This document shows, piece after piece, positions 1 through 64,000 of a stretch of DNA of 64,000 nucleotides. Source of the stretch: Candidatus Latescibacterota bacterium (GTDB lineage: Bacteria > Latescibacterota > UBA2968); assembly GCA_965116885.1 (NCBI GenBank), contig OZ220741.1, positions 4,512,001 through 4,576,000 of the forward strand, given 5' to 3'. The notes under the pieces were generated by a model, which did no database searches, was not told where the DNA came from, and was given only the letters and a program-made list of their open reading frames with translations. Numbering within the stretch: the stretch's first letter is position 1; the number at the start of each line of letters is the position of its first letter. The translations under genes and the position numbers were made by a program.

Positions 1-31
1 GTGTAATCCGCAGTATTTTTTGCTCGCCCAT
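1..31 (-). CDS. rpmD: 50S ribosomal protein L30, 5' fragment (runs off window)
   Basis: ATG overlaps rpsE stop (TGATG); [10 protein letters not shown]; canonical spc-operon position after rpsE. Confidence 0.75.
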   Translation of the reverse strand, partial: MGEQKILRIT

Positions 32-549
32 CACTGCCCCCGTACAGAAACCAATTCGGATTCTTCTACACCGCGCAATAGTGCAAACATTCTCGCATCT
101 TTCAACCGCGTCAATCCCTCCATCGCGGCTTTAACAGCATTCTGGGGGTTTTGCGACCCCAATGACTTTGTCAGCACATTTTGAACACCGGCCAGTTCCA
201 AAACCGCACGCACACCGCCTCCTGCAATAATACCCGTGCCGGGCGCGGCGGGTTTGAGCAAAACGCGAGAAGCGCCAAACTTTCCAATAATCTCGTGCGG
301 CAATGTACCATCAACGACTGGCACGCGCACCAGATTCTTTTTTGCATCGTCGGCAGCTTTGCGAATAGCTTCAGAGACTTCGCCCGCTTTCCCCATCCCA
401 ATACCCACAATGCCTTTTTTATCCCCAATTACACAAAGCGCGTTAAAAGCAAAACGCCGTCCACCTTTGCGAACGTGAGAGACCCGCTTGATACTGTTGT
501 TGATGACGATTTCCGTCAGATCTAAACCCGCAGCTTCAATCCTGCTCAA
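31..549 (-). CDS. rpsE: 30S ribosomal protein S5
   Basis: [25 protein letters not shown] motifs; TTG start; spc order. Confidence 0.98.
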
Positions 550-565
550 AATCGACTCCTTAACA

Positions 566-940
566 TTAAAATTTCAATCCGCCTTCGCGTGCACCCTCTG
601 CCAATGCTTTGATACGGCCGTGATACAGATAACCGGCACGGTCAAAAACAACCTGCGAAATTCCAGCTTCCTGCGCTCTTATAGCCAAAGCTTTGCCCAC
701 TTCGCGACTCCTACCGCATTTGCCTTCAACAGTTTTTAACTGATCTTTGAGTTGCGGAGTATTTGAGGATATCCCCATTAGAGAACGTCCATTCACATCA
801 TCAATCAATTGCGCCTGAATATGTTTTAGGCTCCTGGAAATCGTCAGACGCGGGCGATCAGCCGTTCCCAGAAGTCTCTTTCTAATACGCATTTGACGAC
901 GCTTGTGCATCTTTGTCTTTTTAATTTGCTTGTCTGCCAT
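566..940 (-). CDS. rplR: 50S ribosomal protein L18
   Basis: [41 protein letters not shown]. Confidence 0.98.
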
Positions 941-956
941 TAAACAACCTCAAAGT

Positions 957-1523
957 TTAAGCTACTGCGGCCTTGCCGGCCTTGCGCCGCACGTATTCGC
1001 CGCTATAGCGGATACCTTTCCCCTTATAGGGTTCGGGAGGGCGAATATCTCGAATATTCGCCGCAGTGCGTCCCACGAGTTCTTTGTCGGCCCCACTGAC
1101 CTTGACCAGCGCCTGAGAATTTTCTATCTCAGCGGGAGGGGCATCGATACTAAATTCAATTCCCTGAGGCGCTTCAACCGTCACAGTATGGCTGAACCCC
1201 ACGTTGATGTCCAAATTTTTCCCTTTCATATCTGCGCGATATCCCACTCCAACAACGACCAGTTGCTTCTCAAAACCAGCCGTCACGCCCTGAACAGCAT
1301 TTGCCAACAAAGCACGCGTGAGGCCCCAGATAGATTTGTGATGCCGGTCTTCGGGATCTTGTACCGTAACAGAAAGGGATTCACCCTCTTGTACGACCTG
1401 AGTGAGCGGATGTAAAGGCACCTGTAAAGTCCCTTTAGGCCCTTTTATTTCCGCCTGTGTGTCCCCTAATTGCACATTGACGCCCCCTGGAACATCAATC
1501 GACTGTTGACCTATTCTCGACAC
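957..1523 (-). CDS. rplF: 50S ribosomal protein L6
   Basis: GTG start at SRIGQQSI; RPPEPYKGKGIRY motif. Confidence 0.97.
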   Translation of the reverse strand: MSRIGQQSIDVPGGVNVQLGDTQAEIKGPKGTLQVPLHPLTQVVQEGESLSVTVQDPEDRHHKSIWGLTRALLANAVQGVTAGFEKQLVVVGVGYRADMKGKNLDINVGFSHTVTVEAPQGIEFSIDAPPAEIENSQALVKVSGADKELVGRTAANIRDIRPPEPYKGKGIRYSGEYVRRKAGKAAVA

Positions 1524-1543
1524 GATGCACTCCTTCCAGACCT

Positions 1544-1939
1544 TTACCAAACGCTGCAAATAACTTCACCACCAACACCTTCTCGACGCGCAGTACGATC
1601 AGTCAAAACACCTCGTGATGTCGATAAAATAGCGACACCCAATCCATTGAGTATTCGAGGAATTTCGTCTTTGCCCACATATTTTCGCAAACCGGGGCGA
1701 CTTTCGCGTTTCATCCCTTGAATCGCGCTTTCCTCGCCGGAACTGTATTTGAGATAAAGGCGTAAATACCCCTGTCGGTTGTCATCGATATACGCATAAT
1801 TGTGAACAAAACCGCTCTCTTTTAAAATACGGGCAATTTCGCGCTTCATCCTGGAACTCGGAATATCCACCTTGCGATGTCCTGCGCGACATGCATTGCG
1901 CACACGCGTCAACATATCGGCTATCGGATCCGTCATCAT
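1544..1939 (-). CDS. rpsH: 30S ribosomal protein S8
   Basis: MMTDPIADMLTRVRNA, SRPGLRKY, GGEVICSVW. Confidence 0.98.
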   Translation of the reverse strand: MMTDPIADMLTRVRNACRAGHRKVDIPSSRMKREIARILKESGFVHNYAYIDDNRQGYLRLYLKYSSGEESAIQGMKRESRPGLRKYVGKDEIPRILNGLGVAILSTSRGVLTDRTARREGVGGEVICSVW

Positions 1940-1956
1940 GTGTGCTTCCCCCTCAA

Positions 1957-2142
1957 TTACCAACTTGCTTTTGTCACGCCGGGAATCTCACCAGCGAGGG
2001 CCAACTCGCGAAAACATATACGGCAAATCCCAAATTTGCGCAAATAACCACGCGGCCTACCGCACCTGTGACACCGGTTATAGCGTCGAACCGCAAATTT
2101 CTGTTTGCGCTTTGCTTTGGCAATCATAGACTTTTTAGCCAT
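1957..2142 (-). CDS. rpsN: 30S ribosomal protein S14, type Z (zinc-binding)
   Basis: 61 aa; RCHRCGRPR...CRICFRE with two CxxC pairs. Confidence 0.98.
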
Positions 2143-2172
2143 ATTAGACCTGACCTCATATTGATTTTTTAT

Positions 2173-2721
2173 TTAATCTTGATTTTGAAACGGCATGCCC
2201 ATTTCATTGAGCAGTTCATAAGCCTCTTCATCGGTAGCGGCTGTGGTGACCAGAGTCACATCAAGGCCGCGAATTTTATCGATCTGATCGTAGTCAATTT
2301 CGGGAAAAATAATCTGTTCTTGAATACCGACCGTATAGTTGCCTCGCCCATCAAATGAGCGCATTGAAAGGCCGCGAAAGTCGCGAATACGCGGCACAGA
2401 AAAATTAAAAAAACGATCGAGAAATTCGTACATATGAGTTCTGCGAAGCGTGACGGCACAGCCAATGGGTACACCCTGTCGCAGCTTAAAATTTGAAACG
2501 GCTTTTCGCGCCCTGCGAATGGAGGGCCGCTGTCCTGCAATGCGGGTCAAATCTTCAACAGCATTTTCGATGACCCTGGCATTGAGGACGGCTTCACCAA
2601 CACCCATGTTTAAGACAACCTTTTCCAATTTGGGCACCTGCATGCGATTTTTATACCCAAACCGCTGGATGAGCGCAGGTACAACTTCATTTTCGTAGTA
2701 TTCTTGTAATCGGGTTGCCAT
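2173..2721 (-). CDS. rplE: 50S ribosomal protein L5
   Basis: Start [38 protein letters not shown]. Confidence 0.97.
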
Positions 2722-2731
2722 GTCGTCCTCG

Positions 2732-3052
2732 TTATTCAGCTTCGGGAATTTGTTCACCACTTTTTTTTGCAATGCGCACACGCGCCCCGTCTTCAAGACG
2801 CTGTATGCGAATCCGGGTCCGCTCATCGGTTTGTGAATCGACAACCATGAGGTTCGACACATGCAAGGGTGCTTCCTTTTCCACAATGCCGCCTTGCTGG
2901 TTATTGGGATTGGGACGCGTATGGCGCTTGACATTGTTGATCCCTTCTACCAACACGCGTTCCTTCTTGGGCCACACATGCAAAACGCGCCCGCGTTGAC
3001 CAGTATAAACACCGCTTATCACCTCAACTTGATCACCCTTGCGAATCCTCAT
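2732..3052 (-). CDS. rplX: 50S ribosomal protein L24
   Basis: KOW motif [26 protein letters not shown]. Confidence 0.98.
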
Positions 3053-3075
3053 CTCAACACACTTGCCTTTCTTTT

Positions 3076-3444
3076 TTAAATCACTTCGGGCGCCAAAGAT
3101 ACAATGCGCATAAATCGTCTCTCGCGCAACTCGCGGGCGACAGGTCCAAATATGCGCGTCCCTCGGGGTTCGCCCTCCTCGCCGATCAAAACAGCGGCAT
3201 TGTCATCAAATCGAATATAGGACCCATCTGCTCTGCGCGTCTCTTTCTTTGTACGGACAATCACGGCGCGCGCAACATCACCGCGCTTCACGCCGCTGTT
3301 TGGCTGCGCATCTTTAACCGAAACCACAACGGTATCACCGAGTTTGGCATACTTGCGTTTGGTGCCCCCTAAAATGCGAAAGCACATCACTTTTCGGGCA
3401 CCTGTATTATCCGCGCAATTTAATACCGAATATTCCTGGACCAT
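3076..3444 (-). CDS. rplN: 50S ribosomal protein L14
   Basis: [36 protein letters not shown]. Confidence 0.98.
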
Positions 3445-3455
3445 GTTCTCTCCGC

Positions 3456-3716
3456 CTAATGCGCCTTTTTGATAATTTCCACCAACCGCCAACGTTTGGT
3501 CTTACTCAAAGGCCGCGTTTCAACAACCATCACTTCATCACCGATTCTGGCTTCATTGTTCTCATCATGTGCTGCCAATTTTGAACGTCTTTGCATAACT
3601 TTTCCATAAAGGGGGTGTGGCACCTGCCGCCGTACCTCAACGACAATTGTTTTATTAGATTTGTCGCTGACTACCAGTCCCACACGTGTTTTGCGATGCC
3701 TGCGAGTTTCCACCAT
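3456..3716 (-). CDS. rpsQ: 30S ribosomal protein S17
   Basis: [25 protein letters not shown]. Confidence 0.98.
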
Positions 3717-3736
3717 ACAGCAATTCTCCTTAAAAA

Positions 3737-3949
3737 TTACGCATTGGGAAGTTCGCGAATACCCAACTCGTGTTCGCGCAACACGGTTTTAAGCCGAGCG
3801 AGATCCCTACAAGCATCTCGAAACGCAATTGGATTATCGAGCTGACGCGTAGCCAACTGAATGCGAAGATTCACAAGTTCATCTTCCTGTTCAGCAATTC
3901 TTTCCCTTACATCGCTTGCGGTTAGATCTCGAATTTCATTTGGTTTCAT
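3737..3949 (-). CDS. rpmC: 50S ribosomal protein L29
   Basis: [17 protein letters not shown]...[10 protein letters not shown]; position between rplP and rpsQ. Confidence 0.96.
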
Positions 3950-4365
3950 TCGTCGTGCCCCCCGCGTTCTACAAAGCGGACTTTAATGGGCAATTTCTGG
4001 CCGGCCAATTTGATCGCGCGTTGCGCGCTCTCGCGTGGCACACCCTCAATTTCAAACATGATCCGCCCGGGTTTGATGACTGCTACCCAGTATTCGGGAT
4101 TGCCTTTGCCTTTTCCCATACGGGTCTCTGCTGGCTTAACCGTAAGGGGTTTATCTGGAAAAACGCGAATCCAAATTTTCCCACCGCGTCTCAATGATTT
4201 GGAAATCGCCACGCGGGCAGCTTCGATCTGTCTGTTGGTAATCCATCCCGGTTCAAGGGCCTGCAAACCGTATTCGCCAAAAGAAATATTAGCTCCTCGA
4301 GAAGCCATACCTTTGCGACGGCCCCTCTGCTGCTTTCTCCATTTGACCCGTTTTGGCATTAACAT
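3946..4365 (-). CDS. rplP: 50S ribosomal protein L16
   Basis: [22 protein letters not shown]. Confidence 0.98.
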
Positions 4366-4387
4366 AATAGCGCTCCTGTCCCTACGC

Positions 4388-5035
4388 TTAAGTTGCCAGG
4401 ATGTCCTGGCCCATTTTTTCCCCGTGACAGATCCAAACTTTTACCCCTACAGTACCCGAGGTTGTATAAGCAGTAGATCTGGCATAGTCTATGTCAGCGC
4501 GAAGTGTATGGAGTGGAACACGCCCTGCAGGCTCTGATTTTTCAACGCGAGACATTTCCGCTCCGCCAAGACGGCCTCCACACACAACTTTAATCCCTTC
4601 AGCCCCCATGCGTACCGCCGAAGCAACGGCTTTTTTCATTGCACGGCGAAATGAGACGCGTTGCTCGAGTTGTCGAGAGATATTGTCGGCGACGAGTTGG
4701 GCGTTGAGTTCTGGCCGCTTAATTTCGTTAATGTTGATATAAATTTCTTTGCCTGTCAGATGCTTTAACTCATCTCGCAATTTATCGACCTCTGCGCCTT
4801 TGCGTCCAATCACAATGCCAGGACGAGCGGTGTGAATCGAAATCGTCACCCGCTTAGGCGCACGCTCAATATCTATTTGAGCAACGCTTGCCCGCTGCAG
4901 ACGACTGGTAATATATCGCCTGACCATAAGGTCTTCTTGAAGCAGGCTGGCAAAATCGCGATTGGCAAACCAGCGGGAACGCCAGTCTTTGACAATTCCC
5001 AACCTCACTCCAATTGGATGCGTTTTCTGGCCCAC
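4388..5035 (-). CDS. rpsC: 30S ribosomal protein S3
   Basis: [36 protein letters not shown]. Confidence 0.98.
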
Positions 5036-5045
5036 AGTGACTCTC

Positions 5046-5387
5046 CTATTCCTCGTCTGAAATAACCAGCGTGATGTGGCTATATCGCTTGCGAATCATG
5101 CCGGCAGCACCGCGCGGCTGAGGACGCAACCGCTTTAACGCAATGCCACCATCGACAAACGCTTCTTTCACAAAGAGCGCGTCTTCGACTGCGGATTCTT
5201 CTTCGCGGTTGACCGCATTGGCAACCGCGGATTGCAAGGTGCGCTCTACAATACGCGCGGCCTTTTTAGGTGTAAATTGCAGAATGTGGAAAGCTTCCTC
5301 CACATCTTTACCCCGCACGAGATCGACCACCTGTCGTACCTTGCGCGGTGAAATTCTTGAATAGCGCAATATCGCCCGAGCTTCCAT
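5046..5387 (-). CDS. rplV: 50S ribosomal protein L22
   Basis: [29 protein letters not shown]. Confidence 0.98.
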
Positions 5388-5409
5388 TTAAAATTCCCGT
5401 CTCAAAATA

Positions 5410-5697
5410 TCACTGTAAAGAAGTGGCCTGTTCAGTAGATCGCCCATGCACCCCCCGATGCGTGCGCGTGGGAGCAAATTCACCGAGTTTGTGTCCCACC
5501 ATGTTTTCTGTGATATAAACGGGGATAAACTTATTTCCATTGTGTACAGCAAGCGTATGCCCCACAAACTCTGGCGCGATTGTCGATCGTCGCGCCCAGG
5601 TCTGAATAACCCGCTTATTACCAGCCTTATTCATTTGCTCGATCTTGTTTAAGAGACTCGGCTCAATAAAAGGCCCTTTTTTAATAGACCGTGCCAT
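5410..5697 (-). CDS. rpsS: 30S ribosomal protein S19
   Basis: [23 protein letters not shown]. Confidence 0.98.
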
Positions 5698-5713
5698 AAA
5701 ATAATACCCCTGA

Positions 5714-6538
5714 TTACTTGCGCCGCTGAATGATCATCTGGTCAGTTTTATTTTTCTTTTTGCGCGTTTTATATCCTTTTGTGGGTTGTCCCCAGGGCGT
5801 CACCGGATGCCTGCCGCCTGTTGCTCGACCTTCTCCACCACCGTGAGGATGATCAACTGGGTTCATAGCAACACCACGCACTTTCGGACGTTTGCCCAAC
5901 CAGCGAGTCCGTCCTGCTTTTCCGACAACGACATTTTCATGCTCTAAATTGCCAACCTGCCCAATGGTCGCATAACACGATACCAGGACCAACCGACGCT
6001 CGCCTGAAGGCAGACGGAGAGTTGCAAAATTGCCTTCTTTAGCCATCACCTGAATTTCAGCACCTGCCGAACGACCAATTTGTCCACCTTTTCCTGGTTT
6101 GAGTTCAACATTATGCACATTGCTACCCAATGGAATATTTGCCAGAGGAAGCGCGTTGCCGGGGCGAATCTCTGCATCTGCACCTGAGGCAACCTCATCT
6201 CCAACTTTTAAACCAATCGGTGCCAGAATATAGCGTTTTTCGCCATCGGCATAATGCAGGAGTGCAATGCGCGCCGAACGATTTGGATCGTACTCAATGC
6301 TATGCACAATTGCAGGCACACCGATTTTATCGCGCTTAAAATCAATTCGGCGATACTGGCGCCGATGTCCGCCACCGCGACGACGGCTCGTGATACGTCC
6401 CCGATTATTGCGTCCCCCAGATTTTTTATTGGGTTCAACAAGTGATTTTTCAGGCGTATCTTTTGTAATCTCTTCAAAAGAAGAGACTGTCTTAAATCGC
6501 AACGAAGGCGTTATTGGGCGAAACTTCTTAACAGGCAT
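5714..6538 (-). CDS. rplB: 50S ribosomal protein L2
   Basis: [25 protein letters not shown]. Confidence 0.99.
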
Positions 6539-6541
6539 GAG

Positions 6542-6829
6542 TTATCCTTCAAAAAAGTCGATAATATGTCCATCGGCAAGGGTGACAACCGCCTTTTTCC
6601 AGTCAGAACGGCGGCCCTGAAACCGCCCAAGTCGTTTGATCTTACCGTGCACTGTGCTCGTATTGACCTTTACGACCTCGACCTCAAACATAGCTTCTAC
6701 CGCACGCTGAATATCGACTTTGTTTGCACTGCGGAGAACTTCAAATACATATTTATTCTGACTTTCTTGCAAATTAGAAGCCCGCTCTGTAATAACGGGA
6801 CGCCGAATGATCTGCATAGAATTTTTCAC
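6542..6829 (-). CDS. rplW: 50S ribosomal protein L23
   Basis: GTG start overlapping rplD stop (GTGA); IIRRPVITE, WKKAVVTL. Confidence 0.96.
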   Translation of the reverse strand: MKNSMQIIRRPVITERASNLQESQNKYVFEVLRSANKVDIQRAVEAMFEVEVVKVNTSTVHGKIKRLGRFQGRRSDWKKAVVTLADGHIIDFFEG

Positions 6830-7458
6830 GAGGCCCCCCACAGAGCACGAATGCGAGAAACTGCACCGCATGTGAGAACCAGAACATCGGCATTGACCAC
6901 GTCATAAGTGGAAACTTGCGAAACGGGTAATACGGAAAGTCTGGGGATATTCCGACAGGATTTGACGGTATTTTCAGCGACACTATCTGTCAAGAGCAAT
7001 ATCTTTTGTCCCTGAATTTCAAACATTTGTGTCATTTGTGCCATTCGCTTTGTTTTGGGCTCCTCAAGTTCAAAATCTTCCAGAACAGATATAGCTTTAC
7101 CGAGTGCTTTTTGCGAAAATGCCGAGCGTATAGCCAGTTTTTTGACTTTCTTGGGCACCCGTTCCCGAAAATTTCTCGGTCTGGGACCATGCGCCACTCC
7201 ACCGCCGATCAGAATAGGCGACCCAGCAGTGCCCTTACGGGCACGACCTGTACCTTTTTGTCGGTACATCTTCCGTTTTGTCCGATTGACTTCTGAGCGG
7301 GTTTTTGTCGAGGCATTGCCTTGCCGCTGATTGGTCAAATACGCTTTGACAACATAATAGATTGCGTCAGCTGATGGTTCAATTCCAAAAACTGTTTCGG
7401 GTAGCTCCATCGAGCCAACTTCTTCACCCTCAAGATTGCAAACATCAACAGATGCCAT
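6826..7458 (-). CDS. rplD: 50S ribosomal protein L4
   Basis: RQGNASTKTRSEV; RQKGTGRARKG; GGGVAHGPRPR. Confidence 0.98.
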   Translation of the reverse strand: MASVDVCNLEGEEVGSMELPETVFGIEPSADAIYYVVKAYLTNQRQGNASTKTRSEVNRTKRKMYRQKGTGRARKGTAGSPILIGGGVAHGPRPRNFRERVPKKVKKLAIRSAFSQKALGKAISVLEDFELEEPKTKRMAQMTQMFEIQGQKILLLTDSVAENTVKSCRNIPRLSVLPVSQVSTYDVVNADVLVLTCGAVSRIRALWGAS

Positions 7459-7475
7459 AATAGCCTTACCTCAAA

Positions 7476-8099
7476 TCAGTTGCGTTTCTCAATAACAACC
7501 GTAGCTCCCTTACCGCCTGGCACGGCACCTTTTAAGAGGAGCAAATTTTGATCGGTATCTACACTCACCACCTTTAAGCCCCGAACAGTTACCCGCTCGT
7601 CACCCATATGGCCTGCCATGCGCATACCCTTAAACACCCGTGAAGGATTCGAGCTTTGACCTATTGAGCCAGGCGCGCGATGCCGATCTGATTGTCCATG
7701 GGTTTTGGGGCCACCTCTAAATCCGTGACGCTTGACACCGCCCTGGAATCCACGACCTTTTGATCGGGCAGTAACATCGACTACCTCGCCTGCCTCAAAC
7801 ATGCTGACATTGAGTGTCTCGCCTATAGCATATTCGGAGACATCATCAACGCGAAATTCCGCAAGACCTCGATGGGGATTAACACCTGCCTTCTTGAAAA
7901 CCCCCTGATCCGCGCGGTTTAGCCGATTGGACCGAATCTCATCATACCCAATTCTCAAAGCCAAATACCCATCCGAATCCCTATTTTTAATCTGAACAAT
8001 AGGACATGGAACAACTTCGAGAACTGTGACAGGCGCCAGCATTTCCGCGTCATCAAATGCCTGAGTCATACCGATTTTTTTTCCAATCAATCCCAGCAC
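7476..8099 (-). CDS. rplC: 50S ribosomal protein L3
   Basis: GKKIGMTQ; SKGRGFQGGVKRH; RAPGSIG. Confidence 0.98.
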   Translation of the reverse strand: MLGLIGKKIGMTQAFDDAEMLAPVTVLEVVPCPIVQIKNRDSDGYLALRIGYDEIRSNRLNRADQGVFKKAGVNPHRGLAEFRVDDVSEYAIGETLNVSMFEAGEVVDVTARSKGRGFQGGVKRHGFRGGPKTHGQSDRHRAPGSIGQSSNPSRVFKGMRMAGHMGDERVTVRGLKVVSVDTDQNLLLLKGAVPGGKGATVVIEKRN

Positions 8100-8101
8100 G
8101 A

Positions 8102-8410
8102 TTACACCTTGATTTCAATATCGATACCCGCAGGTAGATCCAGTTTCATCAGGGCATCTACCGTTTGGGGTGTTGAGTTGTGAATGTCGATAAGGCGTTT
8201 GTGTACGCGCATTTCAAACTGCTCACGCGATTTTTTATCGACATGTGGAGATCGCAATACCGTATAGAGCGAACGCCTCGTCGGCAGAGGAATGGGGCCT
8301 GATATAAGTGCCCCAGTCCGTTTTGCTGTCCGAACAATTTCTTCAGCGGAACGATCCAGTGCATTGTGGTTGTATGCTTTTAGTCTAATTCTAATTTTTT
8401 GTGCAGGCAC
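8102..8410 (-). CDS. rpsJ: 30S ribosomal protein S10
   Basis: [30 protein letters not shown]. Confidence 0.99.
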
Positions 8411-8430
8411 AAGGCTTCCCTTTGCGGTTC

Positions 8431-9624
8431 TTATTCAACAATTTCAGTAATCACACCCGAACCAATAGTTCGACCACCTTCCCGCACGGCAAATCGCAGT
8501 TCGGTTTCCATAGCGATTGGCGTAAGCAGTTCCACAGACATGGTCACATTGTCGCCAGGCATCACCATTTCCACGCCTTCGGGCAACTCTACTTTGCCAG
8601 TCACATCTGTTGTGCGAAAATAGAACTGAGGTTGATAGCCGGTAAAGAAAGGTTTACTCCGCCCCCCCTCTTTGTCCGTCAACACATAAACTTCGCCTTT
8701 AAACTTTCTGTGAGGTGTCACTGAGCCTGGCTTGGCAACCACCATGCCGCGTTCAATTTCTTCTTTGTCAACACCGCGAAGCAACAAACCGACATTGTCA
8801 CCAGCCCTGCCCTCATCGAGCAGCTTGCGGAACATTTCCACACCAGTAACTGTTGTCTTGCGACTCTCGCGAATGCCCACAATCTCAACTTCCTCACCGA
8901 CATTGACCACGCCGCGTTCAACGCGCCCAGTACCTACAGTACCTCGCCCAGTAATTGTAAACACATCCTCAACCGGCATCAAAAAATCTTTGTCAATCTC
9001 GCGCACAGGCTCTGGGATATTTTCATCTACTGCTTCCATCAGTTCCCAGATACAGGCACAATCTTCGGAATCGGGATCGTCAGACTCTAAAGCTTTAAGA
9101 GCAGATCCCTGAATCACTGGCACATCATCACCGGGAAAATCGTATTGATCCAGCAACTCGCGGACTTCCAGATCGACCAGTTCGAGCAATTCTTCATCAT
9201 CGACCATATCGACTTTATTCATAAATACCACGATAGAAGGCACATTGACCTGGCGTGAAAGCAGAATATGCTCACGGGTCTGAATCATGGGACCATCTGC
9301 AGCACTAACGACCAGAATCGCGCCATCCATCTGTGCGGCTCCCGTGATCATGTTCTTCACATAGTCAGCATGCCCGGGGCAATCTACGTGGGCATAGTGC
9401 CGGTTTTCCGTCTGATACTCCACATGGGCCGTATTAATGGTAATTCCACGCTCTTTTTCTTCGGGTGCTTTGTCAATGTCGTCAAAGGGCATAAAATCGG
9501 CAAGCCCCTTGGCTGCCAGCGTCTTGGTAATAGCGGCAGTAAGCGTGGTTTTGCCGTGATCGACATGCCCAATTGTACCGATGTTGACATGGGGTTTGTC
9601 CCGTTCAAATTTTTCCTTCGCCAT
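8431..9624 (-). CDS. tuf: Elongation factor Tu
   Basis: [31 protein letters not shown]. Confidence 0.99.
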
Positions 9625-9670
9625 ATTTTCCTCCTAAAAAGATCGAACGAAAGTAAAAAAACGCGTTCGC

Positions 9671-11764
9671 TTAAGTTGCAAATACATTGACTGAAGAGAG
9701 AATGTCTTCAGCGATGCTCTGCGGCATTTCCTCAAATTTGGAAAATTCCATTGAATAAATCGCGCGACCCTGTGTAATAGACCGCAACTTTGTTGCATAA
9801 CCAAACATTTCACTCAGTGGCACAGTAGCTGATATGACCTGTGCATCGGGGCGGTTGACAATGCCTACAATATGCCCTCGACGCGCATTCAAGTCACCCA
9901 TAACATCGCCCATATAGTCTTCGGGCACAACAACTTCCACATCAAAAACAGGTTCCATAAGATAAGTTTTTGCCCTTCTGGCGGCCTCTTGAAAAGCCAT
10001 TGAACCTGCTATCTTAAAGGCTATTTCAGAAGAATCAACATCGTGGTAAGAACCGTCAAACAATTCGACTTTGACGTCATCTATTGGATATCCCGCTAAG
10101 ACTCCCCCCATCATCGCTTCCTGAATTCCCGCACGTACGGCAGAAATATATTCAGACGGAATTGCACCACCTGTAATTTTGTTTTCAAAAACAAGTCCCT
10201 TACCAGATTCACCGGGTTCCAGATTGATAACAACATGACCGTATTGACCACGACCACCACTTTGGCGGACAAAGCGCCCGTGAATATTTTGAACAGCGTT
10301 GCGGATGGCCTCTTTGTAAGTGACCTGTGGTTTGCCAACATTGGCCTCAACCCTGAATTCGCGTTTGAGGCGATCTACAATGATCTCCAGATGCAATTCA
10401 CCCATTCCAGAAATAATGGTCTGTCCGGTGTCGGGATCAACAGCTACGTGAAAAGTCGGGTCTTCTTCGGTCAACTTGCTCAATGCGACGCCAAGCTGAT
10501 CCTGATCAGCCTTGGTTTTTGGCTCAATTGCCACAGAAATTACGGGCTTGGCAAACTCCATTGCTTCCAGTATCACAGGCTCTTTTTCATCGCACAGCGT
10601 CTCTCCTGTTGCCGTGTCTTTTAGCCCAACAACAGCTGCGATATCACCCGCGAACACCGCATCGATCTCTTCCCTCTTATCTGCGTGCATTTGCAACATA
10701 CGTCCGATGCGCTCGCGTTTGCCCTTATTGGCATTGAGAACATAAGAACCTTTATTTAGCTGACCTGAATATACGCGGAAGTAAGTCAACCGCCCAACAT
10801 AAGGATCTGTCATCACCTTAAAAGCCAAAGCCGCAAAAGGTACTCCATCGGAAACCGGACGAGAAACCCCAATGTCGAAATTTTTGAGATCGTGTCCCAC
10901 AATTTCAGGCACATCGTGAGGCGAGGGCAAATATGCGACAATAGCATCTAACAAGCGCTGTACACCTTTATTTTTAAAAGCTGACCCACAAAGCACAGGC
11001 ACAGCAGCACTGTTGATTACAGCCTGACGCAAAGCAGATCTAATCTCATCTTCGCTGATATCTTCACCTTCGAGAAATTTTTCCATCAAGGTATCGTCAA
11101 AATCTGACACAGCTTCCAGCAATTGCTCGCGACCTTCATAGGCGCGTTCTTTCAGATCGTTTGGAATACTATCTTCCGTAAACTTGGTGCCTAAAGAATC
11201 ATCCTCGTATGTCACGAGTTTCATCTTAATCAAATCAATCAAGCCCGTAAACATCTCCCCCGCCCCTACAGGCAACTGAACGGGAACAAAATTGGACACC
11301 AACCTTTCACGCATCATTTCTACTACGCGGTCAAAATCGGCACCCGTGCGATCCATTTTATTGACAAATGCAATCCGAGGAACGGAATATTTATCGGCCT
11401 GACGCCAGACAGTTTCCGATTGGGGTTCAACGCCCCCAACCGCGCAAAACAGCCCTACAGCACCATCTAAAACGCGCAATGACCGCTCGACTTCGGCAGT
11501 AAAATCAACATGCCCCGGCGTATCGATAATATTGATGCGGTGGTCATCCCAAAAACACGTTGTAGCCGCCGACGTAATGGTAATGCCACGCTCGCGCTCT
11601 TGAGCCATCCAATCCATGGTAGCTGCACCATCGTGCACCTCACCCATCCTGCGCAAAATGCCCGTATAATAGAGAATGCGCTCAGTTGTGGTGGTTTTGC
11701 CCGCGTCAATGTGCGCCATAATTCCGATATTTCGGGTGCGCTCTAAGTCGTATTTTTTTGCCAT
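9671..11764 (-). CDS. fusA: Elongation factor G (alternative GTG start at 11773)
   Basis: [33 protein letters not shown]. Confidence 0.99.
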
Positions 11765-11773
11765 CTTATTCAC

Positions 11774-12241
11774 TTACCAGCGATAATGCGCAAATGCGCG
11801 ATTAGCTTCTGCCATGCGATGCGTTTCTTCTCGTCGCTGCATTGCACGTCCTTGTCCGTTTGCTGCATCCATAAATTCACCGGCCAAACGCTGTGCCATC
11901 GTCTTTTCGCTCCGTTCTCTAGCAAATAAAATCAACCAGCGAATAGACAGCGCAAGACGTTCATCGGGCCGGACTTCTTCTGGCACCTGGTAAGTCGCAC
12001 CACCGACGCGGCGCGACCTCACCTTGACAACCGGTTTGACATTGTCAAGTGCTTTTTCAAAAGTCTCTAAACCGGAATCTCCACTTCGCGCTTCAACCAG
12101 ATCAAGCGCTTCGTAAAAAATTCGTTCTCCTACACTCTTTTTGCCCTTGCGAAACAAGCAGTTGACAAAACGCGTCACCAACAGACTGCTGTATTTGGGA
12201 TCTGGAGCCAGATGTCGTTTTTCCGCTCGCCGTTTTCGCAT
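11774..12241 (-). CDS. rpsG: 30S ribosomal protein S7
   Basis: [26 protein letters not shown]. Confidence 0.99.
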
Positions 12242-12325
12242 ATCCGGATATACCTTCTTTACAATAAAGGGGATACACCACCAAGGTGGTATCCCCCATG
12301 TTTATCGAATAATAGGCACTTGGGA

Positions 12326-12697
12326 TTAACCCGCTTTTTTTGTGCCGTATTTGGAACGACCCTGTTTGCGGTCTTCCACGCCAGTTGTGTCGAGTACGCC
12401 CCGAAGAATGTGATACCGAACCGAAGGAAGGTCCTTGACGCGACCGCCTCGGATGAGTACCACAGAGTGCTCCATGAGATTGTGTCCTTCACCCGGAATA
12501 TAGGCTGTGACTTCAAGACCATTCGTCAACCTGACACGCGCTACTTTGCGCAGAGCTGAATTGGGCTTTTTGGGCGTTGTGGTATAGACGCGTGTACAAA
12601 CACCGCGTTTTTGAGGACACGCTCTCAGAGCGGGTGCAGAAGAACGCTTGCGCTTGGCTTTTCGCCCCTTCCGAACCAGTTGATTAATTGTGGGCAA
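12326..12697 (-). CDS. rpsL: 30S ribosomal protein S12
   Basis: TTG start; [30 protein letters not shown]. Confidence 0.99.
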
Positions 12698-12751
12698 CTC
12701 AACCTCCTTAATTATGGGAGACTTGTAATATACCTGGTGTAATGGTAGCTG

Positions 12752-15700
12752 TCAAGCATTAATTGGAGGTAAACCAATGCTTTCAGTGGTCTCTTCTGCG
12801 AGGGCTTCAAAGACCTGTGATTCTTCCACCACATCTGTATCCAAATCGCGATATTTCAAAGCACCTGTACCGGCGGGAATGAGGTGCCCGATGATCACAT
12901 TTTCCTTTAATCCCAACAGCGCGTCAACTTTACCCTGTACTGCTGCTTCGGTAAGCACGCGGGTAGTTTCCTGGAAAGACGCTGCCGAAATGAAACTCTC
13001 GGTCAAAAGAGAGGCTCGGGTAATCCCCAACAAGATGGGATTGTTAGTTGCAGGATCGCCCCCTTCATCGCCTCCTTCAGCGAGGACCTTTTCATTTTCC
13101 TCGAGGAAGCGGAACCGGTCAACGAGTTCGTCTTCGAGAAAATTGGTATCTCCAGGATCTGTCACCTGTACTTTCTGCAACATCTGCCGGACTATGGTTT
13201 CAATATGCTTGTCATTGATTTTCACACCCTGGAGCCGATAAACCTGCTGAATTTCGTCAAGGAGATATTCCTGAACTTTCCGATCCCCCAGAATAGCCAG
13301 AATATCGTGTGGATTTACCGACCCTTCTGAGAGACGATCACCAGCAGTCACGCGATCACCTTCTTGCACGCGCAGATGTCGCCCGTAGGGAATGGTGTAT
13401 TTTTTTTCTTCTCCCTCATCAGCCGTGACCAGGACAACACGCGAGCCTCTCACCATACCACCAAAGCGCACCGAGCCGTTGATTTCTGTTACCACAGAAG
13501 CCTCTTTGGGGCGACGCGCCTCAAAAAGCTCAGCAACACGCGGCAAACCACCTGTAATATCTCGTGTTTTGCTGCGTTCTCGCGAAATTTTAGCCAGTGT
13601 ATCGCCATCTGCTACCTGATCGCCATCGTGTACCACCAGCCGCGCTCCCAGGGGAATGATATAATGCCCCAACTCTGCGCCGTCTTCATCAACAACCTTA
13701 ATGTGCGGAGATAAAGTGCGGTCTCGGTGCTCAATCACGACCAGTCCAGCAATGCTGGTAGTTTCATCGATTTCTTCGCGATATGTCATCCCTTCTACGA
13801 GATCCCCAAACTGAACCCTACCAGCTTTGGGCGATACAATCACATTATTATAGGGATCCCATTCGTAGAGTGCCTGGTCCTCTTCCACATCTTGTCCGTC
13901 CTCCACCCGCAACACGGCTCCATGCGGTACATGGTAGTGCCCCCCTCTTACACGTCCCTGATCATCCTGTACTTCGATCTCACCATTTCGACCGACCACA
14001 ACCCACGAATTTTCATCGCGCTGGACAGACTCGAGATGCTTAAAGATGACTTTTCCCGCACGCTTTGCACCAATCTCGGCCTGCTCGGCAATGCGGTTGG
14101 TAGTACCACCAATATGAAAAGTGCGCAATGTCAGTTGCGTTCCCGGTTCACCCACACTCTGAGCCGCGATAACACCCACAGCCTCTCCAATATCAACAGG
14201 TAGCCCGGTGGCGGGATTGCGACCATAACAGGCCATACAGACCCCTCGCCGAGTTTCACACGTCAGTACAGACCGCACAAAGACGCCTTCAATACCTGCA
14301 TCGGCAATTTTGTCAGCCAATTCTTCATCCAATAAAACGCCTGCGTCAACAATGCGGTCGCCTGTAATGGGGTCTTCCACATCCTCTAGCACTGTGCGTC
14401 CTACAATGCGGTCAGACAGCGATTCAACAACTTCTTCGCCTTCTTTCAAGGCTTCCATTTCAATGCCTAATATCGTTCCACAATCGGCTTCAGAAATAAC
14501 CACATCTTGCGACACATCCACCATGCGACGCGTCAAGTATCCCGCTTCAGCGGTCTTCAAGGCCGTATCGGCCAGACCCTTGCGACTGCCGTGCGTCGAA
14601 ATAAAATACTCAAGTACTGTCAGGCCTTCTTTAAGTGACGAAATAATAGGTGTTTCAATAATTTCGCCTATCGCTCCCGTCAATTTCTTTTGCGGTTTAT
14701 TCATCAGCCCGCGCATACCACCGAGTTGCTTGATCTGATCGTCGTTGCCTCGCGCGCCTGAATCCTTCATAATCCAGATCGAATTGAAGCCATTTTCGGC
14801 TTTTTCAAATGCACCAATCATGGCCTGGGCAATGTGATTAGTCGTATGCTGCCACACATCAATTACTTTGTTGTAGCGTTCGCCCTCAGTAATAGCCCCG
14901 ATCGCGTGTTGTTCAATAATTTTTTCTACTTCGTCCATAGCACCGGTAATCAACTCTTCCTTTTCAGGAGGCACGACCACATCGCTCACAGCAATCGAAA
15001 TACCCGACCGCGTCGCATAATCGTATCCCAATTTCTTCAAGCCATCGAGAAAATCTGTCGTAATGCGGTTGCCATACCGACTGTGGACTTCAGAAGAAAC
15101 TTTGCGGATACCTTTGTCATCGATCAACTCATTGATAAAGGGCATCGTTTCAGGGATAATTTCATTAAAAATGACGCGCCCAACTGTAGTTATCAAAAGT
15201 TTGCCATCAATGCGAACGCGCACGGCTTCGTGCAAGCCAATGCGTTCAAAATCATACGCCATGCGAGCTTCACCGGTACTGCTGAAGGTTTTGAGGTCCT
15301 CTTCCTTACCGTGAACGATTTTTGTCAGATAATACAGACCCAATGCTATTTCCTGAGGTTTATCGACCACAACAGGAGACCCATCGGCGGGTTTGAGCAA
15401 ATTGTTTGAAGACAACATCAATACCCGCGCTTCAATCTGGGCCTCGAAAGAAAGCGGCAGATGCACGGCCATTTGATCACCGTCAAAATCGGCATTAAAT
15501 GCCGCACAGACCAGAGGGTGAATGCGAATGGCTTTGCCTTCTACGAGCACGGGTAAAAACGCCTGAATCCCCAGGCGATGCAATGTCGGGGCGCGATTGA
15601 GTAAAACGCAGTGATCCTGGATAATTTCTTCGAGGATATCCCATACTTCGACGCGTTCGCGTTCGACCAATTTCTTTGCACTTTTAACGGTTTGAACAAG

Positions 15701-16855
15701 CCCCTTTTCTTCGAGCCGCCGAATAATAAATGGCTTGAATAATTCCAGAGCCATATGTTTGGGCAGACCGCATTGATAAAGCCTCAAATGGGGATCGACC
15801 ACAATCACAGAACGGCCCGAATAATCGACGCGTTTACCCAAAAGATTCTGGCGGAACCGGCCTTGTTTACCCTTGAGCAGATCGGAGAGCGACTTGAGAG
15901 AACGGTTGCCATCACCGCGAACAGCACGGGACCGACGGCCATTGTCAAACAGAGCGTCTACAGCCTCTTGAAGCATGCGTTTTTCATTGCGTAAAATGAC
16001 TTCGGGTGCTTTGATTTCAATCAGTTTTTTGAGCCGATTATTCCTATTGATCACGCGGCGATACAAATCATTGAGATCCGAAGTTGCAAACCGCCCGCCC
16101 TCTAAGGGTACAAGAGGACGCAAGTCGGGCGGGATGACGGGAATCACATCGAGAATCATCCAATCGGGCTGATTATCAGATTGGCGGAACGCCTCAACGA
16201 CCTTGAGGCGTTTGAGTGCATCCTGTTTGCGCTGCACCGAAGTCTCGAAACGAGCTTGTGTTCGCAGTTCAGCAGACAAGTCCTCAATATCGATTGCAGA
16301 CAGCAGTTTTTTGATTGCGCCAGCCCCCATATCGACATCAAATGAATACCCCTCATCTTCGAGATCAATCACCTCATCTTCAGTGAGCAAATCCTTGAAT
16401 TTGAGATCTGGAGCATCACCGGGATCCAGCACCACATACGATTCGTAGTAAATGATCCGCTCGAGATTGCGAACGGAAAGATTGAGCAAATACCCCATGC
16501 GAGATGGGAGCGACTTAAAAAACCAGATATGTGTCACCGGAACCGCCAATTCGATATGCCCCAGCCGTTCTCGTCTAACTTTCGATTGGGTCACTTCTAC
16601 CCCACACCGGTCACACACCACCCCCCGATATCGAATGCGCTTGTATTTACCACAATGGCACTCCCAGTCTTTAACAGGCCCAAAAATGCATTCGCAAAAT
16701 AAACCATCGCGCTCGGGCTTAAAAGACCGATAATTGATGGTTTCCGGTTTGGTGACCTCGCCGCGAGACCACCCGCGGATGGTTTCTGGCGAAGCCAGTT
16801 GAATGCGAATTGAATTAAAATCTAAGGGTTGATTGGCAAAATTGGCATCGGCCAC
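12752..16855 (-). CDS. rpoC: DNA-directed RNA polymerase beta' subunit
   Basis: NADFDGDQM catalytic motif; CHCGK/CDRC zinc ribbon; trigger loop [10 protein letters not shown]. Confidence 0.99.
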
Positions 16856-16894
16856 GAGAGAACCCCCTTTTCAAATCTTATGTAGTCAGTCTAT

Positions 16895-19800
16895 CTACGC
16901 GCTTTCGAGCACCACGTCCAAACACAGACTTTGCAATTCTTTAACCAGAACATTAAATGATTCCGGCACACCGGGTTCGGGTGGATTTTCTCCCTTTACA
17001 ATGGTCTCGTAAATTTTGGATCTGCCCGCCACATCGTCGGACTTGACAGTGAGCATTTCCTGTAACATGTGTGCAGCACCATAAGCTTCGAGCGCCCAAA
17101 CTTCCATTTCCCCAAAGCGCTGCCCGCCAAATTGGGCTTTGCCGCCCAAAGGTTGCTGGGTGACCAGTGAATAGGGTCCAATCGAACGCGCGTGAATCTT
17201 ATCACTGACCAAATGCGATAGTTTCAACATATAAATGATGCCGACCATCACTTCTTTATCAAATGGTTCCCCTGTTTGACCATCGTAAAGGAGTGTTTTT
17301 CCGTTTTCGGGCAAACCAGCTTCTCGCAACATATCCTGGACATCGTCCATGCTCGCGCCATCAAACACAGGGGTCGCAAAGTGGAGATCCAGTTTGTGGG
17401 CTGCCCAACCCAAATGGGTTTCGAGGATTTGGCCGAGATTCATGCGAGATGGTACACCGAGCGGATTCAAAACCAGGTCAATAGGTGTACCATCGGGCAA
17501 ATAGGGCATATCTTCTTCGGGCACGATAATCGAAATCACACCCTTATTGCCGTGCCTACCAGCCATTTTATCCCCTACCATCAGCTTTCTTTTTCGGGCG
17601 ACATACACCTTGACCAGTTGCACAATGCCCGGCGGAAGTTCATCTCCGCGCGCGATTTTTTCAAGCTCTCGCTCGAGTTCTTCTTCAGCCTGCTGCATCA
17701 CGTAAGCGGCCAGTTCAATCAATCGATCCACTTTTTGGGTTATCGCTGGACTATCACACCAATCCCCGTCGGGTGTTACAGCGCCCAGGTCAAATTTTTC
17801 CAGCGACCTTTCATTCAGCACCGTGCCTGCCTTTGCAACCACCTTGCCGTCTTCATCGCGCAGGGTATTGACTTTGCGGTTTTTGAGAAGAGTCAAAACC
17901 TGCTGATCGCGGCTTTGTTTCAATGACTCAATCTTGTCAGAAATGCGTTTTCTGGCAGCTTGGGTCTTTTCTTTATCTTCATTTCGCGTCTTTTCATCGC
18001 GCTCTTTACGAGAAAAAACTTTGCGATCCATGACCACGCCATCCATTCCCGGAGGAGCTTTGAGCGATGCATCGCGCACATCGCCGGCCTTTTCGCCAAA
18101 AATCGCACGCAACAAACGCTCTTCGGGCGACAATTCGGTTTCGCCCTTTGGGGTCACCTTCCCAACGAGAATATCACCCTGATTGACCTCTGCCCCCACG
18201 CGAATGATGCCGTGCTCATCGAGGTTGCGAACAGCCTGCTCACTCACGTTGGGAATTTCACGCGTAATTTCTTCTGTGCCGCGTTTGGTATCGCGGACCT
18301 GGAGTTCAAATTCTTCAATGCTAATTGACGTGAAAATATCCTTTTTAATGAGCCGTTCAGAAACAATAATGGCATCTTCAAAGTTGTATCCATGCCACGA
18401 CATAAACGCCACGAGCACATTGGAACCAAGCGCGAGATCCCCTCTATCTGTGGCACAACCATCAGCCAATAACTGACCTTTTTCAACTTTATCACCAACC
18501 TGTACGGCCGGACGCTGGTTGATACAAAAATCTTGATTGGATCGCTTGAATTTGGTCAAATCGTAAATGTCTTCATCAGACAGCGAAATGGTTTCAATAC
18601 TGCGGCTTTTTCTGCGCTTGACGACAATTTTGTTGGCACTGACATACGTCACAACACCAGCGTTTTTCGCAATGATCACAGCTTTTGAATCAACGGCAAC
18701 TTTGCGCTCGAGGCCCGTTCCAACACGCGGGGCATCCGTGATTAAGAGAGGCACACCTTGCCGCTGCATATTAGATCCCATCAATGCGCGGTTGGCCTCA
18801 TCGTGCTCGAGAAAAGGAATGAGTCCGGCGGCGGCACTCACAAGCTGGAAGGGTGAAACGTCCATATAGTCAATCACTTCGGGATCAACCACGGGAAAAT
18901 CGCCTCGCCGCCTCGCCTGCACGACATTATTTTCAAATTCGCCCTTGTCGTCAAGCGCCAGATTGGCCTGTGCAATGGTATGGCGATCTTCTTCGTCGGC
19001 AGGCAAATATGCAATATCCTGTGAAACTTTGCCACTTTTGACCTTCCGATAGGGCGTCTCGAGAAAGCCAAAGGGATTGACCTTGGCATACGTAGCCACA
19101 GACACAATCAGGCCAATATTTGGGCCTTCTGGCGTTTCGATAGGACAAATGCGGCCGTAGTGCGTGTGATGCACATCGCGCACCTCAAACCCCGCTCGAT
19201 CGCGCGTTAATCCCCCAGGTCCTAATGCCGACAAACGGCGTTTGTGGGTCAATTCGTCAAGCGGATTGATCTGCTGCAAAAACTGCGATAATTGGCTGCT
19301 GCCAAAAAAGGCCTGAACCACAGTAGATACAGTCCGCGCGTTGACCAGATCGTGGGGAGTAAGTTGCTCGGAATCGCGCAAACTCATGCGCTCCCTAATC
19401 GTGCGCGCCATGCGTGCCAAACCAATACTAAATTGCTTGGAGAGCAACTCGCCAACAGAGCGCACCCGCCGATTGCCCAAATGATCGATATCATCGGTAA
19501 ATCCCTCCCCCATAGCCAGAGTGAGTAGATAGTCGATGACTTTGATAAAGTCATCAATACACAGCATGGTGAAGTCAAGCGGAATATTATCGATCATATC
19601 CAAACGCTGGTTAATGCGATAGCGCCCAACAGTACCCAAATTATAACGCCGAGGACTGAAAAAATGTCGCTCGAGCAATCCGCGCGCAGTTTCAATATTG
19701 GGTGGATCGCCAGGGCGCAGCAGGCTATAAATCCGCGCGAGTGCTTCTTCCTCGTTGTCACACGGATCTTTGTCCAGCGTATTGTTAATAATCCCGCCAT

Positions 19801-20659
19801 CGTTTTCTGGATCGATATCCATCACAGTGATTTTGACAATCGCATTTTCCTTAAGGGCTAAGAGATGTTCCTCCATCAATGTGGTATAGGCTTCGACAAT
19901 CACTTCTCCCGTCTTTTTATTAACCACATCTTCGGTAACAATGCAATCGACGAGTTCTTCAGTAACTCTGACTGTGGTATCACCGTGAAAAATGCCCAGA
20001 ATTTCCTCGGACTTGTCAAATCCCAAAGCTCTCAACAAAGTCGTAACCGGCAATTTGCGTTTACGGTCGATATGAACGTACATAATATCGTTGATATCGA
20101 GGCTAAATTCGAGCCAGGCTCCGTTGTCGGGAATGATTCTGGCTGAAAATAAACGCTTGCCATTAGGATGAATGGAGTCGTCAAAAAATACGCCAGGAGA
20201 ACGGTGTAATTGGCTGACGATCACACGCTCTGAACCATTGATGACAAATGTACCTTCATCGGTCATCAACGGCAGTTCGCCTAAAAACACTGTCTGCTCG
20301 ACGATATCTTTAACGCGAAATTCGCTATTTCCCTGCTTTTCTCGGGAAACCAGACGGAGTGTCGAACGCAGAGGTACGGCATGAGTCGTACCGCGTTCGA
20401 GACATTCTTGTACATCGTATTTAGGAGTTCCAACGGAATAATCTACAAACTCTAAAGAATAGAGATTGTGGGCGTCTGTGATCGGGAAGATACCCTGGAA
20501 GACCGCCTGTAGTCCTTGCTTTTCGCGTGCTACAGGCGGTATATCCTTCTGTAAAAACCAGTCATAAGAATCGAGCTGGATATCCAGCAGATTCGGCATT
20601 TCGATTGCAGACGTGAGAGTTCCATACGATTTCCGGTCAATAAATCCTCTATCTGCCAA
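16895..20659 (-). CDS. rpoB: DNA-directed RNA polymerase beta subunit
   Basis: [33 protein letters not shown]. Confidence 0.99.
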
Positions 20660-20732
20660 GGGCTCACGCTCCTGTGCTGGAAGGCTAACGGTCAGTTACG
20701 GATTTGTATTGCTGCACAAACTTACGACAACC

Positions 20733-21101
20733 CTACTTGAGTTCCACCACCGCACCGGCTTCTTCCAGTTCTGCCTTGATCTGTTCGGCTTCTTCTTTTT
20801 CCACGCCTTCTCTTACGGTATTGGGAGCCCCATCAACCAGAGCTTTGGCTTCTTTAAGGCCCAATGAGGTAAGGCCGCGCACAACCTTGATCACCTGGAT
20901 CTTTTTATCCCCAGGAGACGACAAAACCACATCAAACTCTGTCTGCTCTTCTGCAACAGGAGCAGCATCGCCGCCATCGGGTGCTGCAACAACAGCTGCC
21001 TGTGCAGTCACACCAAACTTTTCCTCAAGAGCTTTGACCAATTCGGCCAACTCGAGCACTGAGAGTTTTTCAATTTCGCTAATAATGGATTCAACAGCCA
21101 T
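20733..21101 (-). CDS. rplL: 50S ribosomal protein L7/L12
   Basis: [26 protein letters not shown]. Confidence 0.98.
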
Positions 21102-21146
21102 GAACATGCCTCCGTCCAACAATGAATTGGGTGTGTGATAAGCGGT

Positions 21147-21680
21147 CTATTCGCCGCTTTCTTCCTCTTTTTTTTCTGCAACAGCTTGAAGTGTACCAAC
21201 GAGTTTTTGCAAAATGCCATTCAGCGTAAAGGCGAGGCCACTGATCGGACTTTGCATTGCAGATACCATCTGGCCCAGCAGAACATCGCGCGAAGGTATT
21301 TGGGCCAGCCTCTCTATCTGGTCTGCGACAAATATATCACCATCGATATACCCGGCTTTAATCGCGGGCTTGCCTTCGGTATCTTCAGCGAATTTGGACA
21401 GCACACGGGCCGGTGCTACTGGATCTTCATCGGCGCAAACAAGCCCAGTGGGACCGCGAAACACATCATCGAGCCCCTCAACTCCGGCTTGTTTAAGTGC
21501 CAATTTAGCCAACCGATTTTTTATTACGCGGTAAGAAACCGATTCCTCGCGGAGTTGCTTTCGCAACAGGGTGAATGAAGGAACGTCTAACCCCGTAAAA
21601 TCAGTTAGATACACCCCCTTGGCCCGTTTTAAGATATCTGTCAATTCTGCGACAGTAGCCTCTTTTTCAGCAGTTGGCAT
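21147..21680 (-). CDS. rplJ: 50S ribosomal protein L10
   Basis: MPTAEK start after AAGGAAGG; LRKQLR...VIKNRL; GPTG. Confidence 0.96.
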
Positions 21681-21697
21681 TTCTGTACCTTCCTTGT

Positions 21698-22399
21698 TCA
21701 ATTGGCCGCCAGCGCCGTGCGGTCCAGGCGGATGCCCGGCCCCATTGTAGTAGATAATGTGACCGAGCGCATGTACTGCCCTTTTGTAGCAGCTGGACGC
21801 GCTCTAATAATTGCATCGACCAATACCTGGGCATTTTCCCGAAGGCGCTGTGCATCAAAAGACGCTTTGCCCACAGGCGTATGCACATTGGCCGTTCTAT
21901 CGACTCGATATTCTACACGCCCCGCTTTGGCTTCCTGTACCGCACGCGCCGCATCGGGCGTCACCGTACCACTCTTGGGATTGGGCATCAGACCTCGAGG
22001 TCCAAGAATGCGTCCCAATCGTCCGACCTGTCCCATCATATCGGGCGTAGCAATAGCCACATCGAAATCTGTCCAGCCACCATTGATCTTTTCTACCAGA
22101 TCTTCGGCTCCTACAAAATCTGCCCCCGCCGCTTCGGCAGCAGTAGCAGGCTCCCCTTTGGCAAAAACTGCAACGCGTACGGATTTGCCCAGCCCGTGTG
22201 GCAAGACGACTGTGCCGCGCACGAGTTGATCGGCTTGCCGAGGATCAACGCCCAGCCGAAACGAAATCTCAACCGTTTCGTCAAATTTCCGAGTGGGCAT
22301 TTTTTTTAAGATGTCAATGGCGTCGGCCAGACTGTAATGCGTTTGGCGGTCAAAAAGCGCAGCCGCTTGTTTATAGCGTTTGGATTGCCCTCGTGCCAT
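21698..22399 (-). CDS. rplA: 50S ribosomal protein L1
   Basis: [28 protein letters not shown]. Confidence 0.99.
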
Positions 22400-22411
22400 A
22401 CATACCTCCGG

Positions 22412-22837
22412 TCAATTGTTGACGGTCAGGCCCATACTGCGAGCCGTCCCTGCAATCATGCGCTTGGCAGCCTCGACGCTGCCCGCGTTGAGGTCTTGAA
22501 CTTTCATTTCTGCAATTTCCTGTAGTTGGGCATCGGTCACGGCCCCCACTTTTTCTCGGTTGGATTCCGGCGATCCTTTGGCTATCCCCGCTGCCCTTTT
22601 GAGCAATACGGATGCAGGTGGGCTTTTCAATTCAAAAGAAAAACTCCTATCTGCGTAAACCGTGATAATCGCGGGAATGATCAAACCCTGTTTGTCCTGA
22701 GTTTGTGCATTAAAAGCTTTGCAAAACTCCATAATATTGACGCCGTGCTGTCCCAAAGCCGGACCAACCGGTGGGGTGGGAGTCGCCTGCCCAGCGGGGA
22801 TTTGCAACTTGATTGTCGTGAGAATTTTTTTCGCCAT
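22412..22837 (-). CDS. rplK: 50S ribosomal protein L11
   Basis: [29 protein letters not shown]. Confidence 0.99.
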
Positions 22838-22849
22838 TGGTGCCTCTCA

Positions 22850-23386
22850 TTATCGCGATTCGACAGCTTCTTCAACCTGCAAAACATCTAATTCTACAGG
22901 TGTATTGCGTCCAAAGATACTAACCATTACTTTGATCTTGCTCTTTTCTGGATTGATGTCGTCAACCAGGCCAATAAAATCGCTGAAAGGCCCATCTATC
23001 ACCTTGACGCGATCACCTACTTGATATGGAACATCAGAGGTTTCCTCGACCGGACGACGCTCAATTTGCCCCAAAATGCGGTTCACCTCTTCCTCGCGCA
23101 AAGGTTGTGGTCTCCGACCTGGACCGACAAAGCTCGTCACGCCCGGCACACTGGTGACAAAGTAGAGGGACTCTTTGTCCATATCCAGTTCAACCAAAAG
23201 GTAACTGGGCAAAAATTTCTTGAGGGAGGTCGTTTTCCGTCCATCCTTCATCTCCACGACTTCTTCAGTTGGCACAATCACCCGACCAATTTTGTCGCCA
23301 ACATCGATGTTCTCTTTGGCGGCCTCAATATAGCTCTTGACCTTATTTTCGTGCCCAGAATAAGTGTGGACAACGTACCATTTCAT
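22850..23386 (-). CDS. nusG: Transcription termination/antitermination factor NusG
   Basis: MKWYVVHTYSGHE; KOW GDRVKVIDGPF; IFGRNTPVEL. Confidence 0.98.
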   Translation of the reverse strand: MKWYVVHTYSGHENKVKSYIEAAKENIDVGDKIGRVIVPTEEVVEMKDGRKTTSLKKFLPSYLLVELDMDKESLYFVTSVPGVTSFVGPGRRPQPLREEEVNRILGQIERRPVEETSDVPYQVGDRVKVIDGPFSDFIGLVDDINPEKSKIKVMVSIFGRNTPVELDVLQVEEAVESR

Positions 23387-23416
23387 CAGTCGAAAACTCC
23401 CTGACAAAAAATCCCG

Positions 23417-23602
23417 TTAAATCAGGATAAACTCCATAATACTCGCCAAAAAAGTATCTACAATATAAATGAACCCAGCCAGTGCAAGTGACAATATAAG
23501 TACTATTGTGGTTGATGATTTGAGTTCGTCACGAGTAGGCCAGGTGACCTTTCCCATTTCAACGCGCACTTCGCTGAGAAATTGACTGATTTTGCCAAAC
23601 AT
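23417..23602 (-). CDS. secE: Preprotein translocase subunit SecE
   Basis: EVRVEMGKVTWPTRDE plus one TM helix; upstream of nusG. Confidence 0.97.
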   Translation of the reverse strand: MFGKISQFLSEVRVEMGKVTWPTRDELKSSTTIVLILSLALAGFIYIVDTFLASIMEFILI

Positions 23603-23618
23603 AAGAAAATAAAAAAAA

Positions 23619-23694
23619 TGGCAGGCCAGGCAGGACTTGAACCCGCAACCGTCGGTTTTGGAGACCGATGCTCTACCAGTTGAGCTACTGACCT
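23619..23694 (-). tRNA. tRNA-Trp (CCA)
   Basis: AGGTCAGTAGCTCAACTGGTAGAGC...CTCCAAA anticodon loop...GGTTCAAGTCC...GCCA; 76 nt, encoded CCA. Confidence 0.97.
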
Positions 23695-23706
23695 ACCCAA
23701 AAACAA

Positions 23707-23782
<76 letters not shown>

Positions 23783-23807
23783 GTTGGGCAATCCCCACTT
23801 GAGATTC

Positions 23808-23884
23808 TGGAGCGGGAAACGGGACTCGAACCCGCGACCCTCAGCTTGGAAGGCTGACGCTCTGGCCAACTGAGCTATTCCCGC
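23808..23884 (-). tRNA. tRNA-Gly (TCC)
   Basis: GCGGGAATAGCTCAG...TCAGC CTTCCAA GCTGA...GGTTCGAGTCC...TCCA; 77 nt. Confidence 0.97.
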
Positions 23885-23958
23885 CCGGCTATGTATAAAA
23901 AACAACCCTTTTCTACAAAAGGGATCGGTATTGCCAAAAAAATTTTCCGAGAATTGAC

Positions 23959-23987
23959 AAGATATGAAAAAGGCAGTCTCAGGTCAA
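23959..23987 (-). promoter_or_regulatory. Putative sigma70 promoter internal to tRNA cluster (upstream of tRNA-Gly)
   Basis: TTGACC-N17-TATCTT on minus strand. Confidence 0.55.
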
Positions 23988-24100
23988 GAGAATTTTGTAT
24001 AAACCCAAACCTGTGATAGATCAAAAAAGGTAAGTCGATATTTTGTGTAATGCGAGCTTGGCACATTCGCATTGTTTTGGGGGGAAACAGTTGGAATTTT

Positions 24101-24186
24101 TGGTGGGGGGTGGCGGATTCGAACCACCGAAGGCATAAGCCAGCAGATTTACAGTCTGCCCCAGTTGGCCGCTTTGGTAACCCCCC
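24101..24186 (-). tRNA. tRNA-Tyr (GTA)
   Basis: GGGGGGT...GCAGA CTGTAAA TCTGC, long variable arm, GGTTCGAATCC...ACCA; 86 nt. Confidence 0.97.
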
Positions 24187-24204
24187 AAATTGTACAGGCT
24201 TCAA

Positions 24205-24233
24205 AAAATACCAGAAGATATTTCGATAGTCAA
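24205..24233 (-). promoter_or_regulatory. Putative sigma70 promoter of tRNA-Tyr / ribosomal cluster
   Basis: TTGACT-N17-TATTTT, -10 element ends 18 nt before tRNA-Tyr. Confidence 0.6.
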
Positions 24234-24262
24234 GACCAAAATCGCTCAACTTCAATTGCAGA

Positions 24263-24291
24263 TTGACAAATCGGCCTACCTTTGCTATTTT
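24263..24291 (+). promoter_or_regulatory. Putative sigma70 promoter (divergent) with extended -10
   Basis: TTGACA-N17-TATTTT preceded by TGn. Confidence 0.55.
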
Positions 24292-24352
24292 CCGGGTTCA
24301 ATTTTCCGCAGTTAATCTTCTCTTGTCAGATGCCTGTTGTGAAAGGAGCAAA

Positions 24353-25267
24353 ATGACCGACCCTATTCAAAATTATGCGCGTATTGGTATTGTTCACTTT
24401 ATGGCCTATAAAGCCTGCATTGGTGGCGAAGGCCCCATTTTGGAAACCCTGGAAAAAATTGCCCTTGATCCCTATTTCCAGGTCGTAGAAGTCTCCCACA
24501 TGAAAGATCCGCAAGTGCGCGCACAAGCACGCGACTTGCTCACCGCTGCCCACATGGATGTGGCTTTTGGAGCGCAACCCATTCTGCTGGGCAATCAGCT
24601 CAATATCAATGCCCCCGATGTCGCCCACCGTCAAAGTGCTGTTGACGCCGTCAAAGCGGGGATTGACCAGGCTGAAGAACTCGGTGCGCCTGGCTGTGCC
24701 CTGCTTTCAGGTGTAGATCCGGGTCCCGAGGGCCGCGAAGAAGGTCTCGACCTGCTGGTAGATTCACTGAGCCGACTCTGCGAGTATGCCGGCGAAAAAA
24801 ATATGGACATTGTACTTGAAACCTTTGATCGCGTACCTTACGGCAAAAATTGTATTGTGGGGCCTAATGCCCTCGCGGTTGAAATATCAAACCGCCTCAG
24901 ACGTCAGTATCCCAATTTTGGCCTGATGCTCGATTTGAGCCATTTCCCTCTCCAGGGTGAAGACACAGTTTACGCCATCAACATCGCTCGGGATCACATC
25001 GTCCACATGCACGTTGGCAATTGCGTGATGTCCAACCCCAATCACCCGGCCTATGGCGATAACCACCCTCGCTTTGGCTGCGAAGATGGCGAAAACGATG
25101 TACCCGAAGTTGTAGAATGTCTCCGCGAACTGCTCAATATCGGTTATCTCGACCCCGATAAGCGTCCCATCCTGAGCTTTGAGGTCGCCCCAATGGAAGG
25201 GGAATCCTCGGAAATCATTATCGCCAATGCCAAGCGCGTGCTCGACGAGGCCTGGGCGCAAGTCTAA
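24353..25267 (+). CDS. Sugar phosphate isomerase/epimerase family (xylose-isomerase-like TIM barrel)
   Basis: RBS AAGGAG before ATG; metal ligand pattern LE..., LDLSH, HMHVGN, DNHPRFG, SFE. Confidence 0.8.
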   Translation: MTDPIQNYARIGIVHFMAYKACIGGEGPILETLEKIALDPYFQVVEVSHMKDPQVRAQARDLLTAAHMDVAFGAQPILLGNQLNINAPDVAHRQSAVDAVKAGIDQAEELGAPGCALLSGVDPGPEGREEGLDLLVDSLSRLCEYAGEKNMDIVLETFDRVPYGKNCIVGPNALAVEISNRLRRQYPNFGLMLDLSHFPLQGEDTVYAINIARDHIVHMHVGNCVMSNPNHPAYGDNHPRFGCEDGENDVPEVVECLRELLNIGYLDPDKRPILSFEVAPMEGESSEIIIANAKRVLDEAWAQV

Positions 25268-25282
25268 ACGCGCACCCAAACT

Positions 25283-25327
25283 AAAAAAGCTGGACTTTCC
25301 CGAAAGAGAAGGTCCGGCTATTTTTTT
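25283..25327. terminator. Bidirectional intrinsic terminator
   Basis: A6-GCTGGACTTTC...GAAGGTCCGGC-TA-T7 between convergent genes. Confidence 0.8.
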
Positions 25328-25340
25328 ACTCGCGAAATAC

Positions 25341-26099
25341 TCAATTCCAATATTCACTTTGTGCAGGAGGTCCAGACTTTAATGCCCTGTGAATCAACAG
25401 GCCCAAAACACGCGTAAAAACCACCAGTAAAAAAAAATTAAACACCGAAGTCAGCACCAAACCCACCCAGGCCAACTGTCCCAATATCAAACTGCCGAGC
25501 AGAGATATCCCAAACAGACCAAAACACGCTTGAATGTAGTCGGATCGAACAATCTGGCGCAAATCCCTCCAAACAGGCCCCGGCTCAAATACCATCCACA
25601 CACGTCCCTTAGCGGCAAATCGCGTAAATACAACGGGAAAAAAAATATAAAAAAAGACGACCATAAGTGTAACCAACAGCAACAGAGGCCCGGCTTCTTC
25701 TACAGAACTCGGTATCAAACCGAATACCGAAATTACCATTGCAAAACTCGCAAATCCAATGACGCTATATCCCAGGACAATGAGGAACAACCAGAAGCCC
25801 GCTAATCCATAAGCCCACCAATTGCTCCACGAGGGCAAGGTCAGCGATTCAGTACCGTTGAGCGCATCGACAAAAATCCGATATAAGTAGCCCCAGGCAA
25901 TGAACAATAATCCAAAGGTTACCACCGCCAACACGCCCCCCATCCAGAGCCTTATTTGTCCGGTGAAAATCAGCGCCAGCACCAGCGCGGACAGCAAATT
26001 TAATGCGCCGCCAGGGACAATTTTTTGCCACCATCCAGGCGTCTGAAACACAGCGCGGAGTGTATTAAATAAAATAATGCCAAACATAGCTTTCCACAT
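25341..26099 (-). CDS. Multi-pass membrane protein, DUF4013-like
   Basis: Hydrophobic segments; WGYLYRIF...G...LPSWSNWW pattern typical of DUF4013; start directly after the metB stop (alternative 26087). Confidence 0.6.
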   Translation of the reverse strand: MWKAMFGIILFNTLRAVFQTPGWWQKIVPGGALNLLSALVLALIFTGQIRLWMGGVLAVVTFGLLFIAWGYLYRIFVDALNGTESLTLPSWSNWWAYGLAGFWLFLIVLGYSVIGFASFAMVISVFGLIPSSVEEAGPLLLLVTLMVVFFYIFFPVVFTRFAAKGRVWMVFEPGPVWRDLRQIVRSDYIQACFGLFGISLLGSLILGQLAWVGLVLTSVFNFFLLVVFTRVLGLLIHRALKSGPPAQSEYWN

Positions 26100-26100
26100 G

Positions 26101-27294
26101 TCAGACTGCGTCAAGTGCCCGTCTAACATCGGCAATAATATCCTCGGCGTCTTCAATGCCCACGGCATAGCGCACCAACTCATCGGCAATGCCAATTGCC
26201 AATCGGTCTTCGCGTGCCAATTCGTAATACGAAATAGATGCGGGATGCGAAACAAGACTCTCCACACCACCCAGACTGGCCCCGATACACGGGATTTTCA
26301 AACGGTCAATAAAATCCAGCGTACCTGCCTCATCCGCATCTAAATCAAAACTCACCAGCCCACCAAATCCACGCATCTGCGCTTTGGCAACATCGTGGTG
26401 TGGGTGGCTTTCCAAACCGGGATAATACACGCGCTTTACCCGATCGTGCTTTTCCAAAAACCGCGCCAACATCAGTGCCGTTTCATTTTGCTTACCCATT
26501 CGCAGTGGAAAAGTCTTGATCCCCCGGATCAGCAAATAAGCGCAATGAGGATCGATCACCCCTCCCAAAATACCTCGATAGTCTCGAATCGCACCAATCA
26601 GGGGCGCATTGCCCAGCACAGCACCAGCCATCAAATCGTTGTGCCCCCCCAAATACTTGGTCGCTGAGTGAATGACCAGATCGATGCCAAATTCGAGCGG
26701 GCACTGGTTTAAGGGCGTTGCAAATGTGCTGTCAATAATCGTTTTGACCCGATGCCTTTTTCCAATGTCAACCAGCTTTTCCAGATCGATTACATTGAGA
26801 TGGGGATTTGTCGGAGATTCGGAAATAATCACGCGCGTGTTATCCCTGATCGCGCCTTCCAATTCGGCGTAATCACCCGCGTGTACAAATGTGGTTTCAA
26901 TGCCAAATTTTTTTAACACCATCTGGCAAAATTGCGCGGTTTTGCGATAGCAATCATCCATAATCACCGCGTGGTGCCCGGTTGAGAGCATGCCCAGCAG
27001 CGTGGTTGTTACAGCACTCATACCCGAGGAAAATAAAATAGCAGCCTCTGCGCCTTCCAATTCTGCCAGCTTGGATTCTGCTGCATGCTGTGTTGGATTG
27101 CCATAGCGTCCGTAGTCAATCTGTGGATTTTTGCCCGCCACAAATGCTTTAACCGCATGTGTATCTTCAAATACATAAGTCGATGTTTGCGCAATGGGCA
27201 CTGTCAGAGAATTTCCCCAGTGTCCCCTTTCTTCACCTGCATGTACAGCCCGTGTCCCCGAACAGGGCACAGGCGTTTCGCACTTTTCAGACAT
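26101..27294 (-). CDS. metB: Cystathionine gamma-synthase, plant-type (Cys/Met PLP-dependent family)
   Basis: YGRYGNPT, DCYRKT, ESPTNP, DSTFATPLNQ, SATKYLGGHND (PLP Lys), SYYEL; preceded by SAM riboswitch; RBS GGAGA. Confidence 0.85.
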   Translation of the reverse strand: MSEKCETPVPCSGTRAVHAGEERGHWGNSLTVPIAQTSTYVFEDTHAVKAFVAGKNPQIDYGRYGNPTQHAAESKLAELEGAEAAILFSSGMSAVTTTLLGMLSTGHHAVIMDDCYRKTAQFCQMVLKKFGIETTFVHAGDYAELEGAIRDNTRVIISESPTNPHLNVIDLEKLVDIGKRHRVKTIIDSTFATPLNQCPLEFGIDLVIHSATKYLGGHNDLMAGAVLGNAPLIGAIRDYRGILGGVIDPHCAYLLIRGIKTFPLRMGKQNETALMLARFLEKHDRVKRVYYPGLESHPHHDVAKAQMRGFGGLVSFDLDADEAGTLDFIDRLKIPCIGASLGGVESLVSHPASISYYELAREDRLAIGIADELVRYAVGIEDAEDIIADVRRALDAV

Positions 27295-27305
27295 GCGCCA
27301 TCTCC

Positions 27306-27335
27306 AAAAAAAAAGCGGAGCCACAAAAGCCCCGC
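27306..27335 (-). terminator. Intrinsic terminator-like hairpin 2 in metB leader
   Basis: GCGGGGC-TTTTGTG-GCTCCGC followed by T9, immediately before the RBS. Confidence 0.65.
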
Positions 27336-27344
27336 GCAGTACGC

Positions 27345-27372
27345 AAAAAACCGGACTAAAAAGCCCGGTTTT
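27345..27372 (-). terminator. Intrinsic terminator-like hairpin 1 in metB leader
   Basis: AAAACCGGGCT-TTTT-AGTCCGG followed by T6. Confidence 0.7.
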
Positions 27373-27380
27373 GGGAATAA

Positions 27381-27430
27381 CTTTTTAGCGACTTGTTTAA
27401 AGTGGCTGCAATATGCCGCAAATCACCACT
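27381..27430 (-). ncRNA. SAM-II riboswitch (SAM_alpha class)
   Basis: AGTGGTGATTTGCGGCATATTGCAGCCACTTTAAACAAGTCGCTAAAAAG matches the SAM-II pattern GTGGTGATTT...TTGCAGCCAC...AAGTCGCTAAA; P1 AGTGGT/GCCACT; 5' of a Met-biosynthesis gene. Confidence 0.88.
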
Positions 27431-27450
27431 CGCCATAGCTGTATTTTGAC

Positions 27451-27479
27451 AATGTAATCAAAACCCTCAACCCTGTCAA
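27451..27479 (-). promoter_or_regulatory. Putative sigma70 promoter of riboswitch-metB transcript
   Basis: TTGACA-N17-TACATT about 20 nt upstream of the aptamer; -10 lies inside inverted repeat TTTTGA-N8-TCAAAA (27444-27463). Confidence 0.65.
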
Positions 27480-27532
27480 CTCCCGCATTGAGTATCTGAT
27501 TTTATCTGCGTCCATCTGCGGATGTCTGTCAA

Positions 27533-28882
27533 CTATCTGTTGGCTTCAATCCGGTCGAGAATCGCCTTTTTTACTGCATCGATTTCAGGGGGCAACACAA
27601 CGGGTTCATTGCGGTAATGCGGGCTTACCTCCCAATCCCGTAACTGATCCCGATGATATCCGAGCTTAAACTCACTAAACTTCAACCCGTGAGCCGTTGA
27701 AATCACGATCACGCGATCGCTTTTCTGAATTACGCCCCTGTCAATCAACTTGAACAATACGGCGAAAGCCACCCCGGTGTGCGGGCATGCAAACAAGCCC
27801 GTACGGTCGGCACGCGCAGCCGCATCGGCCAATTCCTCCTCGCTGGCTTGTTCTACGACACCACCGAAGATTTTGAGCGTTTGAATCGCTTTTTCTCGAC
27901 TCACCGGATTGCCGATCTGAATCGCACTGGCCAATGTCGGCTGTGCCTGAATCGGTTCAAAACTATCAAAATTCTTTTCAAAACTTCGGTAGAGCGGATT
28001 TGCCCTGTCGGCCTGGGCAACCGCAATGCGCGGCAACCGGTCAATTAAACCGAGGGCTTTCATTTCGAGAAATCCCTTACCGAGCGCACTCACATTGCCC
28101 AGATTTCCGCCGGGAATCACAACCCAGTCGGGCACTTCCCAATCAAATTGCTGCACCAACTCGATGCTGATTGTTTTTTGCCCCTCTACCCTCAGTGAAT
28201 TCATCGAATTGGCCAAATAGATATTTTCCTCGCGGCAAATCTCCTGCACGAGCCTCATACATCCATCAAAGTCGGTCTCTAAACTCAGCACCAGCGCACC
28301 ATTGGCCAGGGGCTGCAAAAGTTGTGCAGTCGAAATCTTATCCCTCGGCAAAAAGACCACCGATTGTATGCCCGCCGCTGCACAATACGCAGCCAACGCC
28401 GCCGAGGTATCCCCAGTAGATGCACACGCAACCGCCGGAATACGAGCCCCTTCAAATAGCATCTGTTTCACCATGGATACCAGCACCGTCATGCCCAAAT
28501 CTTTGAACGATCCCGTATGGCTGTTACCGCATTGCTTAACCCACAAATCCTCAATACCAATTTCTCGGCCCAAACGCTCGGCCCAAAACAGATTGCTACC
28601 CCCTTCGTACATCGACACCACATTGTCTTCGTGAACCACGGGACAGACCAGTTCTTTTTTTCCCCACACCGAACTGCCATAAGGCCATGTGGTAGTCATA
28701 TAACGCTTATCAAACAATTCGCGCCAATAACTACCCGACTTGCGCTTGAGCATCTCCATATCGTGCGCCACTTCGAGCAACCCTCCGCACGTTGGACATG
28801 CGTAAATCACATCCGTCAACGCATATCGACCTTCGCATCCGCGAAAACACCGAAACCACGCATTATAAGTTGTATCGTTCAT
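27533..28882 (-). CDS. thrC: Threonine synthase, plant-type
   Basis: [11 protein letters not shown] (PLP Lys), [39 protein letters not shown]-terminal [12 protein letters not shown]; start MNDTTYNAW. Confidence 0.93.
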
Positions 28883-28907
28883 AATCGCCGCCAATATAGA
28901 TAATTTC

Positions 28908-29675
28908 TCAAATCCGCTCCAGCGCACGCGCCTCAATCCAGCCGCCGAGACCCGACCGCAGGCGCACCAGCAACCACCCACCTTCAACGCGCTCAATCTC
29001 GACCTTGGTGCCTTCGTGGAGCGTGAACACCTGTAAAAAATCGGAGCCAGGCCCGCTGCGGCCAATAGCCTCATCCACCAAAATGATAGCTTTGGGAATG
29101 CTGTGTTGATGCGCCTTAAACGCAAGCATCGCCGCACTGCCCAAAAATCCGACCACAAAAACCACCAGCAACCCACTCCACAGCAAACGACGGACTGGCA
29201 CAAAAATCCAACACACCGCCACACCGCCTATCAAAAAAACAAATACACAAACCATAACTGCCAGCGCGTCGAGGGCAAAAAACGCAAAAACCGCTTGCAA
29301 AAGCCGCGTCAAAATATTGACCTCATCCTCGCTTTCTCGATCAATCTTCTGGGCATTGGCAAACTGCAAATTCGCCAGAACATCCCGATCGCCTGGCATC
29401 AATTTCAAAGCGCGTTCATAAGATAAAATCGCACGTCCGAGCCGCGCGTTTTTAAAATACGCATTGCCCAGATTATAATACACCTCACCGTTGTTCAGCC
29501 CCTGTGCAATTACGCGTTCATAAGCCGAAATCGCCGCATCAAAATCCCCGGCGCGGTAGTGTTCATTGCCCCGATTGTACAGCGCGACAAGAGCTTCTGA
29601 GGCGAATACCGCATCCACGCCAAGTATCGCAACTGCGACAACGGGGTATAACAGCCGTTCTATCACCGTCCTCAT
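28908..29675 (-). CDS. batE: BatE-like TPR + SH3 membrane protein
   Basis: Signal peptide, TPR ([10 protein letters not shown]...AILSYERA), two TMs, C-terminal SH3b (RSGPG...LHEGTKV...GWI). Confidence 0.85.
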
Positions 29676-29677
29676 AA

Positions 29678-31516
29678 CTAAATACACCGCTCCAGCGCAC
29701 CGATCAAATCTTCGGTCTGCGCGAACAACGCCTGCATCTGCTCTGCCGAAATCTGTCCCGGCGCAAACCGCGCCTGATCGCATTGACCAAATACGTCTTG
29801 AACGCCCGAAATTACCTGTGTATCTACACCGTGACCCACCAGCACAGCACCAATCTGGTCCGCCGTTAAACCCGCCGCAGCGCGATTGGTTCGATCTGCG
29901 ACAAACTGCGCCAAAGACCTGTGAACTTCACCGTGAAAACCCGCACTATCTCCCGCCTCCATTAACCCTTTGGCCTTGCCCAACCGCCGCTGTGCTTCCG
30001 AGCGCGAACGCCTTCTGCGCGCATAAGCGACATCACCTTCCAGACGCGCGCGATGACGCCGATAAGCATACGCGCCAACCACCCCCAAAAAGGGAACCAA
30101 CTGCAAAAGCCAAAACCCACTGCGCTGATAGAGTAACAGACTCTGATCGACCAAATGCATTCGATCGGGCTTGATATACCGAATATCGCTGCCCAGCGCG
30201 CGCACTTCTTCACCCCGCAACCCGTCAACTGGCTGCGGTGCCAATTCACCTGGCGTCACATGCAACGTAATGGGTTTGGTCTGTACGGTTTTATACCGCC
30301 TCTGCACAGGATCAAAATAGGCCAGGGTAAAAGGCGGTAATATCACCTGCCCCGCTTTTTGCGGGATCGCCACATATTCAAAAGTTTTTTTTCCGCTTAT
30401 ACCCTGCTTTTGTGTTTCCAAATTCGTCTTGGGATCATAAAACTTAAACCGCGCCCGGTCAGGACGAATCGGCTCGCCAATCGCGTGCAAGTTTCCCGCT
30501 CCCTGTACCACCACCTTCACAGCAACGGGATCGCCAGCTTTTACCTTATCAGGAATCGCCTCAGCGCGCATCTCAAATTGCCCAACAGCACCGCCAAAAC
30601 CCTTCGGCGCACCAGCAGGCAACGGTTTCACCTCAATTTCAATATCGCCTGACCGCACTGTCACCTGCTGCGTATCAAACGCACCAAATGGATCAAAATC
30701 GAACAGACCGCGCGACCGTCGCCCCGCAACAATTTCGCAATTCACCTCAAGTTGCTCCAGGGTGTGCTTACCCGCCGTTGTCGGAAACAGTGCCAAACGC
30801 TTAAGCAATGCCGTATTAAACGCGCGCCCATCGACAACCTCTCGCTGCATATTCAAACGCTGAGCATCAAACACAGTCTCTGCCCAAAATCCCGTAAATG
30901 TCGGCACATGGCCGTATTGCACATTTCGCAAATCATAACGCGTAAACAATTTATAGGTCACTCCCACTTGTTCCCCCACATAAACCACTCGCTTTTCGGG
31001 AATCGCCTGCAAAAACAAATTTTGTTCAATTTCCCGAATCTCTGACCGTCCCATTGACCGTCCCGTTGATGGCGCGGGGCGCGTCTGCGGACGACCACTC
31101 CTTTTCACTACCTCAACGCGCACCTGGTCAGACCGAATTGTCTTACCATCATGAGCCAACTGCGCCGGACCGAGCACATAAGTGCCTTGTCTCTGTGCGC
31201 GAAAAGAAAAAACATACGCTGTCGTGCGCTTTGTTGTCATCTCGCCATTGGCAATATTGACGGACATTGACGTAGAAGACGTACTACCCGTCAATTGCAA
31301 CCCATCAGGTGTGGGAACCTGGGGTGCAGACACACTACCCATCTGTGCAGCCTCAACCTCCACAGTGAACTGGATCAAATCGCCAACTTCTACCCGAGTG
31401 CGATCTACTGACGCCTGCACCGTCACATCCTGTGCATCAATCCCCTGTGCCCACAACAGAGCAAACAAAACACCGCACAAAAATATCCACCTTTTCCTAC
31501 CATGCATTGCCATCAT
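29678..31516 (-). CDS. batD: BatD family oxygen-tolerance protein
   Basis: Signal peptide; ASVDRTRV, VYVGEQV, GAVGQF, YFDP, DIRYIK, TM, ARFAP. Confidence 0.87.
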   Translation of the reverse strand: MMAMHGRKRWIFLCGVLFALLWAQGIDAQDVTVQASVDRTRVEVGDLIQFTVEVEAAQMGSVSAPQVPTPDGLQLTGSTSSTSMSVNIANGEMTTKRTTAYVFSFRAQRQGTYVLGPAQLAHDGKTIRSDQVRVEVVKRSGRPQTRPAPSTGRSMGRSEIREIEQNLFLQAIPEKRVVYVGEQVGVTYKLFTRYDLRNVQYGHVPTFTGFWAETVFDAQRLNMQREVVDGRAFNTALLKRLALFPTTAGKHTLEQLEVNCEIVAGRRSRGLFDFDPFGAFDTQQVTVRSGDIEIEVKPLPAGAPKGFGGAVGQFEMRAEAIPDKVKAGDPVAVKVVVQGAGNLHAIGEPIRPDRARFKFYDPKTNLETQKQGISGKKTFEYVAIPQKAGQVILPPFTLAYFDPVQRRYKTVQTKPITLHVTPGELAPQPVDGLRGEEVRALGSDIRYIKPDRMHLVDQSLLLYQRSGFWLLQLVPFLGVVGAYAYRRHRARLEGDVAYARRRRSRSEAQRRLGKAKGLMEAGDSAGFHGEVHRSLAQFVADRTNRAAAGLTADQIGAVLVGHGVDTQVISGVQDVFGQCDQARFAPGQISAEQMQALFAQTEDLIGALERCI

Positions 31517-32225
31517 ATCGCCTGCCCCGCAACTTCAATTTGCGTCGCTTCTGGGATTCTTCTTCTCGCGCCTTCATCGCATTGAGAATCCGCGCCGCCT
31601 CCTCGGGCGTCATCTCTCTGGGATCGGGCTGTTGCCCCTGCTGTTGATCCTGTTGATCCTGTTGATCCTGTTGATCCTGATTCTGATCTTGCTGATTCTG
31701 GTCTTGCTGATTCTGGTCTTGATTTTGACTTTGGTCCTGCTGATCCCGGTTTTGATCTTGATTTTTATCCTGTTCATCCTGTTGATTTTTATCCTGCCTA
31801 TCCTGATCCAGTTTTTCCAATGCCAATTCCAAATTAATTTTGGCGTCTATATCATCCGGCTTTATCTCGAGTGATTTTTTATAAGCGCCCACAGCTTCCT
31901 GAAACTTCTCCTGCCGAAACAGCGCATTGCCCAAATTGTAATGTGCAGCAGCAGACATATCCGGATGCGTGCCTTCGGTGGCACGCCCCATCTCCTGCAG
32001 GGCCTCGGCATATTTACCCTGCTTGTAGAGTGCATCGCCAGCATTAAAATGCAATACCGGTCGGGGTTGCCCTTCTTGCTGTGCTTCTAAATACCGACGC
32101 AATGCAGCTTCGTACTCCCCCTTTTCAAACAGCGCATTGCCCTCTTCATTCTTTTTTGCCACGGGATCGAGAAATGTCCACCCCAGGAATGGCACTGCCA
32201 GCAAAACATATAAAAATCGCGTCAT
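31497..32225 (-). CDS. batC: BatC-like TPR protein with Q/D/N-rich linker
   Basis: TPRs (HYNLGNALF, DAKINLELA), low-complexity linker, EEAARIL, C-terminal W. Confidence 0.85.
   Translation of the reverse strand: MTRFLYVLLAVPFLGWTFLDPVAKKNEEGNALFEKGEYEAALRRYLEAQQEGQPRPVLHFNAGDALYKQGKYAEALQEMGRATEGTHPDMSAAAHYNLGNALFRQEKFQEAVGAYKKSLEIKPDDIDAKINLELALEKLDQDRQDKNQQDEQDKNQDQNRDQQDQSQNQDQNQQDQNQQDQNQDQQDQQDQQDQQQGQQPDPREMTPEEAARILNAMKAREEESQKRRKLKLRGRRYDGNAW
31631..31810 (-). repeat. Coding low-complexity repeat (Q/D/N linker of BatC)
   Basis: Repeated CTGTTGATC and 15-nt CTTGCTGATTCTGRT units encoding QQD/QNQQD. Confidence 0.8.
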
Positions 32226-32237
32226 AAAAAAGCCTCT

Positions 32238-32314
32238 TAGTTGTCAGTAGCCAGTTATCAGTCCCAGCCACCCAACCCTATAATTTTTAATTTTTAATTC
32301 CCAATTCTTAATTG
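32238..32314. repeat. Degenerate heptamer repeats, intergenic
   Basis: TAGTTGT CAGTAGC CAGTTAT CAGTCCC then TAATTTT TAATTTT TAATTCC CAATTCT TAATTG. Confidence 0.7.
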
Positions 32315-33337
32315 TTATTCAAATCGCCCGCGCCATGCTTCTTCACTGCGTCGCCGATCCGATAACAGAGCCTCGCTCACAAAACAAAACAGAGCAAGAG
32401 CCAACGGCCATTGGAACCTGTGAATATACTGCGCGTAACGCTGCGTTCCCAAATCGCGCTTCTCCATCTCTGAAATCCGTTCATGCACCGCCTGCAATCC
32501 AATCCCTCCGCCGCTGGCACGCACATATAAACCATCGGTCACACGCGCGATCTCCTTCAGAATTGCTTCATCCAACCGCGTCTTGACAATCTTGCCCTCA
32601 GAATCCTTCAAATAATCTACCCTATCGCCAGCGCGGATCGGAATCAACTCACCCTCCGCAGTCCCCACACCCACAGCAAATATTCGCACATCCTCTTCCG
32701 CTGCCGCTCGTGCTGCTGCAATGGGGTCGCCCCCATGATTTTCGCCATCTGTAATCAAAATGAGCGCTTTGTATTTCCCATTGCGCGCCCCAAATCCTCG
32801 AATGGCCGCGCGAATCGCTTCGGCAACTGCCGTGCCCTGCTCTGAAATCAACGTGACATCGGCCTGCCCCAAAAACATCTTTGCCGCGCCATAATCCAGC
32901 GTAAGCGGACAGAGTACATGGCTATAACCGGCAAAAGCCACCAAGCCGATGCGGTCGCCTTCAAGGCGATCGATCAACCCCTCAATTTCAAAACGCGCGC
33001 GATCCAGCCTATTGGGTTTAATATCCTCGGCCAACATACTCAACGACGTATCCAGAACAATCACCAGATCGACGCCCCGACGATGGATCAATTCCAATTC
33101 GGTGCCGAACTGCGGTTGTACCAGTGCCAGAATCAAAAAAATGAATCCAACACACACCAGCGTGGATTTTATGCCTTGCCGCATGCGACTGACACCCGAA
33201 GCGAGTTTATCCATCAACTCGGGAGCACCAAACGCATACAGCGCCCTGCGCTTGCGTCGAAATGCCCACCAGTAAAAAAGCGCGAAAACCGGCACGCACA
33301 AAAGGAAATAAAAAGCCTGTGGATCGCCAAACCGCAT
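32315..33337 (-). CDS. batB: BatB-like von Willebrand factor A protein
   Basis: N-terminal TM, MIDAS DTSLSM, PLTLD, ITDGE, GVGTAEGELIP. Confidence 0.88.
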   Translation of the reverse strand: MRFGDPQAFYFLLCVPVFALFYWWAFRRKRRALYAFGAPELMDKLASGVSRMRQGIKSTLVCVGFIFLILALVQPQFGTELELIHRRGVDLVIVLDTSLSMLAEDIKPNRLDRARFEIEGLIDRLEGDRIGLVAFAGYSHVLCPLTLDYGAAKMFLGQADVTLISEQGTAVAEAIRAAIRGFGARNGKYKALILITDGENHGGDPIAAARAAAEEDVRIFAVGVGTAEGELIPIRAGDRVDYLKDSEGKIVKTRLDEAILKEIARVTDGLYVRASGGGIGLQAVHERISEMEKRDLGTQRYAQYIHRFQWPLALALFCFVSEALLSDRRRSEEAWRGRFE

Positions 33338-34336
33338 CTAAGGCAACCTCCGAAATCGCGTATTGCCCAGCACCAATTCCAATGACAGCAATGCCAACCC
33401 GGAATAGAGAAACAGGTGAAACAACTCGCGATAATCCACATATTCGCGCACTTTGATCTCTGTCTTTTCCATTTCGCCAATCTCAGCGTATATCTCCTCC
33501 AGTTTTTCTTCACTCGTCGCTCTGAAATACTTCCCACCTGTTGCATCCGCTACTTTTTTAAGCGTCTCTTCGTCAATCTCAACTTTGACCGGTACAAATC
33601 GCTTACCAAAAATCCCATCAACCTCCTGCATAATCGTACCCCTGCTGCCAGCGCCAATCGCATAAATGCGAATCCCCACAGCCTCTGCTGCACGCGCTGC
33701 GGTCATCGGATCGATCTCACCGCGATTATTCTTCCCATCTGTCAATAAAATAATCACCTTACTCTTAGCCTCAGATTCTCGCAAACGATTCACCGCAGTT
33801 GCGATCCCCAAACCAATGGCAGTGCCATCCCAGTCTTTGCCGGCAATTTCAACACCATCGAGAAAACTCAAAAACACGCCGTAATCCAGCGTAAGCGGGC
33901 ATTGCGTATAGGCTTCTGCGGCAAAGACCACAAGCCCCAGACGATCATTGGCACGCCCCTGTGCAAATTGCGCTACCACCTCTTTGCACACTTCCAACCG
34001 GGTCTTGCGCTGGTCCGCCAGATCTTTGGCCTCCATACTGCTCGACACATCAATCGCCAGCGCAATATCAATACCTTGACTTAAAATTTCTCGGCCTTCG
34101 CGCCCTGACTGCGGCCGCGCCATCGCCGCAATGAGCAAAGCCAGAGCCACACAGCGAAACGCGATCAAACTATGCCGCAGTTTCAGCGAAAAGGACGGGC
34201 CAATACGCCGAAAAAGGCGCGTATCGGAAAAACGAATGCGCCCCGACTTGCGCCTTTCGCGCCCAATATAGCGATAGATGAGTACCGGAATAAACAACAG
34301 GAGCAGCAACCACTCCGGATTGGCAAAACGCATCAC
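33338..34336 (-). CDS. batA: BatA-like von Willebrand factor A protein
   Basis: MRFANPEWL, ARPQ, MIDAS DVSSSM, GTAIG, LLTDGKNNRG, TGGKYFRA. Confidence 0.9.
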   Translation of the reverse strand: MMRFANPEWLLLLLFIPVLIYRYIGRERRKSGRIRFSDTRLFRRIGPSFSLKLRHSLIAFRCVALALLIAAMARPQSGREGREILSQGIDIALAIDVSSSMEAKDLADQRKTRLEVCKEVVAQFAQGRANDRLGLVVFAAEAYTQCPLTLDYGVFLSFLDGVEIAGKDWDGTAIGLGIATAVNRLRESEAKSKVIILLTDGKNNRGEIDPMTAARAAEAVGIRIYAIGAGSRGTIMQEVDGIFGKRFVPVKVEIDEETLKKVADATGGKYFRATSEEKLEEIYAEIGEMEKTEIKVREYVDYRELFHLFLYSGLALLSLELVLGNTRFRRLP

Positions 34337-35256
34337 TGGACTGTCTCCTGCGTCACAGAAGGTGTAACCAGAGTGCTCACAATGTCGCGCACGCCATCCA
34401 TCGCCTCGCGCGCCATGTAATCACGCGGTGCAAATTTGGCAAACTTGACCCGATCTGCCTCATTCAAAAAACCTTCTATAGCCATCACCAATTGGTCGTC
34501 AAACGCCTGGGTACGCAGATCCCGCCCAATTTCAAACGTCGTACGCTCCAGTGCCTGCACGGGGGTTTTATCTTCCAAACACCGCCTCAAAACAGCCGAC
34601 AATAGAGAATAATACTGCCGGTAATTTTCCCGCTCTATCAGCCCTAACTGTCCCACCCTGTCCAACTCCTCTAACCAGTTGACAGGCGGCGGTGGCAACT
34701 CGGCTCTGGGGCGACGCCCGCGGCGATAAACATACCAGACCAATCCTGCAAGCAATAGAATCAGCCCGCCAACCACCAGCCAAAACCACACGGGAATCTG
34801 TGCGACCACAACCATCGGAGGCTTCACATCGCGAATATCCGTTGTGCCTTCTGGTCTGACACTCCGCACCAATACATCAATGGGTTGCGACGCGATTTTT
34901 CCAGAATCTCCCTCTGCATCGACAAAATGCACTGAAACGGGCGGCACGCGAAATGCGCCCACCTGATAAATCGCCAGCACGATGTCTTGCGTTTCCCGCA
35001 CCCGTCCATTTTCAAGTTGCTCTATTTCAACTTCGCCTGTGTACCGAATTTCAAATGGCTGGGGAAAATCTTTTTCGTACGCGATTTCTGCCTTATCATC
35101 AACCCCGCGATGGATGCGCAGACGCAAAACAAAAGGGTCGCCAATTGTAATGGTGTCGCGGTCAATCCCTGTCAAAAATTCTACCGTTGCATCGGTCGGA
35201 ACGGTTTGTATTCCGATCCAAACTATGACGAAAAAGAAAAAATAAATTTTACGCAT
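34333..35256 (-). CDS. bat-operon-associated membrane protein (Ig-like domain + TM)
   Basis: Signal peptide, TIGDP, IRDVKPP, TM, ADRVKFAK; typical of the gene preceding batA; start overlap with batA. Confidence 0.7.
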   Translation of the reverse strand: MRKIYFFFFVIVWIGIQTVPTDATVEFLTGIDRDTITIGDPFVLRLRIHRGVDDKAEIAYEKDFPQPFEIRYTGEVEIEQLENGRVRETQDIVLAIYQVGAFRVPPVSVHFVDAEGDSGKIASQPIDVLVRSVRPEGTTDIRDVKPPMVVVAQIPVWFWLVVGGLILLLAGLVWYVYRRGRRPRAELPPPPVNWLEELDRVGQLGLIERENYRQYYSLLSAVLRRCLEDKTPVQALERTTFEIGRDLRTQAFDDQLVMAIEGFLNEADRVKFAKFAPRDYMAREAMDGVRDIVSTLVTPSVTQETVQ

Positions 35257-35341
35257 GACGAATCAACGGAATGGAGTACAACTGGTTCAGGCCAGTTCAA
35301 TCGAGCATGACTGCGCCAGCAGTTCATCAGCGAATCTCGCA

Positions 35342-36709
35342 CTAATTTGGGGGGGCAGGGCGGGATTCGTCTATATGGAGTTGCAACCACGACATCACCG
35401 AATACGGCAATACAACCACCTCGCGGTGCGTTTTGGCCGTGCCGTACCAAAAATTGTTGGTCTGCCCAATGATCAGTTCTTGCACCAGAGTTTCACCCCG
35501 CCACAAAGAAACCGTCAACACGGGGTCATTCAGACTATCTGCGGCGGATTTATCCACTTGATCGGGAAACTCGACAACGACCAGATTGTGAACGCGGTCA
35601 ATCAAATCTTCAATGTTGGCGTCCCCTTTGACAATGCGCCTACCCCCTACCACCACCTGCCATAAGCCATCCCCATCCTTCGCACAATTCACCACGCTGT
35701 CTCGATAGGCCAACCGCACGCGATCAACTCCTGTGCGATCAAACTCAAAAACGCGCTTATAACGCAATCGGGCCAATGGAATATCCAGAGCTTCTGCGAG
35801 CAATTGTTCGACGATAAACACCTGCGGCCGACTCATTACGCGCCCATACCACAGTTTCTGCCGAACATTGGGAACGCGCCTGCCCAACAACAGCGTATTG
35901 GGCACTTCATTATCTATTAAATGCAGCACAACTTTGTAATCCGGATTGTCGAACCCGTAAGTTGTGGGATCTTCCACTGCCTCTTTGTGAAAAGATGTAA
36001 CGCGCTCATCTTTCAACTGTCTCAACAATGTCAAAATCTCGCGCGCATCAGCCCGCTCTTTTATCGGCTGAACGAGATGCCACTTCAACCCATCCCGCAC
36101 GACCTCATAAACGCCTCCAGGCGTTTGGAAATACGCTCGCGAGACCAAATCGGGATCAAAGGAAAACGCCCGCGTATCGCGCAATGCCATCAGCGGACGA
36201 TTAAACCGCGCGCGATATTGTTTTTTTGTCAACACGACCTTATCCCCTCCCGACCAGGTCAGATAGCACCCCTGCTTTGAGGGAATATCATCTCCAAAAA
36301 ACAACCACACGGGATCGCCTGATACCGGTTCAAATCGCACCTCAACCACGGGAGGATCCAACCCAAAATCGGCGAGATTAGTCTCTGCGTAATCGCCTTC
36401 ATCAACCACAACACGACCGCGTTCAACAATCTGTGCGATCTCGATCATACCCTCAAATTCTATCCAATCTGCAGGTACTTCCAGCGGCGCGATCAGCACC
36501 CACTCATTGCCGCGCTTCTCAGCGATAAAGTGCCCGTAGTCATTGGCCAATGTCAACCGCGCAACACCGTGCCGCTGAACTTCAATAAACGCATTCTTTG
36601 CCTCAATCTCGCGTTGTTCCTCTGCCATGCGAGGACGTTCAAATAAAAAGACAAACCCCACCAGGCCCAAAAGCAAAACCGCCAAAATCGCTGTCACCTT
36701 AAGACCCAC
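35342..36709 (-). CDS. DUF4340-domain protein (GldG-type ABC-system partner)
   Basis: N-terminal TM; repeated W.L..P...AD and FGLDPP/YGFDNP motifs; follows GldG gene; GTG start after AGGA. Confidence 0.75.
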   Translation of the reverse strand: MGLKVTAILAVLLLGLVGFVFLFERPRMAEEQREIEAKNAFIEVQRHGVARLTLANDYGHFIAEKRGNEWVLIAPLEVPADWIEFEGMIEIAQIVERGRVVVDEGDYAETNLADFGLDPPVVEVRFEPVSGDPVWLFFGDDIPSKQGCYLTWSGGDKVVLTKKQYRARFNRPLMALRDTRAFSFDPDLVSRAYFQTPGGVYEVVRDGLKWHLVQPIKERADAREILTLLRQLKDERVTSFHKEAVEDPTTYGFDNPDYKVVLHLIDNEVPNTLLLGRRVPNVRQKLWYGRVMSRPQVFIVEQLLAEALDIPLARLRYKRVFEFDRTGVDRVRLAYRDSVVNCAKDGDGLWQVVVGGRRIVKGDANIEDLIDRVHNLVVVEFPDQVDKSAADSLNDPVLTVSLWRGETLVQELIIGQTNNFWYGTAKTHREVVVLPYSVMSWLQLHIDESRPAPPN

Positions 36710-36720
36710 AATTTATTCCT

Positions 36721-36872
36721 CAGTAGTCAGTAGTCAGTAGTCAGTAGTCAGTAGTCAGTAGTCAGTAGTCAGTAGTCAGTAGTCAGTAGTCAGTAGTCAG
36801 TAGTCAGTAGTCAGTAGTCAGTAGTCAGTAGTCAGTAGTCAGTAGTCAGTAGTCAGTGGTTAGTGGTTAGTT
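36721..36872. repeat. Tandem heptamer repeat (CAGTAGT) x19 perfect plus 2-3 degenerate copies
   Basis: Perfect 36721-36853, then CAGTGGT TAGTGGT TAGTT. Confidence 0.97.
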
Positions 36873-36918
36873 ACTTCATCCAACCAGTTCATCTTCTTTC
36901 ATCTGCGGATCACCCTTC

Positions 36919-38313
36919 TCATCGCCTGCGCCACCAGACCAGCACACCCGCGACAATTGGAATACCAGGCAGCACCAGCCAATACACCCACCGAATCCAA
37001 AATTCATCGCCCGGATTCAATGTCAGCGGGCGAAAAAGCGTACTTTTGGGCCGAATCGTAATTTTATCACGCGCCCTGAGCAACCAATTCGCTGCATTCA
37101 TAAATAAATCGCCGTTGCCGGCCCCAGGCACCTCTACAAAGCGATTGCTCGCAAAATCCGAATCGCCAAATACCACAATCCGCGCCCGTCCCCCACGTCG
37201 ATCATCACCCGCTTTCGCAGCAATAGTGGCCGGGCCTTCCACAACCATCGCCAACCACAGCGGCCCCGGTTGGTCAGCCCCGGATGTGTATTGTACCGCC
37301 TCTTTGTCTTTGGCAGAAACAGCGTTCAAATTGGTCTCGCTCCAACTATTCGGCGAAGACAGCACCAGCGAAGAAACATCGGCGCCCGGCAAAGACCCCA
37401 CATGTTCCATCGAGCGCACCAATGGATAAAACGTCTGCAATCCCGAATGCTTCTCCGTAATGGGATGTTTGCTATAATGCGTCGTCACGGGAACCGAAAA
37501 ATCTGCGCCCGTCAGCACCTGGCTTTTATCGACCACAAAATCATTTCGCAGGCCAATAGACCACTTTCGCAACAGCGGCTCAAGCCCTGTATCGATGAGC
37601 GGATCCAGCAAAAAGAATGCCGCTCCTCCCCGATTGAGATACGTCGCTACAATATCGATCTCTGCTGGCAAAAACGGGCGTTTTGGTCCCGCGACAATCA
37701 GCGCATCACAATCTTTTGGCACGCGCTGTGATTGCGCCAGCACCAGGGATGGACGCACATCGTGGTTGCCTTCTATGAGCAACTGCTTAATCCCGGAAAA
37801 TCCCTGCTCTGATTGATCGTCGGGATGCGCCTCATCGTGTCCCCCCACAAAATATACCACCTGCCGCTCTTCGCTCATCAAACGCGCAATGCCATTAGTC
37901 AGCGCTTTTTCAGACGTCTCCTGAATCCGTTCTTCCCGATTGCCATATTCGATCACCGAAACACCATATCGGGTCACAGTATATCGCCTGGCCTCAATAG
38001 GCTCCCTATCGGGATCGACAAACCGGTACGCGAAACGCCTCGAATGATAGGCGTACTGTTTGAGCAAATGCTCGTAATCGCGCTGCTCTGCTTCGCGAAA
38101 AAACGCCACCACATTGACATCCTCAGACAAATTTTCCAAAAGAGAAATCGTTTGGGGCGACAGCGTATAAAGACCGCGAGCCGTCAGGTCAAAGCGCGCG
38201 TGATACCGCGTGGTCAAAAAATTAACCACCGCCAGAATACCCAGCGTGATCAACACCGCCACAAGGGCATTAGACCCGTATTTCAATATCCGATGCGATA
38301 AAAATTTGGGCAT
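36919..38313 (-). CDS. GldG family ABC-type auxiliary/substrate-binding protein
   Basis: N-terminal TM, RFDLT..LYTLS..T, FVDPD, GHDE, AGPK, GDSDF, N.DLFMNA.NWL, C-terminal TM + WWRRR. Confidence 0.85.
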   Translation of the reverse strand: MPKFLSHRILKYGSNALVAVLITLGILAVVNFLTTRYHARFDLTARGLYTLSPQTISLLENLSEDVNVVAFFREAEQRDYEHLLKQYAYHSRRFAYRFVDPDREPIEARRYTVTRYGVSVIEYGNREERIQETSEKALTNGIARLMSEERQVVYFVGGHDEAHPDDQSEQGFSGIKQLLIEGNHDVRPSLVLAQSQRVPKDCDALIVAGPKRPFLPAEIDIVATYLNRGGAAFFLLDPLIDTGLEPLLRKWSIGLRNDFVVDKSQVLTGADFSVPVTTHYSKHPITEKHSGLQTFYPLVRSMEHVGSLPGADVSSLVLSSPNSWSETNLNAVSAKDKEAVQYTSGADQPGPLWLAMVVEGPATIAAKAGDDRRGGRARIVVFGDSDFASNRFVEVPGAGNGDLFMNAANWLLRARDKITIRPKSTLFRPLTLNPGDEFWIRWVYWLVLPGIPIVAGVLVWWRRR

Positions 38314-38317
38314 AAAT

Positions 38318-39520
38318 CTATCCCCTATTTCTTTCCTGAGTAATCAAGTATTCGGCTACTGCGCGTGCCACAATAACTTCTTCGTCGGTCTGGACAACCA
38401 GAACGGCAACCGCGCTGTCAGATGTCGAAATCATCCCGTCTGCGGAAGGATCGGCATTTGCGACCTCGTCGAGGTGAACGCCCAAGTATTCGAGCCCGGT
38501 GCAGACGCGCCGACGCACATTTGCCCCGCGTTCCCCAATGCCCCCGGCAAAAGCAATCGCATCCAGACCGCCCAGTGCGGCGGTGCAAGCACCGATTTCT
38601 CTTTTGATCCCATAACAAAATGCCTCCAGAGCGAGACGCGCACGCGCGTGCCCCTTTTGAGCGGCTTCTTCGAGATCGCGCACATCGCCGCTAATACCCG
38701 AAATGCCGAGCAAACCGCTTTCTTCTGACAGGATGCGGCTCATCTCGCTCGTCGATAAATTTTTCTGGTCCATTATATAGGGAATAATGAACGGATCAAT
38801 AGTTCCAATGCGCGTGCTATTGATAATACCATTTTGAGGAGAAAAACCCATTGAGGTATCTACAGATTGACCGTTGTGAACCGCGCACAAAGAGGCACTC
38901 CCGCCGAGATGGCAGGATACCATGCGGAGATCCTCGCGGTTGAGTATTTGCGCCGTGCGTTGCGAAACATAGCGATGGGACGCGCCGTGGAAGCCGTATT
39001 TGCGAACCCCGTATTTTTCATACCAGTCGTAGGGGACGCTGTAGATATAGGCATAATCGGGTATGTTGACGTGGAAGGCGGCTTCAAAAAGTCCAATCAG
39101 GGGCAGGTTGGGAGCGCATTGTGCGAAGATGCGAATCGCCTGGATATAGGGCGGATTGTGGGCAGGCGCGAGGCTATTGTAATCCGCCATGCGCTGCAAA
39201 ATATCTTCTGTGAGAAGATGCGTACCCACTTCCCCGCGCATGTGAACGGTTTTGAATCCAACGGCATTGAGGTCAGATAAGTCAGTTAGGACGCCGGTGT
39301 GCACATCTGTAAGACGCGCAATAACATCGCGGACAGCAGAGGGATAATCCGGCAAGTGTTGTTCAGTTTCAACAGCGTATTCGCCAATCTGATGTGCAAT
39401 GGGAGAAGACAAATCGCCGATGCGTTCGAGACGGCCTTCGGCGAGCACTGTTTCATCGGTCATATCAAACAAGCGATATTTGAACGAAGTAGAGCCTGCG
39501 TTTGCAATGAGGATTTTCAT
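38318..39520 (-). CDS. ackA: Acetate/propionate kinase (BMC-associated type)
   Basis: ANAGSTSFK, APAHN, YGFHGASH, HLGGSAS, TSMGFSP, GGIGE, TDEE. Confidence 0.9.
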   Translation of the reverse strand: MKILIANAGSTSFKYRLFDMTDETVLAEGRLERIGDLSSPIAHQIGEYAVETEQHLPDYPSAVRDVIARLTDVHTGVLTDLSDLNAVGFKTVHMRGEVGTHLLTEDILQRMADYNSLAPAHNPPYIQAIRIFAQCAPNLPLIGLFEAAFHVNIPDYAYIYSVPYDWYEKYGVRKYGFHGASHRYVSQRTAQILNREDLRMVSCHLGGSASLCAVHNGQSVDTSMGFSPQNGIINSTRIGTIDPFIIPYIMDQKNLSTSEMSRILSEESGLLGISGISGDVRDLEEAAQKGHARARLALEAFCYGIKREIGACTAALGGLDAIAFAGGIGERGANVRRRVCTGLEYLGVHLDEVANADPSADGMISTSDSAVAVLVVQTDEEVIVARAVAEYLITQERNRG

Positions 39521-40740
39521 GGTCTAACTGTTTCAAGCCTCTGCAGGGGCTTATCGGCAATGGGCAAATGAACGAGAGATGAAGTCACAGCCAGGAGAAT
39601 CGCGGCAATCCAAATCATATCGTAAGACCCCGTCGCATCATACACGCGCCCGGCCAGCCACACGCCCAAAAAACTGCCAATCTGATGGCTGAAAAAGACA
39701 ATGCCATACAGAGTGGAAAGATAGCGCGAACCAAAGATCTGCGCGACAGTGCCACTGGTCAGCGGAACGGTTGCAAGCCACAAGAAACCAATCAAACTGC
39801 CAAACACAAGGGCCGACGTATTTGTGACGGGTATGAAAAGAAATCCACTAATGACAATGGCGCGACCAAAATAAAGCAAACTCAAAAGATATTTTTTTCG
39901 ATATCGGTCGCCGAGTTGCCCCGAAAGATAAGATCCAAAAATATTAAAAAGGCCAATCAGGGATAACGCCGTTGCACCGACCATTTTTGAAAGGCCGTGA
40001 TCAGTCAGAAATGCGGGCAGATGGGTGGCAATAAATGCCACGTGAAATCCACACACAAAAAATCCCGCATTGAGCAACCAGTACCCCGAATGACTGCGCG
40101 CCTGAAGAAGTGCTTGAAGCAGACTGCCATCGTGGGATTCAATGGTATTTGGGGACACCTCTCGCCCGCGCGATGGAATCCCAATGGCGAGAAAGGCACT
40201 TACCCCCGCGACCAGCGCGATGAAAGCGAATGAAGATTGCCAGCCCACGCCAGAGAGAAGCCATTGAACACCCGGCACGAGCGCAAAAGTTCCAAAAGAA
40301 CCCGCGGCAGTGATAAGCCCAAAAAACGAAGCGCGTTTCTCCGGTGCAACAACCTGAGCGACCGCACCGAGGACCACCACATAGGAAATGCTGCTGAGTG
40401 CGATGCCCATGAGTACACCGAGCACGGTGTACAGACCAAGAGGCGTGCTGACAGAAGATAAAAGAAAAAAACAGACTGCATAGAGCAACGCGCCGCCAGC
40501 AACAACCCATCGCGGCCCAAAATGATCTGATAGAATGCCCACGATGGGCAAACCAAAAATGAGGTTTTGCCATGCGATGGCCAGGCTAAAAACTTCGCGC
40601 CCAATACCGAGGTCCTGGCTGATCGGTGCCAAAAAAAGGCCAAAGGATTGGCGAATGCCCATACTGACAAACACAATCAGGGCACTACAAAATATGACAA
40701 TAGTCGCTTTGCGATTGGGCACTTTCCGATCCCATCTCAT
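39517..40740 (-). CDS. Major facilitator superfamily transporter
   Basis: About 12 TMs; GILSDHFGPR and GQLGDRYRKK loop motifs; FFVCGFHV, FFSHQIGSFLG. Confidence 0.9.
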   Translation of the reverse strand: MRWDRKVPNRKATIVIFCSALIVFVSMGIRQSFGLFLAPISQDLGIGREVFSLAIAWQNLIFGLPIVGILSDHFGPRWVVAGGALLYAVCFFLLSSVSTPLGLYTVLGVLMGIALSSISYVVVLGAVAQVVAPEKRASFFGLITAAGSFGTFALVPGVQWLLSGVGWQSSFAFIALVAGVSAFLAIGIPSRGREVSPNTIESHDGSLLQALLQARSHSGYWLLNAGFFVCGFHVAFIATHLPAFLTDHGLSKMVGATALSLIGLFNIFGSYLSGQLGDRYRKKYLLSLLYFGRAIVISGFLFIPVTNTSALVFGSLIGFLWLATVPLTSGTVAQIFGSRYLSTLYGIVFFSHQIGSFLGVWLAGRVYDATGSYDMIWIAAILLAVTSSLVHLPIADKPLQRLETVRP

Positions 40741-42035
40741 CTATGAACTACTGTCCCGTATTCATTGGGAATCGGTCCGTCGTATTCCCAGGTTTCCCAG
40801 GGCGTATCCCGATGCGATTTCCGAACGATGGCTCGAATTTCTAAAACAATATCTGGATATTCTGTTGCGAGATCATTTTGTTCGCCGATATCCGTCACCA
40901 AATCGTAGAGTTCGACAACGCCTTCGGGATTGGTATGCCCCTCGGGCAAATACCCTTTCCAATCACCCAGACGAACAGCACTGACACCACATCGCTCCCA
41001 GTAGAGAAATTCGTGAACCTGTTGGGTATCGCGGTCCAGGAGCGCAGGCAACATAGAAATGCCATCAACCGGTTTCTCGATAGACGTATCAGCCAATTCG
41101 CAGAACGTGGGCAACATATCCTGAAAACCCGAATAATGTGCGCTCACAGTACCGGGTTGAATCGTTCCCGGCCACCGGGCGACAAAAGGTACGCGGATAC
41201 CACCTTCGTAGAGGCTCCCCTTTTTTGCGCGAAGTGGTCCAGCAGCGTTGAAATGTCCAAGCGTATTGCCACTGCCGTGGGGACCGTTATCGCTCGTGAA
41301 GATAACAAGCGTATTTTCGGCAATGCCAAGCGCGTCGAGCATATCCAATAGCGTGCCAATATCGCGGTCCATGCGCGTAATCATAGCTGCCTGCGTCTTC
41401 TGATTTTCCGTCCAGGGCTTGTCTTTGTAAATATCGAGAGATGGAATTTCGAATCTGGTGTGTGGAATAGTGTAAGCCAAATAGAGAAAAAATGGATTGG
41501 TTTTCTGATCGCGAACAAATTGCAAAGCCTCAGCCGTGAGCAGATCGTGTGAATACGATTCGCCGTAGAGCATGATTTTCTGATCGTTTCGCCAGAGGTG
41601 CTGCGGATAATACGTGTGGGCTTCGCGCTGGCAATTGTACCCAAAAAAGTGATCAAACCCCTGATTGTTGGGGTCGCCTTCCGATCCCGGATATCCCAAT
41701 CCCCATTTGCCAATACAGGCAGTGGCATAACCGCCCTTTTTGAGCAATTTGGCAACCGTCTGCGTCTCCTCGGGAATGGGCACATTGCCCTCAATGGGCA
41801 AAGCGCGATTGTCCCGCACATAGCAATGCCCCGTATGCAGACCTGTCATAAGCACACACCGCGAAGGCGCGCACACCGAAGACCCGGCATAGTGATCCGT
41901 AAAACGAATGCCCTCTGCTGCGATGCGGTCAATATTGGGCGTATAAATAAACTCCTGGCCAAAACAACCCAGATCGCCATAGCCGAGATCGTCCGAGAGG
42001 ATATAGATAATATTAGGCAGAGAATTTTTAGACAT
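40737..42035 (-). CDS. Arylsulfatase (formylglycine-dependent, S1 family), no signal peptide
   Basis: PNIIYILSDDLGYGD, CAPSR...LMTG, GKWGLG, SDNG, KGSLYEGGIRVP. Confidence 0.93.
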   Translation of the reverse strand: MSKNSLPNIIYILSDDLGYGDLGCFGQEFIYTPNIDRIAAEGIRFTDHYAGSSVCAPSRCVLMTGLHTGHCYVRDNRALPIEGNVPIPEETQTVAKLLKKGGYATACIGKWGLGYPGSEGDPNNQGFDHFFGYNCQREAHTYYPQHLWRNDQKIMLYGESYSHDLLTAEALQFVRDQKTNPFFLYLAYTIPHTRFEIPSLDIYKDKPWTENQKTQAAMITRMDRDIGTLLDMLDALGIAENTLVIFTSDNGPHGSGNTLGHFNAAGPLRAKKGSLYEGGIRVPFVARWPGTIQPGTVSAHYSGFQDMLPTFCELADTSIEKPVDGISMLPALLDRDTQQVHEFLYWERCGVSAVRLGDWKGYLPEGHTNPEGVVELYDLVTDIGEQNDLATEYPDIVLEIRAIVRKSHRDTPWETWEYDGPIPNEYGTVVHR

Positions 42036-42141
42036 GGGTTTTGTCCTCTACGCTACTTTCAAGAAAGCCATATTTAGTATATATTATACACAATGCGAAA
42101 TTCTGTCCATCTCGTTCATCCATATCGACAAGGAGCGCGCA

Positions 42142-42330
42142 TTGAAATCTCCAGCAGAAGAACGTTTGCGAAATCCTCCGCCAGACAGTGCCATTGCGCG
42201 AGCACGCGATTTTGGCATAGATCTCACACTGCTCATTGAACGATTGCGATTGACACCCGAAGAACGCGTGTTGCGCCTGCAACGGGAGATGATGGCCTTT
42301 GACCAAATACGCGGTATAATTAAAAAATAG
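42142..42330 (+). CDS. Small putative antitoxin (62 aa)
   Basis: AAGGAG then TTG start; GIDLTLLIERLRLTPEERV; 12 nt upstream of nucleotidyltransferase. Confidence 0.55.
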   Translation: MKSPAEERLRNPPPDSAIARARDFGIDLTLLIERLRLTPEERVLRLQREMMAFDQIRGIIKK

Positions 42331-42342
42331 GCATAAAATCGC

Positions 42343-42834
42343 ATGGTTAATCTAAAAAAAATTATTACTTGCCTAAAAAATAATCAGGTCGAATTTGTGG
42401 TAATTGGAGGCATAGCTGCGACTGTTCATGGTTCGGCTTATGTGACTTATGACCTCGATATTTGTTACGACCGTGATGTAGAGAATTTAGCACGAGTGGT
42501 AAAAGCACTTGCGCCATACCATCCCAGGCCGAGAGATATGCCGGATGATCTGCCATTTTTCTGGGATGAAAGAACCCTGCACCGCGGTTTGAATTTTACA
42601 CTCAAAACAGACCTGGGTGATATAGACCTGCTGGGCGAAGTCGCAGGTATTGGCACTTTTGAACAGGCATTGGCCTCATCTATTTTAATTCAACTTTTCG
42701 GAGTAGAATGCGCAGTACTCTCCCTCAAAGCGTTGATCAAAGCCAAACGCGCTGCTGACCGCCCCAAGGATCATCTAATTTTGCCAGAACTGGAAGCTTT
42801 ACTCGAAGCCAATAACGATGCTTCCACTCATTGA
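42343..42834 (+). CDS. Nucleotidyltransferase, MenT/AbiEii-like putative toxin
   Basis: VIGGIAATVHG...T.DLDI; IDLL; LIKAK...RPKD motifs of Pol-beta-superfamily TA nucleotidyltransferases. Confidence 0.75.
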   Translation: MVNLKKIITCLKNNQVEFVVIGGIAATVHGSAYVTYDLDICYDRDVENLARVVKALAPYHPRPRDMPDDLPFFWDERTLHRGLNFTLKTDLGDIDLLGEVAGIGTFEQALASSILIQLFGVECAVLSLKALIKAKRAADRPKDHLILPELEALLEANNDASTH

Positions 42835-42873
42835 GCAGGCGTCAATATCCTCTCAGGTCACATTGGACCGTTC

Positions 42874-43695
42874 CTATTTTAACTCTTCCATAACCCTGCG
42901 AGTAATTTCCGCGATAAGGTCATCCTGGGAAGTTTGAGCAGAGGCTGTACCACCGGCACTCAACGTGCGAATCGTGGGAATGCCACCATTGGTTGCTGGT
43001 TGAGTTGTGGGTGCATCGGGGATATCGCACGCGGGATCGGGACCGCGAAGACCCATGCGGTTGCGAATCGCGACCAGTTTTTCCACCTGTTCCGCATTGA
43101 GTTCGTTATACCCGCCGAGTTGTTGTGCCACAAAAAGTATTTTCGCAAAATGCTCCAGCGTTTCCATCTTGTAATAGGCATTCATCACATCGCTGCCAAT
43201 CGTAGTCGCACCGTGATTTTCGAGCAAATAGGCGTCGTAATCTTTGACATATTGCCTGATCGGTTCGGATATCTCAGGCCCCCCCGGCGTACCGTATTCC
43301 ACAATGGGTATAGCACCCAGCGTGATAATCACCTCGGGCAAAACACACATGGTAAGGGGAACGCCTGCAACCGCAAAACCCGTAGCAGTTGGCGGATGCG
43401 CGTGTACCACAGCGCGCACATCGGGACGCTCGCGATAAAGAAAAATGTGCATCCCAATCTCCGACGAAGGCCGCTTTTGTCCACTTACAAGCGTGCCATC
43501 CATGTCCGTAATACAGAGATCTTCGACCTTGAGAAATCCCTTGGACATCCCCGTTGGCGTAGTGAGAATGCGGTCTTCTTCAACCCGGCAAGAGATATTG
43601 CCATCGTTGGAAGCGACAAAGCCGCGTTCGTACACGCGACGTCCGGCTTCAACAATATCGAGTTTGGCCTGATGGAGATTCATTTTATTTTTCAC
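42874..43695 (-). CDS. Class II aldolase (L-fuculose/rhamnulose-phosphate aldolase-like) with C-terminal encapsulation peptide
   Basis: DGNIS, TPTG, PSSE..MH, HAHPP, LENHG; P/T/A linker then DDLIAEITRRVMEELK. Confidence 0.88.
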   Translation of the reverse strand: MKNKMNLHQAKLDIVEAGRRVYERGFVASNDGNISCRVEEDRILTTPTGMSKGFLKVEDLCITDMDGTLVSGQKRPSSEIGMHIFLYRERPDVRAVVHAHPPTATGFAVAGVPLTMCVLPEVIITLGAIPIVEYGTPGGPEISEPIRQYVKDYDAYLLENHGATTIGSDVMNAYYKMETLEHFAKILFVAQQLGGYNELNAEQVEKLVAIRNRMGLRGPDPACDIPDAPTTQPATNGGIPTIRTLSAGGTASAQTSQDDLIAEITRRVMEELK

Positions 43696-43964
43696 CCCTT
43701 CATATCAATATCATCCACAACGCCGACGATAACGGAACGCACCGCTGGCAACTCCACATTGAGAACGAGACCTGCTGCGACGCCTTGCCGGATCACGAGA
43801 ACAATTTCGCCGCGCCCAACGCCCGTGGCATCAACCGCGAGCGCCGATGCGCCGTCATTCTTCCCATCGGGCGTAATGGGCTGCACCACCATGAGTTTAG
43901 CGCTGTTGTAATCGCTGTGTTTAATAGTCGATGTAACGCTACCGAGTACGCGGGCCAGGAACAT
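43692..43964 (-). CDS. BMC vertex protein (EutN/CcmL, BMC-P)
   Basis: MFLARVLGSVTSTIK...AVDATGVGRGE...IVGVVD. Confidence 0.93.
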   Translation of the reverse strand: MFLARVLGSVTSTIKHSDYNSAKLMVVQPITPDGKNDGASALAVDATGVGRGEIVLVIRQGVAAGLVLNVELPAVRSVIVGVVDDIDMKG

Positions 43965-44032
43965 ATAGAATTTGGAATTTGGGATTTAGCTACTTTCTCC
44001 CCTTCTTCTATGGGGAGCCGGAGGGTAGGGCC

Positions 44033-44296
44033 TCATGCATCAACCTGATCGACAATGCCGACAACTGCCGCGTCAACCGGGCCGTATTTATCGGGCAGGG
44101 CGTTGGGAGCTTCTCGTGAACCGACCCAGTATATGGTCTCGCCATCGCTGGCATTGACCACATCAACCGCGACAAAAGCATCCCCCGCTTTATTGTGCTC
44201 GTGATCAATCGGTTCAACGACAAGCAGTCTAAAACCTTTGAGCGAAGCATCTTTGCGCGTCGCCCAAATTTTGCCAATGACACGGCCGAGGAACAT
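44033..44296 (-). CDS. BMC vertex protein (EutN/CcmL, BMC-P)
   Basis: MFLGRVIGKIWATRK...AVDVVNASDGE...PVDAAVVGIVD. Confidence 0.93.
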   Translation of the reverse strand: MFLGRVIGKIWATRKDASLKGFRLLVVEPIDHEHNKAGDAFVAVDVVNASDGETIYWVGSREAPNALPDKYGPVDAAVVGIVDQVDA

Positions 44297-44319
44297 TTTC
44301 ACCTCGCGAAATGCGGCAC

Positions 44320-45756
44320 CTATACAATCCTAAAATAGTCGATGAGGGCACAGCGGCGCTGGCGGGTAAATGTGCGGGCAGACGTGCAGCCTTCGCCAGT
44401 AGGTGTAGCAATAGAGAAAGACGTATAGCCCTCGCCACCTGCGCCCAATCCCGCAGATGAAGCACCGTTTTTCACAAAAATCGTACACTTACATTGGCGA
44501 GCCATAACCGTCATATTCTCGACATTTTTCGAGTGCATGACCGCTGTGTGACGATACCCCTGTTCGGCTCGAATAGCCCAGTCAATTGCCCTGTGTACAT
44601 CGGGTGTGCGAACAATGGGGACAAAAGGCATCATCTGCTCGTGTTGAACAAAATCGTGCTCATTTTCAACCTCGCCAATCAAAAGTTCTGTATCGGGCGC
44701 AATATTGAGGCCAATTTGAGCAGCAAGCACATGCGCGCTGCGACCGACGAGGTCGCGATTGAGCATCCAATCGCCTTTGTCGTCGCGGGGAAACGCGATT
44801 TTTGTCAATGCATCAATTTGCGAACGGTCGAGTTCCACACAATTATTTGCCTTCAGGTGGCGCATCAGTTCATCGGCCACGGATTGAACGGCAAAAACTT
44901 CCTTTTCGCCAATACACAGAATATTATTGTCAAAACCGCCGCCTTCAATAATGCTGAGAGCGGCCTTTTCTATATCGGCGGTCTCATCCACTACCACAGG
45001 TGGATTACCAGGACCGGCTGCGATCACGCGCTTGGGCGCTTGCATGGCTGCCTTGACAACGCCGCCCCCACCAGTGACGAGAACGAGGTCAATGCCGGGA
45101 TGCACAAAAAGGCTCTGCGCCGTTTCTATGGAAGGTTCGCGCACAGCGACGAGCAAATTTGGTGGCCCACCCGCACCGACAATGGCGCGATTGAGCATTT
45201 GAAGTCCCAGAGCCGAAACATCTTTCGCACTCGGATGGGGCGCAAAAACCGCACTATTGCCCGCAGCGATAAAACTGATTGCATTGTTGACCATTGTGGG
45301 CACCGGATGCGTGGATGGCGTAACCGCTGCTATCACGCCAAAGGGCGCCATTTCAACAACCGTCAAACCATTGTCGCCCGTCCACGCCGTGGGCTGCAAA
45401 TCTTCAACGCCAGGCGTGTGTTGTACAACAACCTCGAGTTTGCGAATTTTGTGCGGCACCTTGCCCATGCCGGTTTCTTCAACGGTTTTTTGCGCGATAC
45501 CCTTTGAATGCGCCATAGATTCGCGGCGAATTGCAGCAATCAGGTCGCGGCGTTGCTCCAGGCTCATTGCTTCGAGGGCACGCTGGGCTTCTGAAGCCGC
45601 AGCAATAGCCTCTTCGAGATCGTCAAAAAGGCCATCGTCACCCTTGTTTTCATAGCGAGCAGGTGGTGCAATAACCGCAGGAGCTTCGCGCTCAGCCACA
45701 AGGCGACGCACAACCTGCTCAACCACCGATTGGATTTGGATTTCGTCTAAGTTCAT
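44320..45756 (-). CDS. Acylating aldehyde dehydrogenase (PduP/EutE-like) with N-terminal encapsulation peptide
   Basis: N-term IQSVVEQVVRRL; PFGVIAAVTPSTHP, VTGG, GPGNPP, FDNNILCIGEK (catalytic Cys), TPTGEG. Confidence 0.93.
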   Translation of the reverse strand: MNLDEIQIQSVVEQVVRRLVAEREAPAVIAPPARYENKGDDGLFDDLEEAIAAASEAQRALEAMSLEQRRDLIAAIRRESMAHSKGIAQKTVEETGMGKVPHKIRKLEVVVQHTPGVEDLQPTAWTGDNGLTVVEMAPFGVIAAVTPSTHPVPTMVNNAISFIAAGNSAVFAPHPSAKDVSALGLQMLNRAIVGAGGPPNLLVAVREPSIETAQSLFVHPGIDLVLVTGGGGVVKAAMQAPKRVIAAGPGNPPVVVDETADIEKAALSIIEGGGFDNNILCIGEKEVFAVQSVADELMRHLKANNCVELDRSQIDALTKIAFPRDDKGDWMLNRDLVGRSAHVLAAQIGLNIAPDTELLIGEVENEHDFVQHEQMMPFVPIVRTPDVHRAIDWAIRAEQGYRHTAVMHSKNVENMTVMARQCKCTIFVKNGASSAGLGAGGEGYTSFSIATPTGEGCTSARTFTRQRRCALIDYFRIV

Positions 45757-45773
45757 ATCTCACTTCACACGTC

Positions 45774-46064
45774 TCACTTCTGATAAACCGCTTCACCATC
45801 GATTTCTGCCGTATCGATAATAGCAACAATCACAGCATCGACAGGACGATTTTCAGTCACACTTGTCAGGCGAGCGGAACTCCCACTACAACAGAGCACG
45901 ACTTCGCCATCGCCTGCACCAACAGCATCTACGGCGACCAAAAAACTTTCTTTTAGTTCGAATGCGGGCAAATCAAGCGTTTGGACGATCTGGAGCTTAA
46001 AACCCGCCAGGCCGCTGTCTTTTTGGGTGGCAACCACCGTTCCCACCACCTTGCCGAGGGTCAT
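45774..46064 (-). CDS. BMC vertex protein (EutN/CcmL, BMC-P)
   Basis: GKVVGTVVATQK...AVDAVGAGDGE...GSSAR...PVDAVIVAIID. Confidence 0.95.
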   Translation of the reverse strand: MTLGKVVGTVVATQKDSGLAGFKLQIVQTLDLPAFELKESFLVAVDAVGAGDGEVVLCCSGSSARLTSVTENRPVDAVIVAIIDTAEIDGEAVYQK

Positions 46065-46067
46065 AGT

Positions 46068-46352
46068 TTAGTCGTTTGAAGAGCCGATAGGCAGAATATT
46101 TTCAAGGCTACCATGTGGTCGCGGAATGACGTGTACGGAAACGAGTTCGCCAATTTTGCCAGCAGCAGCAGCACCGGCTTCCGTTGCGGCTTTGACCGCT
46201 GCCACATCGCCGCGAACAATAGCAGTGACATATCCCGCGCCAATGCGTTCCCAATTGACAAATTGGACATTGGCGGCTTTGACCATTGCATCTGCCGCTT
46301 CAATCATCGCTACGAGACCTTTGGTTTCAATCATACCGAGGGCTTCACCCAT
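46068..46352 (-). CDS. BMC shell hexamer (BMC-H, PduA/EutM-like)
   Basis: [37 protein letters not shown]. Confidence 0.97.
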
Positions 46353-46376
46353 GTTGTATTTCCTCCTGAAAAATGA

Positions 46377-46649
46377 TCATCGTGTAGTAAAAATAACTGC
46401 TTCTACCTGTGGGTCGAGATTTGGGATAACGTGAGCGGCAACGAGATCTCCAACGCGCTCGGCAGCTTCTGTTCCCGCTTCGATAGCTGCGCGAACCGCA
46501 CCCACATCGCCGCGCACCAGTGTCGTGGTATATCCCGCACCGATTTTTTCGTACTTTTCAATCGTGACTGGGGCTGTCTTGACCATCGCATCGGCAGCTT
46601 CTGTTGTGCCAATAACGCCGAGTGTTTCAATCATACCGAGTGCGGTCAT
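46377..46649 (-). CDS. BMC shell hexamer (BMC-H)
   Basis: [34 protein letters not shown]. Confidence 0.96.
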   Translation of the reverse strand: MTALGMIETLGVIGTTEAADAMVKTAPVTIEKYEKIGAGYTTTLVRGDVGAVRAAIEAGTEAAERVGDLVAAHVIPNLDPQVEAVIFTTR

Positions 46650-46660
46650 TAAGCCCTTTC

Positions 46661-47368
46661 CTATCTTATCATAAACGCCGTATCGCCACAGACGAGATCG
46701 GCTGCGTTGGCATCGTCGGTATCCAAATGGAGTTCGGGTAAATAGCTTTCGTCAATTTTGAGGCGCACATTGTCATATATAACGCCTTTTTCGCCTCCCA
46801 CGCGCACCCTGACAGATTCCCGTCCTTGAAAGCCATAATCTATTACATCAGATGGACGCAGGTGAATATGGCGCGCCGCGCGAATGGCTGCGTTGATCGT
46901 GACCGAACCCCTGGGACCGATAAAAGTAACAGGTGGCGCATCTCTCAGGTCTCCTGAATCCCTCACAGGAGGATCAACGCCGATATGGATGGCATCTGTT
47001 CGGGCGAGTTCAACCTGATTATAGTCGCGGCTGGGGCCGAGAATTCGCACGCGCTCGATCGCGTGCAGCCGGGGACCAACAACGGAAATGACTTCCTCGG
47101 CGGCAAAAGCACCCGGTTGGTAGAGCTCGCGATAAGGCGTTAAGGTATGACCCGCACCAAAAAGGATCTCCAGGGTTTCGTCATCAACATGTGCATGCCG
47201 AGCAGATACACCTACAGAAACGGGAATATCTTTGCTGTCTCCACCGCGTATATGACGTACGACTTCTCGTGCAATGCGGTCAATCGCATCGCTTTCCCCG
47301 CTGTTTTGCCCGAAAGAACAAAGACCGCAGTCATCGCACACAGAGGCATTTTTTCGCATTGGAAGCAT
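46661..47368 (-). CDS. pduL: Phosphate propanoyltransferase PduL with N-terminal Cys motif and encapsulation peptide
   Basis: VSARHAH, QPGAFAA, VRILGP.R, QVELARTD, P.RDSGD, RHIH, HLDTDDANA; start uncertain (47374/47368/47359). Confidence 0.92.
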   Translation of the reverse strand: MLPMRKNASVCDDCGLCSFGQNSGESDAIDRIAREVVRHIRGGDSKDIPVSVGVSARHAHVDDETLEILFGAGHTLTPYRELYQPGAFAAEEVISVVGPRLHAIERVRILGPSRDYNQVELARTDAIHIGVDPPVRDSGDLRDAPPVTFIGPRGSVTINAAIRAARHIHLRPSDVIDYGFQGRESVRVRVGGEKGVIYDNVRLKIDESYLPELHLDTDDANAADLVCGDTAFMIR

Positions 47369-47407
47369 TGTCAAAAGTTTGTATCAGGTGCTGTTTACAA
47401 GAGGCGA

Positions 47408-47436
47408 AAAATAGTCCATGACTGCTGTAAAGTCAA
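47408..47436 (-). promoter_or_regulatory. Putative sigma70 promoter of BMC operon
   Basis: TTGACT-N17-TATTTT, same hexamers as the tRNA-Tyr promoter. Confidence 0.6.
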
Positions 47437-47525
47437 GGTTAAACACGCTATAAAAAAGCGCGATGCTTGACAAGTCCCGCGCTTTGAACCAAATTCAGAT
47501 AAAATCTTTATTTTTCTTAACTATC

Positions 47526-49145
47526 ATGAGAAATATATACTTGCTACTTAGATTACTCACGTACATCCTGCTGTTTTTCTGTCTCGCTGGTCCAGCGCTA
47601 TGTGAAGATGCCTCACCCGATATCCCGCTGCGCCATCCCGTGTATTCCCTGTTAGATCGCCTGAATGCGCGAGGCTGGATTGCCGTGCCCGATACGCGTC
47701 CCTTGACCCGGATACAAGTTGCACAGATACTCTCCGCCGTATCAAATCAATCTATGTCGGCAACCGAGCGCGACCTCGCCAACCGATATATCGCAGAATT
47801 GAAAAATCGCGCAGCTTTTACACGCGAACCCCGCTGGACCTGGCGCGATTCTGCGACATCCATCATCATCGAACCGCTGGTGCGACAACAGGTGATTGCG
47901 CGCAGGGGTGATGGATTTGTGAACGAGACCGCGTCTCAAACCTATATTGGCGGTTCTGTGCGCGGGCGATTCTACACATTGGGATTTTATGCCCGCCACT
48001 TTGAGGCTCGCGAATGGAGCAACCAACCGCGTCTTCGCCGAGAAGATGTGCTGGCTCACCCCATTGAAGACGTGCAACTCAAGGACAAAAAGGCAGATTT
48101 TCGCGAAAGTATATTTCAACTGGCCTGGGCAAATTCATGGATGCGTATAGATGCGGGCAAAGGAAGCCTCAGTTGGGGGCCTGGGCGCACGGGAAATTTA
48201 TTGATCTCCAACAATGCGCCGTCTTATGGCCTGTTTCGATTGCAGGCATCTCGCGGCCGACTGCGCTATACCCATATCGCTTCATCACTGCGCGCCCGCC
48301 CGGGATTAATCGACACAACCCGACGGTGGATCGACAATGGGCATGTGCGTATTTTTTTGCGACAAAAGCGACTGGCCGCGCACCGACTGGAGATTGCGTT
48401 TTCAAAAGTGCGAATTGGGTTGCACGAAGCCGTGATATATGGTGACCGAGGATTTGAGCTGCTCTACGTTCTACCGGTGGCCGTATTTGCCGGAACTCAA
48501 AATCACCTGGGAAATCGCGACAATCTCGTAATTGGAGCCGATATATCGGCTCGCATCCGAACGGGACTGACACTTTACAGCGCATGGTTTTTCGACGATA
48601 TGGTCAAATTCGACCCCGATGCATTTTCCAATCAATTTGCCTTTCAAGTGGGCGCGTTCTGGGTTGATCCTATGGGCTTGAGAGATACCGATATTCGCGC
48701 CGAATACGTGCGTGTGGAGCCTTATGTGTACGCGCACAATTTTGACATCAATACATATGAACATTACGACACCCTGTTGGGCTATCCAACCGGGCCAAAT
48801 GCAGACCGATATTTTGCGCAAGTGACACACCGCTTTTCATCGAGCTTGAATGTGTCTTTAACTTTTGCAAGAGAGCGACAAGGTGAAAATCCAGTAAATC
48901 CAGATGGGACAATTGTCAATGTAGGAGGCAACGCACAACTGGGTCGTCGGCCACAGGATGCACCCAAACGAGACTTTATGTCAGGCGATGTAGAGACATA
49001 CCAAAAAATAGGTGGCCGCGTGGAATTTACACCCGTGACAAATTGGACTTTACAGGTACAGTATCAACACCATCTCATTATAACCCCCCAAAATAGAACA
49101 ACGGGGCATGAGTGGACAGCGACAATGGATGTAAACTTCTATTGA
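47526..49145 (+). CDS. Capsule assembly Wzi-family outer-membrane protein
   Basis: Signal peptide; HPVYSLLDRL; SWGPG..GNLLISNNAP; AAHRLE; LGYPTGPNAD; aromatic C-terminus. Confidence 0.75.
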   Translation: MRNIYLLLRLLTYILLFFCLAGPALCEDASPDIPLRHPVYSLLDRLNARGWIAVPDTRPLTRIQVAQILSAVSNQSMSATERDLANRYIAELKNRAAFTREPRWTWRDSATSIIIEPLVRQQVIARRGDGFVNETASQTYIGGSVRGRFYTLGFYARHFEAREWSNQPRLRREDVLAHPIEDVQLKDKKADFRESIFQLAWANSWMRIDAGKGSLSWGPGRTGNLLISNNAPSYGLFRLQASRGRLRYTHIASSLRARPGLIDTTRRWIDNGHVRIFLRQKRLAAHRLEIAFSKVRIGLHEAVIYGDRGFELLYVLPVAVFAGTQNHLGNRDNLVIGADISARIRTGLTLYSAWFFDDMVKFDPDAFSNQFAFQVGAFWVDPMGLRDTDIRAEYVRVEPYVYAHNFDINTYEHYDTLLGYPTGPNADRYFAQVTHRFSSSLNVSLTFARERQGENPVNPDGTIVNVGGNAQLGRRPQDAPKRDFMSGDVETYQKIGGRVEFTPVTNWTLQVQYQHHLIITPQNRTTGHEWTATMDVNFY

Positions 49146-49158
49146 TCGGAAAAGAGAA

Positions 49159-50352
49159 ATGAGTCATCGCCAGTGTCTGTGGGGCCTTCTCGTATTCGCA
49201 TTGTTATTGCGCGTAGGCTTTGGGTTGACGCAATCCGATTTGACCAATGCATCTGATGAGGTACACTGGGATCGCCTCGGGCAGGCTTATGTCGCCCTGG
49301 GGATTTTGCACCCCGATACTGGAATGTACCGCCCCCCATTATACGGCTTATTTCTGGCGGGCATCTATCGTACATTTGGTCACAATTTCGTTCTGGTGCG
49401 GATTGTCCAGGCCATCCTGGGCACAATCACCTGCTATCTCATCTATGTTCTGGGCTGTAAAATGGGCGAGGTCGCAGTCGGTTTGTTCGCTGCGGGTTTG
49501 TTCGCTATTTATCCGTTATTTGTATTTTTTTCTGGCGTATTGATGGCCGAAACCCTTCTGATTTTGCTGACGACTATTAGCTTTGTGTCTTGTGTTCAAT
49601 TTTGGCAAAAGAGCACCGTCACAATGGCGATGGTATTTGGCGGGATTGTGGGGCTGTCCGCACTTTGCAAGCCCATTTTATTGCCCTGGCTGCCACCTGT
49701 CCTCTTTTTCTGGTGGCGAAAATCGCGCCTGACACCTGTACAAAAAACATCGCGTGTACTAACTGTAATTGGCGCACTCGGCCTGATTATTCTGCCGTGG
49801 ACAGCGCGCAATCATATCATCTCGGGCGAATTTGTTCCCATCTCGACAAATTTGGGGATCAACTTGCTCGTGGGAGCACACCCCGAGGGACGCGGCGTTT
49901 ACGACAATCGCATCGATTATCTGGCACTTTATCACACACTGGCCGACACATCTCAGGGCGCAACAGCCGACAGTCGCGTCGCGGGCATTGTGATAGCGTG
50001 GATAATCGCGCAACCACTGCACTATCTGAGTTTGGGCATTGACAAACTGCTCTATTTTTGGTGTCCCTGGGTTTCGGGAGAGCCGCCATTATACAACGCA
50101 ATTGCCGTGCTTTCCTGTACTCCACTTCTGATACTGGGACTTGCTGGCACATTTATCCAACGCCACAGGCCCGAAGGTCTGACACTTATTCTACTGATAA
50201 TTTGCATGTCATTATTGCACATGGTATTCTTTGCCCATACGCGTTTTCGGCTACCCATTGACGCGGTTTTGTGCGTGCCTGCTGCGTGGATATGTGTGCA
50301 GTGGATCAACAGAATAGGACGCAAGCGTGATACTTCGAGCAAACTTTTTTGA
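49159..50352 (+). CDS. GT-C glycosyltransferase (ArnT/PMT family)
   Basis: DE motif after TM1, RPPLY, MAETL, L.KP, PWTARN, RFRLP; multi-TM. Confidence 0.8.
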   Translation: MSHRQCLWGLLVFALLLRVGFGLTQSDLTNASDEVHWDRLGQAYVALGILHPDTGMYRPPLYGLFLAGIYRTFGHNFVLVRIVQAILGTITCYLIYVLGCKMGEVAVGLFAAGLFAIYPLFVFFSGVLMAETLLILLTTISFVSCVQFWQKSTVTMAMVFGGIVGLSALCKPILLPWLPPVLFFWWRKSRLTPVQKTSRVLTVIGALGLIILPWTARNHIISGEFVPISTNLGINLLVGAHPEGRGVYDNRIDYLALYHTLADTSQGATADSRVAGIVIAWIIAQPLHYLSLGIDKLLYFWCPWVSGEPPLYNAIAVLSCTPLLILGLAGTFIQRHRPEGLTLILLIICMSLLHMVFFAHTRFRLPIDAVLCVPAAWICVQWINRIGRKRDTSSKLF

Positions 50353-51721
50353 CCCTGCAAAACCTCATCTGCTGGTTCTGGTGTGTTTTGGGCAGATATT
50401 GTTGATTGCACTGCCGTTTTTAGTAAATGACGCGCTTGCGGCGATTCTCGTCTTGAGCTTGTTGTCGGCAATCGCACTTTTCGGCTCTCTCACACTGTCA
50501 GTGCTCTATTTGTGTTTCACCGCCGCGGTTGTGCCTTCCTGGTTTTACGAAGACTATCTGACCTTGCCTCTGGACTTCAAATTTTATGAAGGTCTTCTCG
50601 TCGTGGTGATGGGCATTGCCGGGCTCAACTATTTGTTGGAAGGCCGATGGAACTGGCGACGGCATACGTTTTTGGATCGACCAATGTGCGTACTGCTGGG
50701 ACTGGTCGTATTTTCTTGCTTATTGGGGTTGATCTACGGACAGTCGATCTCGCAAATGTTGCGCGATGTGCGCTATCCATTGTACTACACGTTGTTCTTT
50801 GTGGTAACATGGTTTTTGGATGTGCGGCGATTCTCCACATTCCTGCATTTATTTTTGCTCATCGCCGCAATTGTCGGCATCGAGTATTTGTTTGAATTCC
50901 TTTTACAGGTGGATACGGACATTGCGGGTGGTTTCGTTCGAGTCGCACGGCTCGAAGGCATTGTGTTGCCAATGGGCATGCTCATCATCGCCGCCATTTT
51001 GTTATTTGAAGCACGGGCATATAGACGAGCATGGGCGTGGGGCGCGATATTGCCTATCGGGCTGGCCCTGGTTTTGACAATGGGGCGGGGCATGTGGATT
51101 TCCCTATTCGTAGGGCTGGGCAGTCTGGCCGCGTTGACCGCACTGGATAAGCAGGCTCCACCCCGACGCCTGTCGCGTCTCTTTGTCGTGGCATTGATCC
51201 CCCTGTTGCTGCTGGCGATGGGTTATATTTTTCAGCAACAAACTCGCGCTGCCGTTAGCGACATAGCACTGGACCGCGTCACGCGCAGCGTCGAAGCCGT
51301 AAGTGGGCGGTTGATATCTTATGGCAATGCACTGGAAAAAATCCGTCAACGTCCTTTGCTCGGCGGCGGACACGGTGCAACCGTGACATCTCTGGTGACA
51401 TTTCCGCCACCGCCACAGATATTGACAGTAGGTGCAGTTGACAATGTTTATTTAACCATTGGGATGCGAATGGGGCTGGTTGGCATCGCGGCGTTTTTGT
51501 GGGTCTTTGGTTTTGCCCTCTGGCGTGCGTATCTATTATTCCAACGAAGTTCCGATGCTCGCGTACGTCTGTTTTGTGCGGCATTTATCGCCATCTACGC
51601 TGCACTTCTCATCTATGGCATGGCAGATGCAACCCTCTTTGCCAATCGGTTGATCTTTATCCATGCGACATTTTTGGGACTTATTGCGCGGCTGGTAGCA
51701 GAGGAAAAAAATGATGCCTGA
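50327..51721 (+). CDS. O-antigen ligase/polymerase (Wzy_C) family protein
   Basis: Many TMs; LTMGRG.W, S.R...Y, P.LGGG.G, DN.YL......G..G. Confidence 0.8.
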   Translation: MILRANFFDPAKPHLLVLVCFGQILLIALPFLVNDALAAILVLSLLSAIALFGSLTLSVLYLCFTAAVVPSWFYEDYLTLPLDFKFYEGLLVVVMGIAGLNYLLEGRWNWRRHTFLDRPMCVLLGLVVFSCLLGLIYGQSISQMLRDVRYPLYYTLFFVVTWFLDVRRFSTFLHLFLLIAAIVGIEYLFEFLLQVDTDIAGGFVRVARLEGIVLPMGMLIIAAILLFEARAYRRAWAWGAILPIGLALVLTMGRGMWISLFVGLGSLAALTALDKQAPPRRLSRLFVVALIPLLLLAMGYIFQQQTRAAVSDIALDRVTRSVEAVSGRLISYGNALEKIRQRPLLGGGHGATVTSLVTFPPPPQILTVGAVDNVYLTIGMRMGLVGIAAFLWVFGFALWRAYLLFQRSSDARVRLFCAAFIAIYAALLIYGMADATLFANRLIFIHATFLGLIARLVAEEKNDA

Positions 51722-52634
51722 ATATGTGACAGCAATAGTGGTCAATTGGAATGCCGGAGAAAACCTGGCACAGTGCATTGCCGCCTTGATCAATCAGGAG
51801 GGAATAGATCTCGATGTGATCGTAGTCGATAATGCATCATCTGATAACAGCCTGGAGGCATTGGAAACTTATGGCGATCGCGTGCGCGTGATTCAAACCG
51901 GCGCAAACCTGGGCTTCGGGCGTGCCGTGAACCGCGGCGTAGCTGTCTCGCACAGCGCGATTGTCATCGCCTTAAATCCCGATGTCGTGTTACAACCAGA
52001 TGCGGTGAATACAATGGTCGAATTTTTGAACAAACACGCCCATGTGGGCATGGTGGGTCCGAAGCTTAAAGACGCGGATGGACGGGTGATCGCCTCTTGC
52101 GGTGAAGCGCCGAGGCTCAGAGATGAAATCTGTCGTAAATTCCTATTGCATCTAATATTTCCATTGCTTAAATTTCGGCGGCGAAGGCCCTCCAAACCCG
52201 AAACTGTCGTCTGGGTAACCGGGGCGTGTTTCGCGGTTCGGCGCCGCGTTCTGGATGTTGTCAACGGGTTGGACGAGGCCATTTTTATGTATTACGAAGA
52301 TGTCGATCTGGGCCTGTGCATCAACCGTGCTGGCTGGCGGGTCATGTATTTGCCCCACGCCGAAGGCATACACATCGGGGGCGAAAGTTCCAAACAAGCA
52401 CTGACGCGGATGCTCGTGGTCAGTGAGGCGTCTTATGCCTATTTTATTGCCAAACACCTGGGGCAATGGGCCGCACGCTTGCTCAGGCTCCTCCGCCCCA
52501 TCGAAATGACATTGCGAACACTGCTCTGGGGAAGTGTGTTTTTACTCGTCCGAAAGCATCGCACAGAGGCGCGAGCGCGTTTGCGGGCTTACTGGTTTAT
52601 CTTAACTCACGGCGCTGTGGAGGAAGGTCCATGA
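51711..52634 (+). CDS. Glycosyltransferase family 2 (WbbL-like)
   Basis: IVVNWN, VVDNASSD, NLGFGRAVN, LNPD, GACF, FMYYEDVD, H.GG.S. Confidence 0.9.
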   Translation: MMPEYVTAIVVNWNAGENLAQCIAALINQEGIDLDVIVVDNASSDNSLEALETYGDRVRVIQTGANLGFGRAVNRGVAVSHSAIVIALNPDVVLQPDAVNTMVEFLNKHAHVGMVGPKLKDADGRVIASCGEAPRLRDEICRKFLLHLIFPLLKFRRRRPSKPETVVWVTGACFAVRRRVLDVVNGLDEAIFMYYEDVDLGLCINRAGWRVMYLPHAEGIHIGGESSKQALTRMLVVSEASYAYFIAKHLGQWAARLLRLLRPIEMTLRTLLWGSVFLLVRKHRTEARARLRAYWFILTHGAVEEGP

Positions 52635-53737
52635 TTCCCATTTTTCGCCCATGGTTTGACAATGCAGAAGTCGAAGCGGTACGCGAGGTATTGATGTCCG
52701 GTTGGGTTGGCCCCGGGGAAAAGGTCGAAGAACTCGAAGCGCGATTTGCCCATTATGTGGGGGCACAACACGCAGTATCTCTCAATTCGTGCTCTGCAGC
52801 ACTTCTGTTGGCCTTAAAAATACTGGATATCGAAGGGGGCGAGGTCATTACCACACCGTTGACCTTTGTCTCAACCAATCACGCAATTTTACAAAATGGA
52901 GCTACACCGGTATTTTGCGACATAGATCCCGAAACACTCAATATCGATCCAAAAGCAATTGCCGCTAAGATCACGCCGCGCACCCGAGCGATTATGGTGG
53001 TGCATTTTGCCGGGCACCCCTGCGACATGGATGAGATTCTATCCATCGCAAATGGAATTCCAGTTGTAGAAGACGCCGCACACGCCAGCGGCGCGCGTTA
53101 CAAAGATCGGATGATCGGCGGTGTGGGCACCGTGACGTGTTTTAGTTTTGACGCGCGCAAAAATTTGTCAACCTGTGACGGTGGAATGTTGACCACCAAC
53201 AATTCAGACCTCGCCGAGCGAGCGCGAAAACTGCGCTGGATGGGCATCTCGCGCGGAACTTATGATCGGTTTCGAAAAAATGGTGCAGAGCACCGATGGG
53301 AATACGAAGTAGGCGAACTCGGCTATAAATGCTATATGAACGATCTCAATGCGGCAATTGGTCTGGTGCAATTGGGCAAATTGGAGTCAGCCAATGCACA
53401 ACGCCGAGAGATTTTTTTGCAGTATGGACGTGCATTTGCCGCCCTCGACTGGATGCGAACACCTGTAGAAAAACCCCAGGTTCGCAGTGCAATGCACGCT
53501 TATGTGGCACGCGTATCCCAGCGCGATGAATTGATAGATCATCTGGGGCAACACAACATCGATGCGGGCGTACACTACAAGCCCTGCCATTTATTTGAAG
53601 TGTACAAACCTTATCGCACAGACTTGCCTGTCACCGATGCCGTGTGGCGCAATCTGATCACGCTCCCTCTATTTCCAAGTCTGACGGAGCGTGAAATTGG
53701 ACAAGTCATCGAAGCCGTAAAGAAGTTTGAAGTTTGA
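52631..53737 (+). CDS. DegT/DnrJ/EryC1/StrS family sugar aminotransferase
   Basis: TFVST, VHFAG, VEDAAHA, FSFDARKNL (PLP Lys) GGML; ATGA overlap with GT2. Confidence 0.92.
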   Translation: MIPIFRPWFDNAEVEAVREVLMSGWVGPGEKVEELEARFAHYVGAQHAVSLNSCSAALLLALKILDIEGGEVITTPLTFVSTNHAILQNGATPVFCDIDPETLNIDPKAIAAKITPRTRAIMVVHFAGHPCDMDEILSIANGIPVVEDAAHASGARYKDRMIGGVGTVTCFSFDARKNLSTCDGGMLTTNNSDLAERARKLRWMGISRGTYDRFRKNGAEHRWEYEVGELGYKCYMNDLNAAIGLVQLGKLESANAQRREIFLQYGRAFAALDWMRTPVEKPQVRSAMHAYVARVSQRDELIDHLGQHNIDAGVHYKPCHLFEVYKPYRTDLPVTDAVWRNLITLPLFPSLTEREIGQVIEAVKKFEV

Positions 53738-53765
53738 AATTCCCCTTCACCGCCCAAAATTGTTG

Positions 53766-53802
53766 CCTCACCTCACCCTTCACACTTCCTACTTCACACT
53801 TC
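53766..53802. repeat. Degenerate heptamer repeat, intergenic
   Basis: CTTCACA CTTCCTA CTTCACA CTTC directly before the ATG at 53804. Confidence 0.6.
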
Positions 53803-53803
53803 T

Positions 53804-55399
53804 ATGACGCCCGTTATCTTATTCGGTATTACCGCGATTCTATCGGCGTTGTTCACAGCGGTTGCGCGCCTGATAGCACGCCGTTTTAATGCGCCCAACG
53901 CGCCTGTTTCAACACTGGGCGGTACAGCTTTGCTGGCCGCTCTTTTTTGTGGCTTCTATTTTTTGCCCCAATCGCTCCCTTTGGGCCTCGTCATCGGTGC
54001 TGTGGGGATGGCACTTATCGGCATTTTAGATGACTGGAAGCCTTTTGCACCGCTGCACAAATTTGCGCTAACCCTCGCAGTTGCAGGCATTGCCGCCTGG
54101 CTCGGTCCGCGTATCCATCTCGCAAATATTATCTGGATAGACGCCACACTGACTGCGTTGTGGATGGTCTGGATGTGCCATGCGTTCAATGTTCTGGACA
54201 TGGAAGACGGTCTTTCCTCGGGTAGTGGAACCATTGCTTCATTGAGTTTGTGGATGATAAATGCAGGCGATTGGGCACTCGTAACAGCGGGTGCACTCCT
54301 GGGATATTTATTACACAATTTTCATCCCGCCCGTATCCTGATGGGCGATACCGGAAGCCTGTTAATTGGCTTTTTGCTGAGTGGTATGGCTATTTCTGTC
54401 GCAAATCATATTGGCGGTCTCCTGGGCGTCATCGGACCTCTGATTGCCCTGGGCTTACCTATCTTTGAAGCAATATTTATCAGTGCGCTCCGATTTGCCA
54501 AAGGCCGGTCCATTGTCCGACCCAGCCGAGATCACGTCGCACAGCGATTGATACAACGGGGGCTATCAGTGCGTGCAGCAGTCGCTCTGATGTGGTTGGC
54601 AGGCATTGTTTTGGGTAGTCTGGCCCTCGCGTTCGCCCTGGGACACTGGATCAGTCTGGTTGGTGTTGCGTGTCTCGCCATTGGTGCGTGGAGGGGATTG
54701 TCCTGCGTGGATATGGAAGGCGATGGATGTGATGGACGCCCGGTTGGCTTATTTGGCAAAAACTGGCTGATTCACCGCATAATGCGTCAGACAATGGAAG
54801 AAGTAAAGGAGATGGCGAGTGGAAAATTGCTGGATGTGGGGTGCGGCAATAAACCCTATGCCAGTATTTTTGGGGCACACGAGCAACAATACATCGGTCT
54901 GGAAAAAGGGCGCGAACGATATGAACGCGCCGATGTGTGGGGCGATGTGCTGGCCCTTCCCGTCCGCGATGATACCTGCGATACCGTGTTGTGCAATCAG
55001 GTCTTAGAACATGTGCCGCAGCCCCAATTGGCGATTGACGAAATGGCGCGCGTATTGCGACCGGGTGGCTATTTAATTCTCACCGCACCCCATATTTGGG
55101 GCTTGCACGAAGTCCCCCATGATTATTTTCGCTTTACGCCCTATGGCTTGCGCCATCTCGCTGAGAAATCGGGCCTGACGGTCCATACAACGCGCGCGCT
55201 TGCGGGATTTTGGGTCACAGCCGGAACGCGATTCTGTTATTATCTGGCGCGTTTTGAACGCGGTCCTCTAATCCCCTTTGTGCGCATTGGATTTTTTATC
55301 GTCCAACTCGGTGCTCTATTTTTAGATCGCTTGCACCGCGTGGAGAGCGAGGCGTGGAATTTTTTGCTCATCGCACAAAAGGACTTATCCCATGAGTGA
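53804..55399 (+). CDS. Fusion: WecA/TagO (MraY-like) polyprenyl-phosphate sugar-phosphate transferase + class I SAM methyltransferase
   Basis: N-part GILDD, AFNVLDMEDG, NFHPARILMGDTGS; C-part LDVGCG, QVLEHVP, RVLRPGG, H..P.DYFRFT. Confidence 0.8.
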   Translation: MTPVILFGITAILSALFTAVARLIARRFNAPNAPVSTLGGTALLAALFCGFYFLPQSLPLGLVIGAVGMALIGILDDWKPFAPLHKFALTLAVAGIAAWLGPRIHLANIIWIDATLTALWMVWMCHAFNVLDMEDGLSSGSGTIASLSLWMINAGDWALVTAGALLGYLLHNFHPARILMGDTGSLLIGFLLSGMAISVANHIGGLLGVIGPLIALGLPIFEAIFISALRFAKGRSIVRPSRDHVAQRLIQRGLSVRAAVALMWLAGIVLGSLALAFALGHWISLVGVACLAIGAWRGLSCVDMEGDGCDGRPVGLFGKNWLIHRIMRQTMEEVKEMASGKLLDVGCGNKPYASIFGAHEQQYIGLEKGRERYERADVWGDVLALPVRDDTCDTVLCNQVLEHVPQPQLAIDEMARVLRPGGYLILTAPHIWGLHEVPHDYFRFTPYGLRHLAEKSGLTVHTTRALAGFWVTAGTRFCYYLARFERGPLIPFVRIGFFIVQLGALFLDRLHRVESEAWNFLLIAQKDLSHE

Positions 55400-57545
55400 T
55401 TTTATCGCGTCCATCAAAGCCAATTTTAATAAGCGGTACCCGGGTATCCACCATGCGATCGTGAAGCACTACTTCACATCTATCATCATCCCGATCATCT
55501 TCTTTGCATTTATCCTTCGATATTTCCAATTAAACATCGGTTTGCCCTATTTGTATTTCTGGGATGAACCGCTTACAGCCAGCAACGCGCTTCAGATGAT
55601 AAAAACGGGGGATTACAACCCCCATTTTTTTAAGTACGGTTCTCTGATGATTTATTTGAACCTGCTGATCGATCAGTTATACCGTATTTATCTCTCACTC
55701 GCAGGCGGGTTGGCAAGCGTGGAAAATATACGCATTGAAGCCGACACAGGTTGGCACTGGACGATATCTCATCCGAGCTTTTATTTTTGGAATCGTTTTT
55801 TGACCACCACAATGGGCACCGCAACAGTATTTATCACATATTTAATCAGCAGAACGATATGCAACAGATGGACGGGCATCATATCGGCCTTTTTTTTGTC
55901 TATTCTCCCGATCCACATTGTTCATTCGGGCTTTGTGACAATGGACGCGCCAGTTGCCCTATTTGTCTCGCTTGTCGCCCTATTCTCCATTTTGTTTATC
56001 AACCAAAAAAAAACTATCTATTTCATTTTTAGCTTAATATGCGTCGGATTTGCCACAGCGACAAAATACAATTCGGGCCTGACAATTTTGCTCCCCATTA
56101 CATCGCTAATTTGGATGTTTTATCGGGATGAAATTCCACGCCAAAAATTTTATTGGCTCGCGATCCCCTGCCTGCCCACGGTGACTTTCTTTCTCTCTAT
56201 GCCCTATGCAATTCTCGACTTTCCGAATTTTATCAAAGACATTTTACACCAAATTAATTACTACAAAACCACGGGACACCCCGGCGCAACAATCAACTCT
56301 GGATGGGATTATTTTTCGTTTCAGATACGAGAATTTTACCAAAACATCGGACTAATAGGCACCTTCCTGTTTGCAATCGGTCTGGTGGGGACAATTTCTC
56401 GCCCTGTATTGCTCCTCATCTTATTATTCCCCGTGAGCTATCTTTTATTTATGAGCGGCATGACCGTCAATTTTCACCGCAATTTTATACAGGTGTACCC
56501 ATTTATCGCCATTTTTGCAGGTGTTGCGTTTTACAATCTACATGTGGCATTGAAGCACTTTTACCCAAAGCTCAAAAAACCAATTCCGATTATATGTCTC
56601 GCAGCCGCGCTCGTTTTACTCCCGCGAGCTTATGACGCCTATCAAACGGGCAGGGTATTGCACAACACCAGAGATACCAGAAGCACAGTTATAGATACTC
56701 TCAACGCGATGGAAGGTGTGCAAAAAATCGTCTTTGCCAGAGAACTGCGTGTGCACGAACAAGACCTCAACAGATTAAAATATGACTATTCAATACAACC
56801 CATAGAAATAATGAGCGCGGAGCAAAATAGAGACCGCACACACTATGTCTTGCCCGTCGAAATATCTCAGATTTACACTTATCACCATAAGGAAATACAG
56901 ACCAAACAAACAATTATCGACAAAATCTCCGGCGAACATATCCTGCAATACATCGACAACAATTACATCGGGCAAAATATTGGCAAAGATTACATCAAAC
57001 AAAATGCCGCAACCATGCTCGATGTATTCTCCACGAGTCCCTCGCTGATCATCGCAAATCAGATACCACACGAACCGTCGCACCCTGGCACTATTGCATT
57101 TGATACCTGCAAGCTATCTCCCACAGGCGTGCAAATCAACATCCGCAATACCGCAATACTTCGCGATGGCGTCATAACAACCCCGGCTTACGACCTGAAA
57201 CCCGGAAAATACCTGTTCACCTTTCAAACAAAAAAATCTGTGACACCAGAACGATCACAAAGCTTTGTTTTTGGAGAATACGAAACAAGAATCACAGTAA
57301 AACGCCTGAATGCGTTCCGCGAACATGCGAGTATCAAAGTTTCAATCTTTACGGACCAGACGCTCTTAACGCAACAAATATTCATCCCAACAGAGAATTT
57401 CGCCCAAATGGATGCCTTTTTTTCGCTCGAAAAAAACCAGCGCGTTTCAGTCCAAATAGAGAATCTCCCTGATATATCCGCCTCTCTTTTACCTGTAGAA
57501 ACAACGATTAAGCAACTGAAAATAGAAAAAGCAGGTAAAAGGTAA
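55392..57545 (+). CDS. GT-C glycosyltransferase (ArnT/PMT family) with large C-terminal extracytoplasmic domain
   Basis: WDEP, YNPHFFKYG, ATKYN, PY; multi-TM N-half. Confidence 0.75.
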   Translation: MSDFIASIKANFNKRYPGIHHAIVKHYFTSIIIPIIFFAFILRYFQLNIGLPYLYFWDEPLTASNALQMIKTGDYNPHFFKYGSLMIYLNLLIDQLYRIYLSLAGGLASVENIRIEADTGWHWTISHPSFYFWNRFLTTTMGTATVFITYLISRTICNRWTGIISAFFLSILPIHIVHSGFVTMDAPVALFVSLVALFSILFINQKKTIYFIFSLICVGFATATKYNSGLTILLPITSLIWMFYRDEIPRQKFYWLAIPCLPTVTFFLSMPYAILDFPNFIKDILHQINYYKTTGHPGATINSGWDYFSFQIREFYQNIGLIGTFLFAIGLVGTISRPVLLLILLFPVSYLLFMSGMTVNFHRNFIQVYPFIAIFAGVAFYNLHVALKHFYPKLKKPIPIICLAAALVLLPRAYDAYQTGRVLHNTRDTRSTVIDTLNAMEGVQKIVFARELRVHEQDLNRLKYDYSIQPIEIMSAEQNRDRTHYVLPVEISQIYTYHHKEIQTKQTIIDKISGEHILQYIDNNYIGQNIGKDYIKQNAATMLDVFSTSPSLIIANQIPHEPSHPGTIAFDTCKLSPTGVQINIRNTAILRDGVITTPAYDLKPGKYLFTFQTKKSVTPERSQSFVFGEYETRITVKRLNAFREHASIKVSIFTDQTLLTQQIFIPTENFAQMDAFFSLEKNQRVSVQIENLPDISASLLPVETTIKQLKIEKAGKR

Positions 57546-57755
57546 GACGACCCTACCCTATCCCCCTCATATCTCACGTCTCACCGCCTTTTACTGTTGT
57601 AAAAATTCACACCTGTGCCATTGCGTCACATATCCCGCTTTTTCTTATATTTTATATCCTATTGTAATTAAACAAGTTAAAAATATTCAAGCCAATTGGC
57701 ACGCCATTTGCATAACACTTTACCGCACGCAAAAACCCCAACGGAGAAATGTGCG

Positions 57756-59114
57756 GTGAAAACAATTTACTACACAGTGCTTCTGATAGCCATCTCGCTA
57801 CACGGCTGCACCTCCTATTCTCACTTTTCGGGCGACTTTCGCACGAGCCTGCGCGCGCGTAACTACGAAGACGCCCGTGCAAAAATCAAAAAGTCGAGAA
57901 AAAGAGGCAACCAATTGCTCTATCTCCTCGAAAATGGCCTCCTCACCCACTATCAGGGCCACTACGAAACATCCAACCGCTATTTTGCCGAAGCCGAGCG
58001 GCTATCTGATCGACTCTACACCCGCTCAGTTTCCCGAGAAGCCGCCGCATTTTTAACCAACGACGCCATACGCAACTACCGCGGCGACAGCTTTGAAATG
58101 GTTGCCATTCACTACTATCGCGCGCTGAACTACTGGTACCTGGGCCTCCCAGAAGACGCCCTTGTCGAATGTCGCAAAGCCAATTTGAAACTCGACCAAT
58201 ACGCCATTCACAACGGACAGGCGAGTTACAAAAATGACGCCTTCATTCACTACATCACCGGCCTGTTCTACGAAGCCACCGGCGAATACAACGACGCCCG
58301 CGTCTCCTATCAGCACGCACAAGACGCCTATTTGTACTACAAAAAAAAGTTCCATATCGCCCCGCCTCAAACCATCGCTGAAGATCTCGAACAGGTAGAT
58401 AACATTCTCAATGGCGAGGAAGCCGACATGCGTTTTGCCTCGCTCAACATCCCGCCCTTTGTCCCACCTGTGGGCAATGGCGAACTCGTGATCTTTTCTG
58501 AAATCGGTTTTATCCCCCGCAAAGTGCAAGAAGAAATAGATCTCCCCATTTACGAAGAGGACATAAAGCGCGGCAAAGGCGACAAAATATCTTCCATCGC
58601 CACCGAGATCTCACGCCGCCATCACCGCGTATATCCCATTCGCGATGTCGATTACTGGTTGCGTGTCGCCCTTCCCAAATACGAAGCCGTTGCCCCGCGC
58701 ACAAAGCGCATTCTCATCCGCGCAGGAAACCGCACCATTCAAACGCAGATCGCCCAAAATTACGCCACAATTGCAAAAACATCGCTCCGGGATCACTACC
58801 CGAGAATTATGATCAGAACAATTGCACGCGGGCTTGTGAAATACATAGCCCACCGAGAGGCCAAAGACGAAAATGAAGTCCTCGGTTTTTTCGTCAACCT
58901 GTTCAACATCTCAACCGAAATCGCCGACACGCGCAGTTGGATCTCCTTGCCCCACAATATTCAAATCGGCCGCCTCGAACTGCCACCCGGCACTCACACC
59001 ATCACACTCGAAGCACTCGACGCCAACGGACGCATTATCGAAACCGAAACATTTACCAACATCGAAATCAAACCCGGTCAACGAACGTTCTTGAATCACA
59101 GAGTCTATCAATAA
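57756..59114 (+). CDS. COG3014-like TPR lipoprotein
   Basis: GTG start after GGAG; lipobox LHGC; Y.G..FE...IHYY.ALNY; ADTRSWISLP. Confidence 0.75.
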   Translation: MKTIYYTVLLIAISLHGCTSYSHFSGDFRTSLRARNYEDARAKIKKSRKRGNQLLYLLENGLLTHYQGHYETSNRYFAEAERLSDRLYTRSVSREAAAFLTNDAIRNYRGDSFEMVAIHYYRALNYWYLGLPEDALVECRKANLKLDQYAIHNGQASYKNDAFIHYITGLFYEATGEYNDARVSYQHAQDAYLYYKKKFHIAPPQTIAEDLEQVDNILNGEEADMRFASLNIPPFVPPVGNGELVIFSEIGFIPRKVQEEIDLPIYEEDIKRGKGDKISSIATEISRRHHRVYPIRDVDYWLRVALPKYEAVAPRTKRILIRAGNRTIQTQIAQNYATIAKTSLRDHYPRIMIRTIARGLVKYIAHREAKDENEVLGFFVNLFNISTEIADTRSWISLPHNIQIGRLELPPGTHTITLEALDANGRIIETETFTNIEIKPGQRTFLNHRVYQ

Positions 59115-59133
59115 TTCCACAAGGAGGAACACA

Positions 59134-59949
59134 ATGACAATTCCACATCGCAGCCTTTTGCCGATCATCATTTTCAGCCTGTTGGTCATGCCAACGGCAA
59201 ACGCGGCAAAACCAGACCTGCCGCCCACGCGGGGCATCGTCGTCAACCTCGTCGAATGGGACGGCGGAGAACTGCCCGCAGTTTATGAACGCACGGACCA
59301 ACTCCCCTTCACCCGTGAGGACCTGTTGCAATTGGTACAAAGCGACTTTAAACCCGATCAAATCGCACAGATGATTTCCGAGCGGCGATATGCGGGCGAT
59401 GCGTCTGCCGAAGGGCTGATTGAGCTCAAACAAGCTGGTCTTGAGTCCGTCGTGATACAGGCCATCTCCAAACACGCGCTCGCGCCCAACCAATCGCTCA
59501 ACCTCACCATTTACCTGACCTTTGACGGCCCTTCCCAAACAGCGCGCCATCGCTTCCTCTACGTCATCATTCCCGACGGCGAGATCCAGCGCGTCTTCAC
59601 CGCAGACTTAAACACCGTGCTCGCCGGACAGTGGAAAAGAGACACCCTGATCGATGCCACAGACCCCTTGATTCCGCGAAAAATCCGGCGCGTCACCTTC
59701 TCGGGAACAATCCCGCTCAAAACACACGGCAGCAAAACTGTTCGCATCTTCACATCTTCGCGTCCGGGCATCCATCAAATCGACGAGATACCGGCGATAG
59801 ACCTCTCGCGGGTTCAAACATATCAAATGGATTACCCAGTCAGTTCACCCATTCAAGACTGCCGCGCCTACATTCGCTACAAACAGGATGTGGTGTTACC
59901 CGATAAATGGCACATGATGGACACGCGCATGGAATGCGAGTGGCGATAA
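59134..59949 (+). CDS. Hypothetical exported protein
   Basis: RBS AGGAGG; signal peptide ending ANA; no recognised family. Confidence 0.7.
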   Translation: MTIPHRSLLPIIIFSLLVMPTANAAKPDLPPTRGIVVNLVEWDGGELPAVYERTDQLPFTREDLLQLVQSDFKPDQIAQMISERRYAGDASAEGLIELKQAGLESVVIQAISKHALAPNQSLNLTIYLTFDGPSQTARHRFLYVIIPDGEIQRVFTADLNTVLAGQWKRDTLIDATDPLIPRKIRRVTFSGTIPLKTHGSKTVRIFTSSRPGIHQIDEIPAIDLSRVQTYQMDYPVSSPIQDCRAYIRYKQDVVLPDKWHMMDTRMECEWR

Positions 59950-60051
59950 GACACGCCTTTCGCCTTTCATCTGCGTTTATCTGCGAAAAACGCTCAAATT
60001 ACTCGCGTTTTTTTCTGCGGATACTTTCACCTCTCAACAAGGAGTTAAGCC

Positions 60052-60639
60052 ATGAAACTCATCACCTATGCAGCAATCGTCCTCATCGGTATCACAACCG
60101 GATGCGCTGGTCCCAGAGCCTTTACAAAAGGGACCTATGAAGATCCCAAAACCATTGCCCTGCTCGACGACCGCTTTAACGAAAACGACATGCAACTCAT
60201 CGCCAAAAAAGTCGTCAATTCAATCCTCGAAGCACCGTTGAACAGGCCCGAACCCGCCATCATGCTCGGCAAAATGCGCAATCGCACCACCGAACACATC
60301 GACATGGTGGCCCTCTCTGACAAAATTAAAACCGCATTGATCCAGAGCGGCAAAGTGCGCTTTGTCGATGTCAACAACCGGAAAGACATCGCCACAGAAT
60401 ACGAATATCAACAATCGGGCTATGTCGATCCCGCACAGGCCAAGGCACCGGGCAAACAGACCGGATCAGACCTGATCCTCACCGGCACGCTCAGCGCGAA
60501 CGTGCAGGAAGTGGGCAAAGACAAACTCATCTACTACAAAGCCACCTTCCAACTGACGGACCTGGTCTCATCAGAAATTATATGGACCGACGAAAAAGAA
60601 ATCCGCAAAGCCTATAAAAAGCGCAGCATAGGATTGTAA
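60052..60639 (+). CDS. LpoB-family (penicillin-binding protein activator / CsgG-like) lipoprotein
   Basis: RBS AAGGAG; lipobox TTGC; NRTTEHID, LIQSGKVRFV, YQQSGYVD, IIWTDEKEIRK. Confidence 0.8.
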   Translation: MKLITYAAIVLIGITTGCAGPRAFTKGTYEDPKTIALLDDRFNENDMQLIAKKVVNSILEAPLNRPEPAIMLGKMRNRTTEHIDMVALSDKIKTALIQSGKVRFVDVNNRKDIATEYEYQQSGYVDPAQAKAPGKQTGSDLILTGTLSANVQEVGKDKLIYYKATFQLTDLVSSEIIWTDEKEIRKAYKKRSIGL

Positions 60640-60760
60640 TTGTGCTGGAGGCCTGAGATTATTAGGTTGGAATTACGAGGAATCGAGCATTAAAAATTAA
60701 GGGGTGGGTATCCTGTACATCCTTCCATCCTTTAATCCCGATCCAGAAAGGAGCAAAACC

Positions 60761-61306
60761 ATGAAACACCTGTTATACACACTCGCAATCGCTATACTTT
60801 TGGGGAGCAGCGCCAGCGCGCAAACTGGCCGCACTGATGGGGCGGAAGAAAGCGAATTTGGCAAAGGGGGGTACCCTTTTGGCAGTCCGAGCCATCGCGT
60901 CTATCTCAACACTGCCTTTGGCTCCGGATTTTTTGATCTGACGGACGTCAACAAAACGCGCACGGGTTTTCTCTACGGGATTGAACTCGGCGTCGAAATG
61001 GACCAGTGGCTCGGCATTCAGGCAGGCTATAATTATCTTTCTGACCGCGACATGTCCATCTTCAGCCTCGGCTCGCGTTTTGCCTACGCCTTTGACCCCT
61101 TTGTGTACCACGTCTCGCTCAACGCCGGGCTATACGCACCCACTGAAGGCAGCCGCAACTTTGGCCTGGCACCCGGCGCTGGCATAGACATCGTCCTCCA
61201 CAAAAGGGTGCGTATCGGACTCGACTACAAACACGACTTTATCTTTACCGACAACCGCACCACCGACATGGACCGGATTTACGCGGGTCTCAAATTCTTC
61301 TTTTAA
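60761..61306 (+). CDS. Small outer-membrane beta-barrel protein (OmpA-like transmembrane domain)
   Basis: RBS AAGGAG; signal peptide; alternating beta strands; C-terminal F. Confidence 0.7.
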   Translation: MKHLLYTLAIAILLGSSASAQTGRTDGAEESEFGKGGYPFGSPSHRVYLNTAFGSGFFDLTDVNKTRTGFLYGIELGVEMDQWLGIQAGYNYLSDRDMSIFSLGSRFAYAFDPFVYHVSLNAGLYAPTEGSRNFGLAPGAGIDIVLHKRVRIGLDYKHDFIFTDNRTTDMDRIYAGLKFFF

Positions 61307-61308
61307 TG

Positions 61309-61347
61309 AAAAAACAAGAGGCGAGGGACTGTTTGGCCCTCGCCTCT
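61309..61347 (-). terminator. Intrinsic terminator between convergent genes
   Basis: AGAGGCGAGGG/CCCTCGCCTCT 11-bp stem; TGTTTTTT tail on minus strand. Confidence 0.75.
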
Positions 61348-61376
61348 CTCCGTCTTAGCCACCTGTCACATATCAC

Positions 61377-62399
61377 CTATCCAAACACCTCACTCGCGAC
61401 AAAAGCCATACCCAGTGCAGCGGCAGAATCGCCGCCGCGCGCCCATTCAAATTGCGTTGAAACAGCCTGCGTATCAAAGGGATTTTCGAGATAGATCGGC
61501 CACGACCCACCCTCAAAACCTTCGATTACCCACGCCATATACCGATCGCGAAAAGACGCTTCTGAAAGTCCCCCACCGATCACCACAAGCCCCGGATCGA
61601 ATAACCGCACCCAATTGGCTATCGCATAACCCAGAATAAATGCTTGCTCCTTAAAAAGCGACACCGCGAGCGGATCGCCATTTTCCGCGTAATCGCGGAG
61701 TTGATACGCCTTTTCTTCAATCGACGCATCAGAAGCATTCAGCGCGTGATCCATCCATTTATCCCCCGCCAATTCAATCCCCAGCCTGCGTCGCAATGCC
61801 ATAAGCGACACCCAGGCCTCCGTACATCCCTTCAGACCACACGAGCAAGCTGGCAACTCCCCATCCACCTCCCGAAACGGAACCGAAGCATGCCCCACTT
61901 CCAGCGCGAGACCATTTGCCCCCTCGTAAATTTGCCCACCTGGCAAAACCAACCCACCGCCCAAACCCGTTCCAGGTGCGACGAGCAGAAGGCCTGCATC
62001 GGAATCCGGCCGCGCCGCGTATTCACCCGCCGCCGCTGCATTGCCATCATTCGTCATATACACGGGCACCCCCACATACGCAGAAAACTCGCCGCGAATA
62101 TTTGTTCCCACCCAATCCGCACCCAGATTGGCCTGCACCCGAATCACGCCATTGCTACTCGGCGCGGGCACATCCAGCCCAATACCCGCAATATCCGATT
62201 GACGCCTTCCAGCGCGGTCCGTCAATAACAACAGCGCTTCCTCAAGTTGTGCAAACGTCGCCTCATATCCTTCTTTGACGCGACTGGGCACCTCCACCAT
62301 ATCACCCAATAAATTGCCTGAAGTATCGACGAGAATGGACTTCACACTCGTCCCACCGACGTCCAACCCTGCAAAACAGCGCGTATCACTGGCTTTCAT
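61377..62399 (-). CDS. ROK family sugar kinase
   Basis: GLDVGGT, NDGNAAA, GTGLGGG, EVGH, CSCGLKGCTE zinc motif; no HTH. Confidence 0.88.
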   Translation of the reverse strand: MKASDTRCFAGLDVGGTSVKSILVDTSGNLLGDMVEVPSRVKEGYEATFAQLEEALLLLTDRAGRRQSDIAGIGLDVPAPSSNGVIRVQANLGADWVGTNIRGEFSAYVGVPVYMTNDGNAAAAGEYAARPDSDAGLLLVAPGTGLGGGLVLPGGQIYEGANGLALEVGHASVPFREVDGELPACSCGLKGCTEAWVSLMALRRRLGIELAGDKWMDHALNASDASIEEKAYQLRDYAENGDPLAVSLFKEQAFILGYAIANWVRLFDPGLVVIGGGLSEASFRDRYMAWVIEGFEGGSWPIYLENPFDTQAVSTQFEWARGGDSAAALGMAFVASEVFG

Positions 62400-62412
62400 A
62401 ACACCTTCCTTA

Positions 62413-63588
62413 TCACCGTGTAATCACAAACAACTGACGCGTACCATCTCTGGAAATCGATGGAAAAAGCACCCGGTCACTTGTGCGATTCCAGCAAGGC
62501 GCGGGATCGCTCCTCAAATCCCCCGATATCCACGCCCCCTGATCGTATCGCTCAGTCCGTGCCCAAGCACCGTCAGCCATGCGATACATCACATAAACCG
62601 TTCCGCACTTTGGTCCCGAACCATTGATGATCCACTTTCCATCTGGAGAAAACGCATTGTCTCCGCCAGGCTCTGGAAAAACAGACTGATCTCCCAGGGT
62701 CCGTACAATTTTCTGCTCATCGGTATCGTACACCACCAGATCATCCGCATTGTGACCGAGAATCTCATGCCCTTCCAACCACTCGGGATGACCACCAATA
62801 AAAACCTTCTGGATGGTCAGATCACTGCCATCGGGATTCACGGTAAAAGGCACATTGAGCCGCGCTTCGCGCTTATTGAACTTGCCCCGCGCATAAAAAT
62901 AAATCCGATCATCATCGCGGTTCCACAGCGTATGATTGATAAACATCTCCTTGCTCTCAACCCCCGGGTGGTAATCCCGCAACGCATCTCTCAATTGGGC
63001 AAAAGATACAATCAGCTCTTTTTTACCGGTATTCACATCAACCTTAAAAATTCCATCGTCCTCGGGATGAACAACCCCTTCGGTCCAGTCCGCCGCGCCG
63101 AGATACCCCGTCACCAACCGCAGACGCGCCATGCGCGCGTAATTTAATCCCAGAAAATAGCCGCCATTTTGCGCCACGCCGCTATTGCCAAACGACGTAT
63201 CCTCATAGCGATATTCGCGGATCCTCCTCCCTTCGGAAATATCGAACAAAACCGTGAAAACCTTCTGCGTCTCTGGATCCCGATCATTAAAGAAAAACTG
63301 CGTCTCTGGCGATTCGGGATTCCAATAAAACATCGTGCCCTGCTGCGGATTCCACCCCTGAGACTGGTCAACCACCTGGATCGAATAGCCATTCTCAGTA
63401 TCGATCAAAATCACATCCGCGGCCTCACCAGGCCCGGGCATATGATCCTGAAAGTCATTCCGCAACGCGACGATATAGCGGCCGCTCTGATTCCAGGGAA
63501 TGGTCTGCGACTGACCGATATAACCAAAAAAGTGATGTTTGGGACCATACGTGATTTGCTCTACTTCAAGCTCAAATGAATCTGCCAA
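62413..63588 (-). CDS. Hypothetical beta-propeller protein (TolB/oligogalacturonate-lyase-like)
   Basis: TTG start after GGAGAA; HHFFGY, NHTLWN, GHPEW, AFSPDGKW, DPAPCW repeats. Confidence 0.6.
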   Translation of the reverse strand: MADSFELEVEQITYGPKHHFFGYIGQSQTIPWNQSGRYIVALRNDFQDHMPGPGEAADVILIDTENGYSIQVVDQSQGWNPQQGTMFYWNPESPETQFFFNDRDPETQKVFTVLFDISEGRRIREYRYEDTSFGNSGVAQNGGYFLGLNYARMARLRLVTGYLGAADWTEGVVHPEDDGIFKVDVNTGKKELIVSFAQLRDALRDYHPGVESKEMFINHTLWNRDDDRIYFYARGKFNKREARLNVPFTVNPDGSDLTIQKVFIGGHPEWLEGHEILGHNADDLVVYDTDEQKIVRTLGDQSVFPEPGGDNAFSPDGKWIINGSGPKCGTVYVMYRMADGAWARTERYDQGAWISGDLRSDPAPCWNRTSDRVLFPSISRDGTRQLFVITR

Positions 63589-63614
63589 TTTGTTCTCCCC
63601 GTGGATATTATGGA

Positions 63615-64000
63615 CTAAACCCCTATCGCATACCCATCGCGCCTCGGATCTGCACCGCCCATCAACGCACCCGATTCGGCATCCACTACAATACCCTGCG
63701 CCCCACCGCAAACGGCGGAATAATCGGGCAACACCTTCACATCGTGTCCACGCGCTTTCAGTGCGCGCCGAATAGACTTTGGCACCCGCCTTTCAATAGA
63801 CACATTAGTACCCGCACTCTCAATGCGGAACCGAGGTGCTTCAATCGCCGCCTGTATATTCATGCCGTAATCCAGCACATTGGTCAAAAATTGCACCGAC
63901 GTTTGTTGAATTCCCCAGCTTCCCGGCGTACCCAGCGCGGAAAAAAGCGCGCCATCTCGAAACACCAGCATTGGCGACAGACACATATCCACTTTTTTGT
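63615..64000 (-). CDS. ggt: Gamma-glutamyltransferase family, C-terminal part (runs off window)
   Basis: GTPGS, MNIQAAIEAPR, LKARGH, GGAQGI, GGADPRRDG. Confidence 0.85.
   Translation of the reverse strand, partial: KKVDMCLSPMLVFRDGALFSALGTPGSWGIQQTSVQFLTNVLDYGMNIQAAIEAPRFRIESAGTNVSIERRVPKSIRRALKARGHDVKVLPDYSAVCGGAQGIVVDAESGALMGGADPRRDGYAIGV

What the first reader, a model, noticed from the sequence alone, without database searches (positions are those of the whole stretch)
19223..19303. RpoB rifampicin pocket has D516Q and S522D (E. coli numbering): possible intrinsic rifamycin resistance
Seen: [27 protein letters not shown] versus E. coli [27 protein letters not shown] (Q codon 19274-19276, D codon 19256-19258; H526 and S531 retained). 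Established: D516 and S522 are classic Rif-resistance positions and D516 is nearly invariant. From memory, the rifamycin producer Amycolatopsis mediterranei has Q and D at these same positions; this needs verification. Inference: a housekeeping RNAP adapted to rifamycin exposure. Both changes need more than one nucleotide substitution, so sequencing error is unlikely.
Basis: partly seen in the sequence, partly recalled or inferred. Interest (0 to 1): 0.7.

Follow-up and report, generated by a model that had tools for sequence, protein, structure and literature searches.

The report
Coupled RpoB rifampicin-pocket residue swap
The main RNA polymerase gene of this uncultured Latescibacterota bacterium carries, like its whole class, a paired change in the rifampicin-binding pocket that probably makes the enzyme naturally less sensitive to rifamycins; it is an old lineage trait, not a recent resistance mutation.

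Summary
Window 16895-20659 (-) is the single housekeeping rpoB, and its cluster-I peptide has Q at E. coli position 516 and D at 522, with H526 and S531 kept.

It is not a strain mutation. RRDRs were read in 157 of 168 Latescibacterota genomes: 128 are Q516/D522, 4 are A516/D522 and 25 are D516 with A or S at 522. All 124 read genomes of the window's own class are Q/D.

The two sites are strictly coupled. Neither mixed state occurs.

The same Q/D pair is fixed in 120 of 120 Poribacteria-type RpoBs. An AU test rejects one origin with the Latescibacterota pair, p 0.0015.

Published work lists 522D as a resistance substitution carried by Amycolatopsis rifamycinica, the species in which rifamycin B was discovered, and reports that nearly every 516 substitution gives resistance in E. 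coli. Intrinsic rifamycin insensitivity is therefore plausible but untested.

"Adaptation to rifamycin exposure" cannot be judged. Q516 in Amycolatopsis could not be verified.

The parts
16895..20659 (-). rpoB, RNA polymerase beta subunit (1254 aa from the TTG start; the open frame extends to 1266 aa, and the true start was not determined)
   Evidence: Six Pfam beta-subunit domains. 54% identity to E. coli RpoB over the full length. It is the only full-length copy in the 5.56-Mb genome.
19223..19303 (-). Rif-resistance cluster I (E. coli 507-533): [27 protein letters not shown]
19274..19276 (-). CAG = Q at E. coli position 516 (P0001 Q462)
   Evidence: Q in 128 of 157 phylum genomes, A in 4 and D in 25.
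19256..19258 (-). GAC = D at E. coli position 522 (P0001 D468)
   Evidence: D is present in exactly the 132 genomes that lack D516.
19250..19252 (-). TTG = L at E. coli position 524 (I524L), a common natural variant
   Evidence: Yang et al. (PMC10550828, passage) find 524L in more than 10% of surveyed species, with fast-RNAP character in E. coli.
12752..16855 (-). rpoC, beta' subunit, directly downstream of rpoB
   Evidence: Pfam Rpb1 domains 1-5
20733..23407 (-). nusG-rplK-rplA-rplJ-rplL upstream of rpoB, the canonical housekeeping operon context
   Evidence: Pfam NusG/KOW, L11, L1, L10 and L7/L12. EF-G and EF-Tu lie downstream of rpoC.

Best explanation
This is the ordinary, single-copy housekeeping rpoB of a Latescibacterota bacterium.

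Shown: in an ancestor of its class, the acidic residue of the rifampicin pocket moved from position 516 (D to Q) to position 522 (A or S to D). The two sites behave as a coupled pair. A polymerase has either an acid at 516 or an Asp at 522, never both and never neither. Once D522 is present, 516 varies among Q, A and S but never returns to D. The pair has been kept by purifying selection ever since. The same Q/D pair arose independently in Poribacteria, and an A/D pair occurs in a Bacillota-type RpoB.

Inferred: the most likely consequence is lower affinity for rifamycins, so the clade is intrinsically less sensitive. In that case it is a target-site polymorphism of the same kind as 531N in spirochaetes, 526N in mollicutes and 522D/531N in Amycolatopsis.

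Not known: what selected the swap. It could be antibiotic exposure, tuning of RNAP kinetics, or compensated drift.
For: Identity and context:
- Pfam domains and operon.
- One full-length copy in the genome.
- Nearest named records are Latescibacterota MAGs at 89-98% identity.

Lineage trait:
- 157 of 168 phylum genomes gave a match, and the RRDR was read in all 157.
- Q/D: 128 genomes. That is f1 30/30, f2 20/20, f3 3/3 and f4 71/71 (the window's class), plus f7 1, f13 1 and f14 2 of 4.
- A/D: 4 genomes (f9 2, f14 2).
- D516 with A or S at 522: 25 genomes (f5, f6, f8, f10, f11, f12).

Purifying selection: both synonymous codons occur at each site among the 20 sampled Q/D genomes.

Coupling:
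- 0 exceptions among 117 of the 120 top hits of a 5.8-billion-protein search in which the RRDR could be read: 38 Q/D, 2 S/D, 77 D-type.
- 0 exceptions among 137 readable of the 150 best 50%-identity cluster representatives: 131 D-type, 2 E516, 3 Q/D, 1 A/D.
- Pooled over 382 distinct RRDR contexts: 251 acid516/non-D522, 131 non-acid516/D522, 0 and 0 in the mixed cells.

Independent origins:
- 120 of 120 listed relatives of P0247 (57-100% identity) have Q/D. Five are named Candidatus Poribacteria, and no other organism name appears in the list.
- On the RpoB tree, Poribacteria lie outside the cluster that holds Latescibacterota.
- The AU test rejects one clade for all 20 rows with D522: delta lnL 65.2, p 0.0015.
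- P0195, labelled Bacilli bacterium, has A/D. Its best solved-structure match is chain 6wvj_C, which from recall is B. subtilis.

Within the phylum, one origin is not rejected: AU p 0.319, with a minimum of 2 changes on the tree.

Resistance inference:
- 522D is in the curated panel and is carried by A. rifamycinica (PMC12337354, Discussion).
- Nearly every 516 substitution, and substitutions at S522, give high-level resistance in E. coli saturation mutagenesis (PMC10550828, passages).
Against: - No phenotype exists. These are uncultured bacteria.
- The residues described as hydrogen-bonding rifampicin (Q513, H526, S531), and F514 and R529, are all unchanged.
- Bolourchi et al. stress that a panel substitution need not give resistance, citing 526N in Bifidobacterium and 518D in Francisella.
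- Some 516 substitutions in M. tuberculosis give only low or borderline MICs: D435Y 0.5-1 ug/mL, and D435G was modelled as causing no change (PMC8502021).
- That paper also finds that S441 (=522) does not touch rifampicin directly.
- The coupling itself suggests that D522 replaces a function of D516. It could also restore the electrostatics of the pocket, and with them drug binding.
- The single-mutant scores for D516Q and S522D in Yang et al. are in supplements that I could not open.
- The double mutant has not been measured in any text that I could read.
Confidence: 0.6

Rival explanations
1. Direct adaptation to antibiotics. The Q516/D522 pair was selected because ancestors of these clades lived with producers of rifamycins or of other compounds that bind the Rif pocket.
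For: - 522D is one of two panel substitutions in A. rifamycinica, the species in which rifamycin B was discovered (PMC12337354).
- The same pair was fixed independently in at least two phyla, as expected for a shared selective agent.
- Both positions give resistance when mutated in E. coli (PMC10550828).
- From recall, not from a call: Poribacteria are sponge symbionts, and rifamycin-producing Salinispora have been isolated from sponges.
Against: - The trait is class-deep and shows no link to any identified producer or habitat in the data I could examine.
- The usual high-level natural solutions (531N, 526N) are absent: H526 and S531 are kept in all 132 D522 genomes.
- The strict 516/522 coupling points to an internal structural constraint, which drug avoidance alone does not require.
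- Bolourchi et al. themselves caution that such substitutions may have evolved neutrally or under other pressures.
Confidence: 0.2
2. Compensated or kinetic tuning with no meaningful change in drug sensitivity. D522 takes over the role of D516 in the RNA exit path or sigma-finger environment, or the pair tunes RNAP speed and termination. Any effect on rifamycin is incidental or absent.
For: - The pattern is perfectly mutually exclusive: 0 mixed states in 382 contexts.
- 516 is free to be Q, A or S once D522 is present.
- A516 is nested twice inside Q516 clades.
- Yang et al. show that Rif-site substitutions change RNAP speed, nucleotide pools and temperature optimum, and that natural variants such as 524L (present here) have such phenotypes.
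Against: Single substitutions at both sites do confer resistance in E. coli, and 522D is treated as a resistance determinant in Amycolatopsis. A complete absence of effect on drug binding would therefore be surprising.
Confidence: 0.18
3. Assembly or sequencing error, or a recent resistance mutation of this one strain.
For: None found.
Against: The residues are identical in all 20 other genomes of the genus and in 128 genomes of the phylum, from independent assemblies and with synonymous codon variation. They also occur in 38 further database clusters.
Confidence: 0.01
4. Producer self-resistance, or a duplicated resistant rpoB paralogue of the Nocardia rpoB2 / Nonomuraea rpoB(R) type.
For: 522D is shared with A. 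rifamycinica.
Against: - The genome has only one full-length rpoB. The second hit is a 1069-aa beta/beta' fusion without a conserved RRDR.
- The 25 window ORFs of 250 aa or more that were scanned include no PKS domain; one carries the broad DegT/DnrJ/EryC1 aminotransferase family, inside a polysaccharide gene cluster.
- Genome-wide, the only PKS signal is one 3355-aa ORF with two KS domains, about 3.2 Mb away. That is far too small for an ansamycin assembly line.
- AHBA synthase itself was not searched.
Confidence: 0.01

Closest known systems
RpoB of the rifamycin-producing Amycolatopsis (A. rifamycinica / A. mediterranei)
   Same: It is a housekeeping rpoB carrying D at position 522 (PMC12337354). 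Changes in the Rif pocket are regarded as the main self-resistance determinant (PMC7283461, PMC6804068, PMC4551226; passages).
   Different: - The producer also has 531N, whereas S531 is kept here.
- The producer's rpoB lies next to the rif gene cluster. Here the neighbours are ribosomal-protein and translation-factor genes, and no ansamycin cluster was seen.
Clade-wide natural RRDR variants: 531N in Spirochaetia, 526N in Mollicutes, Erysipelotrichales and Bifidobacteriales
   Same: A substitution at a classic Rif-resistance position is fixed across a high-rank taxon in the only rpoB copy, and it predicts intrinsic resistance (PMC12337354, Results and Discussion).
   Different: - The positions differ (516 and 522).
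- Two sites change together and are mutually dependent.
- The carrier clades (a Latescibacterota class and Poribacteria) are not mentioned in that paper's main text. Its Dataset S3 was not seen.
Laboratory and clinical D516 and S522 substitutions (E. coli; M. tuberculosis D435, S441)
   Same: The positions are the same, and single substitutions confer resistance (PMC10550828; PMC8502021).
   Different: - D516Q needs two base changes and S522D three from the E. coli codons, so spontaneous mutants do not reach them.
- Here the two changes occur together, are ancient, and carry no sign of fitness cost.
Duplicated resistant rpoB paralogues (Nocardia rpoB2, Nonomuraea rpoB(R))
   Same: They are also natural target-based rifamycin resistance (PMC12337354).
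   Different: There is no second full-length rpoB here. The variant allele is the housekeeping gene itself.

Membership tests
Bacterial housekeeping RNA polymerase beta subunit (RpoB) | Full set of beta-subunit domains (Rpb2 domains 1, 2, 3, 45, 6, 7) | tested here: met
   All six Pfam families are far above their cut-offs.
Bacterial housekeeping RNA polymerase beta subunit (RpoB) | rplKAJL-rpoBC operon context and a single copy in the genome | tested here: met
   nusG-rplK-rplA-rplJ-rplL-rpoB-rpoC. One full-length match in the 1-contig genome.
Natural target-site rifamycin-insensitive RpoB (intrinsic RRDR variants) | A residue at a Rif-pocket position that is a documented resistance substitution | tested here: met
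   D at 522. 522D is in the 57-substitution panel of PMC12337354. Q at 516 is not named in any text I read, but position 516 is reported as resistant to nearly every substitution in E. coli.
Natural target-site rifamycin-insensitive RpoB (intrinsic RRDR variants) | Fixed across a clade, not polymorphic within it | tested here: met
   124 of 124 read genomes of the class, and 132 of 157 of the phylum, carry D522 with a non-acid at 516.
Natural target-site rifamycin-insensitive RpoB (intrinsic RRDR variants) | Measured resistance of the organism or the enzyme | not testable with these tools
   The lineage is uncultured and no assay is available.
Spirochaete / mollicute type (531N or 526N) | N at 531 or N at 526 | tested here: not met
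   H526 and S531 are retained. Within the phylum only family f6 has N526, in 3 of 3 genomes.
Producer self-resistance RpoB (Amycolatopsis type) | Resistant rpoB in a genome that encodes an ansamycin pathway | tested here: not met
   None of the 25 window ORFs scanned has a PKS domain; the one DegT/DnrJ/EryC1-family aminotransferase lies in a polysaccharide cluster. The genome has one 3355-aa ORF with two KS domains. AHBA synthase itself was not searched.
Producer self-resistance RpoB (Amycolatopsis type) | Residue set of the producer (522D, 531N and a third residue) | tested here: inconclusive
   522D is shared and 531N is not. The third residue of the producer could not be established.
Duplicated resistant rpoB paralogue (rpoB2 / rpoB(R)) | A second full-length rpoB with a divergent RRDR beside a sensitive copy | tested here: not met
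   The only other hit is a 1069-aa beta/beta' fusion protein.

The most novel reading that the evidence does not exclude
Positions 516 and 522 of bacterial RpoB form an obligate epistatic pair, with exactly one pocket acid, either at 516 or at 522. Gaining D522 is the gateway that lets the otherwise near-invariant D516 be lost. This route has been taken independently by a Latescibacterota class, by Poribacteria, by a Bacillota-type lineage and (predicted) by the rifamycin-producing Amycolatopsis.

On this reading it yields a low-cost, rifamycin-insensitive polymerase. Two whole candidate phyla would then be intrinsically resistant, which would record ancient exposure to Rif-pocket-binding natural products in sediments and sponges.
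Probability: 0.3. Interest if true: 0.7.

Novelty: new member of a known kind. Interest (0 to 1): 0.5.

Why it matters
Rifamycins are front-line drugs, and the Rif pocket is among the best-mapped antibiotic sites. Natural, clade-fixed variants show which resistant pockets cost the cell nothing.

This case adds three things:
- Two uncultured phyla join the short list of lineages predicted to be intrinsically insensitive.
- D516, usually treated as near-invariant, is dispensable only when Asp sits at 522. That is a simple, testable epistatic rule that single-mutant scans cannot reveal.
- The rule predicts that the roughly one third of Amycolatopsis species that carry one or both of 522D and 531N will, wherever 522D is present, also lack D516.

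For resistome surveys it is a warning that rpoB reads from these phyla will score as "Rif-resistance mutations" although they are ancestral housekeeping alleles.

Tried and rejected
1. Residue 516 of Amycolatopsis RpoB.
- Five full-text searches and passages of PMC7283461, PMC6804068, PMC5787919, PMC6175910, PMC4551226, PMC8532670 and bioRxiv 10.1101/2021.05.10.443488 gave only 'mutations in the pocket', 'three residues' and '522D and 531N'.
- Two recalled PMC ids were not held.
- No sequence route was left.

2. Supplements of Yang et al., which hold the per-mutant scores for D516Q and S522D.

3. The protein-atlas search gave no taxa for P0247. The search of earlier findings returned only two wild-type E. 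coli RRDR notes, and nothing for the fusion protein.

4. A516/D522 as the stepping stone from D/A to Q/D. This is not supported, because A516 rows sit nested inside Q516 clades twice (f9, and f14 G065/G066) on the RpoB tree.

5. Sequencing error, strain-level mutation, a second resistant rpoB, and producer self-resistance. All were rejected; see the rival explanations.

6. A link between the beta/beta' fusion gene and the Q/D pair. The fusion is found only in families that carry D522, but it is absent from f13 and f14 and from many Q/D genomes. The pattern is confounded by shared ancestry, so I make no claim.

7. Distance between residues 516 and 522. It could not be measured, because the structure tools return no coordinates. 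No fold was run.

Full report
What is there.

The finding lies in the 1254-codon ORF at window 16895-20659 on the minus strand. Pfam finds all six beta-subunit domains. The gene sits in the canonical nusG-rplK-rplA-rplJ-rplL-rpoB-rpoC arrangement, with EF-G and EF-Tu genes further downstream. The window is part of a 5.56-Mb single-contig genome that holds only one full-length rpoB. The nearest named public records are Candidatus Latescibacterota MAGs, at 89-98% protein identity.

The observation.

The peptide [27 protein letters not shown] is encoded at 19303..19223. Q (CAG) is at 19276..19274 and D (GAC) is at 19258..19256. I checked the numbering against E. coli MG1655 rpoB fetched by a tool in a full-length alignment with 54% identity. 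Within 507-534 the differences are M515L, D516Q, N518I, S522D, I524L and I530L. In cluster II only N573V differs. Identical residues are R143, V146, Q148, Q513, F514, H526, R529, S531, L533, G534, P564, E565, I572, S574 and R687.

The codon argument holds relative to E. coli, where GAC to CAG needs 2 changes and TCT to GAC needs 3. It is weaker relative to relatives that have Ala at 522.

It is a lineage trait.

A search of all 168 held genomes of the phylum found the region in 157. The 11 misses are 57-98% complete. I read the RRDR in all 157.
- 128 are Q516/D522.
- 4 are A516/D522.
- 25 are D516 with A or S at 522.

All four families of the window's own class are Q/D without exception (30/30, 20/20, 3/3, 71/71). 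Among 20 sampled Q/D genomes both synonymous codons occur at each site (CAG/CAA, GAC/GAT), so the residues are maintained by selection. Error and strain-level mutation are excluded.

The two sites are coupled.

In none of the 157 genomes does D516 occur with D522, and none has a non-acid at 516 without D522. The same holds in two wider samples:
- Among the 120 top hits of a targeted search of 5.8 billion proteins, the RRDR was readable in 117: 38 Q/D, 2 S/D and 77 D-type.
- Among the 150 best representatives of 50%-identity clusters from 1.84 billion proteins, it was readable in 137 (13 lacked a match to my RRDR pattern): 131 D516, 2 E516, 3 Q/D and 1 A/D.

These rows are not independent, so what matters is the number of separate origins.

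Origins.

On an RpoB tree of 36 phylum representatives and 14 outgroups (IQ-TREE, quick search), the D522 rows fall into three supported groups on an unresolved base. The minimum number of changes is 2, and an AU test does not reject a single origin within the phylum (p 0.319). A516 is nested inside Q516 clades twice, so it is derived, not an intermediate.

One representative with Q/D, P0247, proved to belong to another phylum. All 120 of its listed relatives (57-100% identity) have Q516/D522 in a different sequence background (GSNQLSQFMQQ[IV][15 protein letters not shown]). Five of them are named Candidatus Poribacteria, and none carries another organism name.

On FastTree and IQ-TREE trees, Poribacteria lie outside the well-supported cluster that contains Latescibacterota, Zixibacteria, Calditrichota and others. 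Forcing all 20 D522 rows together costs 65.2 log-likelihood units (AU p 0.0015). I named the group by the trait, but after I had seen the FastTree tree. The RRDR columns were left in the alignment, which favours the union.

A third case is P0195, a partial RpoB labelled Bacilli bacterium. It has A516/D522, and its best solved-structure match is chain 6wvj_C, which from recall is B. subtilis. It sits on a 1.6-kb contig, so its placement is weak.

What it probably does.

Three papers bear on this.
- Bolourchi et al. 2025 (PMC12337354; Results and part 1 of the Discussion read) compiled 57 robust resistance substitutions and screened 18,000 genomes. 522D is in the panel, and they state that A. 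rifamycinica carries 522D and 531N. They also warn that a panel residue need not give a phenotype.
- Yang et al. 2023 (PMC10550828; passages) made all single substitutions of the E. coli Rif site. Nearly every change at 516 gives high-level resistance, and S522 and H526 lie on one helix where changes give high-level resistance.
- A structure-based study of M. tuberculosis isolates (PMC8502021; passages) finds that residue 522 (S441) does not touch the drug but acts through H526 (H445). It also finds that 516 (D435) makes van der Waals contact, with substitution-dependent MICs.

Taken together, reduced rifamycin affinity is the most likely consequence. A D522-H526 interaction is a plausible route, but that is my inference. 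The effect of the pair is unmeasured, and the coupling itself leaves open that D522 restores what D516 provided.

What cannot be said.

Nothing here shows that rifamycin exposure selected the pair. The genome is not an ansamycin producer by the tests I ran:
- None of the 25 scanned window ORFs of 250 aa or more has a PKS domain; one belongs to the broad DegT/DnrJ/EryC1 aminotransferase family, within a polysaccharide gene cluster.
- Genome-wide there is one 3355-aa ORF with two KS domains, about 3.2 Mb away.
- AHBA synthase itself was not searched.

Is it in print?

The main text of Bolourchi et al. mentions neither Latescibacteria nor Poribacteria. Their species list is in a supplement that I did not see. 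Full-text searches for Latescibacter* with rifam* (7 papers) and for Poribacteria with rpoB (11 papers) returned nothing on this topic, judging by titles and abstract starts in the listings only. I found no statement of a 516/522 coupling in the texts I read.

Verdict.

This is a real, ordinary housekeeping gene with a clade-wide natural Rif-pocket variant. It is a new member of a known kind (intrinsic target-site variants). The added points of interest are the strict 516/522 acid swap and its independent recurrence.

In passing.

About 290 kb outside the window, the genome encodes a 1069-aa single polypeptide that combines beta-like and beta'-like catalytic parts. An ECF sigma factor and a DksA/TraR-type protein are encoded nearby. 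The family is annotated only as 'hypothetical'. It deserves its own study.

Noticed in passing
L282:8214-11423 (-) = G000:C1:4866214-4869423, about 290 kb outside the window: A 1069-aa ORF (P0397) fuses beta-like parts (Rpb2 domains 3 and 6) with a beta'-like part (Rpb1 domain 2). It keeps the beta motifs around CPYCTPEGPN, FLEHNDTNR and GDKLSNRHGFKG, and the beta' catalytic motif MNMDFDGDQ. It is a minimal two-barrel RNA polymerase in one polypeptide.

Its best solved-structure matches are cellular beta (E 3.5e-44) and beta' (E 1.4e-26). No NCBIfam model comes near its cut-off, PADLOC gives nothing, and PHROGs hits only families of unknown function or labelled as phage RNAP beta.

On the same strand lie a 381-aa ORF and a 315-aa ORF without any family, an ECF-type sigma factor, and a 344-aa DksA/TraR zinc-finger protein.

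Of 8000 scored candidates, 575 database proteins match at E<=1e-10. The only names given are 'hypothetical protein' (Gemmatimonadota- and Latescibacteria-labelled MAGs). The gene is present in 65 of 168 phylum genomes at E<=1e-60, including 20 of 20 other genomes of the genus.
   Followed up: partly
L254, L273, L276 (family f6 of the phylum: G036, G034, G035): All 3 of 3 genomes of family f6 have N at E. coli position 526, with D516/A522, plus ATS in place of GSS at 507-509 and G at 517. 526N is the natural variant that predicts resistance in mollicutes (PMC12337354). This is a second, different Rif-pocket variant within the same phylum.
   Followed up: partly
P0045, P0049 (Latescibacterota-type RpoBs, 79-83% identical to L099): Two database clusters have S at 516 with D at 522 (FLSQTNPLDE), a third non-acid state at 516 beside Q and A.
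   Followed up: partly
One of the 20 read f2-family genomes (locus not resolved): The RRDR reads ...QQTNRLDELSH..., with R in place of the otherwise invariant P520. It is a single genome and could be an assembly error.
   Followed up: no
P0190 and P0242 (cluster representatives): Two divergent RpoBs have E in place of D at 516 (E/G and E/A at 516/522). These are the only other departures from D516 among the 137 representatives, and they are consistent with the need for an acid at this site.
   Followed up: no
G000:C1:1332211-1341360 (-), outside the window: One 3355-aa open frame carries two ketosynthase domains and two PKS-type KS C-terminal extensions. It is the only type I PKS signal in the genome.
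   Followed up: no
window 16895-20659 (-): The rpoB start is uncertain. The listed ORF starts at TTG (1254 aa), but the frame is open for 1266 aa, and relatives show open frames of 1259-1290 aa.
   Followed up: no
window 29678-36709 (-) and 47463-59114 (+): The first stretch is a BatA/BatD/VWA aerotolerance-type gene row. The second is a polysaccharide and glycosylation cluster (Wzi, Wzy_C, GT2, DegT aminotransferase, GT4-methyltransferase fusion, PMT-like). Both are ordinary context.
   Followed up: no
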